A stretch of 64,000 nt of DNA from an uncultured delta proteobacterium (GTDB taxonomy: Bacteria > Desulfobacterota > Binatia > Bin18), in the NCBI GenBank assembly GCA_963733195.1, contig CAVTCR010000073.1, forward strand, positions 32,001 through 96,000, given 5' to 3'. The position numbers and the translations under genes were made by a program. Position 1 is the stretch's first letter. The number at the start of each line of letters is the position of its first letter. The notes below the pieces were generated by a model. That model worked only from the letters and a program-made list of their open reading frames with translations, was not told where the DNA came from and did not search any database. Shown here piece by piece: positions 1-64,000 of this stretch.

Positions 1-1
1 G

Positions 2-919
2 ATGCTCTACGATCCTCAGCAACACCGGCACTTAACCGATTGGTACGGAGAGGACCCAGGGGTCATACAACTCGCCAGTATCGCTATGGCGCTCTGGTAT
101 CTTGGCTATCCGGATCAAGCGATGCAGCGAGTCCATGAGCTGCTGACCCTGGCCCGGGCACTCGCTCATCCGTTCAGCGAGGCCGAAGCGCAGAACTTTA
201 CGGCGTTGATCTATCAATATCGCCGGGAGCCGTACGCAGTCCACCAGCACGCTGAGGCGCTCGTGACGGTATCAGTGGAGCAGGGGTTCGCCTTGTGGGG
301 AGCGGCGGGAATGATGATGCGGGGCTGGGCACTGATCGAGCAGGGGCAAGGAGAAGAAGGCATCAGGCAGATCGTCCAAGGTCTCGACGCCTTCCAGACT
401 ACCGGAGCAAAGCAGGGATTGCCGTACTACCTTGCTTTGCTGGCGCAGGCGTACGGAAGGGCCGGACAGGTCGAGCAGGGACTAGCCACGCTTGGGGAGG
501 CGCAGACGGTAATGGATGCGACTGGGGAACGGTACTTCGAGGCCGAGCTATATCGGATCAAAGGGCAATTCGTCTTAGCGTCCAGCGTCCGGAGTCCGGC
601 GTCCGAAAACCCCAGCCCCCAGCCCCTAACACCCGGCACCCAAGAAGAGGCGGAAGCCGAAGCATGTTTCCTCAAAGCCATTGACATCGCCCGTCAGCAA
701 CAAGCCAAATCCTGGGAGCTGCGCGCCGTCATGAGTCTCGTTCGACTACGACAACAGCAAGCGACGCAGTCCGAATCAGGTCCCACGCAACACGAAACAC
801 GTGCCAGACTCGACGAAGCACACAAGATGTTATCCGGGATTTTCAACTGGTTCACCGAAGGGTTCAACACAAAGGACTTGCAAGAGGCGAAGGCACTGAT
901 TGACGAATTGAGGCATTGA
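2..919 (+). CDS. C-terminal TPR region of an adenylate-cyclase/AAA-ATPase-type signalling protein (5' end outside window)
   Basis: TPR-like helices and the family signature AEACFLKAIDIARQQQAKSWELRAVMSL...WFTEGFNTKDLQEAKAL; ORF open at the window edge. Confidence 0.85.
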   Translation: MLYDPQQHRHLTDWYGEDPGVIQLASIAMALWYLGYPDQAMQRVHELLTLARALAHPFSEAEAQNFTALIYQYRREPYAVHQHAEALVTVSVEQGFALWGAAGMMMRGWALIEQGQGEEGIRQIVQGLDAFQTTGAKQGLPYYLALLAQAYGRAGQVEQGLATLGEAQTVMDATGERYFEAELYRIKGQFVLASSVRSPASENPSPQPLTPGTQEEAEAEACFLKAIDIARQQQAKSWELRAVMSLVRLRQQQATQSESGPTQHETRARLDEAHKMLSGIFNWFTEGFNTKDLQEAKALIDELRH

Positions 920-924
920 TCCTT

Positions 925-1806
925 ATGGATGAATCCTGGAAACACGGCTTTGCCCACGTAAATGGCGTTCGTCTCCATTATGTCACACAAGGAGAAGGCC
1001 CTTTGTTTGTTCTCCTCCATGGCTTTCCAGAGTTTTGGTACTCCTGGCGGCACCAGATTCCAGTGCTCGCGCAGCATTTCAAAGTCGTTGCTCCAGACCT
1101 TCGTGGCTACAACGACAGTGATAAGCCGGTCGGAGTTGCGAATTATCGTGTCGATACACTCACAGCTGACGTGATGGGTCTGATTCGTGCGTTTGGTGAA
1201 GAAAAGGCGGTCATCGTTGGTCATGACTGGGGAGGTGGCATTGCGTGGGTATTCGCGGCGGACTATCCGCAAGCGACCGAGCGACTCATTGTGATGAATT
1301 GCCCGCATCCCATGGCATTTCAGAAGCACCTGCGCACCAATCGCCGCCAACTGCGACGCAGTTGGTACATGTTCTTTTTTCAGATTCCCTGGCTACCGGA
1401 GATCGGCTTGCGGTTCACCGCGAAGCGATTTATTGAGCAGGCGTTCCGAGGGATGGCGATTCGTAAAGAAGCATTTCCAGATGAAGAACTCCGCCGCTAT
1501 GTCGAGGCGATACAAAAACCAGGCGCAGCGACGGCAGCAATCAACTATTATCGTGCCGCTTTTCGTGAGTCTGTCCGCAAAGGAGAACGACAGTTCGCCA
1601 AAATTACCTGCCCAACATTGCTCATCTGGGGTGAAGAAGATATCGCCCTCGGCAAAGAACTTACCTACGATATGGAGCAGTACTTCACTGATCGTTTCGA
1701 GATCAAATACATTCCGCGCTGTAGTCACTGGGTGCAACAAGAACAGCCTGAGTTAGTGAATCAGTACATGCTGGAATTCTTAGCGGATCTGATAGAGACG
1801 AAATGA
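925..1806 (+). CDS. Alpha/beta hydrolase, epoxide hydrolase-like
   Basis: HGFPE, DLRGYN, GHDWGG nucleophile motif and C-terminal SHWVQQE His; ATG at 925. Confidence 0.9.
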   Translation: MDESWKHGFAHVNGVRLHYVTQGEGPLFVLLHGFPEFWYSWRHQIPVLAQHFKVVAPDLRGYNDSDKPVGVANYRVDTLTADVMGLIRAFGEEKAVIVGHDWGGGIAWVFAADYPQATERLIVMNCPHPMAFQKHLRTNRRQLRRSWYMFFFQIPWLPEIGLRFTAKRFIEQAFRGMAIRKEAFPDEELRRYVEAIQKPGAATAAINYYRAAFRESVRKGERQFAKITCPTLLIWGEEDIALGKELTYDMEQYFTDRFEIKYIPRCSHWVQQEQPELVNQYMLEFLADLIETK

Positions 1807-1842
1807 GAGTGTTCCGCTTCGTTCGCAGTAACTACCCTCGGG

Positions 1843-1983
1843 GTCATTGCGAAGAGCCCTTCGACTTCGTTGCACTACGCTCAGGACAGGCTCCGCGACG
1901 AAGCAATCTCGTCGACATGATATCCTCCCACAGAGATTGCTTCGCGCAGTTTATCCTGAGCTTGACGAAGGGCTCGCAATGAC
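1843..1983. repeat. Palindromic REP/RPE-like element
   Basis: GTCATTGCG...GAAGCAATCTC / GAGATTGCTTC...CGCAATGAC nested inverted repeats, with CCCTTCG/CGAAGGG and CTCAGGA/TCCTGAG inner arms, between convergent genes. Confidence 0.8.
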
Positions 1984-2011
1984 AACCCCTCATCTTCACG
2001 TGGACGGAGTA

Positions 2012-3311
2012 CTAGTCCGGCCGCCGGGTGCTTTTCTGATAGGCGCGGAGAAATTCGTCCCATTTGGTCTTCTTAGTGAAGTCGAGCGTTGCATAGAGAG
2101 GGGAGATACTTCTCTCTGGAAAGTAAATGGACACTCCATGTGAGTTTGCCATTTTTTCTCCTTTGTGGGCATTCCTCAATGACAAACTTATTTGTTGAGA
2201 TTATCTCTTTCACCTGCCGACAGGCGGATTGGATTCCGGCATTTTGGCTTTGGCTCCCAGTAAATCGCAGAGATCATACAGATCGATATACTCTATGGTG
2301 TCATAGGACTGAACTTGGCGGCGCACCTGCAGCAGCGCGGCTTTCTCGGCGCTATTCGTCAACTGAGTTAGTCAGCGTTTTTGCTAGACTGTTGACCGCT
2401 TCAGCCATCGTGTGGCTTTACCCAGATCACAGGCTGATTGTGTTACGTCATACCCTGATCCGTATGAGACGATGTACTTCTTGACGATCGTACTGGCGAG
2501 CTCTTGTGCGGTCATCGTCGGCTTTTTGACCAAGGTACTCAGTACCGTGTCATAAGGCCAGCCGTCGCCAGGCTCAAGTTCTTCGGAACCGACAGTGATT
2601 CCCACACTCCCACGGACCTGATACCCGACCTCTAACATGCTCATCAAACATGCATCCATCCCGAGGATGTCGATCTTGCGTCCGAGGGCTTTTGTGGTCG
2701 AAGCGAGAATCTTCTTGATTTCGATATTGTCGAGAAAATCTTTGGAGGTGTCGTCAAATGCGATCGCTCGGTTTTGTTTGCCTGGACTTACTGCTTTCTC
2801 GATAGAGGAGCGAAACAGCGCACGCCGAAAGCGCTTACTGCCTACGATTCGAACTCGACGAAGCGAGATCGCACCTCTTGCCGTCCCCTGTGCCGGTACG
2901 ACCGTAGTGCCACGCCGTTTATATTGAGATGCAAAGATTGGCGTACTACACGATAAATATCGGTGTCATCCCATCCTGATCCATGATTCCACAACACCAG
3001 CATGTAACGTTTGGCAGGGTATGTCTTTATTCCCCATTGAACAAAACTTTCCAACACCTTGGGGTCACCCATGTTGGTTTCGCCCAAGTTGCCACCACAT
3101 CTTTAGCGGGCGTCCCACCTTTACGAATATAGTAACGCTTTGTCGCGACATTCGCGCCTGAACGGTCGAACTGCGCCAAAATATTGACGTGATCTGTCGA
3201 GCCTACCTTCTTCATTTCCTCTAGATCCGTCACTCCAGCGCCATCAAGATTATTGTCTCCGGCGAGATACACCATGATCGTCCATTGTTTTTCCGTCGAT
3301 GCACTTGCCAT
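2012..3311 (-). pseudogene. Clostripain-family (C11) cysteine peptidase split by several frameshifts (possibly sequencing errors)
   Basis: Consecutive frames give [28 protein letters not shown] (catalytic His), IAFDD, ILGMDACLM (catalytic Cys), SEELEPGDGWPY, YIDLYD, GVSIYFP; stop TAG at 2012-2014. Confidence 0.8.
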
Positions 3312-3380
3312 ACCTCTTCCTCCTTATGCTTTTTGTCTCTGCAATCTCCTGAATAAGATCTGCAATCCTGTCTTACCTTA

Positions 3381-3396
3381 AGCAGAAAAAATGCCA
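3381..3396 (-). promoter_or_regulatory. Candidate sigma54 -24/-12 promoter for the clostripain-like gene
   Basis: Minus strand TGGCAT-TTTTT-CTGCT (GG-N10-GC), 70 nt upstream of the ATG. Confidence 0.5.
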
Positions 3397-3579
3397 TATC
3401 TTTTGGTGCCTGAGGTAATTCTATACGGACGGGTAAAAGTAAGAGAACAAGGTAAACCGGGCAGTAAAACAGGACAAAGCGACTGAAGTGAGGGCAATCC
3501 CTATTTTCTCAATAAGAACGTCGCGAAAAATCCGTTGTTCAGATGTCAACAAAAGTTGACATCTGAACATGGTGGTACA

Positions 3580-4746
3580 TTATGCCTCGCGAAAAGCAAA
3601 CTGTGGATCCGCCGCCCGAACGTAAGCTTCAGGCAATCCCAGTTCTTTCCGCACGATATTAGTGCCTTGGACTAGAGCAACGCATTTATAAAAGGCAATG
3701 CGACGCGAGAGTCCTTCGCGGCCAAATCCGCAGTCAGCGGTGATGATCAACCGCTCCGGGGGAACGTACTCTAACGCTTTACGAATGAGATCGGCAATCA
3801 TCTGCGGCGGCTCGACCGTAGTCATGGTGTGATTGATGACGCCGATGGCGATCTTTTTGTCCGTCTTGTGATGTTTGAGTAATGGTAAGTCGCGTCCGTG
3901 ATTGCTGGAACATTCCAGTGTGAGTACGTCAGCATTGAGGGCGAGCAGATAGGGAAGGGACCGTTCATAGCTTGGTCGCTCCCAGTAAAAGCTCTGTTGG
4001 TTCGGATTACCCCAACACGTGTGTGCCCAGATTTCGGTGTTGACGCCCTCAATCTCACGGTTGAAGGCTTTGGTGTAGAATTCCAGGTCTTTATCCGTTG
4101 CCGGAGGAGTCGCACAGCATGCGAAATGATGTGGTGGTTCCTCGACTTGAATCAATGGACAACCTGCAGCCGCGAGTTCACGCAGCTCTTCGTTCAGCGC
4201 TGTAGCTAAATCCATCACCAGGTCTTGGTCATTCTTATAATGTTCGTCCCACAGCATTATCGGTAGACAGGTCGCGCTAATCGAGCCGAATTTCACCGGT
4301 CGGTCGGTCATCTTCTGCGCTGTTTTCCATACCGCAGCAAAATGCAGTGGTCCACGTGTGATTTTCCCGGTCACAGCTGGCGGGTGATACGCTTCTTGCA
4401 CTTCGTACAAGATGTGGCCAGGCTTAATATCGGCTAATTCAAGGAAGTGAGAGGAATCCCGAAATCCGCCGATGCCGTTCAAGCGCTCGATAGTATAGAA
4501 AAACCATGAGCGTCCACCAACCTCCAAGTCAAAGCGTGAGTCACCATCGGTGAGAATATCGAGTCCCGCACGTTCCTGTTCGTTGATATAACATGCCACT
4601 GCGTCCATATACTGCTCACGATAGAGTGAATCGCCAAGGGCAACTTTGAACGGACGCCCACGGAGACTTTCGGTAAACCATGATGGACGAGGGAATGAGC
4701 CGACCATTGCTGTTGGTAGTATTTTGTCTTTCGTTGCGACAAACAT
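3580..4746 (-). CDS. Cobalamin-independent methionine synthase II family protein (catalytic domain only)
   Basis: VGSFPRP, GLDILTDGD, zinc ligands HTCWGN, E and TADCG; RBS AAGGAGG upstream. Confidence 0.85.
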   Translation of the reverse strand: MFVATKDKILPTAMVGSFPRPSWFTESLRGRPFKVALGDSLYREQYMDAVACYINEQERAGLDILTDGDSRFDLEVGGRSWFFYTIERLNGIGGFRDSSHFLELADIKPGHILYEVQEAYHPPAVTGKITRGPLHFAAVWKTAQKMTDRPVKFGSISATCLPIMLWDEHYKNDQDLVMDLATALNEELRELAAAGCPLIQVEEPPHHFACCATPPATDKDLEFYTKAFNREIEGVNTEIWAHTCWGNPNQQSFYWERPSYERSLPYLLALNADVLTLECSSNHGRDLPLLKHHKTDKKIAIGVINHTMTTVEPPQMIADLIRKALEYVPPERLIITADCGFGREGLSRRIAFYKCVALVQGTNIVRKELGLPEAYVRAADPQFAFREA

Positions 4747-4839
4747 CACTTGCCCTCCTTTCGTAGCGTGAAGAATCATACACTAAAGAAGGTAAGAGAC
4801 AGAGAGAGGAGACTTGAGACAGGGATAGAGCAGGAACAC

Positions 4840-4915
4840 GTGAAGCGTGAAACGTGATAGGTAAAACGTGAGGCGTGAGGTGTGATGGTGAGGCGTGAAA
4901 CGTGATAGGTAAAAA
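4840..4915. repeat. Heptamer tandem repeat array (GTGAAAC-like)
   Basis: gtgaagc gtgaaac gtgatag gtaaaac gtgaggc...; 22-bp direct repeat at 4845-4866 and 4893-4914. Confidence 0.85.
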
Positions 4916-5061
4916 GGAGGTCCCTTGGACTTCGGACTTTGCCTTCTTGTTCCCTATTCATCATTCTGCATTCCGCATTCACCATTTTTTTGACCTTAGA
5001 CTTTGAACCCTGGACTTGGTAAGAGTTACAAATCAGAACCCTGAAAAATAAGGAGCGCGTT

Positions 5062-5946
5062 ATGCTGCGTGGCGTATTCTCAGCGATGATCACCCCGTTC
5101 GATAAGAACGAGAACATAGACGAGAAAGGCGTTGAGACGTTGATCAACTGGTCAATCAGCAAAGGGATCAACGGCGTCTTCATGGCGGCGAGTACGGGTG
5201 AGTCGTGGGCGTTGAGCTTCGAGGAAAAAGTTCGTCTGTTTCAACTCGCGGTAGCAATAGTGAAGAAGCGAGTATCCGTTATTGCGGGCGTCGGGGTGCC
5301 ATCAACCCGTGAAGCAATTCACCTCGCTGAAGCCGCGCAAGCAGCCGGAGTCGATTACCTGTGTGCCGTGCCGCCGAGTTTCGTCAAACCAACCCAGGAT
5401 GAGATAATTACGCACTACAGCGCGCTTTTACAAGCGACCTCGGTTCCGATGATTCTCTACAATATTCCGATGTTGGTCGGGAACGTGCTTGGAACACCAG
5501 CCGTGAGAATGTTGGCTGAGCGATTTCCCCAGATCGTTGGGATCAAAGAGAGTAGCGGTGATCTTACGTTGCTGAATGATCTGATGTTGCAACGCCGCCC
5601 AGATTTTAGCGTGCTGCCGGGAATTGATACATTAGTACTTCCCGGTTTGTTTGCTGGCAGTCAAGGAGCGATTCTCGGCAGCGCGAATGTCTGTCCGGAA
5701 CTCGCGCTTGAGATTGTGAAATTATTCGATGCCGGGCGTTATCAAGAAGCCTGGGCTGGGCAAAATCGTCTCACCCGGTTCTGGATTGCAACCGGCCTTG
5801 GTTCATTTCCTGCAGCAGTGAAAGCTGGGGTTGAACTGCTTGGCCTTCCGGCGGGACCACCGCGACGACCTGTAGCACCGCTTGCTGCTGACAAGCGTGA
5901 AGCATTGCGACAAGAGTTGCGAGCGATGGGAGTGCGTAGAATGTAG
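5062..5946 (+). CDS. Dihydrodipicolinate synthase/N-acetylneuraminate lyase family aldolase
   Basis: ITPFD, ASTGE, LYNIP, Schiff-base GIKESSGD. Confidence 0.9.
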   Translation: MLRGVFSAMITPFDKNENIDEKGVETLINWSISKGINGVFMAASTGESWALSFEEKVRLFQLAVAIVKKRVSVIAGVGVPSTREAIHLAEAAQAAGVDYLCAVPPSFVKPTQDEIITHYSALLQATSVPMILYNIPMLVGNVLGTPAVRMLAERFPQIVGIKESSGDLTLLNDLMLQRRPDFSVLPGIDTLVLPGLFAGSQGAILGSANVCPELALEIVKLFDAGRYQEAWAGQNRLTRFWIATGLGSFPAAVKAGVELLGLPAGPPRRPVAPLAADKREALRQELRAMGVRRM

Positions 5947-6087
5947 TGCTGAATACGTGAATTGAGAGAGGGCAGAGTGTCAGTGTACGAAAGAGAGCGT
6001 TCCATTCGGACATCGCTTGCGCGATTCATGGTTACTGATAACTGTCCACTCGTTTGCCTGCTTGCGATAAGCGGAGTGCGTTAGCTG

Positions 6088-6462
6088 ATGGGTATGACAA
6101 ACAAAAAAGCCGACCCATACGTCAACCTCGGAGAATTTATTCGCCGTCAGCGGGAGTTAGCGCAACTGTCTATTCGCCAACTGGCAGACATATGTGGGAT
6201 CTCGAATCCGTATCTCAGCCAGATTGAGCGCGGGCTACGCACGCCGAGCAGTATGATTCTGCAATCGATCTCCAAAGGGCTCCGCCTCTCTGCTGAAACA
6301 CTGTACGCCCAAGCCGGGATTCTCGATCCCGAAGAGGTTGAAGAGAGCGATGTGATCAAATCGGTCATGCGCGATCCCTACCTGTCTGCGCGCCAGCGTG
6401 AGATGATGATCGATATGTATCGCTCGTTCCGCAAGGTCAATGAAACGACTGAACCCTCCTAA
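6088..6462 (+). CDS. XRE-family HTH regulator, Rv0474/MLDSR-like
   Basis: GEFIRRQRE..SIRQLA...SNPYLSQIERGLRTPS...SAETLYAQAGIL closely follows the actinobacterial Rv0474 family pattern. Confidence 0.8.
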   Translation: MGMTNKKADPYVNLGEFIRRQRELAQLSIRQLADICGISNPYLSQIERGLRTPSSMILQSISKGLRLSAETLYAQAGILDPEEVEESDVIKSVMRDPYLSARQREMMIDMYRSFRKVNETTEPS

Positions 6463-6508
6463 TTCTGCCGAATTGGTCACCTGGGTGACAGAAATTGTCG
6501 GTTTGAAT

Positions 6509-6522
6509 GCTTGCAAAAGTTA
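6509..6522 (+). promoter_or_regulatory. Candidate operator GCTTGCAAAAGTTA
   Basis: Exact 14-mer repeated on the minus strand at 9730-9743; quasi-palindromic GCTTGC-N4-GTTAGC. Confidence 0.5.
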
Positions 6523-6594
6523 GCGTTGTGAGTTAGCATACTCTTCTGACGGTAGCGACTATCAGCTATCGAAAAATCAGAGGAGGACGAATCT

Positions 6595-6924
6595 ATGACA
6601 GCAAGCACCAAAATCAACAATCCGTTCGAGAAACTGTTCGACAACGCTGCAAATAACCCGTTTATTAAGTTGCTAAGCGAAGTGAACGCTCCGCTGTGCA
6701 GTTCGTGGAAAGAAACTGCAGCACAGTACCTTAATGCCAGCGAAGAGTGGGCTGAGAAAGCGTTGGAGTGGAACACTAAGGCCACTGCCTGGGCCAAAGA
6801 GACCCCGCTCGCCTCGGTGTTTGAGACACAGCGTAACCTGACCTCGCAAGCGGTGGAAAACTCGCTGACCCTGGCACGCCGCTTCTGGAAGATTGATGAG
6901 AAAAGTGAAAAGAAGGCTGCGTAG
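6595..6924 (+). CDS. Small amphipathic helical protein, phasin/lipid-body protein-like
   Basis: RBS GAGGAGG, 109 aa Ala/Glu/Trp-rich helical sequence; context next to an Rv0474-like regulator and near phaC. Confidence 0.5.
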   Translation: MTASTKINNPFEKLFDNAANNPFIKLLSEVNAPLCSSWKETAAQYLNASEEWAEKALEWNTKATAWAKETPLASVFETQRNLTSQAVENSLTLARRFWKIDEKSEKKAA

Positions 6925-7128
6925 TTGAAGAAAGACTACGGGAGTCAGCATTTCTAGCACGCCTTGCTTGTCTCCCGTACTACCGCAGAAGCATTTCCGC
7001 TCACCCTGAGCATAGCCGCTGTGGTGGCGAAGGCGAAGATCTCAAACCGAGCACTAACGGTGCTGTCGGTTGTACTGCACGCGTGAGAGTGCCCTGTTTC
7101 CCCCTGGCTTCTGAATGGCGGTTCTCCC

Positions 7129-7833
7129 TTATAGCTTGATTCCTACTATTTCTTGTAATCGCTCTGTAACGACAATGAGCCGACGGCCATCGCGGAGGAT
7201 AGCCTCTTGCCGTTCGAGATCCTTCAAGTGCTCCGTCACTTTTTGTCGAGAGGCCCCCACCAAGTTGGCAAGATCTTCATGGGTCAGTTGAAGGATTACG
7301 ATGGTTCCCCGTGCATCTTGGACGCCAAACTTGCGAGCTAACTCCAGCAGGGCGAATGCCAATCGTTGCGGAAGGTTGAGACCCTGAAAGTGAGTGTAGC
7401 GATAGAGGAGGTCCTCCCACCGACTGACCGTGCTGCCCATCAAGGCGCTGAAATCGCTAAACGAGATCCCGAGAAGCGTGCTCACAAACTTATCGGTAGG
7501 TATTGTTGCTATCCAACACTCGCTGAACGCTTGACATTGGAATCCACGAGTCATTCCAGACATGAGTGACGAGATTCCGAAAAACTCGCCCGGCGCGATC
7601 AGACTGACAAGCACTTCTTCTCCGCCCCCGCTTGGCCGCGAGAGTTTTGCTGCTCCTGCAATTAAGAGATACAGAGATTTTGAGGCTTCACCTTCACTGA
7701 ACAGCAACATCTGACGTTCAACATGCTGAAGGGAGAAGTAGGGGAGTAATTGTTCGAGCTGGTGATCGGTGGCCCAAGGGAGCGCTTTCAAACGGCGGAG
7801 GGTCGTGACGTTTAAAACCGGAGTACGAGCCAT
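7129..7833 (-). CDS. Crp/Fnr family transcriptional regulator
   Basis: cNMP-binding region (PGEFFG) and HTH LTHEDLANLVGASRQKVT. Confidence 0.9.
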   Translation of the reverse strand: MARTPVLNVTTLRRLKALPWATDHQLEQLLPYFSLQHVERQMLLFSEGEASKSLYLLIAGAAKLSRPSGGGEEVLVSLIAPGEFFGISSLMSGMTRGFQCQAFSECWIATIPTDKFVSTLLGISFSDFSALMGSTVSRWEDLLYRYTHFQGLNLPQRLAFALLELARKFGVQDARGTIVILQLTHEDLANLVGASRQKVTEHLKDLERQEAILRDGRRLIVVTERLQEIVGIKL

Positions 7834-8048
7834 ACGCTGTGCAATTCGTTAACCAGTGTCTGGTTCTTTTGTCACGAAGATGGCAACAATGCAAATGTTT
7901 GTCCAGTAACCAAGAGATTAGTTCTGTTGTCGGGCTTCGGCAAGAGCAAACGTAGACCTGGCTTTGCTTTCATTGTAAAATCCCTCGCCGTAAGCCGGAT
8001 TATCTTGTGATGCGTGGTTTAGACAACACAACTAAATGGAGGATTGGC

Positions 8049-8483
8049 ATGTTTAAGGTGAGGTCTGCTTTCCCATTACTATGGACGATAGTTTTGAGTT
8101 GTGCCCTGACGTGGGGCTGTGGCAAGGACGCGACGATCGAAGCGAAAGAGAAACAGGCTATTCAACTGGTCCAAGCTTCCAAAGTCTCTACCGATGCTTT
8201 CAGTGTCATCTCGAATATCCAGAAGAAAACCGACGAAGACAATCGAGCAGGAAACAAATGGGAGAGCGACAAATGGGAGGCTGGCCTTCCTTCACAGAAA
8301 GACCTGATGATGGAGAAGCTCAGTCAATACTTCAATGTGTTCCGACCCTCTGGCGATTACTGGGTGAAGTTTGCCTATAAAGATAAAGACGGCATGCACG
8401 AAGGGATGTGGGATGTGAACATCTACTCCAAGAAAGTCACGCCTAAAAATGAGCTTGCGCAGCAGTTGGCGAAGGGATCGTAA
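8049..8483 (+). CDS. Hypothetical lipoprotein
   Basis: Signal peptide ending in lipobox-like LTWGC. Confidence 0.6.
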   Translation: MFKVRSAFPLLWTIVLSCALTWGCGKDATIEAKEKQAIQLVQASKVSTDAFSVISNIQKKTDEDNRAGNKWESDKWEAGLPSQKDLMMEKLSQYFNVFRPSGDYWVKFAYKDKDGMHEGMWDVNIYSKKVTPKNELAQQLAKGS

Positions 8484-8708
8484 GTTGCTCGTTTCCCCAT
8501 GCGAGATGAAATACGGAGCAGAGCAATGTTCTGTTCCGTTTCCTCCGGCGTTACCCCTTGACGGTCATCGATCTACCGCAGTGATGAAGGATATCCTGTT
8601 CTCCACAGGTTGGTCCCATCCAACATACCAGTTTTTCTTTGTTGTCAACCTTGTCTTTATGCATCGGCTGACCGCAGTGGAACGGCATGGGAAGTTTTTG
8701 TCCGCACT

Positions 8709-9548
8709 TCATACAATAGGGGGATGCCATGCGTCTTCCCCTGAGCGACGGTTCGGGCGTCGACTTGATTTTTTTACTTCTGGGGCAGGTACGGCAAGAA
8801 GGTCCGCGAGGATACGATACACTGCAGGATTCACAATCAAGCTAACGTGTCGCCCAGAAACCTCGAGGTTTGCGCCTTGTGGGTCAATGCAGGCCCGCCA
8901 ATCGATAACTTCGTCCTGCTTAGTGAAAATTGACGTGAACTTCCGTCCTGTAGGGAGCGCAGCCGAAACTGTCCGAGCAAACTGACAGCTACACTGCTGA
9001 CTACCACAGGTTGGGGGTGTTGCTTTACGCCGCATACGAACGCTTTGCAAAACGCGAAAAGTGGACAGGACAAACGGATTCACTCGTAGTGTTCCATCGA
9101 TGGGTGAGCCGATGGCAACAGCCTGACTCACATGCTCAGGAAAATTAACGCTGAGGGAGCGCGCGAGCATGCCACCTAAACTGTGGCCGATGACGGTGAT
9201 TGGGTGCTCGGTTTCTTGCGCGATCTGATCGAGGCGCCACCCCAATAGCTCTGAGGTAAGGTTTGGACAATCGACATTCCAGTTGATGCCTGAAAAGTAC
9301 GCGCGATAGCCAAGACGATTCAACCATCCGGCCATGAGCGTCATCATCCAGTCACCAGTAAAAAAGCCTGGAATAAGCAGGACGGGTTGCCCGTTCCCGC
9401 GTTGCACCTGTCTCCCATGATACACCGGACTACACAGGAGGGTACTAAGTTGGCAGAGATAATCTGGATATGCCGTCGTGAGTCTGAGGAACATCAGGGT
9501 TGCCCTTTCTACCGAGGAGGGTTGATGATGATACGGTAAGTCCCGCAC
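8709..9548 (-). CDS. Alpha/beta-fold lipase/esterase
   Basis: PVLLIPGF, GHSLGG, DEVI Asp and GRHVSL His; exact start uncertain. Confidence 0.8.
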   Translation of the reverse strand: MRDLPYHHQPSSVERATLMFLRLTTAYPDYLCQLSTLLCSPVYHGRQVQRGNGQPVLLIPGFFTGDWMMTLMAGWLNRLGYRAYFSGINWNVDCPNLTSELLGWRLDQIAQETEHPITVIGHSLGGMLARSLSVNFPEHVSQAVAIGSPIDGTLRVNPFVLSTFRVLQSVRMRRKATPPTCGSQQCSCQFARTVSAALPTGRKFTSIFTKQDEVIDWRACIDPQGANLEVSGRHVSLIVNPAVYRILADLLAVPAPEVKKSSRRPNRRSGEDAWHPPIV

Positions 9549-9729
9549 CTAGGAGGAAAAACGAAAGGGGGAACGAAAAGTTGCAGCTGGGCCTGCTCGA
9601 AGATGGCGTTACTGCAGTGTTGGGGAAGGGACTCGCTTCCAACCTGTTGCTGTGTCATAACCTCTGCCTTAATAGAGAGAACCTCTCTATTCTCAAACTA
9701 ACAAATTTTCCTCTGCTAGCAATAGGCGG

Positions 9730-9743
9730 TAACTTTTGCAAGC
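9730..9743 (-). promoter_or_regulatory. Second copy of candidate operator GCTTGCAAAAGTTA
   Basis: Plus strand taacttttgcaagc in the divergent lipase/GST intergenic region. Confidence 0.5.
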
Positions 9744-9766
9744 GGGGTACGTAAGGAAGGAGCAGT

Positions 9767-10423
9767 ATGATGATTACTGTATACGGCGCGAATATCTCTC
9801 CCTTTGTCAGAAAGGTCCGCGTGTTTCTAGCGGAGAAGGGCATTACTTATAAACTGGAGCCGGTGAACCCTTTCGCCGCAGGCCCGGAGTACAAGAAGAT
9901 CAGCCCGCTGGGCAGGATCCCTGCATTTCAAGACGGCAACGTCACGTTGGCGGATTCCTCCGTCATCTGTGCGTACGTTGAGAAGACCAATCCGCAGCCG
10001 GCATTAATTCCGACTGCGCCTGCCGACTACGCGCAAGCACTGTGGTTTGAAGAGTACGGTGACGGTGGACTTGCACCTATATTTGGTGCAGAGATTTTTC
10101 GTCAGCGCGTGGTGATGCCGTTGTTCTTCAAACAACAGGGGGATGAAGCGGCTGCGCAAAAGGCTATTGCTGAGAAGCTGCCACCCTTGTTTGACTATCT
10201 CGAAGGCTCATTGGGTGATCGGACGACGTTGGTTGGTAATAGTTTCACTTTAGGTGATATTGGTGTAGCAACGCAGTTCGTCAATCTACGTCATGCTGGA
10301 GTGACTGTTGATGCACAACGATGGCCGAAACTCGCGCGCTATATCGCGGCGATCCACGGTCGTCCCTCGTTCAAAGCAGTTATTGAAGAGGAAGAGGCCG
10401 GACTGAAGAAGGCGAGGGGATAA
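9767..10423 (+). CDS. Glutathione S-transferase
   Basis: SPFVRKV, SPLGRIP, ADSSVI, FTLGDI. Confidence 0.9.
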   Translation: MMITVYGANISPFVRKVRVFLAEKGITYKLEPVNPFAAGPEYKKISPLGRIPAFQDGNVTLADSSVICAYVEKTNPQPALIPTAPADYAQALWFEEYGDGGLAPIFGAEIFRQRVVMPLFFKQQGDEAAAQKAIAEKLPPLFDYLEGSLGDRTTLVGNSFTLGDIGVATQFVNLRHAGVTVDAQRWPKLARYIAAIHGRPSFKAVIEEEEAGLKKARG

Positions 10424-10453
10424 CAGAGCTTCCGGGGACGATGGTTATTCTCT

Positions 10454-10516
10454 CCCTCACCCGCATCCACTGACGCATCTGCTGCCTTCTCCCTTAGGGA
10501 GAGGACAGGGTGAGGG
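10454..10516. repeat. REP-like palindrome (CCCTCACCC...GGGTGAGGG)
   Basis: Outer CCCTCACCC/GGGTGAGGG and inner TCTCCC/GGGAGA arms between convergent genes. Confidence 0.65.
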
Positions 10517-10547
10517 CGTCGATATTCTGGAAACTATGGGAAATGGA

Positions 10548-11702
10548 TCACCAACTGCCCTCTATTGCAATACCGCGCTTTCGGCGATTGTAGTCACTGT
10601 TACCGGCACAGTCGCGTCGGCGAGGCATTTGTCGGTCGCGTTCCTTAAGCCACGTAGCGACCTGCGGCCAGAGCTTCTTGTGCGCACTGCTACTAACGAT
10701 CACGCCAAGGTGACCCGCAGGGAAAACCAGCGATTGCTTGTCATGGCTGCCGGTTGCATCAGTAAGAGGGAGGCTTGCGTGCGGGTGAACCACGTCATCG
10801 TATTCGCCGATCACGTTGAGCACCGGGCAGCGGATGTTTTTTACATCGACGAGGCGGCCACCCACTTTGAATTGACCTTGGGCGAGTAGATTCTTCTGAA
10901 AGACTTCCTTAGCCAACTCGCGAAAGATCTGTCCAGCGAGCGGTACGTCACTGTTCATCCAGCGCTCGAAGAGTGCAAATGTTTCTGCATAGCCTGTGCG
11001 ATCTTTATTCCGATACAATCCAACATGCTTGTTCAGGAAGTGGTGAACCGGTGACATTGACGTGAAGTTGAGCTTCATCATCCATGCTGGACAATTCCCG
11101 AAGGCGTTCACCACGAGTTCTGGATCGACCTGCGCGGTGAAATGCGAGAGCGGGATGTCTTGCTTGCTCATGTCGAATGGCACTGTCAGCGCGATGAAGT
11201 TCTTAACGGTCTCCGGATGCAAAGCCGCATAGAGGGTACTGAGCAGTCCGCCGAAGCAATAGCCCAGCAACGAAACTTTTTTCGCTCTACTATGAGCCTG
11301 TACCGCATGCATGGTATTGAGAAGGTCGTGGTTGACATAGGCGTCAAAGCCACGCCAGGAATCAGCTCGTGTCGGGGGCAGCCAATCGACTAAATAGACC
11401 TCGAACCCCTGCTTTGTCAGTGTTTCGACTAAACTTGAGCCGGATTGCAAATCAAGAATGTAGGGTCGTTTAATCAGGGCATAGACAATGAGTAGCGGCG
11501 TCGCTTGCGGCGTCCCGACCGCGCGATAGTAACGCAGCCGCGCTTTCCCGTTTTCTGCGATGACTTCATACGGTGTGACACCAGGTGGGTCTTCTTGCAC
11601 GGGATAGGGTTCAAGCATGCCGCGACGTAAGCCGTCGAGGACAAGGGTTGAGCTATTAAGCCATGAAGTGGAAACCTCTTGGAAAAGATCCAACATATAC
11701 AT
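10548..11702 (-). CDS. phaC: Class III polyhydroxyalkanoate synthase subunit
   Basis: PLLIVYALIKRPYILDLQ, lipase box GYCFGG, W in FERWM, catalytic D (GEYDDVV) and H (GHLG); ~380 aa class III size. Confidence 0.85.
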   Translation of the reverse strand: MYMLDLFQEVSTSWLNSSTLVLDGLRRGMLEPYPVQEDPPGVTPYEVIAENGKARLRYYRAVGTPQATPLLIVYALIKRPYILDLQSGSSLVETLTKQGFEVYLVDWLPPTRADSWRGFDAYVNHDLLNTMHAVQAHSRAKKVSLLGYCFGGLLSTLYAALHPETVKNFIALTVPFDMSKQDIPLSHFTAQVDPELVVNAFGNCPAWMMKLNFTSMSPVHHFLNKHVGLYRNKDRTGYAETFALFERWMNSDVPLAGQIFRELAKEVFQKNLLAQGQFKVGGRLVDVKNIRCPVLNVIGEYDDVVHPHASLPLTDATGSHDKQSLVFPAGHLGVIVSSSAHKKLWPQVATWLKERDRQMPRRRDCAGNSDYNRRKRGIAIEGSW

Positions 11703-11881
11703 AACTCCTAACCGAAAAGGGGGTGTGAAGGGGCGACTCGTCTCTATGGGACGATGCCGCCAACACCTGTCTGTCCTAGTTCTAGATTTGGTAACGAGTT
11801 GACTTTATCTGTTTTCCACGGGTGCGCAGGTGGCTGTGGAGATGCAGATGTTCGCTTGGAACAGATCAACAGAGAAGACCG

Positions 11882-12415
11882 CTAGGCAGCGATCTGCAGG
11901 CCATCTTCTTGATGATGAAGCGGAGATGTGGGTGTCTGTGCAGGTTCCTGGGTGCGGGTTCTTCGTTTCCGAGAACGGCGGAGCGCTGGTGCTTGCGTTC
12001 GTACTGGCATTGTCTTGCTGAGGCGAGTATCCAGCGCTTGTACCGGTGCTGCCAGTGTTTGTGCATCCGAAGTCGCGGGCAGCGCGAGGGGTCTCCACAG
12101 GCTGGTCGCGAAAAAGCTACTTGCGGCGTTACTTAGCTGTTGGACACGTAGCATCTGGTTGACCGTATTTCCGACAATCTCACTAAGGGATTGCGAGCGA
12201 TACAACGAATCAATTGTGGACGTTGCCAAGCGGACTCCAGCATCGTACCCTTTCCAGACTGCGATCGTTGACTCTTTATCGTTTGCCGACCCGAAGGCCC
12301 AGCGCATGCTGACCAGTGGTAAATCAAACGTGAGCGTTTTATACACTTGTAACAGGTCTTCAGACCTCTGACTCATCCCTTTTTCCTCCAACCGTGTTGT
12401 TGTTTCTTTTGTCAT
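11882..12415 (-). CDS. Short PhaE-like protein
   Basis: Directly upstream of phaC; LALPATSDAQTLAAPVQALDTRL resembles the PhaE C-terminal LxLPTRS..coiled-coil motif. Confidence 0.45.
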   Translation of the reverse strand: MTKETTTRLEEKGMSQRSEDLLQVYKTLTFDLPLVSMRWAFGSANDKESTIAVWKGYDAGVRLATSTIDSLYRSQSLSEIVGNTVNQMLRVQQLSNAASSFFATSLWRPLALPATSDAQTLAAPVQALDTRLSKTMPVRTQAPALRRSRKRRTRTQEPAQTPTSPLHHQEDGLQIAA

Positions 12416-12875
12416 TGTTCACCTCCTTGTACGCTAAAGCAGCCGCCTGGAGGACACAAGCGAAACTGCGTGTTTTGCTGTCACCTACGTGACGAAAGGA
12501 TCGCTTTTATCCACAATATCTGTGGTTTTTGTCCTCTTGGTGACAAGGCTGTGAAATCTTACTTACAGTCGGTAGAGCAAGAGTGGGACCAGGTAACGAA
12601 GCCTGCCCTGCTTTTGACCAAAGTCATTGTTTCTTCAGCTCTTAGACGTTCTGAAGGAAAAGGCAGAGTCTTAATGCTGCTGCCTAGGGAGCAATCGATG
12701 CTTTATTTTGCAGCAGTTTGAAGGATAGGACTCAATCCCTGGTCAGCACGTTGTCATCTTGCTCGCAGATGAGGAATTTTTCCCCGTCTACAGTGTCGGT
12801 TTTCTTATGCGAGCAATTTTGCCCCTACCCATGTGGTACTGTTCCGCGTACAATCCGCGACCAAAGGAGGGGGAA

Positions 12876-14186
12876 ATGGAGACACGGACACGCTGGACCA
12901 TCTTATGGTTCCTGGTGTTGATCAGTGTGGTGCGCAGTATGGACGCGGTCAACTTCTCGGTCGCGGCCAAGCAGATCATGCCTGAGTACGGTTTCACCAA
13001 TGTACAGATGGGGATGTTGTACACCGTATTCACTGCTGGATATGCCCTGTTCCATATTCCTGGAGGTTGGTTGGCGGACACGGTCGGACCCCGTCGCATT
13101 TTGACGCTCGCGATTCTCTGGTGGTCGGTCTTTACTGCGCTTACCGCTGTCGCTGGAGAATGGTGGCTTGCTAGTATCTTTGGTCCGCTGACCTCATTTA
13201 TGATCATCCGCTTTCTCATCGGTATGGGCGAAGGCGCGGCCTATCCGAATTCCAATCGCACGGTTGCCAGTTGGATGGCCCCAAATGAACGGGCGAGAGC
13301 CGCAGGGTTGGTGTTGGCTGGTGTTGGGGTTGGTTACGGCTTAGCTCCGCCAGTGGTGTCGTGGATTATGTTATCCTACGGCTGGCGTGTAGCCTTTTAC
13401 GTTTTTGGCTTAGTGGGGCTCGTTCTTGCGGTGATGTGGTATCGCTTCGCTACTGATCGCCCAGAGGACCATCCCCGTGTATCTGCGACAGAACTCGCGC
13501 TCATCCGCAGCGGTGGCGAACGAACAGATCGAGTGCCGACGCCATGGCGCGCAATCTTAACCCACCCTAACGTGTGGCTATTAATGCTTGCCAATTTTGG
13601 TTTTGGCTATGGCATCTACATTTTCCAGTCCTGGTTCTATTTGTATTTGGTCGATGTGCGTAAATTTTCCATCATGCAAGGAGGAATACTTACTACAGGG
13701 CCCTTTATTGCAGTGTCACTGTTAGGACCGATTGGTGGGGTGTGTTCGGATGCGCTGGTGAAACGCTATGGTCTTACGATAGGGCGTCGCGCGATTGCGA
13801 TGAGCGGGTTTCTGCTTGCTGCTTTTTGTATGTATGCGGGAGCCCAGGCGGAGAATGCGTATACTGCTGTTGTCTTGCTTTCGTTGGGAGATGGTTTCTT
13901 ATACTTCGGTGCGGCCGCTATTGTTGGGACGAACATCGACATCGCTGGCCCACATTCGGGGACGGTGTATGGATTGACCGCGACACCCTTGCAGATTGGT
14001 GGAGCGATTGCGCCGACGCTGACGCCGATCATCGCCAACCGTTTTGGTTGGGAGGCGGCACTCCAGTTTGCCGCACTTTTGGCGGTATTTTCTGCGTTCC
14101 TGTGGTTGTTTATTGATGCAGCAAATAAGATTGTCCCGCTCGAAGAGCAGCAGCTCAAAGCAGAACCGCTGCCAGTGGCACGATAA
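12876..14186 (+). CDS. MFS transporter, anion:cation symporter (glucarate/galactonate-like)
   Basis: 12-TM pattern, GWLADTVGPRR motif A, PEDHPRVS..EL; RBS AAGGAGG. Confidence 0.9.
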   Translation: METRTRWTILWFLVLISVVRSMDAVNFSVAAKQIMPEYGFTNVQMGMLYTVFTAGYALFHIPGGWLADTVGPRRILTLAILWWSVFTALTAVAGEWWLASIFGPLTSFMIIRFLIGMGEGAAYPNSNRTVASWMAPNERARAAGLVLAGVGVGYGLAPPVVSWIMLSYGWRVAFYVFGLVGLVLAVMWYRFATDRPEDHPRVSATELALIRSGGERTDRVPTPWRAILTHPNVWLLMLANFGFGYGIYIFQSWFYLYLVDVRKFSIMQGGILTTGPFIAVSLLGPIGGVCSDALVKRYGLTIGRRAIAMSGFLLAAFCMYAGAQAENAYTAVVLLSLGDGFLYFGAAAIVGTNIDIAGPHSGTVYGLTATPLQIGGAIAPTLTPIIANRFGWEAALQFAALLAVFSAFLWLFIDAANKIVPLEEQQLKAEPLPVAR

Positions 14187-14230
14187 AACGACGAACCGGA
14201 GAATCGGGAAACGGAGAAAGGAGCACAGGT

Positions 14231-14686
14231 ATGAAGCTGGAAGAAATGGTGCAGGAGCTATGGGATCGGGAGAAAATCAAAGAATTGACCTATCAGTATG
14301 GCCTGGCAATCGAGGCACAAGATGTTGAGCGGATGGCGAATCTCTTTACCGAGGATGGCTCGGTCGATTTTAGCTCACTTGGTCGAGGGGTGATCAAAGG
14401 ACATTCGAATCTCAAAGAGTTCTACCGTGGGACGTGGCCGCTCAAAGTGAAACCGTTCTTTACCAATCATGTGATTCAGATTAACGGCAATCGAGCGACC
14501 GGCATTTGCTCACTCGAAAACCGTGCCACCCGTGGAGAGGAAAGTCTCATTGGTGCGGGACGGTTACACGACGAATACGAGAAAATTAACGGCGAGTGGA
14601 AATTCAAATCGCGCCGCGTTGAAATGTTTTACTTCGTGCCCCTGTCCGAAGGCTGGGGCAAAGCTGCGGGGCCGGGGAAGTTGTAA
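14231..14686 (+). CDS. SnoaL/NTF2-like protein
   Basis: DREKIKELTYQY, LFTEDG, DEYEKINGEWKFKSR. Confidence 0.85.
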   Translation: MKLEEMVQELWDREKIKELTYQYGLAIEAQDVERMANLFTEDGSVDFSSLGRGVIKGHSNLKEFYRGTWPLKVKPFFTNHVIQINGNRATGICSLENRATRGEESLIGAGRLHDEYEKINGEWKFKSRRVEMFYFVPLSEGWGKAAGPGKL

Positions 14687-14706
14687 GAATAGAAGAGAAC
14701 CAAGAT

Positions 14707-14877
14707 ATGACTGATATCGCCTTCTGGTCTGCTACCGCACTAGTTGCCATCATTCGAGATCGTGAAGTCAGTAGCCGGGAACTATTAGAGCACTATCTCA
14801 GACGTGTTGAACGCTACAATCCGCAGCTTAACGCCATCGTCACGCTTGATGTATCGTTGTGGATGCTGACATGCTAA
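14707..14877 (+). pseudogene. Amidase N-terminal remnant (56 aa, not in ORF track)
   Basis: Hand translation MTDIAFWSATALVAIIRDREVSSRELLEHYLRRVERYNPQLNAIVTLD..., the typical amidase-signature family start, then a stop. Confidence 0.7.
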
Positions 14878-15353
14878 CACTTGTTGCGACCTATCGGCGC
14901 ATAATCCACGCCTCACTCGAACGCATCTGGGAAAACGTACTCGACTGGGAACATCTGCCATGGTTGCATCGCAAGTCTTTTGCTGCGATTCAATTGATTG
15001 ACCAAACGCCTGAGGGGTGGCGTGCGCGGGTTACGCTTGCGCCTGCGGAGAAGAAACGGGAAGCCGTCATTGCGATTGAGACGGATAAGCCAAACCTACG
15101 CTACTGGAGCCGTACAGTCGAAGGGCAGGGGGCTGGGAATGAAGTCCTCACTTGTCTGAGCCCGGTGAGCCAATATGTCACCGACCTTGTCGTCGAGTTT
15201 CGTGCTCCGTCGCTCCCTCCAGACAAAGCGCAGGCATTAGGAGATGCATACCTGCGCCTCTACGAGCAGTTGTGGGATGAAGATGAGCGGATGATGCAGC
15301 GACGCCAAGCGTTGTTAGATCGTGGCTGGAAGCAAGGACAAAAAAGAGAGTGA
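14871..15353 (+). CDS. SRPBCC/START-like protein resembling a Rieske oxygenase catalytic domain, without a Rieske cluster
   Basis: ENVLDWEHLPWLH (N-x2-D-x2-H-x4-H iron motif); no CxH motifs. Confidence 0.55.
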   Translation: MLTLVATYRRIIHASLERIWENVLDWEHLPWLHRKSFAAIQLIDQTPEGWRARVTLAPAEKKREAVIAIETDKPNLRYWSRTVEGQGAGNEVLTCLSPVSQYVTDLVVEFRAPSLPPDKAQALGDAYLRLYEQLWDEDERMMQRRQALLDRGWKQGQKRE

Positions 15354-15401
15354 CTTGTAAGGCGGAAGTGAGAAAGAGGGAGCGGCAGCTTGAGAAAGTT
15401 T

Positions 15402-15477
15402 GTAGATATAGATATGCGAAAAGTATCTACTACTAGTAGATATATTGAAATTTATATATGTAGATACTGATATCTAC
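15402..15477. repeat. AT-rich array of five GTAGATA/TATCTAC boxes
   Basis: GTAGATA at 15402, 15436, 15460; TATCTAC at 15424, 15471. Confidence 0.8.
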
Positions 15478-15498
15478 TATTAGACGGAGGACTGAGTC

Positions 15499-16116
15499 GT
15501 GGCCATCTACGCCGTGTTTGGCATCGGTGTCGGAAATCTCGGGCGAGGCCGGGCACCCCGTCGCCCAATGCCGAGGTGGGTCGAGATGCTCAACGGACAT
15601 CTACCCGAAGGAAGCCCGACTGCGCGGATCATAGGATTCTTCGGACATACGGGCAACTTTTTGGCTGATTCGCCGTCGACCGAGCTCGAGGCAGTCACTG
15701 CCCGATTCAACAGTCTGCTCGATATCGAATGGGTCGTACGCCCAATCGACGACGTTCGCGCCGCCTTGTCGGCGCTGGCTGACGCTCCTGAACCGGAGGC
15801 CGAGGATGGTATCCGGTGGACGCTTGGTCTCGCGTTTCACGGGCTAAACGGCACCGAGGGCAGCTATATCTCAACAACGCCGCGAGCCATCCTCTGGAAG
15901 ATCTCGCCCTGCACCATAGGTGTGTGGAAGCGCGACAATCTCGGTGCGGACAAGACGCTCGACAAAGACCGGCGAGGTGGTGGCTGGGGGCACATTTCCG
16001 ACGATGTTGAAAAACAACTCGGTGGTCGCTGGACGGCGCGAAGCCGTCGGACAGTTGACGGACTCGTCCGGAGGACGGCGAAGGCTGAAAGGCATGTGGC
16101 CAATAACCCCGTCTAA
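15499..16116 (+). CDS. Integron cassette gene 1, distant DUF1697-like protein
   Basis: GTG start with GGAGG; YAVFGIGVGNLG, HTGNF and TARSRRTV resemble DUF1697 motifs; stop lies within attC R''. Confidence 0.55.
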   Translation: MAIYAVFGIGVGNLGRGRAPRRPMPRWVEMLNGHLPEGSPTARIIGFFGHTGNFLADSPSTELEAVTARFNSLLDIEWVVRPIDDVRAALSALADAPEPEAEDGIRWTLGLAFHGLNGTEGSYISTTPRAILWKISPCTIGVWKRDNLGADKTLDKDRRGGGWGHISDDVEKQLGGRWTARSRRTVDGLVRRTAKAERHVANNPV

Positions 16117-16182
16117 CCCCGCAGTCGAGCAGACCACTGGTTCGCATTCGCTCGCTGCGGCCGCTCACCGCGAGCGTGAGGC
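16111..16182 (+). mobile_element. attC recombination site
   Basis: R'' GTCTAAC, L'' GTCGAGC, L' GCTCAC, R' GTGAGGC (one mismatch to GTTAGGC); 72 bp. Confidence 0.8.
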
Positions 16183-16203
16183 CGCTTAGTAAGGGAGATC
16201 ATC

Positions 16204-16980
16204 ATGAAGGCGAGGCGATCGATCGTGGATCGATTGATCCAGCTTGTGAGGCCCCGGCTGGTGAGCAGCTTCGCGCCGCCTCCCACGCAGATCGCTGCGG
16301 ATCTCTGGTCGCTCGAGCGTCGTCTTCGCATGCCGAGCGGTCCCGGTCTTCCAGCTCGCACAACCGTGATTCGTTTACGCTCCGACACGCTCCTGGTTGT
16401 ATCGCCGCCGCCGGTCGAGGCAGGGGGACTCGAAGGCGTGGAGGCTCTCGGATCCGTCGAGGAGGTTCTTGTTCCCAACAGCTTTCACTACCTGAACGTG
16501 CCTGGGTTTCTCGCGCGGTATCCACAGGCGACTCTTCGGGTGGTGCCAGGGCTCTACGAGCGGGTCCCTGGGTTACCCCGCGGCCAGGAGCTGCCGGAGC
16601 TACCTCCCCTGTCTTGGCGCGGGGAGATCGAGCACCGTGTACTTGGGCCGGTCCGCGGCGTTTCCGAGGTGGCCCTCTTCCATCGCCCGAGCGCGACCCT
16701 GATTCTCACCGATCTGGCGTTTCACATGCTGCAGTTCGAGAATCGTCTTGCGCGAGTAGTCTGGCGGTTGGCAGGCGTGCCGAGGGGGTTTGGTCCAAGC
16801 CGCACCGCTCGGCTCTTGCTCCTGGGTGATCGGGTCGCGGCAGCTGGGTTTCTCGAGCGCGTGCTCACTTGGCCGTTTCAGCGTGTGCTGGTCGCGCACG
16901 GGGAGCCGCTTGAGGCGAACGCGGTCGATGTGTTTCGGCGGGCCTTCGCACCGTATCTCGCCCGGACGGACGCGGCCTAA
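16204..16980 (+). CDS. Integron cassette gene 2, DUF4336 family protein
   Basis: RTTVIRL...VVSP, VPNSFHYL, EVALFHRPSATLILTDL; stop lies within GCCTAAC. Confidence 0.8.
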   Translation: MKARRSIVDRLIQLVRPRLVSSFAPPPTQIAADLWSLERRLRMPSGPGLPARTTVIRLRSDTLLVVSPPPVEAGGLEGVEALGSVEEVLVPNSFHYLNVPGFLARYPQATLRVVPGLYERVPGLPRGQELPELPPLSWRGEIEHRVLGPVRGVSEVALFHRPSATLILTDLAFHMLQFENRLARVVWRLAGVPRGFGPSRTARLLLLGDRVAAAGFLERVLTWPFQRVLVAHGEPLEANAVDVFRRAFAPYLARTDAA

Positions 16981-17016
16981 CCCCAATGGTGAGCCGGCAG
17001 AGCCAAGCGGTTGGGG
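16975..17016 (+). mobile_element. Degenerate/truncated attC site
   Basis: R'' GCCTAAC, then GGTGAGC, then GTTGGGG after only 42 bp. Confidence 0.45.
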
Positions 17017-17095
17017 CTGACTTGATTTCGGTTGCTGGTCACAGCCTGGGAAGTGCCGGAACTGTTGTAACGTTCTTGTTTTTCCGGAGTTTGGA

Positions 17096-17851
17096 TTGAA
17101 CGAGCGTGTCGAACATCATCGACTCAGCCATCGCCCCTGGCCACTACCTTCGAAGCCGTGGGCGATGGCACAGGTGTGGCACGATTTGCTGTTTGCGCAC
17201 TGGCCCGTTTCTGTTGCTCAACTCCGTCCGTTGATTCCCGCAGGGTTGCAGATTGATACGTATGAAGGGCAAGCATGGATCGGGGTCGTTCCGTTTCGTA
17301 TGAGCGGTATTCGCCCGCGATTACTTCCGGCGGTTCCGTGGTTGTCAGCTTTTCCTGAACTGAATGTGAGGACCTATGTTGTTGCTGACGAGAAGCCTGG
17401 CGTGTGGTTCTTCAGCCTCGACGCCGCCAACGTGGTAGCTGTAGCGATTGCGCGCCGATGGTATCTGCTACCCTATTTTCACGCCCGGATGTCGTGTCGA
17501 GCGGACGGTGATAGCATTATTTACTCCAGCCAGCGCATCCATCGCGCGGCTCCGTCTGCGACCTTCGTCGGACAGTACCACCCAACGAGTGATATCTTTC
17601 ATGCACAAAAGGGATCGCTTGAGTATTGGCTCACTGAACGTTACTGTCTCTACGTGGCAGGCGCCCAGCAACACCTCTATCGTGGCGAAATCGACCATCG
17701 CCCGTGGCCCTTACAATTGGCCACGGCTACGATCAGAGAAAATACGATGACGCTTTCCCTTGGTATTCAGCTACCTGAAGTGCCGCCTTTGCTACACTTC
17801 GCTCGACGGCAAGATGTCGTCGTCTGGCAACTCGCTCCTGTCAATCGGTAA
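17096..17851 (+). CDS. YqjF/DUF2071 family protein
   Basis: WHDLLFAHW, FPELNVRTYV, GVWFFSLDA, WLTERYCLY. Confidence 0.9.
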   Translation: MNERVEHHRLSHRPWPLPSKPWAMAQVWHDLLFAHWPVSVAQLRPLIPAGLQIDTYEGQAWIGVVPFRMSGIRPRLLPAVPWLSAFPELNVRTYVVADEKPGVWFFSLDAANVVAVAIARRWYLLPYFHARMSCRADGDSIIYSSQRIHRAAPSATFVGQYHPTSDIFHAQKGSLEYWLTERYCLYVAGAQQHLYRGEIDHRPWPLQLATATIRENTMTLSLGIQLPEVPPLLHFARRQDVVVWQLAPVNR

Positions 17852-17976
17852 TTTCTACCACACCTCCCTTTGACAGATGGAGCAAAACCCTTTAAATTGA
17901 CAGGGCATCTCACCGATCCTCATTCTTGAGCTACCTGTATTGCTGTAACCTGCGAGCACGATGCAGAGGAGGGCTT

Positions 17977-18192
17977 ATGGGGGTGTTGTATTATCTAGCC
18001 CTAGTCCTCGGGTTGTTTGGTGGATGTTGGGTGATGGTGGGGGAGTACACAGCCCGTTGGCTATTCATGACGGTGCACTTCGGTTGTGCAATGGCAATTC
18101 TACTCTTGTACATGAGAGAATTGCTGAGCCGTCGTCTAGCAGAAGCGCAGAGCATCGAAACCACGACTTCTTCTCGTCAACTCCATTCCTGA
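17977..18192 (+). CDS. Small two-TM hypothetical protein
   Basis: RBS GAGGAGG, two hydrophobic segments. Confidence 0.5.
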   Translation: MGVLYYLALVLGLFGGCWVMVGEYTARWLFMTVHFGCAMAILLLYMRELLSRRLAEAQSIETTTSSRQLHS

Positions 18193-18245
18193 TGTAGTGC
18201 GCAAGTGAACGGACACCAGGGACGATCACCTTGTCCCTCTGTTCG

Positions 18246-18860
18246 TTATTCAATATGAGCAAGCAGCTCTAATAATCGCTCGATTACTAGATCTGCAGTC
18301 ACGTTCCACGTCGGCGTTTTCCCATTGGTCAATAATGCCGTCATGGCTCCGGCAGCTTTGCCTGCGTCGGTATCGTGTCGATAATCACCAACCATTAAGA
18401 GTTGGTCAATCGGCACCGTGAGTCTCTCTGCTGTGTAGTGCAGGCACGCTGGGTGAGGTTTCGGTGGGGCATCCTCGCGGGCGACTAACTGGTCAACCGC
18501 AACATCAAGCCGCTTACACACTGCCAGCAGTGACGCTCGGCTGTTGCGCGTGACGATTGCCATTGGCAATCCCATGTTACGCACGGCTGTTACAGTTTCC
18601 TGTGCGCCATCATTCCAAGTAACGTTCTCAACGCCATCTTGTTCAAACGCGTCGATGATCTGGGCAGCGCGGAAACGTTCTTGGGGAGATAAACCATCGA
18701 GCCACTGTAAGATATCACCTTCCGGAAGATTGAGCTGTTTCCGTAGGCGAGTAAAGTCCAAGTATGGTCGGGTGAGCGTACTATCGAGGTCAAAGGCGAT
18801 AGCCCGTAGCGGGCGGCTCTCACCCTGTAAACGAAGAGCGCGTTGGTGTTTCATGTTCAC
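18246..18860 (-). CDS. HAD-superfamily hydrolase
   Basis: FDLDSTL, VTRN, KPHP, VGDYRHD. Confidence 0.9.
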   Translation of the reverse strand: MNMKHQRALRLQGESRPLRAIAFDLDSTLTRPYLDFTRLRKQLNLPEGDILQWLDGLSPQERFRAAQIIDAFEQDGVENVTWNDGAQETVTAVRNMGLPMAIVTRNSRASLLAVCKRLDVAVDQLVAREDAPPKPHPACLHYTAERLTVPIDQLLMVGDYRHDTDAGKAAGAMTALLTNGKTPTWNVTADLVIERLLELLAHIE

Positions 18861-19067
18861 TTGGTATCTCGGTTGGCTGTTTTACTTCGTTGGCGATAGT
18901 TGTCAACATGATTCTGCTCCAAATGCGTGAAACGTAAAACGTGATGTGTAAAGCGTGAAAGTAGCGTGATGCGTAAAACGAAAAAGAATCCTCCTCTTCT
19001 TACGTATTACGTGAGTTTATCACGTCGCTCGGGTTCTTGATTCGTCTCGAAGGTACGATGCGAAACG

Positions 19068-19910
19068 CTAGACGAGCCCCGAGCGATACGTCGGATATAC
19101 AGGCGACCATGCCAAAGCATCTTTGATTCGCTGATTACTGGCCGCGAATGAAGGCAAGAATTCGGAGCCACCAGGAGTTGGTACTGGGCCGCCAACCAGT
19201 GTGGCTAGAGTAGAGAGAAAGTCCCGGTAGGTGACTGGTAGGTCGTCAACAACATGATAGAGGCTGCGAGGAGGCGCTTTCTCGGTTGCCAACACGGTAG
19301 CTGTTGCCATATCGACTTGATGAATGAGCGAGAGTCGGCTATCGCCAGTACCGGGAAGTTGGAGTGACCCCTGTCGAGCTGTCACTCTCCAGGCGTCTTC
19401 AAAGGTATTGGGGCCGTAGAAGAATCCTCCGCGCAGGATGCACCATTCAAGAGAAGAAGCTTGAACTAATGCTTCCATGTCGAGCGTGGATTGTAGAAAT
19501 GGATTCGGTTGGAGCGGCGTTGATTCATCAGCAAGTGTTGTTCCCGTGTCCCCACAGAGAAACGCTGTACTTTGTTGAACGTACCGGCGAACACCAGCCT
19601 GCTGACACGCCGCAAGCAGATGCTGGGTGCCTTCGCGACGGATACGATCGTTTAATCCCCAGTCCTGTGCGCCTCCAGGTTTCGGGATCGCCGTGGCGAG
19701 ATGCAACGCCGCATCACAGCTAGCCACGGAGGCAGCGACACTCACCGCATCGAGAATATCACCAAGTCGCGCATCGACTCCCAACTGCTGAAATGTAGTA
19801 GCTTGTGTGGGTTGCCGCACAACGACGCGCACTTGGTGTCCACGTTCGACGAGGCGTGGAACGACATGTCTACCGAGGACTCCAGTTGCACCAAAAATAA
19901 CAACTCGCAT
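19068..19910 (-). CDS. NAD-dependent epimerase/dehydratase (extended SDR)
   Basis: GATGVLG Rossmann motif, HLAT, LRGGFFYGP. Confidence 0.85.
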   Translation of the reverse strand: MRVVIFGATGVLGRHVVPRLVERGHQVRVVVRQPTQATTFQQLGVDARLGDILDAVSVAASVASCDAALHLATAIPKPGGAQDWGLNDRIRREGTQHLLAACQQAGVRRYVQQSTAFLCGDTGTTLADESTPLQPNPFLQSTLDMEALVQASSLEWCILRGGFFYGPNTFEDAWRVTARQGSLQLPGTGDSRLSLIHQVDMATATVLATEKAPPRSLYHVVDDLPVTYRDFLSTLATLVGGPVPTPGGSEFLPSFAASNQRIKDALAWSPVYPTYRSGLV

Positions 19911-19934
19911 ATTGCTCTTTCCGCTTCATTATGA

Positions 19935-20834
19935 CTACTGCTTCTCCAGTGCTATCTCTCGTCGTAACAGTTCGGGAACGGTTTCGTCGCTGACCTCCAA
20001 GCCAGTGGCGAACTGGAGTTCGTTCATCGTCTTTTCGGTTTGGACCATACTGGTGACGACTTGGTCGACTTGACCGGAGATGAAATCGGGTTCTTGGCGA
20101 TTAATAGCTAACTCACTTAGAGATTGAATCTTGTTTTCGAGTCGGTCGATTTCTAAACGCACGATTTCCCGATTGTCGCGGGCTTTTTGTAGATTCGCCA
20201 AACGCGCTTTGCTCGTTGCCAAATGATCTTCGAGGGTTTTACGAATTTTCTGTTGCTGTGGGTCCTCGCTGTTGCTTGGGACACCATTAAGTTGCACTTC
20301 TAATCGGGTAATGTCTTTCTGAATCTGGTCGTCGCTTGTGCGCATGAGAAAGCGATCAAGCGCATATTGCGAAAACAGCAAACGCAAATAGATCCATAAC
20401 AAACGATCGAGTCCAGCGAATTGCATCTCTTCCAGTGGATTATCGGTTTGCAGGGTCGGGGTAGCACCAGGCGATTTCACCAGCGTCGGGTCCTTGATCT
20501 CCATCGCGATCTGTCGCAACTCCAGACAACGTCGGCGCAGTGTTTCAAACCGTTGACGCATGTTGTCTGGCAAGGCGTTCATAAGTCGCTGAAGCGTCTG
20601 ATCCGCGCTCACTGCTCCCTGCTCACGAGTGGCCTTGGCTGCTTGTGCATCAACGTAGCGCTGGAACTTCGAGTTGGCACCGAGCAATCCGACATACGTT
20701 AGCTCTCCCGCGAGCACGAGGGGAATGAAAACGTCCGGTGCTCCACTCAGCCAGGCAAAACCCAGCGAGCCAAAGAGCGCGAGCAGGTTCCAGCGATTTT
20801 TGAAAGCTGCTTTAAGATACCGACCGAATCCCAC
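19935..20834 (-). CDS. Two-TM membrane-anchored coiled-coil hypothetical protein
   Basis: N-terminal hydrophobic hairpin followed by long Leu/Gln/Glu heptad helices; 22 bp after the ABC ATPase. Confidence 0.75.
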   Translation of the reverse strand: MGFGRYLKAAFKNRWNLLALFGSLGFAWLSGAPDVFIPLVLAGELTYVGLLGANSKFQRYVDAQAAKATREQGAVSADQTLQRLMNALPDNMRQRFETLRRRCLELRQIAMEIKDPTLVKSPGATPTLQTDNPLEEMQFAGLDRLLWIYLRLLFSQYALDRFLMRTSDDQIQKDITRLEVQLNGVPSNSEDPQQQKIRKTLEDHLATSKARLANLQKARDNREIVRLEIDRLENKIQSLSELAINRQEPDFISGQVDQVVTSMVQTEKTMNELQFATGLEVSDETVPELLRREIALEKQ

Positions 20835-20856
20835 AACATACTCCGTATGCGAGCGA

Positions 20857-21777
20857 CTATGTCGCTGCTCGACGACTCTCTTCTAACTGACTGATCAGGT
20901 CACGGAGGTGATATACCGTCTCCTGAAACTTAGGATCACGCTGCATCTCCTTCGATGGTCGATCAGAAGGCTGAATTGTCAGTTCCTGGAGAATCGTTCC
21001 TGGCGAATTGCTCATGACATACGCGCGATCGCCAAGAAAGACTGCTTCCTCAATCGAATGGGTAATAAAGAACACCGTGGCTTGTACATCGTGCCACAAG
21101 GCAAGTAACAAGTCCTGCATGTTCATGCGGGTTTGTGGGTCAAGCGCGCCAAACGGTTCATCCATGAGAATAATCCGCGGTCGTAGAATCAACGTTCGGG
21201 CAATTGCCACACGTTGACGCATGCCACCCGAGAGTTCGTGTGGGTACTTATTGTGATCGGTGTTGACGTTGAGCCCCACCCGTTGAATCCATTCTTTCCC
21301 AAGCTCTTCGCGCTGTTTACGAGGGAGACCTTGGCATTCCAAACCAAAAGTGACGTTTTCAAGGACGGTGCGATGATCGAAGCTGGTATAATCTTGAAAG
21401 ACCATGCCACGATCAGCGCCTGGTCCTATGACCGGCTGTTCCTGAACCAGCACGTCACCAATGGTCGCGGGATGCTGTGGCTCTAGTCCGGCGATGAGAC
21501 GTAGGATAGTGCTCTTGCCGCAGCCGCTGGGTCCGAGAATGCAGATAAATTCACCTTTCTCGTGGAAGTCTTCGACGACGAATGAGACATTCTTGATAGC
21601 TGTGAACGCATTCGGTTGGTCGATATTGTAGATCTTGGTCACGCCACGAAACTCGACGATGGTCGGTCGTGCGATTTCTGCCGGGGTGCGGACATGCTCC
21701 AATACCTGCCCTACACCAACTGGCTGAGCTGGAGGGGATGCGGTTTGAGGAGCCGGTGCAGTTTCGCTCTGACTCAT
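20857..21777 (-). CDS. ABC transporter ATP-binding protein, NitT/TauT family
   Basis: GPSGCGKS, LSGGMRQRVAIAR, ILMDEPFGALD, ITH. Confidence 0.95.
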   Translation of the reverse strand: MSQSETAPAPQTASPPAQPVGVGQVLEHVRTPAEIARPTIVEFRGVTKIYNIDQPNAFTAIKNVSFVVEDFHEKGEFICILGPSGCGKSTILRLIAGLEPQHPATIGDVLVQEQPVIGPGADRGMVFQDYTSFDHRTVLENVTFGLECQGLPRKQREELGKEWIQRVGLNVNTDHNKYPHELSGGMRQRVAIARTLILRPRIILMDEPFGALDPQTRMNMQDLLLALWHDVQATVFFITHSIEEAVFLGDRAYVMSNSPGTILQELTIQPSDRPSKEMQRDPKFQETVYHLRDLISQLEESRRAAT

Positions 21778-22731
21778 GACTTTGCTACCGGAGGATTGGT
21801 TGGCTGTGATGTTACCGAAACAGGCGCCGGGTGCCTACGAAAGGCCGCAGTAATGTCTTCCCAGGTATGAAGTACATTCCGAAGCATTCGGTTCAGTACC
21901 CCAGTGCCACCATAGCGATGGGGAAACAATTCCTTTTGTATCCAGAACAACAGCCGGTCGATGAGCAGAGCGACGATCGGAATGATAATGAGTATTAACA
22001 GAATGTGTTCACGTGGACCCCGACGCATCGAGAGATTAATAAGATGTCCCAGGCCTCCCGTGTCGCCAATCGTCACTAACTCGCCCAACATGATGTAACC
22101 GAAAGCGAGGCCGAACAACAAACGGAGCGAGTTGAAAACACTCGGCATGGCTAACGGCACTAACACCTTCAAAACAGTCTGCCAACGACTGGCACCGAGC
22201 GTGTAGGCAGTATCGATGTACTGGTTACTCACGTCCATGATTGCACGCGCTGTGTCAGAAAAGACAAAGGCGACGCAGGCAATAAAAATGAACATCACTT
22301 TCTGAAATTCGCCAATACCGAACAGTGAGAAGGTGAGAGGGATTAATGCCGCAACTGGAATGTTACGCCCGAAGACAGACAAGGGGGCGAAAAAGGCGTT
22401 GATACGCGAGAAGCAGCCGCATAGCACGCCCAGCGGAACACCAATGAGAGCGGCAAGTCCAAATCCCAGTAGTACGCGCCACAGTGTCGCCAGGAGGTTG
22501 CGCGTCAGCGCGCGATCGAACCAGAGAGCTGGAGAATGATGCTAATGTTTCTCCCGGACTGGGCAAGACTGCGTAACTCAAAATTCGTTCTTCCGACTCA
22601 CCTCGGGTGACAAACCACCAAATGCCAATGCACAAAGTGAGGCATATCGCTCCAAACAGCCACGCTTGCCACTGGGGGGCTTCTTTGCGTAGAGCGAACA
22701 AGGAAAAAGAGGAGAGCGGGTCGGTTTTCAT
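21774..22731 (-). CDS. ABC transporter permease, NitT/TauT family (frameshift near 22530)
   Basis: LPSPGET in the first frame continues as LWFDRALTRNLLATLWRV...; EAA-like YIDTAYTLGAS. Confidence 0.85.
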
Positions 22732-22794
22732 CGCGTTTCAACGGCTCACGATATAGAGATCCCGTCTGAAATGTTTAGCGGGCTCAGGATTTTT

Positions 22795-22823
22795 GTAGAG
22801 ACGCCCCGGCGAGGCGTCTCTAC
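22795..22823. repeat. GTAG-type REP palindrome
   Basis: GTAGAGACGCC...GGCGTCTCTAC. Confidence 0.75.
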
Positions 22824-22844
22824 CCCATTCATAAACAGGCTGTT

Positions 22845-24625
22845 TTATTGTTTCTCCGCCGAAAAAATCCGCACCTCTACGCGGCGGTTTTTAGCGTGGT
22901 TCTCTGCATCGTTGCGGTCGATAGGCCGGTCCCAGCCCACACCATCAACCGCAAATTGGTTGGGATTTAACTTGAACTTGCGTACCAGCGCTTCTTTGAC
23001 GGCGTTGGCACGATTCATCGACAATTCTTTTACCACCGACGCAGGAACCTGGCCTTTCATTGAACTATCGGTATGGCCTTCGATAATGATCCGTGCCGCC
23101 CCGAATTGTCCGACTAATCGTCCGACTTCTTCCAGCACAAAATCCACCCGAGGGTCGTAGAGTTCTTCGACTTTCTTGCCATCTACTTCTTTGGTGACCT
23201 TCTTCAACAAATCCCAACTATTGGGATAGAAATGAATGATGATCGTGTTGGTCAGAATTTCATCTGATTCCCCACGAATATCACTCACCGTCGCTGGCGC
23301 GAGTTTGATCTGGTACTCATCTTTTTGTGCGGCATACTTCGGCTCTTTGCCCAGTTTATCGATAATTGAGAAATCCATCACCTGATCAAACGGTACAGGC
23401 TGGTGGGTGATCGCTCTAATACGTCGATACAGATAGTACGCCTGATTCCAAATCCTCTCAAAGTTGGTCGGGTTGTTTTGGTTCAGAAAGAACTGATGAT
23501 TCTCTCCCCAGTTGGTATTGTGCGCATCTCCGAGCATACTCAGCGCTTCGGTTGCTGGGATGTTGTACCCCTGCGCCATCAATTCCGCTAACCGCTTCTT
23601 TGCATCCTCGCTCTTCAAATCCTGCATGGCGTCGAAAATGCCGCGCACGAGCCCCTCAATAATGCCAGGATTATCTTTGGCGAAGTCTGCGCGTGCAAAC
23701 CATACATCGGCAATCAGTTTGTTGGCAGTAGAGGTGTTGACCAACATTCGGTTGCCACGAATCTTTTCCAGATTGTAAATATCGGGTGCCCACGAGACCA
23801 CGCCAGCCAGATCTTTCTGCGCGTTAAAGGCAGCCGCAGCCTGGAAAGCATCCTCGGTAAAGACCATCTGTACTTCGGCTGGCTGGACACCGCCCGAGAC
23901 ACAGCATGTTCAACGCGAAGTAATGTGAGGGTGAATTTTGTGCGAGCACTAACTTTTTCCCGCGGAGGTCGGCAACCGTTTTGATGTTTTCACGAACGAC
24001 AATCCCGTCACCGCCGCTAGACCAGTCGATTTGCTGATAAATGCGGGGCATGACACGACTGTCGCGTGGCTTACCAGTTGAATCGACAAAGCCTTCCATG
24101 AACAATGGGACCATATCGAGTGTGGCCCAACCGATGTGGACCTCACCAACGGCGTAGGCGTCTCGCATTGCCACCGGATTATCGATCAGGACGAGTTCGA
24201 CTTTGAAGTCTTTCCCATCGGGTGTTTTCCACACCTTGCCTGACTTAAAGCCGTTGTTGGCGAGAATGATTGGACCCCAACCGGCCCACACATTCAGGGC
24301 GAAGCGTACGGTGTTATCGGCGAGCGGCTTGTACCCGGCAGTCCCTTTTACTTCAGGCAAACGTTCGCTGGGTCGGAAACTATACTCTTTGACGGTGGTG
24401 ACGCTAGCCGAATCTGCAGCCTCTGGGCCTGCATCAGCAGGAGACGAAGGCATAGGAGTGACACCAGGAGTGACGGTTGGGGTTGTCAGTTCCTAGATCG
24501 GCAGGTTGATTTTCTTGCGTTCCTTTCGGCGCCAGTAGGTCACTCCGGTTCATAGCGAAATACACCAAGCCGCCGACGACCAATAAGAGGGCAATATAAA
24601 ACGGTGCTTTTGGTCCCCCACCCAT
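22845..24625 (-). CDS. Membrane-anchored NMT1/THI5-like substrate-binding protein fused to a C-terminal OmpA-like domain (frameshifts near 24485 and 23903)
   Basis: N-terminal TM; WAGWGP, TLD, DWSSGGDGIV, DLRGK; C-terminal IEGHTDS, LSMNRANAV, GVGWDRP, KNRRVEV. Confidence 0.85.
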
Positions 24626-24668
24626 ATGTGTTGTCTCCCGTCAGATATTTGGTTGTGTTTTCGTTATC

Positions 24669-24695
24669 GTAGGGGCGTATAGCTATACGCCCCTA
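24669..24695. repeat. GTAG-type REP palindrome
   Basis: GTAGGGGCGTATAGCTATACGCCCCTA. Confidence 0.75.
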
Positions 24696-24699
24696 TACG

Positions 24700-25248
24700 T
24701 TATCCATGGAAAGTAGTTTTCGGTCGTGCTTGCTCCATCGCATATAACATCTGCATGATGGCATACGCTGTCAACTCGCACAGCAGTTGTGTGACCTTTG
24801 CGTGCAATGCATCGTCGAGTTGCGGGTCGATCTCTTTCAGTAGTTTGACGACCAGTTTTTCTTGACTTTGTATCTCAGCTTCGTCAACCCGACCATCCGC
24901 CATTGTCGAAATAAACGATTCGAGCTGGCGTGCATGGTCATCAATCAGCGGGGTTTGCGTCAATTCGTCAACCCAGCTTGGGCGGTTAGGCGAGACGGTA
25001 GGTTTCTGGACGGGCTTTCTTGCCGGTACAGCTTTACGGGTGAGAACCTTTGGTTTTACGAGTTTACGTGTGGCGGGTTTCTTGACTGCTTTCTTCATGG
25101 CGACTTTTTTTGCGACAGATTTCTTCACCAGTTTTTTCACGACCTTCTTCTTTGCCGCGAGTTTTTTTGCTGCTGCTTTTTTCTTCGTCGCTGTGGCTTT
25201 TTTCACGGGACGGGGAGATGTTCGCGTTTTTACTTTTTTTGCTGCCAT
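24700..25248 (-). CDS. Protein with a Lys/Ala-rich histone-H1-like N-terminus and an acidic helical C-terminal domain
   Basis: KKATATKKKAAAKKLAAKKKVVKK tract, then TMADGRVDEAEI-containing domain; RBS AAGGAG. Confidence 0.75.
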   Translation of the reverse strand: MAAKKVKTRTSPRPVKKATATKKKAAAKKLAAKKKVVKKLVKKSVAKKVAMKKAVKKPATRKLVKPKVLTRKAVPARKPVQKPTVSPNRPSWVDELTQTPLIDDHARQLESFISTMADGRVDEAEIQSQEKLVVKLLKEIDPQLDDALHAKVTQLLCELTAYAIMQMLYAMEQARPKTTFHG

Positions 25249-25272
25249 GCCCTCTCCTTATCGTGGGACGTT

Positions 25273-27084
25273 TCACTGCTCGTTCAGTAACTGACGGATA
25301 GCGACGAAGCGTTCCTGTATCTGAGTGCGACCACCAGGTTGTGCGACCTTGGCACGGAGGTCAGGTGGAAGGAAATTGAGTTGGGTGCATTCGAGCACCG
25401 CCGCGAGTTCTTGTAATTCTTTCTCTAACCCTTGTGCCGACGGAATGAAATCGCGCACCGCTTCTTCGAGGTCTGCTTTTTGCAATTCGGTGCGCCCAGC
25501 CGCGAGGACGTGTCGTTTCGCACCCAAGACGATACTCTCAATATCTGCACCGCTGAGGTGGCGGTCGGCGCTGACCGCAGGAATGTCCTCTGGTGCGAGT
25601 TTGATTTTATTTTTGCGTGCCATGACTGCAAACATCTCACGGATTTCTGCATCATCATGCGGATAGAACATGGGAATATGCACTTCGGCTCGCCCTTGCC
25701 GCTTGATGTCAATCGGTAAGAGGTCAGGCCGAGAGGTGAGCAGCATCCAGACAATCTTGCCGCGATAACGGGTGTCGCCCATCTGGCTGGCGATCATGGA
25801 GAACACGCGACTCGAGGTGCCAGAATCGCCCTCGCTTTGGCGATTGCCAAGCGCAGCATCAGCTTCATCAATTAGGACAACCACTGGACCAAGAGAACGA
25901 AGGACGGTGAGGACTTGCTCGAGATTGCCTTCGGTTTCACCTACGTATTTCGAGCGGAAGTTGCGCAGTTTGACACAGGGAATACCAATCGACCCAGCGT
26001 AGCATTCTGCCAGGAACGACTTACCTGTACCCACCGGACCGCACAACAAATACCCCATCGGAGCGGCATCCAGTTGTCCGCTGGCAATCAGCGCTGCATC
26101 CTCGCGCAAGCGATCTTTGGCTGCTTGCTGGCCGACCACTAAGTCAAGCGTGTGAAAAGGTTCAATAAATTCCAACAGGTTCTGACATTGACGTTCGATT
26201 AGTGTTTTCTTGAGTTCGCCGAACTGCCGATCATCGACGCGACGGGCCGAATGTTTAGCTTGGGAGAGGAGCACATTCAAATTGACCAAGCTAAGACCGT
26301 TCGCTCGGTCTGCGAGTTGTTCGGGAGTGAAATCGGTCAGTTGGGAAAAGTTCTGCGTACGACCGATCCACCGTGAAAACTGCTCTCGTTCCACCTTTCC
26401 CGGCAGGGGCACTTCGATGGTTGCGACATGTGGATTCTGCACTAGTCGTGAGTTGATCTCTGAAAGCTTCTCGGCGATCAGGCAAAATGCAATGTTTACT
26501 CGTTTGATGTAGGGATTCTGCGCCCAGCCGAGAAAGCGGACTAAATTGGTTCCTGGTCCACGACCTAACAGACTGAGATCTCCAGCAGGAACTAAGTGTG
26601 AAGCATACTCAAACAGGAGACCGACACTTTTCCGCTGCGCGGTGTCTGGCTCTAAGAGGTTACGTTCAAGGAAGCGATCCAATAACAAGAGGACATTTTC
26701 AGGATCGCGCGGCCAGGAGCCAGCCTCACCAAGACGAGTGGTCAGTGTCTGAGCCATCATCTGTTGACGTTTGCTATTCCCTCCAGCAAACGGGCGTAAC
26801 CCGCGTCCGAGGTCATAGTGTACGACCAGATCCCAAGCACCAAACACTTGTGTGGCAAGAAATTCACTCAGCGTAGTGTAGGTATCTTCCTCTTCTGGGG
26901 TCGTTGCCGGACAGCGAACCAGATCATGAATATTGCCGTGCAGAACAAAGACACAGGTTGTGCCAGAAAAATACAGATCCGCGAGCTCACGTGCCCAACT
27001 TGGATACCATGAAGGAAGGGCGGGAACACCGGTCGGTCTCTGAGGCGACAACGGTTCTGGAGTAGTCGTGAAAGCCACACGCAA
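25273..27084 (-). CDS. Classical-clade AAA+ ATPase with a degenerate N-terminal module
   Basis: Walker A GPVGTGKS, pore loop SKYVGETE, Walker B VLIDEAD, SRH TSRPDLLP..KRQGR, SGADI. Confidence 0.9.
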   Translation of the reverse strand: MRVAFTTTPEPLSPQRPTGVPALPSWYPSWARELADLYFSGTTCVFVLHGNIHDLVRCPATTPEEEDTYTTLSEFLATQVFGAWDLVVHYDLGRGLRPFAGGNSKRQQMMAQTLTTRLGEAGSWPRDPENVLLLLDRFLERNLLEPDTAQRKSVGLLFEYASHLVPAGDLSLLGRGPGTNLVRFLGWAQNPYIKRVNIAFCLIAEKLSEINSRLVQNPHVATIEVPLPGKVEREQFSRWIGRTQNFSQLTDFTPEQLADRANGLSLVNLNVLLSQAKHSARRVDDRQFGELKKTLIERQCQNLLEFIEPFHTLDLVVGQQAAKDRLREDAALIASGQLDAAPMGYLLCGPVGTGKSFLAECYAGSIGIPCVKLRNFRSKYVGETEGNLEQVLTVLRSLGPVVVLIDEADAALGNRQSEGDSGTSSRVFSMIASQMGDTRYRGKIVWMLLTSRPDLLPIDIKRQGRAEVHIPMFYPHDDAEIREMFAVMARKNKIKLAPEDIPAVSADRHLSGADIESIVLGAKRHVLAAGRTELQKADLEEAVRDFIPSAQGLEKELQELAAVLECTQLNFLPPDLRAKVAQPGGRTQIQERFVAIRQLLNEQ

Positions 27085-27087
27085 CCC

Positions 27088-27843
27088 CTATGAACTCTGC
27101 TTGAGCGTTTCGGCCTGTGCTGGTCCGAGTTCTTTCTGGCTTGCCGCTACGCCAGCACTCTCCGGGGTGACCATGCCCATTTGCGTTTCAAATTCACGCA
27201 AGGCTTGCTCGGCTATGTTTCTCTCCACGGCTTCTTCGCGTTTGATATCGGCCACACCTTCGCTGGAGAGATCGGCGGCGACTCGCGACTTGGCACGGTT
27301 AAGGTTGATCTTGTCATGAATGACCTGTTCAATTTGCCCGAAATCGGTTGTCACATCGAAGTTGAACGTATTTGCCAACTCCGCCATCTCAGCTTCGGCA
27401 CGACTCATCTTCAACTCAGCATCATACTTGGTGATCTTGTCGCGGATGTCAGCGAGTTTTTTCCCGGCGTGTTTAATCTTGGCGAGATTATTATTATAGG
27501 CCTCCTCATGCAGCGTGAGATTATTTTCATTTTCTGCCAGTTGGTTTTTGGCTTTTTGCAAATCGAGAGCATGTTTGGCTGCTGTCTCACGATCCCCGGC
27601 CTGCAGATAGGCTTTGATCCGTGCTTCGAGTGAAGACACTTGAGTTTTATCGTTGGCGACTCGGCGCATAACTTGTTCGACTAACGCCCGGTATTGTGCC
27701 AACCCTTCACGCCCACCTTTGAGTTCTTCGACCGCCTGATCATACTCATACTGCATCTGTGCGATCGGGTCTGAGGCCCAAAAAAAGTTGGCGAGTTTAT
27801 TGAGTTGAGCTTGGAGCGTGACCCACAATTTTTCGAAGATCAT
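27088..27843 (-). CDS. PspA/IM30 (ESCRT-III superfamily) protein, divergent, with C-terminal extension
   Basis: Amphipathic N-helix, DP at start of helix 1, AGDRETA hairpin turn, long coiled coil, 251 aa. Confidence 0.75.
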   Translation of the reverse strand: MIFEKLWVTLQAQLNKLANFFWASDPIAQMQYEYDQAVEELKGGREGLAQYRALVEQVMRRVANDKTQVSSLEARIKAYLQAGDRETAAKHALDLQKAKNQLAENENNLTLHEEAYNNNLAKIKHAGKKLADIRDKITKYDAELKMSRAEAEMAELANTFNFDVTTDFGQIEQVIHDKINLNRAKSRVAADLSSEGVADIKREEAVERNIAEQALREFETQMGMVTPESAGVAASQKELGPAQAETLKQSS

Positions 27844-28190
27844 GTTTGCCTCCCCTTCGCGGATGGGTGCTAACTGCCCGTCATCTTTATAGTGTTACTG
27901 AAGTGTAGCCGCCAGTCTAGCACAGGAAAGAGCGCCAATGTATGACCTCAGACCCTCGGCGGCGACAAAAAACAGCGAAAGAGCGATTTGTCAAGAGATG
28001 TGCCCATTTCAACTAAAATTCCTGCTCCTGTAGTCGATAACAACTAGAGACAATCTCAAGAGAATACTGATGTCGTGGAGTGAAACTAAATCGAAACACA
28101 GTAGATTCGTATACTTGATCTTTTGACAGCCTCTCCGCTCGGACGAGCAGTTCTGGTTGACCGTGTCAAGAATTTGAGGTCAGAGAATTC

Positions 28191-29669
28191 ATGAAACAAC
28201 TATCTGTCGTCGCAAAATATACCTTTGCAGGGGTACTGTTCGGTTGTTGTTTGCCGCTTGGGGCGACGATACTGGACCTATCAGTCCAAGGCCGATCCTT
28301 TACCCTTATCGACATTATTGCGGTGCAACGTTTACAGCCGTTCCACTGGGTTATTGATACAACACCGTTTTTTCTTGGACTTCTCGCTGCCCTGGTCGGG
28401 AAACGTGCACAAGCAGCTCAATACTATCAGCCCTTCTTTTCGCTGTCGCTCGATGTGCTGTGTATCGCTGGGTTTGACGGTACCTTTAAGCAAGTGAACC
28501 CCGCTGTGGAAAAGATCCTGGGGTACACCGCGGGCGAAATGATTGATCATCCGTTTCTCGAGTTTGCTCATCCAGACGACCATATAGCAACCATTGAGGT
28601 GACGAAAAACCTTGCGAATGGAAACGATGAGATTGACTTTGAGAATCGCTACCGTTGCAAGGACGGTTCCTACCGGTGGCTCTCATGGCGAGCGAGGTCC
28701 GTGCTGGACCAACAACAGATCTACGCAATTGGTGTGGATGTGACTGATCAGAAACGGATGGAAGAAAAGCTTCATAAACAAATCGCGGAGATTAACAGCG
28801 GAGTTCAAACGTTAGCTTCTTCGGTGAATCAAATCGTCGGTTCAATGGCACAACTGCTGGCTGCGACCTCAGAGACAGCGACGACCGTTGCTCAAACGGC
28901 GACGACGATCGAGGAAGTCAAACAAACGGCGTCTGTGTCGAGCCAGAAGGCACAGGAGATATCTGCCAGTGCCCAGCAGGCAGTGCAGGTTGCTCAGGCC
29001 GGCGAGCAGGTGGTGGAACTGGCACGCTCTGGGCTTGCCCGCGCCCGAGATCAGATTCGTTCGATTGCTGACAGTGTGTTGCAACTCGGCACACAAACCC
29101 AAGCGATCAGTGAGATTATTGCCTCGGTGAACGAACTCGCTGAGCAGTCAAACTTACTGGCCGTCAATGCGGCCATCGAAGCTGCGAACGCCGGTGAACA
29201 CGGCAAGGGATTTGCCATCGTCGCCCGTGAGGTGAAACGGTTAGCCGAACAATCAAAACAGGCGACCTCGCAGGTACGGTTGCTGCTGAGTGAGATTAAA
29301 AAGGCGAGCACAGCTGCAGTATTGGTTACCGAGCAGGGAGCAAAAGCCGTCGAGGCAGGAGTACAGCAATCCCTGGAAGCAGGCGAATCGATTCGCACAC
29401 TCAGTCAGGGTATTGCCGAAGCCTCGTATTCTGTCACCCAGATTGCCGTTTCCAGCCAAGAACAACTAGTAGGTATCGATCAAGTGTCGACCGCAATCTC
29501 CAGCATTCGCATCGCCAGTCAGCAGAATACTGTCGGCATCAGGCAAGTCGAAGAAGCTGTGCGAAACCTACAACAAGTAGGGCGGTCGTTGCAGTTATTA
29601 GCCGAGCAGTCAACGCTGGCATCGACCACGAGACTGGGCGGAGTAAGCCTTTCTTCGACTCAGGTGTAG
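28191..29669 (+). CDS. Methyl-accepting chemotaxis protein with PAS domain
   Basis: Two N-terminal TMs, PAS (HPDD..ENRYRCKDGSYRWLSW), hairpin NLLAVNAAIEAANAGEHGKGFAIVAREVKRLA. Confidence 0.9.
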   Translation: MKQLSVVAKYTFAGVLFGCCLPLGATILDLSVQGRSFTLIDIIAVQRLQPFHWVIDTTPFFLGLLAALVGKRAQAAQYYQPFFSLSLDVLCIAGFDGTFKQVNPAVEKILGYTAGEMIDHPFLEFAHPDDHIATIEVTKNLANGNDEIDFENRYRCKDGSYRWLSWRARSVLDQQQIYAIGVDVTDQKRMEEKLHKQIAEINSGVQTLASSVNQIVGSMAQLLAATSETATTVAQTATTIEEVKQTASVSSQKAQEISASAQQAVQVAQAGEQVVELARSGLARARDQIRSIADSVLQLGTQTQAISEIIASVNELAEQSNLLAVNAAIEAANAGEHGKGFAIVAREVKRLAEQSKQATSQVRLLLSEIKKASTAAVLVTEQGAKAVEAGVQQSLEAGESIRTLSQGIAEASYSVTQIAVSSQEQLVGIDQVSTAISSIRIASQQNTVGIRQVEEAVRNLQQVGRSLQLLAEQSTLASTTRLGGVSLSSTQV

Positions 29670-29714
29670 GAACCTGTCAGAGCCGCTTCTTTAGATTTGT
29701 TCTGAGGTGATGTG

Positions 29715-29739
29715 AACAAGGGGCTTAAAGCCCCTTGTT
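29715..29739. terminator. Perfect hairpin between convergent genes, probable bidirectional terminator
   Basis: AACAAGGGGCT-TAA-AGCCCCTTGTT followed by a T-run. Confidence 0.65.
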
Positions 29740-29774
29740 TTTCTCGTCCTGAAAAGAATACGTAGTCAACACAC

Positions 29775-32700
29775 TCAGGCCCATGTCTCAAGATCCGACC
29801 GGAAAACGCGTACCCGCTGGAGAATTCCCTCGCGCTGGGTGTTGAACCACGTCATCGCACCAGCAAGGAGCGCGGCAAGTGTCAACAGGATCACTGCCTG
29901 GCTCAAGCGTTGTTCAGGGAACAGCATGATGAGTTGCCAGCCGATGTTCCACACGAGACTGGCGACTCCAGTATAGAGAAACGCGCGAACACGGATAGCA
30001 ATCCCAAGGAAGACACCAGCCAGGCTGAGAGCCAGCGCAACGATAAACACTCCCAATCCTTGGTGAAGGAAGACATCTGAGGTTGCACTGACATACAGTG
30101 TGGTTGTTGCTGCTAAGCGAATGGTATTCAACACCTGAGGCTTAAGTTCATGGCGGTGGAGATGTGCGAGGAGGAGGACACTCAGAGCAATTGGAGTCAC
30201 ATATAGTTGGACAATGTGGTACTGCTCCGCCCACATGGGAATCCATAAATATACTGCCGCATTGAAAGCCGCGAGCGCTAGATAGAGAGGTAGTGACCGC
30301 TCGGTTTCACGGTACGTGAGAAGGTACAGTGCACTCGCGGCAATGAAAGCAGTACCAGCATGAGTAGATGCAAGGTGAAATGGAATCGTTGCGAAGAGGA
30401 GGAACGGTATCACCATCACGACATGGAAAAGTGGCTCAAGTCGCACGAAATGATAAAGTGCGAACAAAGCGTAGGTAGCAATCATCAGTGCCGTTGTATC
30501 CCATGCTGATGCGGGAGCGAGACCGACGAGAATGAGGCGAATATAGAAACCCACTGCTCCGGCAAATAGTGCAGTGCCATAGGTCCACTGTGACGTTTGT
30601 GAGTGCCACGCTTGTCGTGCCCCCAAAGCAAGTAGCAACCCTGCTGCACCAAAGGCAGCGATCTTATCTGAGCCTTCACTGAGCCACTGTGGGGTGCTAC
30701 CGGCAGCAAGCGCAGTGAAGAGAGAGAATGCATGCAAGAGCCATTCAATAACAGCTAAACCAGCGGCGATCTGCCATGCCCACGACAGTAGTGGTGTGAG
30801 TATGCCCGATGAAGGGGGTAGGGTGTCTAGCGAATCTTCTGTCGGTTCCGCGTGGTTCTTTTGTAGTTTCCAGTCTGCCCACATAAAGAAACAGGCGATG
30901 ACGGCGAGTTGTAGCGAATACCACGGCCATAAGAGATGGATCTGCGCGAACGGTATCCACAGGAGGGGCCAATCGTGGAGCACCACCAAGATCATAGCAC
31001 CGGAGGCAAGTAGCCAACGCCGTTGCTGTCGCTGCCACCCGAGAACGGCCGCGGTGTCGATCAACACGAGTAGTGCAAGGAGTTGCTCATTGAACGGGGT
31101 CGGAAGCAGCACCAATGCAGTTATCGCAGCAACAAGACTGGGCTCGACCCATTGCGTCAGTATACTTCCGTAGAGGCTCAGTTCGTTCGCCTCCCCATTG
31201 GCGTTTCTCCCAGAGAAAATGCGAAGCACACACGGTGGCGCTCCATAAAGCGACAAAGAACGGGAAGTGGAAGACTGCGGAAACATACCCGAGCCAGGCA
31301 ACGAGGGCCGTGCAACTAAGTGCGACGAACAAGGCGTGACCTTCCCACGCCTGTTTATGTCGCCACCACAGGTGCAGGAACGAAAACGCCAACGTTCCGG
31401 TGAAAACAAGCAACTCAAGCCACTGTACGTCACTTGCAGGAAACAAACTGTCTACATTGTTGCTACAAAGGAGAAATACGAAGTGGCAGAGCCGTACAAG
31501 AAAAAACCCTGCGGGAAGGAGCAAGAACGGATGTGGGAGGTTATGCCTTTGCCAACTTAAGCGTGCAGTCAGTGCCTCTCCGTACAGGTGCCACCAGGGA
31601 ACGACGAGCAGCAGCAAGTTGAGCCAGACCAACTCACTGATGGGAGGACTAATTGGAAGCAGAAGTAGAGGCGAACTCGTCGCAAAGAGGGGTGGATCAG
31701 CCCACCATGCGGAGGTGAGAGTGGTGCCAACCCTGGTCAGAAGAAATACTGCAATCCATGAGAATCCGCTCCAATTGCTGTTGCGCAGCATCAGAAATAA
31801 ATACGCCGCGCTAGCGATGAGATAACCGGCATGTTGGAGAAGAGCGATGCGAGACAGGTGAAGCGTATCAAGAGACGAGAGCAAAAGGCAAAAACTGACA
31901 GTGAACAACCCAAACCACGGCCAGGTATCGGGCGCAATTGTCCACTGTGATTGCCGTGCATTCCACAGCGGCAGCGCGAAGTTTGCTGCTGCCCAGAGTG
32001 TGAACCCCCAGAGTACAGCAACTACGTTGACCTGATGCGTGAGTCCAAGCAGTGGGAGTATGCTGCTTAGGAAGGCAGTACCAAGCAGAGGAAGTGCGAA
32101 CCCACGGATCGTACTAGCTTCTGCTAGCCGCTGGACGAGTGGAAACAGACCGACCATAAAGACAAGGAACGTCAGTGACACACAGAGGTCTGCACGGAAT
32201 GGGGCACTAGCGAAGAACATCACTGCGCCACACAACGCCCAGAAATAGACTATCGCCGCGGCCCAGCTAATTGGCCGTACATACAATTGTCGTTCAGGTC
32301 GTTGACGAAGATGGTAAGCAAGCAGAGCAAGACCAGTGGCTACGAGCGATACAGTTAACCATTGATCTGCGGCGGCTGCTCCGCCAGGCCATAAGGTGAA
32401 CCTCGTCTTTGGGTGAACAAGTAACGCCTCTCCCCACAAAGTCGCAAGCACAGCGGCAAGTACCCCGGCGATCTGCAATGACGTGTGCCGCAGCGTAGAA
32501 CTTGCGGCAAAGAGCACTGTACCGGCAAAGAAGAGTGTCACTGTTGCGAGGATGTCGACGCTCTGTGGTGCATCAACCCATGCCAAGGCGAGTGCCTGAT
32601 TTATTGCGAACACTGCGAGCAGAAGCGCGGCATGACACAGCGGATCATGATAGAGCCAGCTTACATGTGGGATTGGTCCTGCGCTGAGGCGATCTTTTTG

Positions 32701-35700
32701 CACAGAGAGTTCCCACGCGAGCGTCCACCAGGTTAGCCCGATAACGCTTGCAAGAAGTCCTACGCCTTGATCACGGAACAGCGTGTAAATGCTCACATGG
32801 AGTGGGAGGACGATCCAACTGTAGCTTATGAGGGCAGTCAGAATAGCGACTCCTAATACCAGATAACTATGCACTTGACGCTGATACCGCCACCCGGCGA
32901 TGCTCAGAAATATCGCAACGCTAACTGGCGTACAGAAAAGTCCCACACTCGGAGTGAATATACCAACAAGTACTAAGGGAACCGCCACACACAACAGACT
33001 GCTGACTACGGTAGCCCAGTGTACGAACGTTTCAATCGTGCTTCGTTTGCCACCCAGATGGAAGAGGACAGCGAGGTGTGGAGTCCGGGAGTGTTTGAGC
33101 ACGACAATGCTCAGACTCCACATTAGGAATGAATAGAGCGCGCCAGCAAAGCCCAGAGTAGGGACACCAAAGGCACTAAGTCGAAACACTGAGAGCCAAG
33201 CACCAAGCCCTAACACGATTGCCATCGGGAATAACAATGGCAGTCGAAAGTAGCCGGCTCCTATCGCTGCTCCTAACGCCCCGAGGCCAGCCGAACACAT
33301 CCATCCCCAACCTACCGTGCCTTCGAGTAGCCGCATGGTGAGATGCCACAAGCCAATGACCCACAATACGACCATGGTCTGTTGCAACGGAGCACGAAGC
33401 ATCGTGGTATACGTAGCATTGCTAGAGACAGGGTATTGCCCCAGCAAAGTGAGCGGCACTCGCTCTTGTGCACGAATAGTGAGATATTCTTGATGTAAGG
33501 CAAGACTCTCCTCTGATTCGTGTTCCAGCCACCATAAAACGATCCACGCGCTCAGCGCTATGAGCATCTCGATCGTGCCAGCGCTAGGCTGAGGGAAATA
33601 GGTCAGCTTCAGGACGAGACCAGCGGTCCCCCATAAAGCCAGCACGCCATAAAAGAGGCCACGAATCCGTAGAGTCAGGCTCATGCCCAACAGGACGCTT
33701 CCTATTGCTGCCAACAGTAAGGGGAGAAGCCGATGGTAGGTAATATCAGGCAACGCTAGTGTTGCCGTCAGTGCCAGGGAGAAACCAAGGTTTACGAGTG
33801 TGCTGTTGAGCAGGACTTCAGCCTGACGAGCGTTGGTTGACGAGGCTCTATAGTGGAGTCGTGACCCTAGCGCAAGCCAGAGCCCAGCAAGAACAATAAT
33901 GCCGATAGCAGTCTGACCGACCCAGGTGGTGAGTGGCCACTGTGGCGCGTAGGCAACAGCGATACTTCCGAGCAGCATGACAGCATACAGCCATGAGCTT
34001 TGGCACAAGTCGGTGCATACCGCGTCGGCTGTTTGTTCACTCGCTGTTATTGGAGCAGAACGTAAACCATAGAAGACCAATCCCATTGTCGCCAAAGTAG
34101 TGGTCATCGCGCCTAGGCTCGGGTAGGCGTGTAACAAACTCCAAGCACAGACTGCGAATGTGGTTCCTAACCACACCCAATAACATGTCGAGGCTAATGT
34201 AGTCGCCCGATGTCGTTGGAGCCAGCGACTGGCAGCCAGGAGACCGACGAGACCTGGAAGACTCGCAAGAAAATGCCACTGTGGCAGCAAATGTTGAAGA
34301 ACCAACGTCTGATACAGCCAGCCGACACAGATGAGCAAAAGTGCCAGCGGAATGACAGTCACATACTGCCAAACGACAACGCTGTATACTGCGATGGCTA
34401 AGCATAACGTGAGTAGTCGCGCACCCGATGCCTCAACACTAAGAAGTAAGGCCAGTACCGAGAGTCCATAAAGAAAAAAGCTTACGCGCGAGAGAAAGGC
34501 GTACTGCTTCGTCCAACGCTTCAAATGCGCGTCGACATAGAAGAGGAGCCCGCACACCGCCATGAGGAAGGGACCATAATAACCAGCAGGTAAGGTCACC
34601 GGATTGGCGTGGCCCCAGGTAAGATGTACGAAAGAAACGGCGGCCGCGTAGACAAACGTCCCCACGGCGTAAAAGGCGACCTTACGGCGTTCGGCGAGAA
34701 TCGACTGAAGCCATTCGTGGGTAAATTGTCGTAGGCCATAGGCAAGAACTCCAAGTAAAGCACAGTGAGTGATAGCTAAAAAAATCCAGGATGGGTATCT
34801 GGCGAGTAGCGGGACCGTAATTTGCGCCGTTGCAAGGGCGAGGAAGAGCTGAGGATGTCGACCTTGGAGGGATCGGTCCATGACGCCGGAGACCAACATA
34901 GCGACATAGTAAAAGCCCAGCACCTCCACTGCGGTAAGAAATAGACCAATGGCTATCCAAGGAGTGGCTTGAGCGGTGGTGATCAGTCGAACTGCAGAGG
35001 CGATATTCAAGGGAATGAGGAGGAGACCAAGGGCAAGCAAAACGTGTCCTGAAGTGAGCTCGGGCCGGATGCGACATAAGCGATATCCTAGCCATAGAAG
35101 GAATCCGCTATAGGCGAGGAGAACCCCGGAAACAGCCAGTGCATTCGTCTGTCCACTGGTTGAAGAGATCAAGAACGTTGAGCCAGCAACGAAGCATAAT
35201 CCGCAAATAAACCACAGAATATTCTGGGCCAGGAACGGAACAAGCAGTGCTGGCCAGCGAGAGACGGTCTGGAGCGTACGCTCTAAGGCACTTGGGGCGG
35301 CTGGCACCCAAGCTTCATCAGGAGAAACAGAGCGGGAGACAGAGTTGGAGATAGAGATGGAAGAGGGTAAGTCTTCCTGCGACGGAGGTGAAACACTTGC
35401 TGTTAGTACTGGGGAGACCACCGGAGCTTGTTTGAGTAATACGGCTGACTCGCTTGGCAGTGGAGATAGAGTGGCTGTTGGTGGAACCTGAGTGGGTGAA
35501 GTCACCGCTTCGAGAGCAACGGATTGCTGAATTTCTTCTGTAAGGTGACTATAAGCTCGTGGCTGCAACGGAAGCGCGAGTTGCTGCGGTATTTCGCCAG
35601 AACGCCTCGTAGTGAGCTCCATCTCTCGCCAGGGGGATGGCCCAGGAGCAACGATCTGCTGGGAGACCAGGAGCTTCCAAGCTGCCTCGCGCCCCTCGCG

Positions 35701-36075
35701 CCAGCGTTGACTGTCAGGTGTGATATGGAGGTCAACGAGGGAATTGTCACAAAGTGAATTGATTTCTTTGATTATTCCCTTGAAGAATACAGAATCGATT
35801 TTCCCTGCAGCACATTGACGCGCAAGTTCATTACGCAAAATCAACAAGTCAATCAGCGTGCGGTTTGCGACGTTGATCGAGGACGATTCACGAGACTCAG
35901 GAGGTTGGAGCGAGGACGCCTGAGGTGCTGGTGTCAGGGAAGTTTGGGCTCGGCGGCGGCGATACAGCCAGACTCCTCCACACAACAAGAGAAAGAAGAG
36001 AAACTGGTGGTGAGCAAAAAACCTGAGGAGAGGGGAGAGAACCCACCAGGCGATGAGGGTAATAAGAAAATCCAT
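29775..36075 (-). CDS. Giant (~2100 aa) multi-pass membrane protein, DUF2157/DUF2339-like (one frameshift near 31166)
   Basis: ORFs 31087-36123 and 29775-31433 join at EPLR/SILTQW; dozens of hydrophobic helices; FLAQNILWF and C-terminal IRVRAFLYTG...LETWA. Confidence 0.75.
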
Positions 36076-36144
36076 GTGTACTCTTTTGTGTAAAATCGGA
36101 AGTTGTCCAGTCGGATATGTCACTCAATGCCGAACACTCACTTT

Positions 36145-36213
36145 TGTCATTCTGAGGCCGAAGGCCGAAGAATCTCTTTTTTAGAGAGATCCTTCGCTCC
36201 ACTCAGGATGACA
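36145..36213. repeat. Palindromic REP-like element
   Basis: TGTCATTCTGAG...CGAAGAATCTC / GAGATCCTTCG...CTCAGGATGACA. Confidence 0.8.
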
Positions 36214-36291
36214 TGCCTTGTGAGGTTCAGTCCGAAAGCGCTCTGATGTGGTCCGTCGCCCCCAGTCACACAAAGTTAAGATTACTTCAAC

Positions 36292-36975
36292 TTACGCTGT
36301 CTGATCGCCAACGACTTTCTTCTTCAACGCTGCCAGCTCGTTATCTAATTCCCACTCCACTTCCATAGCTAAGACCTCTTTTTCGACACGAGAAGTGTGG
36401 CTGTTGACTTCATCCATCGCCTCGGCTCGGGCTTCCATTTCCGCCACTCGGTCTTCCATACGTGTAAAATTGGCATGCGCATCGAGCCCAGCTTTGAAAT
36501 GCGACAGCGTGTCACCCATATACTCCCGCGCTTGTGCCGCACGCTGCCGGGCAATCAGCATGCTGCGTTTACGTTTGGCTTCTTCAAGTTTCGCCTCTAG
36601 CGCATGTAACTGTTTTTTCAGATGTTCACTAGTGGCTTTTGCCGATTCCCACGCCGGTTCTAGTGACTGAATGATGCTGTCATACTCTTTCTTTCGCAGC
36701 AGTGCCGCTCGCGCGAGATCTTCTCTGTTAGCATGGAGTGCATCCTCCGCCTTTTTCATCCATTCAACGGATTGGCGACGATGGAGATCGAGGTCCTTCT
36801 GCAGTTGTTTCTCGCTGGCGATGGCATCGATTACGCCTTCCTTGGCCCGAGCGATGTTCTCTTCCATTTCGCGAATCATCTGTTTGATCATCCGTTCCGG
36901 ATCTTCGACACGATCAATCAAATCATTGATATTGGCGGTGATAATGTCGTTAATACGCTTGAAGAGGTTTGACAT
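36292..36975 (-). CDS. pspA: Phage shock protein A / IM30 family protein
   Basis: MSNLFKRINDIITANINDLIDRVEDPERMIKQMIREM, REDLARAAL, FTRMEDRV, ELAALK. Confidence 0.92.
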   Translation of the reverse strand: MSNLFKRINDIITANINDLIDRVEDPERMIKQMIREMEENIARAKEGVIDAIASEKQLQKDLDLHRRQSVEWMKKAEDALHANREDLARAALLRKKEYDSIIQSLEPAWESAKATSEHLKKQLHALEAKLEEAKRKRSMLIARQRAAQAREYMGDTLSHFKAGLDAHANFTRMEDRVAEMEARAEAMDEVNSHTSRVEKEVLAMEVEWELDNELAALKKKVVGDQTA

Positions 36976-37045
36976 AAGGAGGTCCTTTCTGGCTCGTTGA
37001 AGCAGGAGCCTGTGTTGAAAAATATCGGTACTTCGAGCTCAATGA

Positions 37046-40000
37046 TTAGGATTGCAAGGCGGTATCTGAGGTGGCCAATGTCAGTGCGGCTACTCGTGCT
37101 GCGCGAAGATCGATCTTGCCGGTTCCCAGGACAGGCAGCGTGTCAACGGCAAAGATATGTTCGCGCTTAGGAACCCACAACTTTGGGAGGTCTGTTTGAT
37201 TTAGATGGGTCCAAAGGACGTCGGCAGTAAACTTAGGGTGAGCGTAGAGGACAACCAATCGTTCACCTTTCTGTTCGTCCGGGATAGCCGTTACTACGCA
37301 TGACGTATCGCCCAGGATTTGGTGAACGGCTTCTTCAATGCGGAGGTGCGGCACCATCTCTCCACCGATTTTGCTGAAACGGGAAAGGCGGTCGGTGAGA
37401 TAGATGAACCCATCGTCGTCAATCTTGGCAATATCACCGGTGACATACCAACCGTCACGGATCACCTCGCGAGTTTTCTCTGGTTGGCCGAGATAGCCGA
37501 GCATTCGATTTGGGCCTTTGACGAGGAGGAGTCCTTCTTGCCCACAGGGAAGTGGAGCACCTGTTTCACGATCAACTACTTTAGCGACTACACCTGGGAT
37601 CGGATGGCCGACACTTCCTGGCTTGAGTCCGATCTGGCGCTGAGTTCCCTCTTTGATATCAGGCACATTGACAGCAATAGCCGGTGCCATTTCTGTGCAA
37701 CCATACCCTTCGAGGAGGTCGATGCCATACTTCTCGCGAAACTCTTGGGCGAGTGCTGGTCGTAGCTTCTCGGCACCTGCAATCGCGTAGCGTAATGAAG
37801 CGAATTCCTCGGCAGAGCATTTGCGTAGATAGGCAGGCGTAGAAAGTGGGCGTACTGATCAAGACGGTCGCACGATACGTACGGATCATCTCCCCCAGTG
37901 TTTTGGCATCAAGCGGGTTCGGATGATAAACGACCTGCCATCCGGCGACGAGCGGGAGCCACAGGGTGCCGGTGAAGCCGAATGAGTGGAAGAATGGGAG
38001 TGCACCCATGACGCAGTCTTGCGAGGTCGTGGTGAAAATCTGCTGCATTGCCTCGACGTTGGAGAGGATGTTGTGATGCGATAACATCACTCCCTTTGGG
38101 GTACCGGTGCTGCCGCTGGAGAAGATGATCGTAGCGAGGGAGTTTGGATTTTGTTGTGGACGATTCCACAGCCGCTGCAGCAGACGAGTCGGGGTGAGAA
38201 AAGCGACAACCGCAGTCCACACTCGCTGTGCTGAAGAAATATCCTTCAACAAATCTTCGACAAACACCATGCCTTTGTGTTCGTCGATCTTCGCTTTGGC
38301 AAGGAACGTCCGTGACGTCAGAATAGTGTGAAGGTTACTTTGTTCGATAGCGAGGTCCATCGCCTCACGCCCCGTGGTGAAGTTCAGATTAACTGGCACC
38401 TTTCCTGCGAGCAGCGTAGCGATATTGGCGAGTGCACCACCTACCGAGGCCGGGAGAATGAGGCCGATGTTTTCTTCTTGTGGTCGATGGCTTTTCAACC
38501 AACGCGCCAGCAAAAGGCTGCCGATCAGTGTTTTGCCATAGGTCAGTTTCCTACCGGTTGAATCAGCCATACAGAAGGAGAACCAACGACGTTTGGCGGT
38601 GTCAATGAAACGTAGGTGAAGCAGATCACGCTTGGTACGACGATGATCAACTGCTGCGCTGCCCAGATCCGCAATAGTATAACGTACGTGTTCAGCCGTA
38701 GCAGTAGAGGGGAGGGGAGAACCGAAGGAGACCGTGACCGGGTAGGGAAACCGTTTCGGCCATTTCCAGAAGAAGCGGCCATTGTCGAAACTAAAGATAC
38801 TGCCCCATAATCGGTCCAGGTGCACGGGAATGATCGGGACATTGTCGAGTCCTTGCATGATTCTTTCGAACCCACGCTTGAGGGGAAGAAGATTCCCAGT
38901 GCGACTGATCGCGCCTTCAGCGAAAATGCAGACAACATGGCCTTGGCGGAGTTGCTCACGTGCACGTTCGAGCGACTCCAACACGACCTTACGGTTACCG
39001 CTTTCCACCGGAATGGCATTCATGAGTCGCATGAACCAGTGAAGCGCCTTCTGTTCGTAGATTGGTTTGTAGACAAGGAAACGAATGAAGCGTTGAACGC
39101 AACCGCCAACCAGCAGGCCGTCGACGAACGACATGTGATTACATATCAACAAGGCAGGGCCACGAAGCGGAACATTTTCTTGGCCAACAATGCGGATACG
39201 ATAGATCGTGTGGGTCAGCAACCATAAGCTAAAACGTACAAAGAATTCCGGCACAAGCGTAAAAATATAGACTGCGACCAGTGCATTGAAGATCGCTGCG
39301 ACGAGAAGAAGTTGCGGAATCGTCAGTCCTGTTTTGAGAAGGACGACCGCGAGGACCGCCGAGAAGACCATGAACAGAGCGTTGATGATGTTGTTGCCAG
39401 CGATGATGCGCGAACGGTGCATTGCGTCACTGCGAAACTGAATGAGTGCATACAATGGAACAATGAAGAAACCGCCGAAGAGACCAAGGAGAAATAAGTC
39501 GGCTGCGATACGCCAGCCTGTGAAGGTCTGAAGGAACGCAACAGCGCCGATGACGCTCTCAGCCTTGATGGGCGGAGTGGCGAAGAAGAGATCAACCCCG
39601 AATAACGTTAAGCCAATTGCACCAAACGGTACGAGTCCCATTTCTACTTTGTGGCCCGAGAGTCGCTCACACAACAACGACCCGATACCAATACCGAGCG
39701 AGAAGCAGGTCAAAAAAAGAGTCACAATCTGTTCGTTACCACCCAAGACCTCTTTGCTGTAGTTCGGGAACTGGGACAAGAAAAGGGAACCGTAACACCA
39801 GAACCATGAGATACCTAAGATGGAGAGAAATACCGTTCGATCCTGGCGAGTCAGTTGAAGAATGCGCCACGTTTCACTGGCAACATTCCAGTTGATGGTT
39901 AGGGTTGGATCTGGGGCGGGCGAGTGTGGGATCTGACGACTCATGAGCCAGCCGCTGCATGCGACGCCAATCGTCGTCAGCGACACGAGCATGGTGCCCC

Positions 40001-40523
40001 ACGGTTGCACGCTAATGAGAATGCCACCGAGGATTGTGCCCAGTAGAATCGCCACGAAGGTGCCCATTTCTACTAAGCCGTTGCCCCCGACGAGTTCTTC
40101 AGAGCGCAGATGTTGGGGAAGAATGGCGTACTTCACTGGGCCAAAGAGTGTCGATTGCACACCACCGAGGAACAGAGAGACTAGAAGGATAGTGAGACTC
40201 TGCAAATAAAATCCTACCGCGCCAAGGAGCATCAGCACGATCTCTAACGCGACCGTGTATTGGATGAGCTTGGCCTTCTCGTACTTGTCGGCGATTTGTC
40301 CACAGGTGGCAGAGAACAGGAAAAAGGGCAGGATAAATAAGCCTGCGCTGAGGTTGATGAGTGTGTCGGAATCGATCGTGGTCAGAGCCGCGCCCTGAAA
40401 TGCGAACAGGATAACAAGCGCGTTTTTGTATACGTTATCGTTAAATGCCCCGAGGAATTGCGTCCAGAAAAACGGTGCGAACCGTCGTTGTTGCAGTAAG
40501 GAGAATTGGTTTCCGTTACTCAT
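37046..40523 (-). CDS. aas: LplT-like MFS + acyltransferase + acyl-ACP synthetase fusion (frameshift near 37835)
   Basis: TQFLGAFNDN, FGPVKY, NHMSFVD (HX4D), FAEG, FSSGSTGTPKG, EGYGCTE, TGD, SRFSKIGGEMV. Confidence 0.9.
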
Positions 40524-40563
40524 TGTTCCTTTGCCCTCCTAAGAGCGACGAATCACTCCTAGC

Positions 40564-40578
40564 GCAACCCCCATGCCA
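40564..40578 (-). promoter_or_regulatory. Sigma54 -24/-12 promoter of the aas-pspA operon
   Basis: Minus strand TGGCAT-GGGGG-TTGC, full consensus spacing, 40 nt upstream of the aas ATG. Confidence 0.7.
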
Positions 40579-40854
40579 AGCGTACTCCTGTTCATATTAC
40601 CTTGGCAAATCGGAAGCTTGCGCCAGAATCACACGTAAATGATACTTCTTGTGTGGTTTGCTTTAGACATTTTTTGCCTGTCTCTGTACATTAAATGTCA
40701 ATAACGGAAACAGCGATATGGATTTTATGAACGACGATGATAGTCACAGCGCGAATACATTGACAACGTCTGCTCGTCTCTCCATGATCCACAGCGCGCA
40801 GAGTCGTCTTCTCGGATAGATGGTCCGCTGTTTCGCACGCAAGGAGTAAAAAAC

Positions 40855-43293
40855 ATGTACGGACTCGAAGGAGTGAAAGTCCTTGAGCTGGGCACGATGG
40901 TGTCAGCTGCATACGCGACCAAACTGATGGCCGATCTTGGCGCGGATGTGATCAAAGTCGAAGAACCGAACGGTGATCCGGCGCGTTTGCGTGGCCCGTT
41001 TCCTGGCGGAGTGGTCGATCCGGAGAAAAGTGGACTCTTTCTCTATCTCAACACCAACAAACGCGGAGTGACCCTTGATCTGAACCGCCAACATGAAGAA
41101 CTCCTCCGCCTGGTCGCGTGGGCTGATCTTCTGGTTCACAACTATTCTCCTAGCGATATGGCGACGCGAGGCATCGCCTACGATACTTTTTGTGAGATCA
41201 ACTCACGACTGGTGATGTGCTCGATCACACCCTTTGGGTTGACAGGGCCGCATAAGGACTACAAAGCGCACGACCTGACACTTTCGCATGCTGGTGGTTG
41301 GGCGTGGTTGAGTCCGGGCGCTCTAGAACGCGCGGATCTTCCGCCGCTTAAAGCATTTGGCCAGCAATGTGACTTTCAAGGAGGGCTCGCTGCCGCCACC
41401 GCTGCTCTTGCCGCGTACACCCGGGCATTGGACACAGGGACTGGGGAGCATATTGATCTCTCCGTTCAAGCCTTCATTGCCTCATTCCTTGAGCAAGCCT
41501 TCGTCTACTATAGCTACCTCGGTCGTATCGCCTCACGCTTAGGGCAACGGTACATGTATCCGTGGGGCATGTATGAGTGCCAGGATGGTCTCATCTTTAT
41601 TGTGATCCCAGAAGAGGACCAGTGGGAACGCCTCGTGGAATTCATGGGCAACCCGGAGTGGACCAGGTGGGAGATTTTTGCCGATCGGACCGGCCGCATC
41701 AAGAATCAGGATGCGCTCAAAATTTACGTAGAAGAATGGACCCGACAATGGAAGGTCGAGGATCTATTTCATGCCGGTCAGACGCGGCGGCTCTGTTTTG
41801 CCCCGGTGTTGACGATGGCAGGACTGGCGCGACAAGAACAGTTGCGCGCCCGTAATTTCTTTGTCGAGGTATTCCATCCCCGTGCTGGAAAATTGGTACA
41901 TTTGGGCCCACCCTACCAGTTGCAGGACCCGTGGTGGCAGATGCGCCGACCCGCGCCCTTGCTCGGAGAACACAATGAAGAAGTCAGGGCAAGTCTCGGG
42001 CAAGTCGAAACAAGTCGCGGGCGAGTCAAGGTAGAGCCTGCTGAGGGACTTCAGACGCTGGACGCCAGACGCCGGACTTCTCCGTTTCCGCTAGACGGCA
42101 TTCGCGTCGCAGATTTTTCCTGGGTCTGGGCAGGGCCGTATTGCGCGATGCATCTGGCCTACCTCGGCGCTGAGGTCATTAAAATCGAATCGCGGGCGCA
42201 TCTCGATCTGATGCGACGGTTGCCGATTGCTCCGCGAGGTATAAAGCCTGGGATTGATAGTTCTGGCCCTTTCAACCAGTGGAACCAGGGCAAGAAGAGC
42301 ATGCAGCTGAATCTGAGTAAAGCTGAAGGCATAGCGCTGGCCAAAGAACTTATTCAGCAGTGTGATGTGGTCATTGAAAACTTTGCCACCGGTGTGATGG
42401 ACACCTTGGGGCTAGGCTACGAGGAACTCAAGAAGCTTAAGCCTGATCTGATTATGGTCTCGATCTCTGGCTACGGGCATACCGGTCCACTCAAAGACTA
42501 CATGGGGTACGGTCCAGCGATACCGCCACTAACCGGGTTGTCGGCGTTAACGGGCTATCAGGGCGACTCACCACGAGAAATTGGTGTGTCCATCGGCGAT
42601 CCCAATGCCGGTATATCTGCCGCAGGAGCCGTCTGCGCGGCCCTTGCGGCTCGTAAGCGGACAGGACGAGGGCAATACATCGACGTGTCGCTCTGGAGTG
42701 CAGCGGCTGTTTTGGCGGCAGAAGGCTGGATGGAATATGCCATGAACGGCGGCGAACCGCCGCGTCAGGGAAACCGCGATACCGTGATGGCGCCACATAA
42801 TTGTTTTCGTTGTCTCGGGGAGGATACGTGGGTGACGATTGCCTGCGGCACCGAAGAAGAATGGCAGGCGCTGTGTCGCGCGATGGGCTACAGGCACTTG
42901 ATAGAGGACCCACGTTTCCGCACTGCACGTGATCGCAAAGCGCACGAAGACGAATTGGAACAGTTGATCACGGTCTGGACAGAACAGCATGACCGCTGGG
43001 AGATCACACGTATATTACAGGCTGTTGGCGTTGCCGCGTTTCCCTCGATGAGTAGCAAGGATCTCGCGGAAGATGTGCAATTGAACGCACGCGGTTTTTT
43101 TGCGCGACTCCCGCATCCGGAAGTTGGGGCACAGACGCACACAGGGATTCCGTGGATACTGACCAACGCACCCAATGGCGTAAGATCCGCTGCTCCCTTG
43201 CTCGGGCAACATACGGACGAAGTGCTAAGCAATATATTGGGCTATACAAATGAGGACATCGCACAGCTGAGGGAACAGCAGGTGTTGTATTAG
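40855..43293 (+). CDS. Tandem two-domain family III CoA transferase (CaiB/BaiF)
   Basis: Two modules (LGADVIKVE..NTNKR; LGAEVIKIE..NQGKKS), each ending APLLG(E/Q)H. Confidence 0.92.
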   Translation: MYGLEGVKVLELGTMVSAAYATKLMADLGADVIKVEEPNGDPARLRGPFPGGVVDPEKSGLFLYLNTNKRGVTLDLNRQHEELLRLVAWADLLVHNYSPSDMATRGIAYDTFCEINSRLVMCSITPFGLTGPHKDYKAHDLTLSHAGGWAWLSPGALERADLPPLKAFGQQCDFQGGLAAATAALAAYTRALDTGTGEHIDLSVQAFIASFLEQAFVYYSYLGRIASRLGQRYMYPWGMYECQDGLIFIVIPEEDQWERLVEFMGNPEWTRWEIFADRTGRIKNQDALKIYVEEWTRQWKVEDLFHAGQTRRLCFAPVLTMAGLARQEQLRARNFFVEVFHPRAGKLVHLGPPYQLQDPWWQMRRPAPLLGEHNEEVRASLGQVETSRGRVKVEPAEGLQTLDARRRTSPFPLDGIRVADFSWVWAGPYCAMHLAYLGAEVIKIESRAHLDLMRRLPIAPRGIKPGIDSSGPFNQWNQGKKSMQLNLSKAEGIALAKELIQQCDVVIENFATGVMDTLGLGYEELKKLKPDLIMVSISGYGHTGPLKDYMGYGPAIPPLTGLSALTGYQGDSPREIGVSIGDPNAGISAAGAVCAALAARKRTGRGQYIDVSLWSAAAVLAAEGWMEYAMNGGEPPRQGNRDTVMAPHNCFRCLGEDTWVTIACGTEEEWQALCRAMGYRHLIEDPRFRTARDRKAHEDELEQLITVWTEQHDRWEITRILQAVGVAAFPSMSSKDLAEDVQLNARGFFARLPHPEVGAQTHTGIPWILTNAPNGVRSAAPLLGQHTDEVLSNILGYTNEDIAQLREQQVLY

Positions 43294-43344
43294 AGTAGGT
43301 TTCGATTGCCTGAGTTTTAATCGGCATGCTGCGCACGCCCTACA

Positions 43345-44169
43345 TCATTTCCGTTTCGCCCAGCGTGGCGGGCGTTTCTCCAAAAAGGCGGACACTCCTT
43401 CAACAAAATCCGGCTCGGTCGCCATCCGTTCCAGTTGTTCTGTCGCATGAGTGACAGCGGCACGGACATCGCGATGCAAATCCGAATAAATCTGCCGTTT
43501 CGTCTCTCGCAGTGATCCTGGCGACACGGTCGTGATCAACTTGCGGACATAATTGTAGGTGTAGGGCATCAACTCGTCCGGCGGGAGGACGGCGTTGACC
43601 AATCCCATCGTCAACGCTTCTTCTGCGAGAACCACACGACTTGTTAGTAGGAGATCGTTGGCACGCGTCAAGCCGATCATCCTCGGCAGTATCCACGACA
43701 AACCGTATTCAGCAGGAAGGTTCAGTTTTCCATGGGAGGTCGTTAGTTTTGCTCCAGCCGCGGCAAAACGCAGGTCAGCATAACAGGCGAGAATCAGTCC
43801 GCCGCCAGCCGCAGCGCCGTTGATTGCGGCAATCACCGGTTTCGTCAATCCAAAGTGATATGCGTAATCGGCATCAAACTCAGGTCGCACGCCGTAGCCA
43901 GGTTTCGCGAGTTCATCGGGCGTTCCCGGATCATAACGACCTTTGGCAATATGTCCTTCCAGCGCTCGCGAATCCGCACCTGCACAGAATGCTCGCCCCG
44001 CGCCGGTAATCACAATTGCACGTACTTCCGGATCACGTTCCGCCTCGGCAAGGAGCCAGCGGTACTCCGTGTGCATTCTGCCCGTCCATGCGTTCATCCG
44101 TTGTGGGCGGTTGAGGGTAATGGTGGCGATTTCGTCTGCGACAGCGTATTGCGTGACTTTGAGTTCCAT
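43345..44169 (-). CDS. Enoyl-CoA hydratase/isomerase family protein
   Basis: ITLNRP, AFCAGAD, KPVIAAING. Confidence 0.92.
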   Translation of the reverse strand: MELKVTQYAVADEIATITLNRPQRMNAWTGRMHTEYRWLLAEAERDPEVRAIVITGAGRAFCAGADSRALEGHIAKGRYDPGTPDELAKPGYGVRPEFDADYAYHFGLTKPVIAAINGAAAGGGLILACYADLRFAAAGAKLTTSHGKLNLPAEYGLSWILPRMIGLTRANDLLLTSRVVLAEEALTMGLVNAVLPPDELMPYTYNYVRKLITTVSPGSLRETKRQIYSDLHRDVRAAVTHATEQLERMATEPDFVEGVSAFLEKRPPRWAKRK

Positions 44170-44329
44170 AGGGCTTGGATGCTATGCCCGTGGCGTGACG
44201 AGAGCAAGATCGTGTGGATGACGCGAAGTGGATGTGTGCGCGGGCATGGCGAGCAAGAGATTCTGATACACTGTGCTCTTGATAGTTACGGCAGGAACGT
44301 AAAGCTTTTTCTTGTGAGGAGGGAGCGGT

Positions 44330-45880
44330 ATGGCCTTCGTGAACGGTAATGAACAGGCGCTTCTGCAAGCGGTGTCCAAACTCGGGTACTGCAACCCGTT
44401 TCTCCCTGAGCGAATTAGCTACGAACGTGAAGTATTGGGTGCAGATTTTGTCGAAGGAGAAGCGGTGTGGAGTCTACGCGTGGATGATCCGAGTGCGCCG
44501 CGCGCGAACAATACCGCTATTGCTGAACGTGTTGCTGGGCTAGTGGAGAAGCTTCGTGAGCGTCTGAGTAGCGGCACCCACGCAATAGCGAAGGACCTCG
44601 AGTTGTATGAAGACGCGGTGCTGTTTCTCCTCTTTCATCGTACTCAAGTGCATTTCTATTCGCTCATCATGCAGAGCCAGCAGCAGCGGCCAGTCACGAA
44701 GCGCTTGGGATTCTACAATGAGTTCCTCCACGACTGGGAACACTTCTTTACTATTCCGACCGTAACCTTGCCGGTGGTGTACGATGCGCCCCATTCCTTT
44801 GCCTGTTTCTTCCAGGTACGACGTGCATTTCACCATATCATCGAATCGATCATAGGAAGTTCGCTGGCTGCTGCCCGTTTACGCGCTGCTGTGTGGCAGT
44901 CGATTTTCACCCACGATATGCGGCGATATCGACGCACGCTTTTCGATCGCATGGGTGATTTCACCACACTTATTCGCGGACCTTCGGGAACAGGGAAGGA
45001 GCTTGTGGCACGAGCGATTGGGTTATCACGGTACGTGCCCTTCGATCCCAAGACCCTGTCCTTTACTGAGGATTACCACGGTTCGTTCTATGCGATTAAT
45101 CTTTCTGCGCTGCCCGCGACGCTGATCGAGTCCGAACTGTTTGGCCATCGTCGTGGGGCGTTCACCGGTGCGTTACAGGATCGTAAAGGCTGGCTTGAGG
45201 TGTGTCCTGCTCTAGGGACAGTTTTTCTCGATGAGATTGGCGACCTGGAAACCACGATTCAGGTCAAATTGCTACGGGTGCTGCAAACCCGCATTTTCCA
45301 GCCTTTAGGCGATACGAACGACCGTCATTTTCGCGGGAAGCTGATTGCAGCGACCAATCGTGATCTTCTGACAGCAATTCAAGCGCGACATTTTCGTGAG
45401 GATTTCTACTATCGTCTTTGCTCTGATTTGGTGACGACACCGTCTTTGCATGAACAATTACGAGAATCACCCGCAGTGTTACGCGAATTACTGCTCTTTA
45501 TTTCCCGTCGTATCGCCGGAGATGAGGGTGACGTGTTAGCGCAGGAGGTTGAGGCGTGGATCGTTCAACATCTTGGGCGAGAGTATCCGTGGCCTGGCAA
45601 TATTCGCGAACTCGAACAATGCGCGCGTAACGTTTTGGTGCGCAAAGAGTATCTGCCAGCACCAGTGCAGAAACAGACGCCGACAAATGAACTTGTCGAC
45701 GCCTTCAATGCTGGGGCGCTGACGGCAGACGAGGTCATCCGTCGGTACAGTACGATTGTATATGCTCAGACTGGGAGTTATGAAGAGACGGCTCGCCGTT
45801 TGCATCTCGATCGGCGTACAGTGAAGAGTAAGATTGACTTCGAACAACTCGAACAGCTTCGAACCGCGAAAAAGTCGTGA
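44330..45880 (+). CDS. Sigma54-dependent enhancer-binding protein with an uncharacterised N-terminal domain
   Basis: GPSGTGKE, ESELFGH, GAFTGA, FLDEIG, WPGNIRELE, C-terminal HTH; no receiver domain evident. Confidence 0.9.
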   Translation: MAFVNGNEQALLQAVSKLGYCNPFLPERISYEREVLGADFVEGEAVWSLRVDDPSAPRANNTAIAERVAGLVEKLRERLSSGTHAIAKDLELYEDAVLFLLFHRTQVHFYSLIMQSQQQRPVTKRLGFYNEFLHDWEHFFTIPTVTLPVVYDAPHSFACFFQVRRAFHHIIESIIGSSLAAARLRAAVWQSIFTHDMRRYRRTLFDRMGDFTTLIRGPSGTGKELVARAIGLSRYVPFDPKTLSFTEDYHGSFYAINLSALPATLIESELFGHRRGAFTGALQDRKGWLEVCPALGTVFLDEIGDLETTIQVKLLRVLQTRIFQPLGDTNDRHFRGKLIAATNRDLLTAIQARHFREDFYYRLCSDLVTTPSLHEQLRESPAVLRELLLFISRRIAGDEGDVLAQEVEAWIVQHLGREYPWPGNIRELEQCARNVLVRKEYLPAPVQKQTPTNELVDAFNAGALTADEVIRRYSTIVYAQTGSYEETARRLHLDRRTVKSKIDFEQLEQLRTAKKS

Positions 45881-46057
45881 GGCACGGCTGATATGCCTCT
45901 CTGAGGTGCCACGTTGACTGGGACCGGTACACAGTGGGCATGAGCTAAATCAGACCACATAACATTGGCACACTAATAGTATTTGTCCAGCCTGTAAAAA
46001 AATGGTTTGAACCGCCGATAGCAGAGCTGAAGTATTCTGCATCGAGAGGTTCGCCGC

Positions 46058-47008
46058 ATGCTCTTGTATAAACCGGTCCGGCGATTCCGTTGTGATGTTG
46101 ATTCGCAGGAACTCTTTCGCCTGTTTCTTGTCAATGTGCTGTACAATATTCTCACGCTCGGTGTGTATCGCTTTTGGGGTAAAACACGTGTGCGTCACTA
46201 CGTATGGAGTCAAGCAAGTTTTGATGGTGAACGCTTCGAGTATACCGGCCAGGGGAAGGAACTTTTTCGTGGCTTTCTTCGTGCACTCACAGTGACTGGT
46301 GGGCTGATCGCAATAGCTCAACTCACCGCTTACTCTCTTGCTGTCGTTGATCCTTACCTCGAACGTATCGTGCGAATTGTCTTCACGTACATCATGTACA
46401 TCCTTATAGGAGTTGGGATGTATAGTGCTCGTCACTATCTTCTTAGTCGCACGCGGTGGCGTAGCATACGTTTCGCTCAGACTGGTTCGGCTATGACCTA
46501 TGCAAAAATTTGGGTAAGCACCCAAGGGCTTACCATTCTCACTCTGGGGCTTTACACGCCATTCATGCGTCATCACCTCTTTAGCTATATCCTCAATAAC
46601 GCGTGGTTTGGCAGCGAGCAGGTTAGCTACGATGGGAACGGAAGGGATCTGTTTGCCTATTTCTTGAAACCGTACCTCTTGCTGATCCCGACATTCGGTC
46701 TGAGTTGGTTTTGGTACCAAGCGGCGGAGTATCGTTATATTGCTGAGCACACCCAATTACAAAGCGTGCGGTTTCGTACGACCATTTCAGGCGGAGAATT
46801 ACTGCGACTCACTATAGGGAACTGGCTGTTACTCATCGCGACGTTAGGATTGGCATACCCACTCACTGTCGTACGTTCTGCCAAGGTGTTTTCCACTCAT
46901 ACGCGGTTGAATGGAGATTTCGATTATACACGGATAACCCAGCACGACCAGGAAGTCCCAACAACCGGAGAAGGACTCGTGGGGGTCTTCGGGATGAGCA
47001 GTATCTAA
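46058..47008 (+). CDS. YjgN/DUF898 membrane protein
   Basis: Repeated LTLG(V/L)Y motifs and YTGQGKELF. Confidence 0.9.
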   Translation: MLLYKPVRRFRCDVDSQELFRLFLVNVLYNILTLGVYRFWGKTRVRHYVWSQASFDGERFEYTGQGKELFRGFLRALTVTGGLIAIAQLTAYSLAVVDPYLERIVRIVFTYIMYILIGVGMYSARHYLLSRTRWRSIRFAQTGSAMTYAKIWVSTQGLTILTLGLYTPFMRHHLFSYILNNAWFGSEQVSYDGNGRDLFAYFLKPYLLLIPTFGLSWFWYQAAEYRYIAEHTQLQSVRFRTTISGGELLRLTIGNWLLLIATLGLAYPLTVVRSAKVFSTHTRLNGDFDYTRITQHDQEVPTTGEGLVGVFGMSSI

Positions 47009-47014
47009 GTCATT

Positions 47015-48133
47015 ATGATTTTTGTTTGTTTTCTCACCGATGGGCACACTGCCGAGCGTCGCTCCATTCGCATTGCTCTTGGATCCCATCACCTGCGACT
47101 CTTTGACGAACAAGGCACGCTCATCGACGAGTGGTCATATGCCGGGCTGCGATTCGTTGACATCTTGTACTGTGGACAGTCGGTACGACTCTCTCACGGT
47201 GATCGAAGTGCAGCCTGTCTGACCGTAGAGGATCAACGTTTCCTCCCACTCTTTGCGGCTGCTGTTCCTCGTCTTTGTAGAAGACGGCGAATGCAACGCA
47301 GCACAACCACGCGCTTGCTGTGCTGGGGAATGGCAGTGATCGTTACTATCCTTGGCTTGCTTTGGGGGATGCCTCGCCTCGCCGATCCGGTCGCACGTGG
47401 GGTGCCGATGAAATGGGAAGAAGCACTAGGGCGGCATATTACCGAGAACTTTGTGCGACACGCTCCGGTGTGTAACGGTATGACTGGACACGCTGCCCTT
47501 CAGGCTCTGACTGAACGGCTAGTGACTCCTGCGCTGGCACAAGTTCCCTTCAAGTTTGAGGTGCGCAAAGCTCAAGTGGTCAACGCCTTCGCGCTTCCTG
47601 GCGGGCATATTGTGGTGTTTGATGGGTTAGTACGTGCTGCACGATCGCCCGAAGAAGTAGCTGGGGTGCTAGCGCACGAAATGGCGCACCAAATCCAGCA
47701 TCATCCGATGCGGAGTTTAGTCCGCTCTCTGGGATTACGACTGATCAGTGGTGCGGTGATAGGTGGGTTCTCGGTGACTGCTGCTTCTGGAGCACGCTTT
47801 GGAGAGACGCTGTTTAGTCTGTCATATAATCGCGAGGATGAAACCGAAGCTGATCGTATCGGGGTCGCGATGCTGAACAACGCTAATATACGCGGTGACG
47901 GGCTCATCGATTTCTTTACTCGCTATCAAACTGGGGGTGAGACGAAAGTCTTTCGTTCGAAAGGGGAGTCTTCAACCCAGGAACACCTGATGTCGTTTCT
48001 TTCGACCCATCCTCCTGGCCAGGAGCGTATTGCGACCATCCGTTCGCTAGTACGTGGCAAACAAGACGCTCTGACGAAAGAACAATGGAAAGCGTTACAG
48101 GCGATCTGCGAAGAAACTCCAATTAAGAATTAA
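47015..48133 (+). CDS. M48 metallopeptidase
   Basis: NAFALPGG, AHEMAH, ETEAD, FLSTHP; commonly paired with YjgN. Confidence 0.9.
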   Translation: MIFVCFLTDGHTAERRSIRIALGSHHLRLFDEQGTLIDEWSYAGLRFVDILYCGQSVRLSHGDRSAACLTVEDQRFLPLFAAAVPRLCRRRRMQRSTTTRLLCWGMAVIVTILGLLWGMPRLADPVARGVPMKWEEALGRHITENFVRHAPVCNGMTGHAALQALTERLVTPALAQVPFKFEVRKAQVVNAFALPGGHIVVFDGLVRAARSPEEVAGVLAHEMAHQIQHHPMRSLVRSLGLRLISGAVIGGFSVTAASGARFGETLFSLSYNREDETEADRIGVAMLNNANIRGDGLIDFFTRYQTGGETKVFRSKGESSTQEHLMSFLSTHPPGQERIATIRSLVRGKQDALTKEQWKALQAICEETPIKN

Positions 48134-48212
48134 AAATGGAGAATAAGCAGAATGAAAGAGGTCATGTCGTTTTTTACTCATTCTTCATTTTTAACTCTTA
48201 ATTTTTCATTTC
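48121..48212. repeat. Inverted heptamer arrays (AAGAATT/ATTCTTC-like)
   Basis: aattaag aattaaa aatggag aataagc ... attcttc attttta actctta atttttc between convergent genes. Confidence 0.7.
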
Positions 48213-48953
48213 CTAAATCAGCCCTCCACCACTCATATTGAGAATTTGCCCGGTGATATACCCCGCATGCTCGCTGGCAAAGTAGGCGCAGGCCTCAGCA
48301 ATCTCGTTTGGTTTCCCAATCCGTCCGAGAGGGATTTGCTTGGTGAAATTGGCAAGTTCTGCTTCAGTCATATTGACGAGAATCGGCGTATCGACCAGAC
48401 CTGGGGCGATGACATTCACCGTGATGCCATAGCGAGCGACTTCTGGGGCGAGCGCCTTGACGAAGCCGTGCGTTCCGGTTTTCGCTGCGGCGATATGGGT
48501 CATATTGGGATAGCCAGTCAGACCTGAGATTGCAGTAATGCAGATAATCCGCCCCCACTTTTGGGCGATCATCGATTCAATGACCGCACGGCAACAGTTG
48601 AACGTCCCTTTGAGGTCAACATCCAGCACCTCATCCCATTCTTCTTCGGTCATCTGCAAAAACATTTGATGATGAAAAACACCGGCATTGCTGACGAGGA
48701 TATCAAGGTGGCCGAACTCTTTTATCGTGCGGTCGACCATCGCCTGCACTTCAGTTGTATGCCCGACGTTGGCACGAATCCCTAAGGCGCGACGGCCTAG
48801 GGTTTCGACTTCGCGAACAACCAAGGCGATTTTTTTCTCATCTCGCCCGTTGATGACTACATCCGCACCTTCGCGAGCGAACAAGACGGCGGTCGCACGA
48901 CCAATACCTGAACTTGAACCGGTGATCAGTGCTGTCTTTCCTTGGAACCGCAT
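48213..48953 (-). CDS. SDR family oxidoreductase, FabG-like
   Basis: TGSSSGIG, SNAG, IAPG; catalytic YxxxK appears as IAAAK. Confidence 0.85.
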   Translation of the reverse strand: MRFQGKTALITGSSSGIGRATAVLFAREGADVVINGRDEKKIALVVREVETLGRRALGIRANVGHTTEVQAMVDRTIKEFGHLDILVSNAGVFHHQMFLQMTEEEWDEVLDVDLKGTFNCCRAVIESMIAQKWGRIICITAISGLTGYPNMTHIAAAKTGTHGFVKALAPEVARYGITVNVIAPGLVDTPILVNMTEAELANFTKQIPLGRIGKPNEIAEACAYFASEHAGYITGQILNMSGGGLI

Positions 48954-49062
48954 AGCCCCTCCTTGTTTCACGTCTGGCTCTTGATGAAGAGTGTCCGAGG
49001 TGGTCTGGCGCGAGCATACCTGAAACCATACAAAGGGAAACGGGAAAGAGACGAAAAGGGAA

Positions 49063-49848
49063 ATGGATAAAAGGATAGAGGATAAGGGACATGCGTTTTA
49101 CGCGTTACGTTGTACGTTGAGCACTCTGTTTATGACACTTATAGTGACGCAATCGACCCAGGCCGCAGTTAATCACAGCCCGTGGAATACGCTTCTGCAC
49201 CGTTATGTCGACCAAAACGGACGAGTGGCATATCGCGACCTGCAGAAGCGAGATAGCATGTTGTTTGTAGAGTACCTGAACACACTAGCGCAGGCTCAAG
49301 TTGAAGGTTTGTCTGAAGCTGAAGAAAAGGCCTTCTGGATCAATGCCTACAACGCTATCATCGTGCAGGGCGTCCTCAATGGCTATACGGCTGAGAGCTT
49401 CATCTCGCGCAAACGATTTTTTAGCTGGTATGCGCTGCCGATTGCAGGCAAAGAACGTACGCCCGATGAAATCGAGCATCAGATTCTGCGTAAGAAATTT
49501 CGTGATCCGCGTATTCACTTCGCCATTGTCTGTGCCTCGACCAGCTGTCCGAAGCTGCGGGCAGAAGCCTACGTATCTGCGCGGCTTGATCAGCAGCTCG
49601 ATGATGCAGCCCGTGTATTCGTGAACGATCCAACACGAAATCTCATTGAGCCGGCACAGGTCGTCGTGTCGCAGATCTTTCAGTGGTTTGCCCAGGATTT
49701 TATCGATCAGGCTGGAACAATTCCCACCTTTCTCCTCCGCTTTGTCGACGACGAGAAAAAAGCTATTCTGGCGACCTTTACAAGAGAGTTGCGATACCTT
49801 GAATACAACTGGACGCTTAATGCTCAAGACGGGCAACGGGTGTCATAA
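49063..49848 (+). CDS. DUF547 domain protein (start uncertain)
   Basis: AFWINAYNA, IEHQILR, DPRIHFAIVCASTSCP. Confidence 0.9.
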   Translation: MDKRIEDKGHAFYALRCTLSTLFMTLIVTQSTQAAVNHSPWNTLLHRYVDQNGRVAYRDLQKRDSMLFVEYLNTLAQAQVEGLSEAEEKAFWINAYNAIIVQGVLNGYTAESFISRKRFFSWYALPIAGKERTPDEIEHQILRKKFRDPRIHFAIVCASTSCPKLRAEAYVSARLDQQLDDAARVFVNDPTRNLIEPAQVVVSQIFQWFAQDFIDQAGTIPTFLLRFVDDEKKAILATFTRELRYLEYNWTLNAQDGQRVS

Positions 49849-49909
49849 AAGAGGAGACGATGACACTATGGAAAAAGGGTCGCATCAAAAAAAGTAATCA
49901 GTAGCCACC

Positions 49910-50197
49910 ATGAAAGCCTTTTTGTCAGACATAAGTACCGCTGAAATCCAACACGAGAAAAACCGCGCCCGTGAACTGCGCCGTTCGGAGTGGTGGAAAC
50001 GCAAACGTGCATCAGGTATCTGCCATTACTGCCAACATCGATTCCCGCCAACAGAACTTACGATGGATCACCTCGTACCGCTTGCGCGGGGTGGGAAGTC
50101 CACCAAAGGCAACATTGTTCCCGCTTGCAAAGAGTGTAACACGAAGAAGAAGTATGCCCTGCCGTGGGAGGAGGAACTCGAGGGGAAGGAGGAATGA
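49910..50197 (+). CDS. Small HNH endonuclease
   Basis: CHYC, TMDHLVPLARGG, NIVPACKECN. Confidence 0.9.
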   Translation: MKAFLSDISTAEIQHEKNRARELRRSEWWKRKRASGICHYCQHRFPPTELTMDHLVPLARGGKSTKGNIVPACKECNTKKKYALPWEEELEGKEE

Positions 50198-50393
50198 GTG
50201 CTGAAGACTGAGTAATGAAAGACAGAAGAATGCAGATTTTTCAAAGCAACTATTCGCCGACTGGTTGCTAAGAGGTTTAAATGTCTTAGCCAGCTCGGGA
50301 CGAAATTTATAAGTAGAAAAGTAGACAGGGGGTGTATTCTCTCATATCGGACTTTTAACCCCCCAATCCCTAATTCCCGACCCCCGCTCTCCA

Positions 50394-51518
50394 TTATGCC
50401 GCGGGAAATCCATACAACCGCACACAATTGTCGTGCACCATCTTGCGCGTATCTGTGTCAGGAATCGACGCGAAGTTATGCGCGACTTTCTTACGTGAGA
50501 ATGGCCACACACCTTCAGTGTGTGGATAGTCTGAGCCCCACATGAGGTTCTCGACTCCCATCAGTTCGCGTGTGAGCACTCCGGCCCGATCGTCCTCAAA
50601 GGTAGCGTAGAACTGTCGGTGAAAATAGGTGCTTGGTGTTTCCGGCAGACGTGGGTCCATCCACCCTTTGTGGTCATCCCACCAGTGGTCCATGAACTCT
50701 AGGGTCGCACCGATCCAGCCAATACCGCTTTCGACCAACGCCCATTTGAGTTTGGGGAATCGCACCGGCGCGCCACCCCAAATGATACGCTGCAAGGTGT
50801 CGTTCATCTCGAACTTGACAATACCAATGATGATGCCGCCTGCACCTGGACCATGGGCGCGACCAAATGGGTCACGCCCACCGATATGCATACTGGCGAC
50901 GACACCCATATCTTGCATTGCAGCCCAGAGTGGGTCCCAATCGGGCAGGTTGTATGGCCGATCATCAACCCAGGCTGGCAGCATGACACTGACTAACCCA
51001 AGCTTGGCGCAGCGTTCAGTTTCGGCAACTGCCCACTCAATCGGCCCACGGCACGGCAGCATGCCGACACCTTTGATTCGGTCAGGATACGGTTTGCAAT
51101 ACTCAGCTAACCAGTCGTTATATGTACGGCAGCACGCATAGAGATACTCTGCGTCCGGCGCGCGCACCAGGGTCAAGCCGACGCCAGGATAGATCACCTC
51201 GCCGGAGACGCCGTCTATGTCCTGGTCTTTCAAGCGTTCATGCGGGTCCCATGTCCCAGGGCGGTTATCCGAATAGCGGTAGCCCTTGGGGGAAGGGATC
51301 TCCATACCTTGGGCTTTCAAGTCTTGCATCGGTCCCTCGAACGCCAGTGGGCGAGGGCGGAGACCGTCGATAACAATGTAATCTCCAGTTTCGTCTAGCA
51401 TTTCGATACGTGGGGCTCTGTCGCGCCACTTTTTGTCCATTCGTGTGAGCCATAAATCTGCCGGCTCAACAATATGTGAGTCCGACGATAGCAAACGGCC
51501 CGTGTACTGCTCGGCCAT
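50394..51518 (-). CDS. Amidohydrolase_2 family protein
   Basis: SSDSHIVEP, MHIG, VESG, MWGSDYPH. Confidence 0.9.
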   Translation of the reverse strand: MAEQYTGRLLSSDSHIVEPADLWLTRMDKKWRDRAPRIEMLDETGDYIVIDGLRPRPLAFEGPMQDLKAQGMEIPSPKGYRYSDNRPGTWDPHERLKDQDIDGVSGEVIYPGVGLTLVRAPDAEYLYACCRTYNDWLAEYCKPYPDRIKGVGMLPCRGPIEWAVAETERCAKLGLVSVMLPAWVDDRPYNLPDWDPLWAAMQDMGVVASMHIGGRDPFGRAHGPGAGGIIIGIVKFEMNDTLQRIIWGGAPVRFPKLKWALVESGIGWIGATLEFMDHWWDDHKGWMDPRLPETPSTYFHRQFYATFEDDRAGVLTRELMGVENLMWGSDYPHTEGVWPFSRKKVAHNFASIPDTDTRKMVHDNCVRLYGFPAA

Positions 51519-51592
51519 GAGTCCTCCTTCGGAGAATGAAGATGAATGAAGAATTGAAGAATGAAAAGAAGTTTTTCATTCTTAATTCTTCA

Positions 51593-52054
51593 TTATTCTC
51601 TAATTCTTTCTCGCATAGCGACCTTGTTACAGGTACACGAGCCGACTTGATGAAGCTCAATGACATTACCGAACGGGTCTTGCACGAAAACTTGATCGGA
51701 ATTGGGACCGACCAGTCCTTTGATCTGCCAATGCCAGAGACCGCGATCTTCAAGTTCTTTCTTGGCTTCTTGGATATTTTCGACAGCGAGGGCAACGTGC
51801 GGTAGCGTCGGATCTTCTTTGTCACTGCGAGCCATTGGCGATCGCCCCTGCGCGCCCATGAGATGAATCTGCGTAGTCTGCTCACCCTGGCCGATGTACA
51901 TCCAGAAGCCGGGAATCGAAGGAATGTTGGGGCGGTGCGAATCGGTATGTAGACCTAACACGTCGGTGTAGAACATGCGGGCTTTCTCGACATCTTCTGG
52001 TGACGTACCGATGCGGATACCGTGATGGTGTAGTTCAACGACTTTTATAGACAT
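51593..52054 (-). CDS. VOC/glyoxalase family protein
   Basis: HHHGI, FYTDVLGL, HVALAV, QDPFGNVIEL. Confidence 0.9.
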   Translation of the reverse strand: MSIKVVELHHHGIRIGTSPEDVEKARMFYTDVLGLHTDSHRPNIPSIPGFWMYIGQGEQTTQIHLMGAQGRSPMARSDKEDPTLPHVALAVENIQEAKKELEDRGLWHWQIKGLVGPNSDQVFVQDPFGNVIELHQVGSCTCNKVAMRERIRE

Positions 52055-52217
52055 AACACCCTCCTTAACGGGATTAGATTGTCAGCGCGAATACCTTTGC
52101 TATAGCACAGGATTCCGTCACCAGAGAAGGGTCAACGGTTCCTTTTGTAAGGTTGTTCGCTGCCTACATTCGTGGTACAGGCGAGCAATTGCTGTCACTC
52201 TTCTAAGGAGGATTGGT

Positions 52218-52697
52218 ATGAGCACGACCCAGGCAACAAGTGGTCCAGAGGACCTGTTGGTGCGGTGTAAAGATTTGCCGTGGCATGAACTTGGTCCGGG
52301 AACCCACTTCAAGTTACTACGCGTGAGCCCAGAAACTGGTGTGTGGACTTCGCTCATTAGGATGGAATCCGGCTCACGGTTTTCTGCGCATAAACACCTC
52401 GGTGCCGCTGAGTTCTTCGTTGTCAAAGGATCATTTGACTATCGTGGCGGGACAGCTCGAGCTGGAGACTATGGCTACGAGCCACTTGGGGCGGTCCATG
52501 GAGCGACGACCTGTACTGAGGAGTCGGAGTATATCATCACGACCTATGGTCCGATCGCATTTCTCAATGAAGATGGATCAATCCAAATGGTATACGACTT
52601 TGAAGCAGCGAAACGCTTGTGGGATGAACAGCAGTCGGGCCAGTCAGGCAGCCTAAAGCTGAGTGTGGACGTGCAACCTGGGCGGCGGGGGCACTGA
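52218..52697 (+). CDS. Cupin, 2,4'-dihydroxyacetophenone dioxygenase/ChrR-like
   Basis: HKHLG..E, GDYGYEPLGAVH. Confidence 0.8.
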   Translation: MSTTQATSGPEDLLVRCKDLPWHELGPGTHFKLLRVSPETGVWTSLIRMESGSRFSAHKHLGAAEFFVVKGSFDYRGGTARAGDYGYEPLGAVHGATTCTEESEYIITTYGPIAFLNEDGSIQMVYDFEAAKRLWDEQQSGQSGSLKLSVDVQPGRRGH

Positions 52698-52710
52698 CCT
52701 AAGCGTCTAG

Positions 52711-52869
52711 AGTCGAGACAAGTCTAGGGCGAGTCTTGGATCAGTCCCAAACAAGTCGCGGACAAGTCAAAGGCAAGTCTCTCCTGACAGCTAAAACTGA
52801 CTGTCTTCGATCTGCCCCAGAGTTGCTTAAGACTTGTCTTTGACTGGCCTAAGACCTGTTTGCGACTTG
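52711..52869. repeat. Inverted 11-bp-period CAAGTC/GACTTG arrays
   Basis: AGTC at 52711, 52721, 52732, 52743, 52754, 52765, 52776; complementary units at 52809, 52820, 52831, 52842, 52853, 52864. Confidence 0.8.
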
Positions 52870-52891
52870 CTGTTGATAATAAGGAGGGGAA

Positions 52892-54185
52892 ATGCCTAGG
52901 CCGGTCCGCTACCGTATCGTCGGACTCATCTTTCTACTTGCGCTCATCAACCATATCGATCGTGCGAATATCTCGATTGCTGCTCCGGTGATGATGCGTG
53001 AGCTGGGCTGGAGTGAAGCCCTTTTCGGCGTGATCTTCTCTGCCTTTTTGTGGGGCTATACCGTCATCCAACTTCCTGGCGGATATATCGCTGATCGTTT
53101 CGGCGGTAAGTTGATTCCCTATTTGTGTCTTGGCTGGTCAATCGCGACGTTTCTCACTCCGCTCGGTGCCACTTCATTTTATCTCATGCTAGCGTTGCGG
53201 TTTTTGGTCGGGGCCTTTGAAGCGCCGATTGTTCCAGCGATGAGTATCACTAATGCAGCATGGGTCCCACGACACGAACTCGCCCGTGCGCAGACAATCA
53301 TTCCTGCCGCGTTAAACGCAGGCATTATGATTGGCTATCCATTAGTGACGAGCGTAACGGCAGCATTTGGCTGGCCAGCGGTCTTTTATCTTTGTGGTGG
53401 TATTGGCATCGTCTGGGCGTTTATCTGGATGTGGGACGGTCGTGGTACACCAGAGGAACATCCGTCAGTGACATCAGAGGAACTTGTCTATATTCAAGCC
53501 GGACGTGTGAAACCAGCATCTGAACATCATGGATGGGGACCAGTGTTGCGTTCTCCACGAGTGTGGACGTTGGCGATATCTTACACACTTTGGGTCTACA
53601 ACATGTGGCTGATGGCCTCATGGCTTCCTTCATACTTGGTGAAGGGAAGGGGATTCTCAGTGAATGAGATGGGAGTACTTGGTGGAGCAATCACCGGGGC
53701 CGCACTAGTTGGCACGGTAGCCGGTGGATGGTTGTCGGATATGCTGTTGCGTCGTGGTTTTAGTGCGAATACGGCACGGAAAACCTTTCCCGATAATTTG
53801 CATGCTCACTGGCGCCCCGCTAATGGTACTCGGCGTGAGTGTTGAGTCTCCATGGTTATGTGTTGCGTTCCTCATGGGAGCACGACTGTTCAACGATTCT
53901 GCTCTCGCAGGATATATGAGCTTACCCACTGAGATGAGTCCGCGGCATTTAGGAGCGATATGGGGATGTATGAGCACATTCGGCAGTTTGGCGGGGATGG
54001 TTGCGGCGATGCTGGCTGGGTATCAAGTGACAGCGACCGGAAACTGGGCGTTACCTTTTTACACCGCAGCGGCTGGAATCATGGCTGCGGCGGCGGTGAT
54101 GGCCTTAGGCGTTTCGGCTCAGCCGCTCGTGCTCGACGAACCGAAACGCGTTTCTGCGATTCGGCCGGAACCGGCGAAGGGGTGA
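52892..54185 (+). CDS. MFS transporter, ACS family (frameshift near 53788)
   Basis: IDRANISIA, GYIADRFG, PEEHPSV..EL; second frame resumes PIICMLTG. Confidence 0.85.
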
Positions 54186-54225
54186 TGAAGAATAGTATCA
54201 AAAAATGAGGTAGGAGAATCAATCC

Positions 54226-55113
54226 TCAGCGCCGTGTCGCGACGAGAATCCCGCTCAGGACGATCACGCCACCGATAAGGTGAGGGATGGTGATGGTCTC
54301 ATTGAGGAACACATAGGCGATTCCAATCGCCATCACTGGTACTAAATTGAGAAAGATTCCCGCGCGACTTGGGCCGAGAGTCGAGACTGCATCATAGAAC
54401 CAAAAGTGTGCAAATGTTCCCAGGACTGTCTGATAAGCAATAGCGATCCACGACGCCCAAGTTGTTTCTGCGAAATTCCACTGCTGTCGTTCCAGAAACC
54501 AACACGCGACGATCAGCCAGAGTGCACCAGCCATATAAGCATACGTCGTCGCTGCCAGGGGCGAGATGCGAAGCATGAGCTGACGTCCATAAATGGTGTA
54601 AGCTCCCCAGCTCACTTGCGTCCCTAAGAGAATCAAGTCACCAAGGTTGTACTGACTGCTAGTAACAACCTCCCACGATCCACGGGTGACGATGACGCTT
54701 ACGCCAATGACGGAGAGAACGATACCAGCAACTGCTCGTTGCGCGAGTCGTTCTTTCAAGAAAACAAACGAGAGGATTGCTAGCGTGACAGGCGATGCTG
54801 CGTTCAATAACGCGGCGTTCGTCACGGTGGTCAATTGCAAACCGTAATAACTGCAGCCTACTCCAACGAGATAACCTGCTGCCCCAAGGAGAAGAAAACT
54901 GCCAACGAAGGAAGGAGTCCACTCCACACGATGAGCGGGATTCCGTCCCATATACAACAACAACAGACCGGTGCCGAGTGTCAAGCGAATCGCGCCGATG
55001 GTCAGTGGTGGGACACTTTGCAACGCGATTTTCCCCGTCGGCATCAGCCCTGCCCAGACGAAGGTGACGAGCGTGAGGAGCAAAAACGCCCGAGTTTCAC
55101 GTGATTTTTGCAT
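54226..55113 (-). CDS. DMT/EamA family transporter
   Basis: Two EamA repeats, FLKER and FLNET motifs. Confidence 0.9.
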   Translation of the reverse strand: MQKSRETRAFLLLTLVTFVWAGLMPTGKIALQSVPPLTIGAIRLTLGTGLLLLYMGRNPAHRVEWTPSFVGSFLLLGAAGYLVGVGCSYYGLQLTTVTNAALLNAASPVTLAILSFVFLKERLAQRAVAGIVLSVIGVSVIVTRGSWEVVTSSQYNLGDLILLGTQVSWGAYTIYGRQLMLRISPLAATTYAYMAGALWLIVACWFLERQQWNFAETTWASWIAIAYQTVLGTFAHFWFYDAVSTLGPSRAGIFLNLVPVMAIGIAYVFLNETITIPHLIGGVIVLSGILVATRR

Positions 55114-55298
55114 AAGGAGGGGCAATGTAGCAGAACAAGAGCGGAGCAGGCAGAGGAGATGGCCAAAATGCTGGAGTAATGAACCGGAAAATCACAATCA
55201 AAGGTCAAAGGCACGAGAAAGTGACATTAGCAACTTTGTCAGTATTTGCTATTTGACTCTGGACTTCAGACGCTGGACTCTCTTTTTGACTTTGTGAT

Positions 55299-55940
55299 CT
55301 ACCAGTATTGCCACTGCTGTGTCGTTAAGACATAGACCCCTAACAGAAAGTTTGTCACAGCATGGGCGACGATACATGAGAATAATGACTTTGTCCGATA
55401 CAACAGCAGTGTGTAGAGCAGCCCTGCAACCATTCCGGCAAACCACTGATTATGCTCGACCCCGAATAATGCCACCGAAATTGCTAGTGCTGATGCGGTG
55501 AATGTCCCCAGCGGGACTTGACGGAAGTCTGGGTTGACCAGATACCGCAACAGAAAAGAGCGCCAGAACAGTTCTTCCATCACCGGCACGACAATTGATG
55601 ATCCAAGCAAGCGAATCGCAATCCACGGCAGCGCCAACGATCCGGCCAATTCGTAAGGATTCACAATCTCCGGTTCACTCATCAACAGATACCCACCATA
55701 GAGTGGGATCCACAACAAAAACACGACGATGCCAACTGTGATAGCAAGCAAAGAGAACTCAGGTTTGATTTCACTATAGGTTTTCCTGAACCATAAGAGG
55801 AGACCACCAGCGACAATAGTCTTGAGCGGATACACCCACAGGAGACTATTCGGAACCCAACGCGCGAGTTCAGTGAGGAGCAGAAAAACTGCAAATGGAA
55901 GAACGTATGGGACGGCTGGATGCGAGAGTAGTGAAGGCAT
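55299..55940 (-). CDS. CAAX prenyl protease-related (Abi) protein, exosortase-system-associated type
   Basis: PYVLPF, VPVMEELFWRSFL, FGVEH, AHAVTN. Confidence 0.85.
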   Translation of the reverse strand: MPSLLSHPAVPYVLPFAVFLLLTELARWVPNSLLWVYPLKTIVAGGLLLWFRKTYSEIKPEFSLLAITVGIVVFLLWIPLYGGYLLMSEPEIVNPYELAGSLALPWIAIRLLGSSIVVPVMEELFWRSFLLRYLVNPDFRQVPLGTFTASALAISVALFGVEHNQWFAGMVAGLLYTLLLYRTKSLFSCIVAHAVTNFLLGVYVLTTQQWQYW

Positions 55941-56570
55941 AAGGATCAGTCTGGAGTTAAGAGCTCGTGAAATTCCAAATCGCATTCAATCAACAGCGGG
56001 TAAGTGATACGCTTGCGGAAGTAATCGGCATCGTTGCACGAATCATTAAACCGCTTGGGTTTTTAAGCACTTACGAAAAATGACCAAAGACACTAAGTCT
56101 GTGAAAAGATTAGATTTCAAATATTCATGCAACCAAGCTGAAGTAATCCATAAAGAGAAGAGAGTGCATGAGTAATGATGAAAGGGTGTGTCGGCCCCTT
56201 GTTCGTTATGGGGAGATCGTTTCCGTATTTGGAATTCACTCGCTTTTGTCTGTCGGTGAGCTTCCTACTAGATGTTCAGTACTAGGGAGACGGATTTGGT
56301 GATCGATAGAAGCCGTCTCAAGTTTGAACCTTCGTCAACGAAACGGTTGCGTCTAAATATGGTGAGTAGAAACAAAAGACGGTTAGACCCAAAAGGGCGG
56401 AAGGTTGTGAGGAGAGAGGATCTCAGCAAAGGGGAAAGGGATGTCTGATCAATAGGGGTCCGCGGGAGCAATTCTATGCTCTTCTTCTCTTCCCTTAGCT
56501 TGTGCCCCCTGCGTACGGACCCCACCAGGAACACAAGAGGCTATGTGTGTATTTACGAGTGGTAGATCAT

Positions 56571-57555
56571 TAGACATTATGCGGAATAACTTTCGCTCAT
56601 GTTCGCAGCCGCCGTTTGCGGTACCGTACGCGGAGATTGTGTAACCGAGAGGCGACAACCATTACCAAGTCTGAGAAGTCCTCTTTGGTATTGTGAAGAC
56701 TCCTTCACGATCCGGGAGCGTTTCACGCCTGCTAGGGCATGCTCCACGCGGACCCGGACGCGCGACAGTTTGCGGTTGTGGCGCTTTTGCCCACGGGTTA
56801 ACGTGCCCTTGCGCGGCTTTTTTTCGGTTGGTGGGTCTGCTGCACTTTGGGTTCATACCCCTGAAAGCCGGTGTCCTGATACAGGATCGTTCCCGGAGGA
56901 TAGCGAAGCGGTTCAGTATCGACGATCTTTTTGTCATGCATTTTCCCGGCATACGTCTGACTCAAATAGCCCACGCGCTTGGTCTTGGCATTGACCACCA
57001 CGATGTTCTTGTCACTATGCGTTTTCTGCTTGCCGCTGTAGTGCAAGGCCTGTTTTGCCGGGTTTTTCGGGCGCTGACGCCGCCGATCGGTGCCGTCGAT
57101 AATCAGCTCCGCCGTTTCCTGGTGGCGGTGTTCATGGGGAGCAAACTTGTCAGGCTCGCGAGTCGGCAAGCACGCCCAACTCGTCCAGCGCTTGCTGCAG
57201 AATCGGCAGCAACCGATGGATCCACCGGTTCACGCGTGACTGGCTCAGTCCAAAGACCTCGCCCAGCAGCGCCTGCAGAGGATAGGTCTTCTGATACACC
57301 AGGCTAAACAGCAGTTTCTGCTCTGTCGTCCTCAGCTGCCCTTTGCGACCGCCTCCCGCCTGTCGCTTGCGGACTACTGCCGTCCGCAGTTTTGTCCTCC
57401 GGGTATACGGTCGCATAGGCGGTGCGAAACGCCTGATGCAACACGACAAACTCTTTGCGTGTCAGCCCCGTCAACGCCAACAATCGTCGTCGGTCTTTTT
57501 TCAATCGGTTATATTCAAGCACCAACCCATTGTAGCTTATTTCGCATAATGTCTA
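56571..57555 (-). mobile_element. IS5-family (ISL2 group) insertion sequence with frameshifted transposase
   Basis: 19-bp inverted ends TAGACATTATGCGGAATAA (56571-56589) / TTATTTCGCATAATGTCTA (57537-57555), terminal TA probably the target duplication; fragments LTGL, GGGRK, IIDGTD, YSGK, HDKK, DTGFQG, RVEH. Confidence 0.9.
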
Positions 57556-57630
57556 TTGTATACCCACAAGCTACCAAGATTATAGGGAGAAAGAAAATCT
57601 CCCGTTCGATAGACAAGAGAGTACTAATTC

Positions 57631-58857
57631 TTAGCTCAATTCTCGGCTGGAGTAGCCGAGAATCCGGCGGGCGATGATTAACAAATTGATTTGCTGTGTT
57701 CCTTCGAAAATGTCGTTGATTTTCGCGTCGCGCATCCACTTTTCTAGTAACACTTTGCGCGAATACCCCAGGGGACCAAGCAGCTCGACTGCTTTTTGGG
57801 TGACACGGGTGACCATGAGACCGGCTTTGGCCTTGGCCATCGAAGCTTCCAGATTATTGCGCATTCCTTGGTCAATCATCCACGCGGCCCGCCATGTCAG
57901 CAGCCGCGCGGCTTGTAAGTCCGCCTCCATTTCCATGAAGTCTCGTTCGAGGGTCGTAAGCTTGGTCGGCGGCACATGATAGCGGATCGTGACCCCTTCT
58001 TGAGTAAGACTTTCGCGTACCAAGTCAACCGCGGCTCGGGCAATACCTAGGGCGCTTGCGGCCACAAGTGGCCGGGTGGCGTCGAATGTTGCCATCACGC
58101 CTTTAAAGCCTTCGGTTGACTGTTGAACCTCAGGGCTACCCAAAATGTTATCGAGAGGAATGCGACAGTCTTCAAAAACAAGCATGGCGGTATCCGATGC
58201 GCGGATCCCCATCTTGTTTTCCACCTTAGCAACAGTCATCCCCGGTGTGTGATGATCGACCACAAACGCTTTGATCCCGGCGCGACCAGCCGATTTATCA
58301 ACCGTAGCCCAGACTACGACGAACCCTTCTGATTTTTCAACGGCCATGAGCCCGCTGGTACAGAAGATTTTCGTACCATTTAACACCCAGTGATCTCCAT
58401 CCCGCACCGCCGTAGTCGTGATTGCCGCCGAGTCTGACCCACATCCGGGCTCAGTGATTGCCATCGCGCCCCACTTTGGCTCGCCGTCGCGGAATCGAGC
58501 CAAGAAGCGTTCTTTCTGTTCTGGCGTCCCGGCGGCCATGACCGCTGCTCCGCCAAGTCCGGAGTTCGGAATGCTCAAATAGAGCCCAGCGTCTCCCCAC
58601 GAGAGTTCTTCGATCAAGACTACCGCACGTAGGGTACGCTCAGAAGGCTTTCTTTCACTTTTTGTCGACTTTTTCTCGCTCTCTCCGAAACTGATCATGC
58701 TCTTGGAGCCGTTCCACATCATCGTGAGCCATTCCATCGGTTTTTCGTGTTCATGTTCATCATACTCACGTGAGATCGGTCGCATCGTTGAATCTGCAAC
58801 CAGATGGATCATCTGTTGGGTGTTGGCAATTTCGGGAGAGAGGGTGAAGTCAATCAT
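57631..58857 (-). CDS. Acyl-CoA dehydrogenase, FadE23-like
   Basis: MAITEPGCGSD, LNGTKIF, KMGIRASDT, DIFEGT. Confidence 0.9.
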   Translation of the reverse strand: MIDFTLSPEIANTQQMIHLVADSTMRPISREYDEHEHEKPMEWLTMMWNGSKSMISFGESEKKSTKSERKPSERTLRAVVLIEELSWGDAGLYLSIPNSGLGGAAVMAAGTPEQKERFLARFRDGEPKWGAMAITEPGCGSDSAAITTTAVRDGDHWVLNGTKIFCTSGLMAVEKSEGFVVVWATVDKSAGRAGIKAFVVDHHTPGMTVAKVENKMGIRASDTAMLVFEDCRIPLDNILGSPEVQQSTEGFKGVMATFDATRPLVAASALGIARAAVDLVRESLTQEGVTIRYHVPPTKLTTLERDFMEMEADLQAARLLTWRAAWMIDQGMRNNLEASMAKAKAGLMVTRVTQKAVELLGPLGYSRKVLLEKWMRDAKINDIFEGTQQINLLIIARRILGYSSRELS

Positions 58858-59013
58858 TAGACCTCCAAAAAAAGTAAGAAGTGCTGAGGATTAAGTTAAA
58901 AAGGCAGAAGTCGAAATGTAAGAGACAGAAAAGAAAATGAGGAATATCGCCATCTTTTTTATACTGAATTCCGGCTCCTCATTTCTTTTTACTCAGTCCT
59001 CGTCACTCATAAC

Positions 59014-60117
59014 TTAAATCATTGCTATTCCTTCAAACGTTGCGAATCCGCGTGCATTACGTAGCCAGAGTTCAACGAAATGGTCGCGAATATAGCCATG
59101 CCCGCCTAAGACTTGCAGGGCATTATCAGTCACTTTTAGTGCCATGTTGGCGGCATAGTTCTTGGCCAAACAGGCTTCTCGTGTCGCTACTGAGAGGAGT
59201 CCGGTTGGGACATCCTGACCGGCATCGATTTTCCAGGCTGCTTCCCAGGCTAACAGACGTGCAGCGTCTATCTCTACTGCCATCTCTGCCAACATGAAGG
59301 CAATTGCCTGTTTCTGGGCGATTGCTGAACCAAAGGCACGGCGTTCCTTGGCATACGTAGTTGCGTATTCAAACGCTGCACGGGCGACACCCACAGCCAA
59401 CGAAGCTAGAGCCACGCGTGAGCGATTTAGCAGAGGAGATAGGTTACCAACAAGACGAGTGCTCGCTGGTACGCGACAGTTATCCAGAGTCAGTTCATAT
59501 GTTGCGATGGCCTTCAGGCCCATATTCTTTTCTCGCTCGTTGATGGTGAGTCCAGGAGTGCCAGGCGGGACAACAAAAACACTCAAACCTTCGGCGTCGC
59601 GAGCATAGACCAACACATGCTGCGCGTCGGTAGCGAGTGGGACGAAGCACTTGGTACCATTCAGTAGAATATCTCCATTAGCGGCTGTAGCGGTTGTAGT
59701 GAGTTCGTTGATATCAAAGCCAAAGCGTGGTTCAATGACCGCTGCTGTTCCTGCGGTAAAATCACTTCCAGTGTATGTACGAAGCATCTGCTGTTGGGTC
59801 TCGTTGCCCAGGGCAATCAGCGGTTGTGTGACCAAGTGAGGTGCGAGTACATGCAAAGCAATCGACAGATCTCCCCAGGCGAGTTCTTCGCAGACTAGTG
59901 AGCCGGTAATGGCAGATGGTGTTTCCCCGACGCCACCAAAGGCTTCAGGGATTGTGCTCTGAACGAGGCCAAGTTCCCAGGCTTGTTGGACAAGGGACGA
60001 TGGAATTTGCCCATTTTCATCAGCTTCTCGTGCCACTGGACGAATCTGCTCACGAGCGAACGTGGCAACCGTGTCACGGATAAGTTGCTGTTCTTCTGTT
60101 GGTTGAAACCCTACCAT
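59014..60117 (-). CDS. Acyl-CoA dehydrogenase, FadE24-like partner
   Basis: LAWGD, LNGTKCFVP, LGGHGYIRD; truncated C-terminus FATFEGIAMI. Confidence 0.85.
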   Translation of the reverse strand: MVGFQPTEEQQLIRDTVATFAREQIRPVAREADENGQIPSSLVQQAWELGLVQSTIPEAFGGVGETPSAITGSLVCEELAWGDLSIALHVLAPHLVTQPLIALGNETQQQMLRTYTGSDFTAGTAAVIEPRFGFDINELTTTATAANGDILLNGTKCFVPLATDAQHVLVYARDAEGLSVFVVPPGTPGLTINEREKNMGLKAIATYELTLDNCRVPASTRLVGNLSPLLNRSRVALASLAVGVARAAFEYATTYAKERRAFGSAIAQKQAIAFMLAEMAVEIDAARLLAWEAAWKIDAGQDVPTGLLSVATREACLAKNYAANMALKVTDNALQVLGGHGYIRDHFVELWLRNARGFATFEGIAMI

Positions 60118-60337
60118 AGTGGAAATCTCCTCCTGTTACCCTAGCGAATCGTTAAGGTGGGCGTCTAGTACGACCGACCTTCAGTACGATAACAAGGTCG
60201 CTTTTCTCGCTACAGACCGCATGGTAGGCTTCATTCCCGCCGATTGCTGGAAGGTGACACCAGTTCCTATTCTTGCTCTCCACCAATGTGGTGGACAGTC
60301 ATACGGCGAAACGAACTTGCATTCTAAGAGGTGCAGT

Positions 60338-60648
60338 ATGGATTTTACTTTCACACCAGAACAGGAAGCCTTTCGGGTGCATTTGCGCAACTCAACGGCA
60401 AAGTCCCTGGACCGGAAAGTTCGTTCGGTAAATTGCATGCGACCGAACTCAACCTGCGTGTCGCGATGTTTGCCGAAGAGTTACTTGGACCGTATAGCCA
60501 GTTAGAACGTGGATCGATTGGTAGTGTTGAAAATGGCCGCTGGCTCTATCGTGCCCTACGCGCTCGTGGACTCACCATTGCCGCCGGGTCAAGCGAAATT
60601 CAACACAACATCATCGGCGAGCGCGTGCTTAAGTTGCCGAAGGGGTAG
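60338..60648 (+). pseudogene. Acyl-CoA dehydrogenase remnant with large internal deletion
   Basis: MDFTFTPEQEAFRVHLRN joined out of frame to C-terminal PGPESSFGKL...TIAAGSSEIQHNIIGERVLKLPKG. Confidence 0.8.
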
Positions 60649-60680
60649 AGAATCCGGCTCCACGTAGGTCAGTGAAATAA

Positions 60681-61664
60681 TCACATGAATGCAAGTACCG
60701 CAGCATAGACGCCCTGAACAACCTGTGCCATTCGTTGATAGTCGAGTGTGTCAGGTGTGTCGTTCCGAGTATGGTAGTTCGCGTTACGATAGAAAGCAGT
60801 ATCGGTGATCATTACTGCTTTGTAGCCCTCATCCCAATAATTGGAATGATCCGAAAGATCGATGCCAGGGACAATTCTTGGAGCGTTGATCGAGTACACT
60901 GGTAATGGTGAAGCGCTTTGCATTGCTTTCTTGACCCGACGAACTGTAAGCCCTTGTGTGAAATTACCGACAACCGCAATGAAATTGCCTTGCGAGGGAT
61001 AAAATGCGGCCAGCAAAGAGAAGGGAAAACGCTGGCTGTGTGGCGCGTCGTTGAAATATCCGATCATCTCCAACGAGAACATGACGCGGACTGTCAGACC
61101 TCGCGCTTTTAACGATCGAGCATGCAGGGCACTTCCCATCAGCGAGGTACGGAAGAATGGTTGTTCTTCAAGGGTGAACCCGACCAACTCGATGCAGGTC
61201 TGGGGAGGATTTTTGCTTATGAGGTATGCAAGCTCAATAAGACCGGCGACGCCGCTGGCGTTGTCATCCGCTGCTGGTAGCGTCCCTGCTGCATCATAGT
61301 GAGCCCCTACTACGATACAGTCCTTCGCATGAGGACCAAACCGTGCAACGACATTCCGGTAGGTGATACTTCCTATCGGAAAAGGCTGCTCAGTAATGTA
61401 TCCTCCTGCTTCCTCGAACTGTTGACGAATGTAGGCTGCGGCGCGATCTAAAGTGTCTGGCGTTCCCGCATCTCGCGGAAAGAATGTTTCAGAGAGTTGC
61501 CGGACGTGGGTTTGCAGACGGGAAGGGCTCACCGCTATCACGTGACGTTCTCCTGGGTCGAGTATCACAGGTTGTGTAACCCACCCCCAAAGAATGAAGA
61601 GGAAGAGAAACCCCCAAATAAGTAGGAACAGCCCTCTGCGCAGCAAGCGAGATAAGACTTCCAT
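60681..61664 (-). CDS. M28 family peptidase
   Basis: GAHYD, ADDNASG, LEE, LEMIG, SDH, YH. Confidence 0.9.
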   Translation of the reverse strand: MEVLSRLLRRGLFLLIWGFLFLFILWGWVTQPVILDPGERHVIAVSPSRLQTHVRQLSETFFPRDAGTPDTLDRAAAYIRQQFEEAGGYITEQPFPIGSITYRNVVARFGPHAKDCIVVGAHYDAAGTLPAADDNASGVAGLIELAYLISKNPPQTCIELVGFTLEEQPFFRTSLMGSALHARSLKARGLTVRVMFSLEMIGYFNDAPHSQRFPFSLLAAFYPSQGNFIAVVGNFTQGLTVRRVKKAMQSASPLPVYSINAPRIVPGIDLSDHSNYWDEGYKAVMITDTAFYRNANYHTRNDTPDTLDYQRMAQVVQGVYAAVLAFM

Positions 61665-61820
61665 TCTTATCGCAACTTAACACTGGTTATCGTGTCTCGC
61701 GATCCTATCGAAAAATTCTGACAGTATAGTTGTGATCTTCCCGACACGAAGTTCAGGAGGCGGTGGAAGCGTCACGCGAGTTAGGCTTATGATGCGGCCG
61801 CCGCTACTGGACAGCCCACC

Positions 61821-63755
61821 CTACGGTACCGATTCTGAGCTGACTGTGTTATTGCTCTCGTTGCGTTCTGCCTCACTATTCGCCGGGTCGAGCACAGCGA
61901 TGACAAAAAGCCCCGAAGCATTGCTGCCAGTTGGCAGAGTCACTTTTAATTTCTTCTTTTTCGTCTTTCCTATTTTGATACTGCTCGTCGTTGTGCTTGC
62001 CAGCGAGGTATCGCCAGCCTCAAAAGTCGAGTTCGCAGAGAGATAGAACTGTAGGGAGGCTGAGGACGCCTTTTGATTGCCTTGGTTCTTTACGATAAAC
62101 GTTCCCTTGAGCTTACACTTCTGCGTTGCTCCCGAGCCTTTACAGCTTTGTGTGAAACTTTGCCAAGTGCCGGTGAAGTCTGGACCGTCGGCTGGCGGCT
62201 GCGGTGATGGAGGACTAGAGGAAACGGTGGTGACAGCGGTGGCAGTGTCGTTTTCAGCAGTTGAGTCGGCGGTGCTCCCTGACACATTGACAGAGAGGCT
62301 GAGTCCTCCGCTCGCGGTTGGTTTGACGGTCAGCGTGACCGTTGCTTTGCTACCACTGGCAAGGGTGTTGAGTTGACAATTCACCATCGTCGTTCCGGTA
62401 CACGACCCTTGTGACGCAGAGGCAGAAACAAACGTCACACTTGCCGGTAACAAGGTGCTCATTTGTGTGCCAGTAGCTGATTCTGGCCCATTGTTGGTAA
62501 TCGTGACCGTGTAGGTAAGTTCGTTATCGACAGTCACCGGGTCAGGCGTTTCGGTAACGGAGATTGCTAAATCCGCACCAGAAGGGGCATTAGGATCGGT
62601 GACGCGATAGATATCCCCATTGCCGAGATCCGCTAGATACACTTCTCCAGCCTCATCCTCACCAAAGGTGCTGACAGAATAGGACGTATCGAGGAGACGC
62701 CCATTCTGAACCGTCGTACCTGTGCCCTTCAGCCCCCAAATGGTGCCACTGCAGTAATCACCATAGAAGTAGACGCCTTGCAAACGTGAGTACTGTTGGC
62801 CGCGGTAGACCACTCCACCAGTGACGGAGCATCCTTCTGAGTGGCTGTACTCGGCGATGGGAAGGACAAGGCCGGATTGGTTGCATGAACTATTATTGAA
62901 GCAATGCTTGCCTTCCATAATGTTCCAGCCGTAATTCTCGCCGCCAAAGCTGGCGCGTGGCTGAAAATCGATTTCTTCGTATGTTCCTTGACCGACATCG
63001 CCGATATAGAGATCGCCAGTTTGTCGATCAAACGAAAACCGCCAGGGATTGCGCAATCCCAGTGCCCAGATTTCACTGCGATAAAAGCGGCTCTGGACGA
63101 AGGGGTTATTCACCGGGACGGCGTACGGTCGTACACCTGACTCTACATCGATGCGCAGTAATTTACCCAACAGCGTCTCTGGTCGTTGTCCGTTCCCTTG
63201 CGGATCGCCGCGAGAGCCACCGTCACCCATGCCGATGTAGAAGTACCCATCGGGACCGAAAGCGAGTTGACCGCCATTATGATTGGAGAACGGCTGCTCA
63301 ACGGTCAGAATAATTTCTTCGCTATTGGGATTGGCAACATCGGGATCTGAGGTGACACGATAGCGAGCGACAACCGTATCTCCATCGTTGTTGGTATAGT
63401 TGACGTAGAAGTAGCCTTTGTTGGCGTAGTTCGGAGGAAAGGCCACACTGAGGAGCCCACGTTCGCCACAACAACTGACGCGCACAGCAATGTCGAGAAA
63501 CGGTGTGCCGAGGAGGGTCTGATTCTTGACAATACGAATACGTCCCTCTTGTTCGACAACAAAGAGCCGCTGGCTGCCATCATCAGCATGGGTGATATGG
63601 ACGGGATTATCAAAGCCGCCCAGGTAATGGGTGAGTGTAATAGTTGGAATCTGAGATTGGTCATTGCCTTGCGCGTAGAGTGAAGATTTTGTACTCCACG
63701 GCAGCAAAAGGAGAATAGTCAACTCGAGACACAAACGAGTGAGCGTAGTCCGCAT
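61821..63755 (-). CDS. Secreted PQQ-dependent sugar dehydrogenase (GSDH) with DUF11 and CARDB-like Ig domains
   Basis: GERGLL, NHNGG, GLRNPWR; ADLAISVTETPDPV..LTYTVTITNNGP; ERNESNN. Confidence 0.88.
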   Translation of the reverse strand: MRTTLTRLCLELTILLLLPWSTKSSLYAQGNDQSQIPTITLTHYLGGFDNPVHITHADDGSQRLFVVEQEGRIRIVKNQTLLGTPFLDIAVRVSCCGERGLLSVAFPPNYANKGYFYVNYTNNDGDTVVARYRVTSDPDVANPNSEEIILTVEQPFSNHNGGQLAFGPDGYFYIGMGDGGSRGDPQGNGQRPETLLGKLLRIDVESGVRPYAVPVNNPFVQSRFYRSEIWALGLRNPWRFSFDRQTGDLYIGDVGQGTYEEIDFQPRASFGGENYGWNIMEGKHCFNNSSCNQSGLVLPIAEYSHSEGCSVTGGVVYRGQQYSRLQGVYFYGDYCSGTIWGLKGTGTTVQNGRLLDTSYSVSTFGEDEAGEVYLADLGNGDIYRVTDPNAPSGADLAISVTETPDPVTVDNELTYTVTITNNGPESATGTQMSTLLPASVTFVSASASQGSCTGTTMVNCQLNTLASGSKATVTLTVKPTASGGLSLSVNVSGSTADSTAENDTATAVTTVSSSPPSPQPPADGPDFTGTWQSFTQSCKGSGATQKCKLKGTFIVKNQGNQKASSASLQFYLSANSTFEAGDTSLASTTTSSIKIGKTKKKKLKVTLPTGSNASGLFVIAVLDPANSEAERNESNNTVSSESVP

Positions 63756-64000
63756 ACCAACCTCCATACCCAGTTTTTGAGACTGGGAGCCATGTCTCTT
63801 TTGTAGCATGCACGGAGAGGACTATCCTAGCGTTGGAGGCGATCCCAGGTTCGGATTTCAGCCGACGAGCACTGCTCGGATGCAGAGAACAACTACTCAC
63901 ATTTTCTATGAGCGCTGTCTTTATACGAGGCAGGGAGATAGGTGGCAGTTAATACGTGGAACGTCTAACCCTTTCTCAGTCACGAGATGCTGTGAACAGC

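Follow-up and report, generated by a model that had tools for sequence, protein, structure and literature searches.

A PspA-AAA+-ABC operon of a published type

A cluster of seven genes in the window (the whole 64,000-nucleotide stretch of DNA analysed here) places a divergent PspA beside a tandem AAA+ ATPase and an ABC importer, and is a further member of an operon type that Ravi et al. described from comparative genomics (mSystems 2024, PMC11237479, in the passages available). On balance we favour the view that the cluster is one operon serving as an envelope-stress or membrane-remodelling module, working through the mechanism proposed below. To the published type we newly add a tail motif on PspA, a K/A-rich small partner protein (KA), a membrane-anchored coiled coil (TMcc) as a partner, and a likely transfer from Planctomycetota. 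The genes and the points at which reading frames switch are as follows:

27843..27088, minus strand: PspA, 251 aa; divergent PspA/IM30 protein (ESCRT-III superfamily; PF04012)
27084..25273, minus strand: tandem AAA+ ATPase, 603 aa (PF00004)
25248..24700, minus strand: KA, 182 aa
about 24625..22845, minus strand: SBP-OmpA fusion, in three frames in the present assembly
24454..24478, minus strand: first frame switch in SBP-OmpA, 25 nt in the window against 24 in the nearest relative
23901..23902, minus strand: second frame switch in SBP-OmpA, one extra base by alignment with three relatives
22731..21774, minus strand: ABC permease (PF00528 BPD_transp_1, NitT/TauT-like), in two frames in the present assembly
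22527..22529, minus strand: frame switch in the permease, one extra base
21777..20857, minus strand: ABC transporter ATPase, 306 aa (PF00005; taurine/SaoA/nitrate-type)
20834..19935, minus strand: TMcc, all-helical by its AF2 model, 299 aa

The minus strand carries all seven genes at the coordinates that the first-pass annotation had given, and the close spacing it reported is confirmed: the PspA-ATPase gap is 3 bp, provided that the TTG at 27084 is the start, and the permease and ABC ATPase genes overlap by 4 bp. That annotation was right to call SBP-OmpA and permease genes but missed that the former is spread over three frames and the latter over two. By comparison with related sequences, the two frameshifts in SBP-OmpA and the one in the permease look like assembly indel errors. 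The first is placed by alignment rows L018, L019 and L021; the extra base at the second is missing from both public contigs spanning the site, and both contigs spanning the permease switch have one base fewer. These contigs are short and come from relatives 95-99% alike; among public runs the share of sampled words reached at most 0.21, so the frameshift test rests on the relatives' contigs rather than on the source reads. Two further frame switches of the window, at 31163 and 37800, lie outside the operon. Intact SBP-OmpA relatives of 581 and 594 aa carry both NMT1 and OmpA domains. A scan for promoters and terminators gave counts equal to those of shuffled sequences.

Conservation of the gene set

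At least 577 relatives were confirmed, and linkage was counted in the best 80 of them. Within that sample the gene immediately before the ATPase is PspA in 69 of the 72 loci with enough flank, and KA lies downstream in 69 of 74. Where at least 8.5 kb of downstream sequence was available (46 loci), KA, SBP-OmpA, permease, ABC ATPase and TMcc are all present in 34, TMcc is present in 36, and six loci hold PspA, ATPase and KA alone, without TMcc or transporter. The same arrangement, in unchanged order, recurs in dozens of species, which is far beyond chance, and horizontal transfer of the operon from Planctomycetota is likely.

The set was also followed into 20 distant loci, whose ATPases are 34-55% identical. 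By HMM, 13 of these loci have PspA-like genes and 12 have TMcc; by tblastn, 11 have SBP-OmpA. Gene orders differ here (for example PspA-SBP-Perm-ABC-TMcc-AAA), so that content is conserved and order is not. Overall the set is strongly co-conserved, and rearranged in the distant loci.

A divergent PspA with a conserved tail

The earlier reading of the 251-aa protein as a member of the PspA/IM30 family is borne out: it matches PF04012 at 53.1 bits, above the cut-off of 33.9, with residues 1-196 aligned to positions 1-191 of the 220 in the model, and at 46.9 bits in a six-frame search of the genome, and 16 of 16 aligned homologues pass the same model. The window also encodes a canonical PspA. An hhalign comparison of the 251-aa family with that protein gave no match (probability 0.1), which leaves the Pfam HMM as the sole basis for the putative ESCRT-III fold of the 251-aa protein; a profile search of the PDB returned nothing at E <= 0.1.

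The PspA tail is conserved at its C-terminus, where the last residues are KELGP. After a variable linker comes the motif K-x-[LIM]-G-P, present in all 16 close ATPase-linked PspAs compared and in 8 of the 13 distant ones; the canonical PspA of the window lacks it. As judged from these sequences, the motif is specific to ATPase-linked PspAs.

A tandem AAA+ ATPase

The ATPase matches PF00004 at residues 345-471 (E 6e-23). Its Walker A (GPVGTGKS, 349-356), Walker B (IDE, 405-407), KYVG pore loop (379-382) and SRH arginines (R452, R462, R465) are invariant in 13 of 13 ATPase sequences, in agreement with its earlier description as a classical AAA+ protein with intact Walker motifs, pore loop and arginine finger. 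The N-terminal cassette (about residues 21-300) is degenerate, with GN[IV]HD and no lysine at the P-loop position, and the C-terminal cassette has the sequence of an active-type classical AAA domain, followed by a conserved C-terminal helical extension. In the AF2 model residues 21-300 form an alpha/beta domain, with pLDDT 70-88 for the N-domain. Foldseek aligned the whole model with p97, Cdc48, Rix7 and MSMEG_0858 over 544-645 columns (E 2.6e-12 to 1.8e-10), with TM-scores kept low (0.26-0.42) by the poor modelling of the second cassette. Sequence and model together indicate that the protein is a tandem AAA ATPase, combining a degenerate N-terminal cassette with a putatively active Cdc48/AFG2/PAN-like one.

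The comparison with Vps4 made in the first-pass annotation may hold as an analogy of role and fails as one of build. Pfam gives AAA and AAA_22 alone at E <= 0.01, with no MIT domain, and the NCBIfam scores are higher for PAN (75.7 bits) and CDC48 (TIGR01243, 63.1 bits, cut-off 802.65) than for CdvC/Vps4 (NF041006, 37.2 bits, cut-off 650). The nearest solved relatives are the Cdc48, AFG2, NVL and VAT unfoldases, and the best 60 PDB matches listed include no chain of Vps4. That this ATPase recycles its partner as Vps4 does is a plausible proposal.

Proposed mechanism and its competitors

Starting from the observed family memberships, ATPase motifs, co-conservation of the gene set and tail motif, we propose that the divergent PspA would polymerise, in the manner of ESCRT-III, on the cytoplasmic face of the inner membrane. 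The tandem AAA+ protein would form a hexamer in which the degenerate first cassette may serve as a scaffold or docking ring and the second, with its KYVG pore loop, would be the active one. The ATPase would recognise the K-x-[LIM]-G-P tail of PspA and extract polymer subunits at the expense of ATP, and this extraction could recycle or reshape the PspA polymer much as Vps4 acts on ESCRT-III. TMcc might anchor the machinery in the membrane or nucleate it, and KA would be a lineage-specific accessory factor. The TM-anchored, peptidoglycan-binding SBP, together with the permease and ABC ATPase, may import a small solute or report the state of the envelope. That the ABC module acts as a sensor which recruits the PspA-ATPase pair, as the first-pass annotation supposed, is a conjecture, and so is the binding of the ATPase to PspA. 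Taken as a whole, this is the reading towards which we lean. In its favour we count the same functional proposal, reached independently by comparative genomics (PMC11237479, as far as its available passages go); against it we count the lack of an MIT domain, a CdvC/Vps4 score below those of PAN and CDC48, the absence of Vps4 from the best 60 PDB matches, the empty hhalign comparison with the canonical PspA, and the gene order of the distant loci.

The order of genes in the distant loci bears on the substrate. There the gene that immediately precedes the ATPase is TMcc in 11 of the 12 loci with TMcc, whereas PspA has that place in only 3 distant loci, so the substrate could be TMcc or another membrane protein. 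The ATPase might then act on TMcc, on the TM-anchored SBP or on the permease, extracting or unfolding them (compare Cdc48, Msp1 and FtsH), with PspA merely sealing or stabilising the membrane. The kinship with Cdc48-type unfoldases would fit such a role, and so would two singleton metagenome proteins (P0263 and P0225) that join a C-terminal piece of TMcc to a piece of the ATPase N-domain; these are single sequences, however, and the joins may be gene-calling artefacts. In the window's own subfamily it is PspA, not TMcc, that adjoins the ATPase in nearly every locus, and the six loci that pair PspA with the ATPase and KA have no TMcc or transporter. We regard a membrane-protein substrate as rather unlikely.

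The transporter genes invite another explanation. The SBP-OmpA fusion consists of an N-terminal TM anchor, an NMT1/TauA-like type-2 solute-binding domain and an OmpA-like peptidoglycan-binding domain, in that order. NCBIfam matches of the permease are SaoP/NtrB/TauC-like, every one below cut-off, and the best match of the ABC ATPase is a taurine ABC ATPase (212.9 bits against a cut-off of 357). The domains of a NitT/TauT importer are present, with every equivalog score below its cut-off. SBP, permease and ATPase would make up a complete type-I importer, most like the taurine, SaoA/SaoP and nitrate systems, and the operon could serve the uptake of a solute, perhaps an osmolyte or a sulfur or nitrogen compound, with PspA and the AAA+ ATPase as co-regulated stress proteins that have no direct interplay. 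The solute-binding protein ProX in one archaeal ESCRT locus type (PMC10936438, in the part available) can be cited for this account. Yet the PspA-ATPase pair persists where the transporter is missing (those same six close loci, and the distant loci L100 and L114), the gene set stays together despite rearrangements, and ATPase-linked PspAs have a tail motif of their own; an operon mainly for uptake is distinctly improbable. An anti-phage or abortive-infection system based on the AAA ATPase is very unlikely indeed, as its PADLOC and NCBIfam matches to IetA/IteA (56.8 and 48.9 bits) reflect a generic AAA cassette and the PADLOC match to ZorB/MotB models a generic OmpA domain, while KA and TMcc have no match in PADLOC, PspA matches only coiled-coil JetC models, weakly, and the operon is stably placed in the chromosome and highly conserved (ATPase identity of 67-94% across the best 120 matches).

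Returning to PspA as the substrate, the disassembly of the bacterial ESCRT-III proteins PspA and Vipp1 is an open question in the field, and a 2025 review, in the part available, says of a Vps4-like ATPase that it 'appears absent in bacteria' (PMC7619361). The operon family is abundant, with at least 577 confirmed relatives, and highly conserved, and it offers a concrete PspA-ATPase pair along with a motif that may serve in docking and two more partner proteins yet to be studied. If the ATPase does recycle PspA, ATP-driven turnover of ESCRT-III would not be limited to archaea and eukaryotes. A bolder version, which we put forward as speculative and hold to be doubtful, is a self-contained bacterial counterpart of ESCRT: TMcc as a nucleator (possibly BAR-like), a tail-docked PspA polymer, a hexameric recycling ATPase, and an envelope-spanning, peptidoglycan-tethered ABC gate reading the periplasm. 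Were it true, the abundance of the machine in Planctomycetota would link it with the unusual invaginated membranes and the uptake processes known from this phylum, and its passage to an unrelated lineage would demonstrate that the machine functions as a portable unit.

Relation to known systems

The first-pass annotation had called the system a candidate novel one while allowing that its linkage might appear in comparative surveys; the second statement proved correct at the expense of the first. In its available passages, the survey of Ravi et al. describes operons that combine PspA and a two-AAA+ protein, its N-terminal AAA+ copy inactive, with an ABC ATPase, permease and PBPB-OmpA, and proposes for the PspA/two-AAA+ operons an ATP-dependent membrane remodelling comparable to that by Snf7 and Vps4 (PMC11237479). 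The present cluster has all the defining parts of this type, and the same role is proposed. Planctomycetota, the ~100-aa KA protein, the tail motif and the rearranged orders are all missing from those passages, and the overlap with the full paper may be larger. Our literature search found no experiment on the PspA-AAA-ABC operon type.

The archaeal and eukaryotic ESCRT-III-Vps4 systems (CdvB-CdvC) likewise set an ESCRT-III-superfamily gene beside a classical-clade AAA ATPase gene, and, much as ESCRT-III proteins have their MIM motifs, the present PspA, the candidate substrate, has a conserved motif in its C-terminal tail. The present ATPase differs from Vps4/CdvC in having no MIT domain and, instead of one cassette, a tandem AAA with a dead first cassette, and its ESCRT-III partner is of the PspA branch rather than Snf7. 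The Type II AAA unfoldases (Cdc48/p97/VAT, AFG2/Drg1, NVL/Rix7) share the D1-D2 build and give the best matches in sequence and fold; unlike them, the present protein has no double-psi-barrel N-domain, no Walker A in D1, and a first cassette that begins near residue 21. In proteobacteria PspA is partnered with the AAA+ protein PspF and the small membrane proteins PspBC. PspF is a sigma-54 enhancer-binding AAA+ protein with an HTH, inhibited by PspA, whereas the present ATPase is of the classical unfoldase clade, with AAA as its sole kind of Pfam domain at E <= 0.01; Sigma54_activat, HTH, PspB and PspC had no match among the locus proteins at that threshold.

Another archaeal parallel is the haloarchaeal 'Halo_adaptin' locus (Makarova et al. 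2024, PMC10936438, in the part available), in which an MIT-less Vps4-like ATPase lies downstream of a weakly PspA-like protein. That ATPase has a VAT/Cdc48-type N-domain and wH and adaptin-like neighbours; the present one has a degenerate AAA cassette as its N-terminal part, and an ABC importer and TMcc as neighbours.

The partner proteins KA and TMcc

KA has a variable K/A-rich N-terminal extension and a conserved C-terminal domain of ~100 aa (residues about 85-182). The best PDB match of this domain has E 3.9, no Pfam family matches it consistently, and Atlas gave only unnamed ~100-aa clusters. From its sequence, KA is a lineage-specific ~100-aa partner protein without known family. A predicted complex of ATPase, PspA and KA 85-182, in which KA was scored, gave 0.00 twice, without controls, and is evidence neither way.

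TMcc is predicted by AF2 (pLDDT 78.4) to consist of an N-terminal hydrophobic helical hairpin and a cytoplasmic bundle of long helices; in the KD hydropathy profile one segment (35-53) is above threshold. In Pfam, 26 members gave coiled-coil noise alone, and sequence comparison describes TMcc as a widely co-conserved partner without known family. A comparison by hhalign with the PspA profile gave no support for relatedness to PspA (probability 0.2). The Snf7 model PF03357 had no match on the TMcc frame at E <= 10, a weak test, since the control fell below cut-off even in Sulfolobus; Ravi et al. speak of 'Snf7 homologs with a TM segment' in the available passages (PMC11237479), of which TMcc may or may not be one.

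TMcc can be compared with the PspA membrane anchors PspM and LiaI, being likewise a small integral membrane protein whose gene accompanies that of a PspA. PspM is Rv2743c of M. tuberculosis, and LiaI is found in B. subtilis. TMcc differs from both in its long cytoplasmic helical bundle, and kinship with PspM was rejected, the Rv2743c HMM having no match on the TMcc frame at E <= 10. The nearest named Atlas cluster of TMcc is the Rv2743c family (score 0.87, 181 of 256 features in common).

A search for TMcc fusions yielded three longer singletons, one with an ABC_tran domain, one with carbamoyltransferase domains and one with no domain. With the TMcc model, Foldseek found nothing at E <= 0.001, Vipp1 ranking 25th (E 0.63), and the best VIA matches (Z 9.6-9.8) are generic for helical proteins. 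In a second look at VIA, about 20 of 50 rows for TMcc were BAR-type domains (Z 7.1-9.5), which we note as a lead only.

A conserved operon linking PspA to a tandem AAA+ ATPase

Between positions 19935 and 27843 every long reading frame of the window lies on the minus strand. The first-pass annotation had described seven co-directional genes here, and this observation is borne out in its coordinates, gaps and motifs, with the qualification that two of the genes carry probable assembly frameshifts.

Genes of the operon (window coordinates, strand, product)
27843..27088, minus: PspA/IM30, 251 aa; PF04012 at 53.1 bits (cut-off 33.9), colinear over residues 1-196
27084..25273, minus: AAA+ ATPase, 603 aa; PF00004 at residues 345-471
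25248..24700, minus: small K/A-rich protein (KA), 182 aa
about 24625..22845, minus: solute-binding protein fused to an OmpA-like domain (SBP-OmpA), in three frames
22731..21774, minus: BPD_transp_1 permease, in two frames
21777..20857, minus: ABC ATPase, 306 aa
20834..19935, minus: helical membrane protein (TMcc), 299 aa, without a Pfam family

The gap between the PspA and ATPase genes is indeed 3 bp, provided that translation begins with the TTG at 27084, and the permease and ABC ATPase genes overlap, as had been claimed, the shared stretch being 4 bp. Divergent to the operon lies a PAS-MCP chemoreceptor-type gene (28191-29669, plus strand); relatives belonging to the window's clade have it in the same place, 64-77% identical.

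A scan of related loci, with one genome per species, yielded at least 577 confirmed relatives, the best 80 of which were analysed. Among these 80, a same-strand PspA gene stands directly upstream of the ATPase in 69 of the 72 loci whose flank extends 900 bp or more, and KA lies downstream of it in 69/74. The full set could be counted where 8.5 kb or more of downstream sequence was available (46 loci): KA, SBP-OmpA, permease, ABC ATPase and TMcc follow in the same order as in the window in 34 loci, one lacks only KA, six have PspA-AAA-KA alone and five show other partial forms.

An even sample of Planctomycetota contained a full-length ATPase relative (E <= 1e-80) in 43 of 301 genomes; five of them reach 53% identity or higher, and the others lie mostly at 33-48%. 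Twenty of the more distant planctomycete loci were fetched and searched for partners; profile HMMs found a PspA-like gene in 13, TMcc in 12 and KA in only 2, and by tblastn SBP-OmpA was detected in 11 loci, the ABC ATPase in 9. Gene orders vary among them, for example PspA-SBP-permease-ABC-TMcc-AAA, or permease-ABC-TMcc-AAA with PspA-SBP further on. Where TMcc is present (12 loci), its gene immediately precedes that of the ATPase in 11. The set is conserved together both in the close loci and in rearranged distant ones, and this retention of gene content despite rearrangement is strong evidence that it forms a functional unit. A third group of related loci (L117-L119; about 47% identity over residues 22-504, with longer frames) is without neighbouring PspA, TMcc or transporter genes and represents a branch of the ATPase family in another gene context.

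The ATPase is not of the Vps4 type

The ATPase is strongly conserved (67-94% identity among the best 120 database matches). The motifs named in the first-pass annotation were found in the sequence and are invariant across 13 aligned homologues: GPVGTGKS (349-356), KYVG (379-382), IDE (405-407), R452, R462 and R465. The first cassette is degenerate, with GN[IV]HD at the P-loop position, no Walker-A lysine, and D-Y in place of D-E in Walker B. An AlphaFold2 model built on the 13-sequence alignment was confident only at residues about 21-300 (pLDDT 70-88) and poor in the second half (mean pLDDT 63.2). With this model, Foldseek aligned 544-645 columns to p97, Cdc48, Rix7 and MSMEG_0858 (E 2.6e-12 to 1.8e-10), all of them tandem AAA proteins. 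The nearest sequence matches of the active cassette are AFG2/Drg1, Cdc48, VAT and NVL (E 1e-33 to 1e-30). NCBIfam scores (PAN 75.7 bits, CDC48 63.1, FtsH 48.9, IteA 48.9, CdvC 37.2) all fall far under the cut-offs, and a Pfam search found no MIT domain. The tandem build, the degenerate first cassette, these scores and the missing MIT domain together indicate that the protein is an unfoldase-type AAA of the classical clade that differs from Vps4 in both orthology and architecture.

The degenerate N-domain marks these ATPases as a family of their own; among 1.84 billion representatives it had 1133 matches at E <= 0.001, 509 at E <= 1e-10 and 101 at E <= 1e-30. Three related proteins of 818-856 aa (P0143, P0157 and P0201) carry the degenerate N-terminal cassette twice, followed by the next section of the polypeptide.

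A putative docking tail and the proposed function

The ATPase-linked PspAs share a tail, consisting of QALR[DE]FE.QMG after the last helix, a variable stretch, and K-x-[LIM]-G-P near the C-terminus. This last motif occurs in 16/16 close and 8/13 distant homologues; a ninth distant PspA has KTLGT in its place, and in the other four the trimmed alignment stops before it. About 8.5 kb upstream of the operon is another PspA gene, so that about 10 kb of this genome contains two PspA paralogues:

37011..36295, minus: second, canonical PspA; PF04012 at 163.6 bits

The canonical protein has a different C-terminal end, from which K-x-[LIM]-G-P is absent. A short conserved motif behind a variable linker looks like a docking peptide, and the tail would serve as the handle of the ATPase, much as MIM motifs do for Vps4. 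We somewhat favour a model in which the ATPase recycles the PspA polymer by pulling subunits from it.

KA combines a basic, variable extension with a conserved C-terminal domain of about 100 aa, which is the entire protein in many relatives. TMcc is modelled as all-helical (pLDDT 78.4): residues at about 14-53 form a hydrophobic hairpin, and the cytoplasmic helices are long. Our data add KA as a subfamily-specific partner and TMcc as a widely co-conserved one, often beside the ATPase. The main rival to PspA recycling, that the ATPase acts on TMcc or on the membrane proteins of the transporter, appears rather unlikely to us.

The proposal that the operon encodes a novel ESCRT-III/Vps4-analogous pair is supported in part: what it describes would be an analogue of that system and not a homologue. 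Nor is the idea new. Ravi et al. (mSystems 2024, PMC11237479; preprint 2020) report that bacterial PspA occurs occasionally with a two-AAA+ protein whose N-terminal copy is inactive, and suggest ATP-dependent membrane remodelling comparable to Snf7-Vps4; the interpretation was therefore already published there, as a prediction. KA, TMcc or planctomycete examples may be present in the supplements of that paper. A 2025 review (PMC7619361) still describes a Vps4-like ATPase as apparently absent from bacteria. Makarova et al. (2024, PMC10936438) restrict ESCRT systems to eukaryotes and archaea; they describe haloarchaeal loci in which an MIT-less ATPase adjoins a PspA-like gene, and another type of locus that includes the solute-binding protein ProX. 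The PspA-ATPase context is absent from the main text of Popp et al. (2022), and a full-text literature search found no experimental study of the pair. Judged by its gene content, the locus is a further example of a published operon type with a predicted function, to which we add quantified synteny, the rearranged distant forms, the PspA tail motif and a likely transfer.

Origin of the operon

Within the window's family, orthologues (78-94% identity) were found in 6 of 24 other genomes, and a seventh had only a 30%-identical relative; none were found among 16 genomes from other families of the class or among 200 sampled genomes elsewhere in the phylum. A quick maximum-likelihood tree took in 79 of the 80 best loci, the short locus L090 being left out; by label, 73 rows are Planctomycetota, four the window's own clade (Deltaproteobacteria or Binatia) and one Acidimicrobiales. 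The window groups with its four kin in a single clade (SH-aLRT 100), which is nested within the planctomycete rows beside Gemmatales (support 89); because of a very long outgroup branch, the rooting is uncertain. The pattern is consistent with the entire operon having come by transfer from Planctomycetota, which we consider likely. The Acidimicrobiales-labelled contig (L084) bears PspA-AAA-KA at 61-62% identity; its branch, a long one, falls among the planctomycetes, and the explanation is another transfer or faulty binning.

Frame switches and the upstream neighbourhood

Three frame switches in the SBP-OmpA and permease genes had been missed in the first-pass annotation. Alignment shows one base extra in the window relative to its relatives at about 23901 (SBP-OmpA) and at about 22527 (permease), and 24454-24478 in SBP-OmpA comprises 25 nt against 24 in the nearest relative. 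The two SBP parts share a frame in 53/54 related loci and the two permease parts in 46/47. The exception in both cases is L083, the only other locus with SBP parts and permease parts each in different frames, which is probably a sequencing artefact too. Contigs from four public runs, 95-99% alike to the window, were placed on the stretch (the highest share of the window's sampled words in any public run was 0.21, the window itself being in none); one base is missing at about 22527-22529 in each of the two contigs over that place, and one at 23902 in each of the two over that site. Further switches at about 31163 and 37800, outside the operon, bring the total to five sites in the roughly 27 kb comparable with relatives. 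Such a density, in genes that show no other decay, suggests indel errors of the assembly and not pseudogenes; single-base errors of this kind appear to be numerous in it and will disrupt gene calls in other places as well. In intact relatives SBP-OmpA measures 581 and 594 aa, with NMT1/Phosphonate-bd and OmpA domains and a hydrophobic N-terminal anchor, which the window retains in the third frame.

Adjoining the canonical PspA gene is a fusion of about 1160 aa with MFS, acyltransferase and AMP-binding parts (37052-40538, minus strand; frame switch near 37800), which resembles the LplT-Aas system for lysophospholipid re-acylation. Between the two PspA genes sits a giant polytopic membrane protein (29775-36123, minus strand), kept in same-genus relatives; a switch near 31163 divides it into overlapping frames, one of 552 aa and one of 1678 aa.

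Follow-up and report, generated by a model that had tools for sequence, protein, structure and literature searches.

Among the systems closest to the locus described here, the PspF-PspABCDE system of Escherichia coli has the gene of its PspA-family effector behind a sigma-54 promoter and followed by membrane-protein genes, with the gene of an enhancer-binding protein nearby in divergent orientation. PspB and PspC are roughly 74 and 119 amino acids long. In Bacillus subtilis, the PspA homologue LiaH is encoded beside its membrane anchor LiaI (with LiaF), and liaI precedes liaH. The E. coli psp genes are described as sigma-54 and PspF dependent (PMC9239133), and LiaI is introduced as a small transmembrane protein by Ravi et al. 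2024 (PMC11237479), who also give the LiaI-LiaF-TM domain and an alternative PspA setting with AAA+, ABC and OmpA genes. The functions of LplT and Aas are described in PMC11416262, in which the lysophospholipid remodelling system of E. coli consists of an MFS flippase, a PlsC-type acyltransferase and an acyl-ACP synthetase, and fused LplT-Aas open reading frames are referred to as existing, uncharacterised, in some bacteria.

The locus lies in a window of 64,000 nucleotides, the whole stretch of DNA that was analysed. It resembles the E. coli psp system in having a PspA gene and a membrane-protein gene behind a sigma-54 type element and an enhancer-binding protein gene in the vicinity, in divergent orientation, and it resembles LiaI-LiaH in that a PspA homologue is encoded beside a putative membrane anchor. 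In contrast to E. coli, the promoter precedes aas rather than pspA, the activator carries a 200 amino acid N-terminal domain and falls below the PspF-model cut-off, neither PspB nor PspC was found in the window ORFs searched, and the proposed membrane partner has approximately 2,100 amino acids. Both gene order and size differ from LiaI-LiaH, LiaI being described as small (PMC11237479). The three components of the LplT-Aas system are all present, but unlike the system described in PMC11416262 they form a single fused ORF, which is linked to pspA, lies behind a sigma-54 element and is frame-broken in the assembly.

Gene content and promoter region

The pspA gene (36292..36975, minus strand) codes for a 227 amino acid protein of the PspA/IM30 family, ESCRT-III superfamily (PF04012, E 5.8e-48). 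Compared with solved Vipp1/PspA chains the protein is full length, its residues 3-222 matching their residues 2-218 (E 1.5e-33); its score on TIGR02977 (156.9) is under the equivalog cut-off of 242.95. No match to the PspB and PspC Pfam families was obtained among the 54 window ORFs of at least 150 amino acids, nor was either found among 16 small ORFs situated mostly outside genes between 24 and 46.5 kb, and the aas-pspA and pspA-giant spacers contain no operon-strand ORF of at least 45 amino acids. The absence of pspB and pspC, as claimed in the initial annotation, thus holds for the window ORFs searched by Pfam, the window being the extent of the search. A second PspA context, with a two-domain AAA+ ATPase and ABC/OmpA genes, is found at 19935-27843 of the same window and corresponds to the alternative setting presented by Ravi et al. 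2024 (PMC11237479); its PspA paralogue is very divergent, without BLASTP similarity to the PspA of the operon, and no giant protein accompanies it.

The gene 5' of pspA (37046..40523, minus strand) was identified with Pfam and NCBIfam as an aas-type fusion of LplT (MFS), a PlsC-type acyltransferase and an acyl-ACP synthetase. It contains the Pfam domains MFS_1, Acyltransferase, AMP-binding and AMP-binding_C and matches NF006386, the NCBIfam model of the fused three-domain form, at profile positions 5-888 and 935-1145. Its reading frame is split between ORFs 37659-40523 and 37046-37690. On the other side of pspA, ORFs and homologues define a gene of approximately 2,098 codons for a giant polytopic membrane protein (29775..36075, minus strand), with an ATG start at 36075 and a GTG also open at 36123; this gene is split into ORFs 31087-36123 and 29775-31433. 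The genes are all on the minus strand, and the initial annotation had described their content, order and spacings correctly, with exactly 70 nt from the aas stop to the pspA start and a polytopic protein of about 2100 amino acids after pspA, but had overlooked the frame breaks in aas and the giant gene.

A sigma-54 type -24/-12 element, TGGCAT-N5-TTGC, can be read directly at 40564..40578 (minus strand) as TGGCATGGGGGTTGC running from 40578 to 40564, with GG at 40577-76 and GC at 40565-64 (GG-N10-GC). It is placed 41 nt 5' of the aas ATG (40523), upstream of AGGAGG. No other exact TGGCAY-N5-TTGC occurs in the window (0.43 expected from shuffles, at least one exact match occurring in 36 of 100 window shuffles), and the 16-mer, allowing one mismatch, has 5 matches compared to 4.6 expected. 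The motif alone is therefore not significant across the window, and the weight is carried by its placement and its conservation in relatives. The consensus promoter reported earlier is indeed present, identical in one related locus (L001) and kept as CGGCAT-N5-TTGC in another (L004). The third relative, L002, has the same -24 and -12 words with a spacer one base longer, which counts against the operon reading, since sigma-54 promoters normally do not tolerate an extra base between -24 and -12. The block GATTTGCCAA (40602..40611, minus strand), some 25 nt 5' of the -24 element, is invariant in all four related promoters (alignment A6: window, L001, L002 and L004) and is possibly contacted by IHF or the activator. 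Further upstream, about 110-125 nt from the -24 element, the same alignment shows another conserved block, ATTGACATTTAATGTACA (40685..40702, minus strand), which L001 and L004 match closely and L002 less well. This block is a candidate activator-binding site, in which an inverted repeat was looked for and none detected.

A 516 amino acid sigma-54 enhancer-binding protein is encoded on the plus strand (44330..45880; Sigma54_activat, E 7.5e-46), 3.8 kb away from the operon, and its 200 amino acid N-terminal domain is unassigned. As orthologues (72-74 % identity) are also found upstream of aas in L002, where the gene is adjacent and divergent, and in L004, this protein probably activates the operon. 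It was rejected as a PspF equivalog, scoring 129.4 bits on the NCBIfam model, the cut-off of which is 443.55.

Intact aas orthologues of 1159-1169 amino acids are present in L001, L002 and L004 and end 55-100 nt before pspA. Outside the window, the order aas-pspA-giant occurs in these 3 of 80 loci, and all four loci form one clade, in which the window clusters with L002 and L004 (support 95/86). When neighbourhood conservation was looked at, the linkage was thus not unique to one genome; the co-regulation of lysophospholipid repair with PspA nevertheless does not stand as it was put forward, being confined to this clade.

The pspA-giant spacer of the window (216 nt; 226 nt as folded) folds at -69.8 kcal/mol (z -2.67) and includes a stable RNA hairpin without a U tract (36155..36205, minus strand, from RNA folding). 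Its sequence shows no conservation in L001, L002 or L004; together with the length and the hairpin, this makes an internal promoter, or processing of the transcript at this point, possible. No terminator-like site was found on the operon strand in either the aas-pspA or the pspA-giant spacer. Between the giant stop and the convergent MCP gene there is a GC-rich hairpin (29719..29736), reported as a terminator-like site on the plus strand; on the minus strand, where it follows the giant stop, its T run is weak, and the hairpin is likely to be the end of the operon transcript. From this arrangement we infer that aas, pspA and the giant gene are co-transcribed from one promoter.

The conserved pspA-giant pair

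In 66 of the 74 assessable loci (80 loci in all, 6 of which are cut at the 5' end), pspA is located directly 5' of the giant gene and in the same orientation, lending strong gene-context support to the suggestion that the giant protein is the membrane partner of PspA. The pair is found in Gammaproteobacteria, Desulfobacterota and Binatia-like genomes, and was seen in Competibacteraceae, Chromatiaceae, Methylococcales, Desulfobacterales and Syntrophobacteraceae as well as in the Binatia-like genomes. The gap between the two genes has a median of 61 nt (at most 150 nt in 55 of 65), and the flanking genes vary on both sides. Eight of the 74 giant genes have no adjacent pspA and are situated beside unrelated genes, indicating that the protein can occur without pspA next to its gene. 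Trees of PspA and of the giant-protein module give the same main groups, and the pairwise identities of the two proteins are correlated (r = 0.96, 24 loci), as shared descent alone would also yield. Since aas occurs in only 3 of 80 loci and a sigma-54 motif upstream of pspA in 2 of 65 other loci, neither forms part of the conserved module. What is conserved is the pair of pspA and the giant gene, a different emphasis from that of the initial annotation.

The giant membrane protein

The giant protein has 83 homologues, and those of full length mostly consist of 1,880-2,170 amino acids. It has no Pfam, NCBIfam or PDB match, and similarity to PspB, PspC or LiaI-LiaF-TM was absent even at E up to 10. 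The nearest named lead in the ESM Atlas is DUF2157, the LiaF membrane domain, with a score of 0.83, which is below the level at which the tool regards a match as more than a lead. DUF2157 is carried by 22 % of the members of that cluster and had no match in any of 18 members of the giant family at E up to 10.

In the architecture predicted with AlphaFold2, an N-terminal helix is followed by a cytoplasmic three-helix bundle, which a proline-rich linker joins to a long series of hydrophobic helices. The hydropathy profile has 36 + 6 + 14 peaks besides the N-terminal helix, corresponding to about 55-60 predicted membrane helices. The bundle (residues 63-138; 35662..35889, minus strand; AlphaFold2 on alignment A4) is predicted with a pLDDT of 92-98 and comes after the hydrophobic N-terminal helix and a run of four arginines (RRRR), with conserved positions at L77, L80, L84, L113, W125, A132, L135 and L136. 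The locus has in common with ESCRT-III and its MIT-domain partners (Vps4 and others) that an ESCRT-III-superfamily protein is paired with a putative partner bearing a three-helix bundle, which may resemble an MIT domain. With Foldseek, no PDB fold match was obtained below E 0.89, and no MIT domain is among the matches listed, all of which have E of at least 0.89.

The best conserved membrane module (residues 270-720; 33916..35268, minus strand) begins with PFLxQNxxWF and has a mean column identity of 56 % (alignment A3, 31 sequences). A profile search with it retrieved 237 representatives, all of the giant-protein family, and a comparison with PDB sequences gave no match up to E 1. Residues 270-1400 were modelled with a mean pLDDT of 84.4 as approximately 38 long helices with short loops; the pTM of 0.54 makes the overall helix arrangement uncertain, and K+R counts of 22 and 17 in alternate loops make the topology tentative.

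Proposed role and alternative explanations

The reading we favour, with a probability of roughly one half, is that of a three-gene envelope-maintenance operon built on an older two-gene pspA-giant module. The core would be pspA with an integral membrane protein of about 2,100 residues, from an uncharacterised family, co-inherited with it across several phyla. As the membrane-embedded partner of this PspA clade, the giant protein may bind PspA, would mark or sense a section of the inner membrane, and would recruit PspA there or release it, possibly taking the place of PspBC. Contact with PspA would most likely be made through the cytoplasmic N-terminal bundle, tethered by the flexible proline-rich linker to the array of hydrophobic helices. 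In this lineage the fusion gene would have been added ahead of the pair, its product flipping lysophospholipids inward and re-acylating them, and all three genes would be read from the one sigma-54 promoter, probably by means of the enhancer-binding protein at 44330-45880. The operon's inducing signal is also something that we infer.

The frame breaks raise the alternative that the locus is decaying in this organism. If both frameshifts were real, aas would be inactivated and the giant protein truncated, leaving two pseudogenes and pspA as the only functional gene. Compared with L001, aas has an additional base near 37835, outside any homopolymer; the giant gene has one near 31163 relative to P0002, and a 1662 amino acid truncated form of the giant protein is also found in the public protein set. 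However, an MFS gene of the window (52892-54185) is likewise broken by one added base, in the context AAAA/TTT/CCC, which makes an assembly error likely, and three breaks in 64 kb, all insertions, look like systematic error. Both frames are open and well conserved on either side of each break, with 75-83 % identity to P0002 around that in the giant gene, and interruption of the giant gene in 16 of 72 complete draft-genome loci fits error-prone assembly of a 6-kb gene. The extra bases are thus probable assembly errors, and decay appears somewhat unlikely. Rather unlikely, too, is more than one transcription unit, in which case the sigma-54 promoter would serve aas (perhaps also pspA) while a separate promoter drove the giant gene, alone or together with pspA, as in most carriers. 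The pair must have its own promoter in the 63 of 65 other loci which have neither the sigma-54 motif upstream of pspA nor aas; separate sigma-54 motifs precede pspA and the giant gene in one locus (L065) and the giant gene alone in another (L073), and the pspA-giant spacer of the aas clade is 132-324 nt, compared to the overall median of 61 nt. Against this, neither spacer has a reported sigma-70-like site on the operon strand or a sigma-54 motif scoring at least 9, and the gap between aas and pspA is short in the window and its three relatives.

The dependence might also be the reverse, the giant protein being a transporter, channel or lipid-handling machine that endangers the membrane through its own activity or assembly, and the dedicated PspA a guard that seals leaks around it, much as enterobacterial PspA responds to mislocalised secretins. 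Conserved polar residues in the first membrane module (Q and N of PFLxQN; His, Asp, Lys and Arg; alignments A2/A3) suggest more than a passive anchor, and the giant genes without adjacent pspA would agree with such a role. Lipid-related neighbours recur: besides the aas fusion in 3 loci, L014 has an Aas-type gene in divergent orientation, Hydrolase_4 genes adjoin the pair in L018 and L037, and divergent thiolase or FadB genes are found in 7 loci (58 upstream neighbours scanned). Fatty-acid genes are, however, common neighbours in any genome, and no similarity to a transporter, channel or enzyme family was found with Pfam, NCBIfam, PDB sequence, Foldseek or ESM Atlas searches; we regard this reading as distinctly unlikely. 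That the adjacency reflects chance, or the shared ancestry of a few close genomes, with no functional tie, is already highly improbable: many of the 80 loci come from Competibacteraceae alone, which inflates the count, but the pair is kept in at least 4 deep lineages while both flanks change, and its gap is short.

On the preferred reading of an envelope-maintenance operon built on the pspA-giant module, the lipid-repair link is lineage-specific, and pspA with the giant gene is a new architecture of the Psp system.

Gene content and reading frames of the putative operon

The initial annotation described an aas fusion gene, pspA and a giant gene in this order behind a sigma-54 promoter. That observation was real, though incomplete, and the features lie on the minus strand where it placed them. 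The product of the first gene carries the Pfam domains MFS_1, Acyltransferase, AMP-binding and AMP-binding_C, which is the LplT-Aas order (MFS, acyltransferase, AMP-binding); this order is intact in L001, L002 and L004, the loci of three relatives with the same gene arrangement. The NCBIfam model NF006386 (three-domain acyl-[ACP]--phospholipid O-acyltransferase) is covered at profile positions 5-888 and 935-1145; the frame is broken, and the two ORF pieces score separately, 925.5 and 287.4 bits, against a cut-off of 1221. Fused LplT-Aas ORFs are mentioned, as uncharacterised, in passages of PMC11416262.

The pspA gene (36292-36975, minus strand, 227 aa) starts 70 nt past the aas stop. Its product belongs to the PspA/IM30 family (PF04012, E 5.8e-48, 163.8 bits against a cut-off of 33.9, residues 3-219 of 227), and in an alignment with solved Vipp1/PspA chains its residues 3-222 pair with their residues 2-218, end to end. 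It scored below the cut-offs of the proteobacterial PspA equivalogs (156.9 vs 242.95 for TIGR02977 and 121.6 vs 336 for NF007974). An E. coli-type Psp regulon has pspB and pspC downstream of pspA; no PspB or PspC Pfam match was found in the scanned ORFs of the window.

A second, very divergent PspA-family gene (27088-27843, minus strand, PF04012 E 4.4e-14) codes for a protein with no BLASTP similarity to the PspA of the operon. It is followed by a gene for a 603-aa AAA ATPase (25273-27084, minus strand), three ORFs without assignment, one of which has an OmpA domain, and two ABC transporter genes, one for a permease and one for an ATPase. The cluster (19935-27843, minus strand) matches the context of PspA, two-domain AAA+ ATPase, ABC and OmpA genes described in passages of PMC11237479.

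The giant gene runs from the ATG at 36075 to 29775 on the minus strand, about 2,098 codons in total, and its frame shifts at about 31163, where there is one surplus base compared with the gene of P0002, a homologue of 2,100 aa with 80% identity. The aas gene is likewise read in two frames, with one surplus base near 37835 relative to its L001 orthologue, outside a homopolymer. A third split gene codes for an MFS transporter (52892-54185, plus strand) and has one surplus base near 53790 in an AAAA/TTT/CCC run. Such breaks could mean that the locus is decaying in this strain. All three breaks in the 64 kb are single-base insertions with reading frames conserved on both sides, which suggests systematic insertion errors in the assembly; of 72 complete loci from draft genomes, 16 likewise have a broken giant gene, as would fit error-prone assembly. 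Assembly error is probably the likelier explanation. The three operon genes may also be transcribed separately. The spacer between pspA and the giant gene is 216 nt long and folds into a stable hairpin (z -2.67); the sequence of this spacer is not conserved among the relatives. Neither spacer holds a small ORF on the operon strand, nor was a terminator-like or sigma-70-like site reported on that strand in either of them. A hairpin past the stop of the giant gene is common to the operon and a convergent MCP gene.

Candidate promoter and activator

Sigma-54 promoters have the consensus TGGCAC-N5-TTGC. The candidate element of the operon, TGGCATGGGGGTTGC (TGGCAT-N5-TTGC; 40578..40564, minus strand), has the GG-N10-GC form of such promoters and is suitably placed, being followed by AGGAGG and then by the aas ATG at 40523, 41 nt from the element. 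The window contains the exact core a single time, where 0.43 matches would be expected, and at least one match was present in 36 of 100 shuffles; with one mismatch allowed there were 5 matches against 4.6 expected, i.e. no enrichment. By itself the motif proves little; its position and conservation weigh more. The -24/-12 element is identical in L001, reads CGGCAT-N5-TTGC in L004 and has the same -24 and -12 words in L002 with one additional base between them (GG-to-GC spacing 11 nt), so that the promoter is conserved, with canonical spacing in two of the three relatives (L001 and L004). Two more blocks are conserved among the related promoters, GATTTGCCAA and, farther upstream, a ATTGACATTTAATGTACA-like block. 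The promoter region showed neither direct nor inverted repeats.

The gene of a sigma-54 activator of 516 aa, with an AAA+ domain from residue 210, lies at 44330-45880 on the plus strand. Orthologues with 72-74% identity are present upstream of aas in L002, where the gene is adjacent and divergent, and in L004. The activator is not PspF-like: it scores 129.4 against a cut-off of 443.55 for TIGR02974, and it does not consist of AAA+ and HTH domains only, as PspF-type proteins without a regulatory N-domain do. Neither Pfam (E up to 1) nor the PDB sequences gave a match for its first 200 residues, a putative sensor domain. Sigma-54 has reportedly been argued to control the bacterial exterior (PMC3162934), a theme that an envelope operon fits.

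Two further neighbours were observed on the plus strand. Just downstream of the activator are a DUF898 membrane protein gene and, 7 nt later, an M48 peptidase gene (together 46058-48133), and divergent from the aas operon is the gene of an 812-aa protein with tandem CoA-transferase family III domains (40855-43293), which also adjoins the aas operon in L001 (84% identity).

The pspA-giant gene pair in other genomes

One scan of 185,579 species genomes with the giant protein as query gave 80 loci, for which gene counts were obtained by tblastn with the proteins of the window and subsequent ORF tracing. The search with the giant ORF yielded 83 homologues; those of full length mostly have 1,880-2,170 aa, and no homologue has a Pfam domain or an informative name. 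The pspA gene is directly upstream on the same strand in 66 of the 80 loci, with a median gap of 61 nt to the giant gene; six others are cut at the 5' end, and eight have unrelated upstream genes (type II secretion, hydrogenase/TauE, transposase, amidohydrolase and others). The carriers include Competibacteraceae, Chromatiaceae, Methylococcales, Halieaceae, Desulfobacterales, Syntrophobacteraceae, Electrothrix and Binatia-like genomes. The genes flanking the pair vary by lineage, and no conserved third gene was found among 58 upstream and 34 downstream neighbours. The same main groups appear in the tree of the giant module and in that of PspA, and pairwise identities of the two proteins are correlated with r = 0.96 over 24 loci; this agreement fits co-inheritance of the two genes but would also arise from shared descent alone. 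Two loci with a giant gene carry unexpected labels, L011 a cyanobacterium and L076 a Caldilineaceae bacterium; their identities of 46-48% resemble those of the Competibacteraceae loci, and binning errors are possible.

The aas gene and the promoter are far less widespread than the pair. Apart from the window, just three of the 80 loci (L001, L002 and L004) have the aas fusion ahead of pspA, and the window groups with L002 and L004 with support 95/86 in a tree calculated without L001. Of 65 other loci, no more than two (L035 and L065) have a strong sigma-54 motif before pspA, and sigma-54 control was for this reason rejected as a property of the module. Motifs before the giant gene occur in L065 and L073, where they are the same word, TGGCACATCCTTTGCT. 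These Desulfobacterales motifs (L035 at 9086, L065 at 8442 and 9802, L073 at 9781) agree with 10 of 11 consensus positions, which suggests that pspA and the giant gene may be under parallel sigma-54 control in Desulfobacterales. The interpretation as a sigma-54-driven membrane repair module in which the giant protein replaces PspBC stands in part: a giant partner of PspA is upheld in spirit by the gene context, whereas the generality of aas (three loci) and of the sigma-54 motif (2 of 65) is not.

Other neighbours were noted in single lineages. In L014 (Ectothiorhodospiraceae), a two-domain Aas-type gene of 723 aa (Acyltransferase and AMP-binding; 1582-3753, minus strand) is located behind a TetR gene (3773-4462, minus strand) and divergent from the pspA-giant pair, a second, independent proximity of aas and pspA. 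As further lipid-related neighbours, L018 and L037 have Hydrolase_4 genes, and seven loci have a divergent gene for a thiolase or FadB; all these lipid neighbours are a weak hint. In the Methylococcales loci L071 (50-3781), L078 and L079 (5297-9055), a MASE1-PAS-GGDEF-EAL gene with a product of 1,243-1,252 aa lies on the same strand as pspA, its stop 29-30 nt ahead of pspA, and a c-di-GMP link to the pair is possible there.

The PspA neighbourhoods surveyed in PMC11237479 and PMC9239133 include PspBC, LiaI-LiaF-TM, Toastrack, PspMN, AAA+ ATPases, CesT/Tir, band-7, TPM and others, and the passages of these two surveys that were covered mention neither a very large polytopic partner nor aas. The searched literature text holds no description of the pspA-giant pair, with the supplements of PMC11237479, which may list such neighbourhoods, outside its coverage, and nothing relevant on PspA together with LplT, Competibacter or a large transmembrane protein. 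The locus is a Psp system of a new type, in which the putative partner of PspA belongs to a family without annotation.

The giant protein and its proposed role

The giant protein family is without a match to any described protein family or solved fold searched. With E allowed up to 10, Pfam and NCBIfam gave no match for the giant ORFs of the window or for 18 + 18 relatives, and none of 18 family members matched PspB, PspC or LiaI-LiaF-TM/DUF2157. For the 1662-aa ORF, the strongest result from the ESM Atlas was a lead (0.83, to a cluster in which 22% of the members carry DUF2157), and for the N-terminal domain the Atlas had no usable match. A profile of the best-conserved module (residues 270-720) retrieved 237 representatives among 1.84 billion, all of the giant protein family, and had no match among PDB sequences at E up to 1. 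Many of the profile matches P0086-P0163 and P0209-P0221 are proteins of 800-920 aa whose sequence stops shortly past the conserved module and which may be fragments, split genes or true short forms, and some forms of about 2,300 aa match from residue 4 and have no N-terminal domain; no Pfam domain was found in 18 of these short and long forms scanned.

AlphaFold2 modelled residues 270-1400 from 43 sequences with a mean pLDDT of 84.4 and a pTM of 0.54, nearly all as long helices with short loops. Foldseek comparison of this membrane core with the PDB returned soluble alpha-solenoids only, with a best TM-score of 0.19, and a Piezo-like or transporter-like fold was considered, but the 50 matches listed include no such chain. 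For the N-terminal 300 residues, the prediction begins with a hydrophobic helix that stops ahead of an RRRR stretch, continues with a three-helix bundle (residues 63-138, pLDDT 92-98) and a disordered linker rich in proline, and then enters the membrane core; the bundle had no match among PDB folds at E below 0.89. Hydropathy peaks number 36 in the core, 6 in the rest of the first ORF and 14 in the second ORF, about 55-60 in total with the N-terminal helix, which to our knowledge is among the highest counts for a single bacterial polypeptide. The positive-inside count of 22 vs 17 is not decisive for topology. Alignment of eight 220-residue segments with hhalign gave three pairs with 67-86% probability over about 100 residues each, a signal too weak for membrane profiles, so that the apparent internal repeats are a lead only.

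The gene context supports PspA and the giant protein as a functional pair. In this pair the giant protein would be the partner in the membrane, positioning or regulating this PspA, and the contact would most likely be made by the tethered cytoplasmic bundle. In the aas clade, the pair would be co-expressed with lysophospholipid re-acylation from the sigma-54 promoter, under the nearby activator with its own sensor domain. The roles may also be distributed otherwise, the giant protein being a client and PspA its guard. In a more specific form of the partner proposal, to which we give a chance of roughly one in five, a bacterial ESCRT-III protein would have in the giant protein an integral-membrane adaptor of a new kind. 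As such an adaptor, its 55-60 hydrophobic helices, predicted as a long run of helical hairpins with only soluble alpha-solenoids as structural look-alikes, could be arranged in the inner membrane as an extended ribbon or as a ring, which would report on or fence off a patch of bilayer. The three-helix bundle would capture PspA and nucleate the PspA polymer at the patch, and the weak repeats of about 100 residues might be repeated anchoring units.

Outside enterobacteria and Bacillus, the question of how PspA and Vipp1 are targeted to the right membrane site is still open. The known PspA anchors (PspB/C, LiaI, PspM) are small and lineage-restricted; in the present case, one very large membrane protein without annotation accompanies a clade of PspA across several phyla. 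Cultured carriers exist, e.g. Thiocystis, Desulfonema magnum and Desulforhabdus sp. TSK, and the pspA-giant linkage offers a concrete, testable partner of PspA. The addition of aas under a probably shared sigma-54 promoter in one clade points, as a natural example, to a possible coupling of lipid repair with PspA action.
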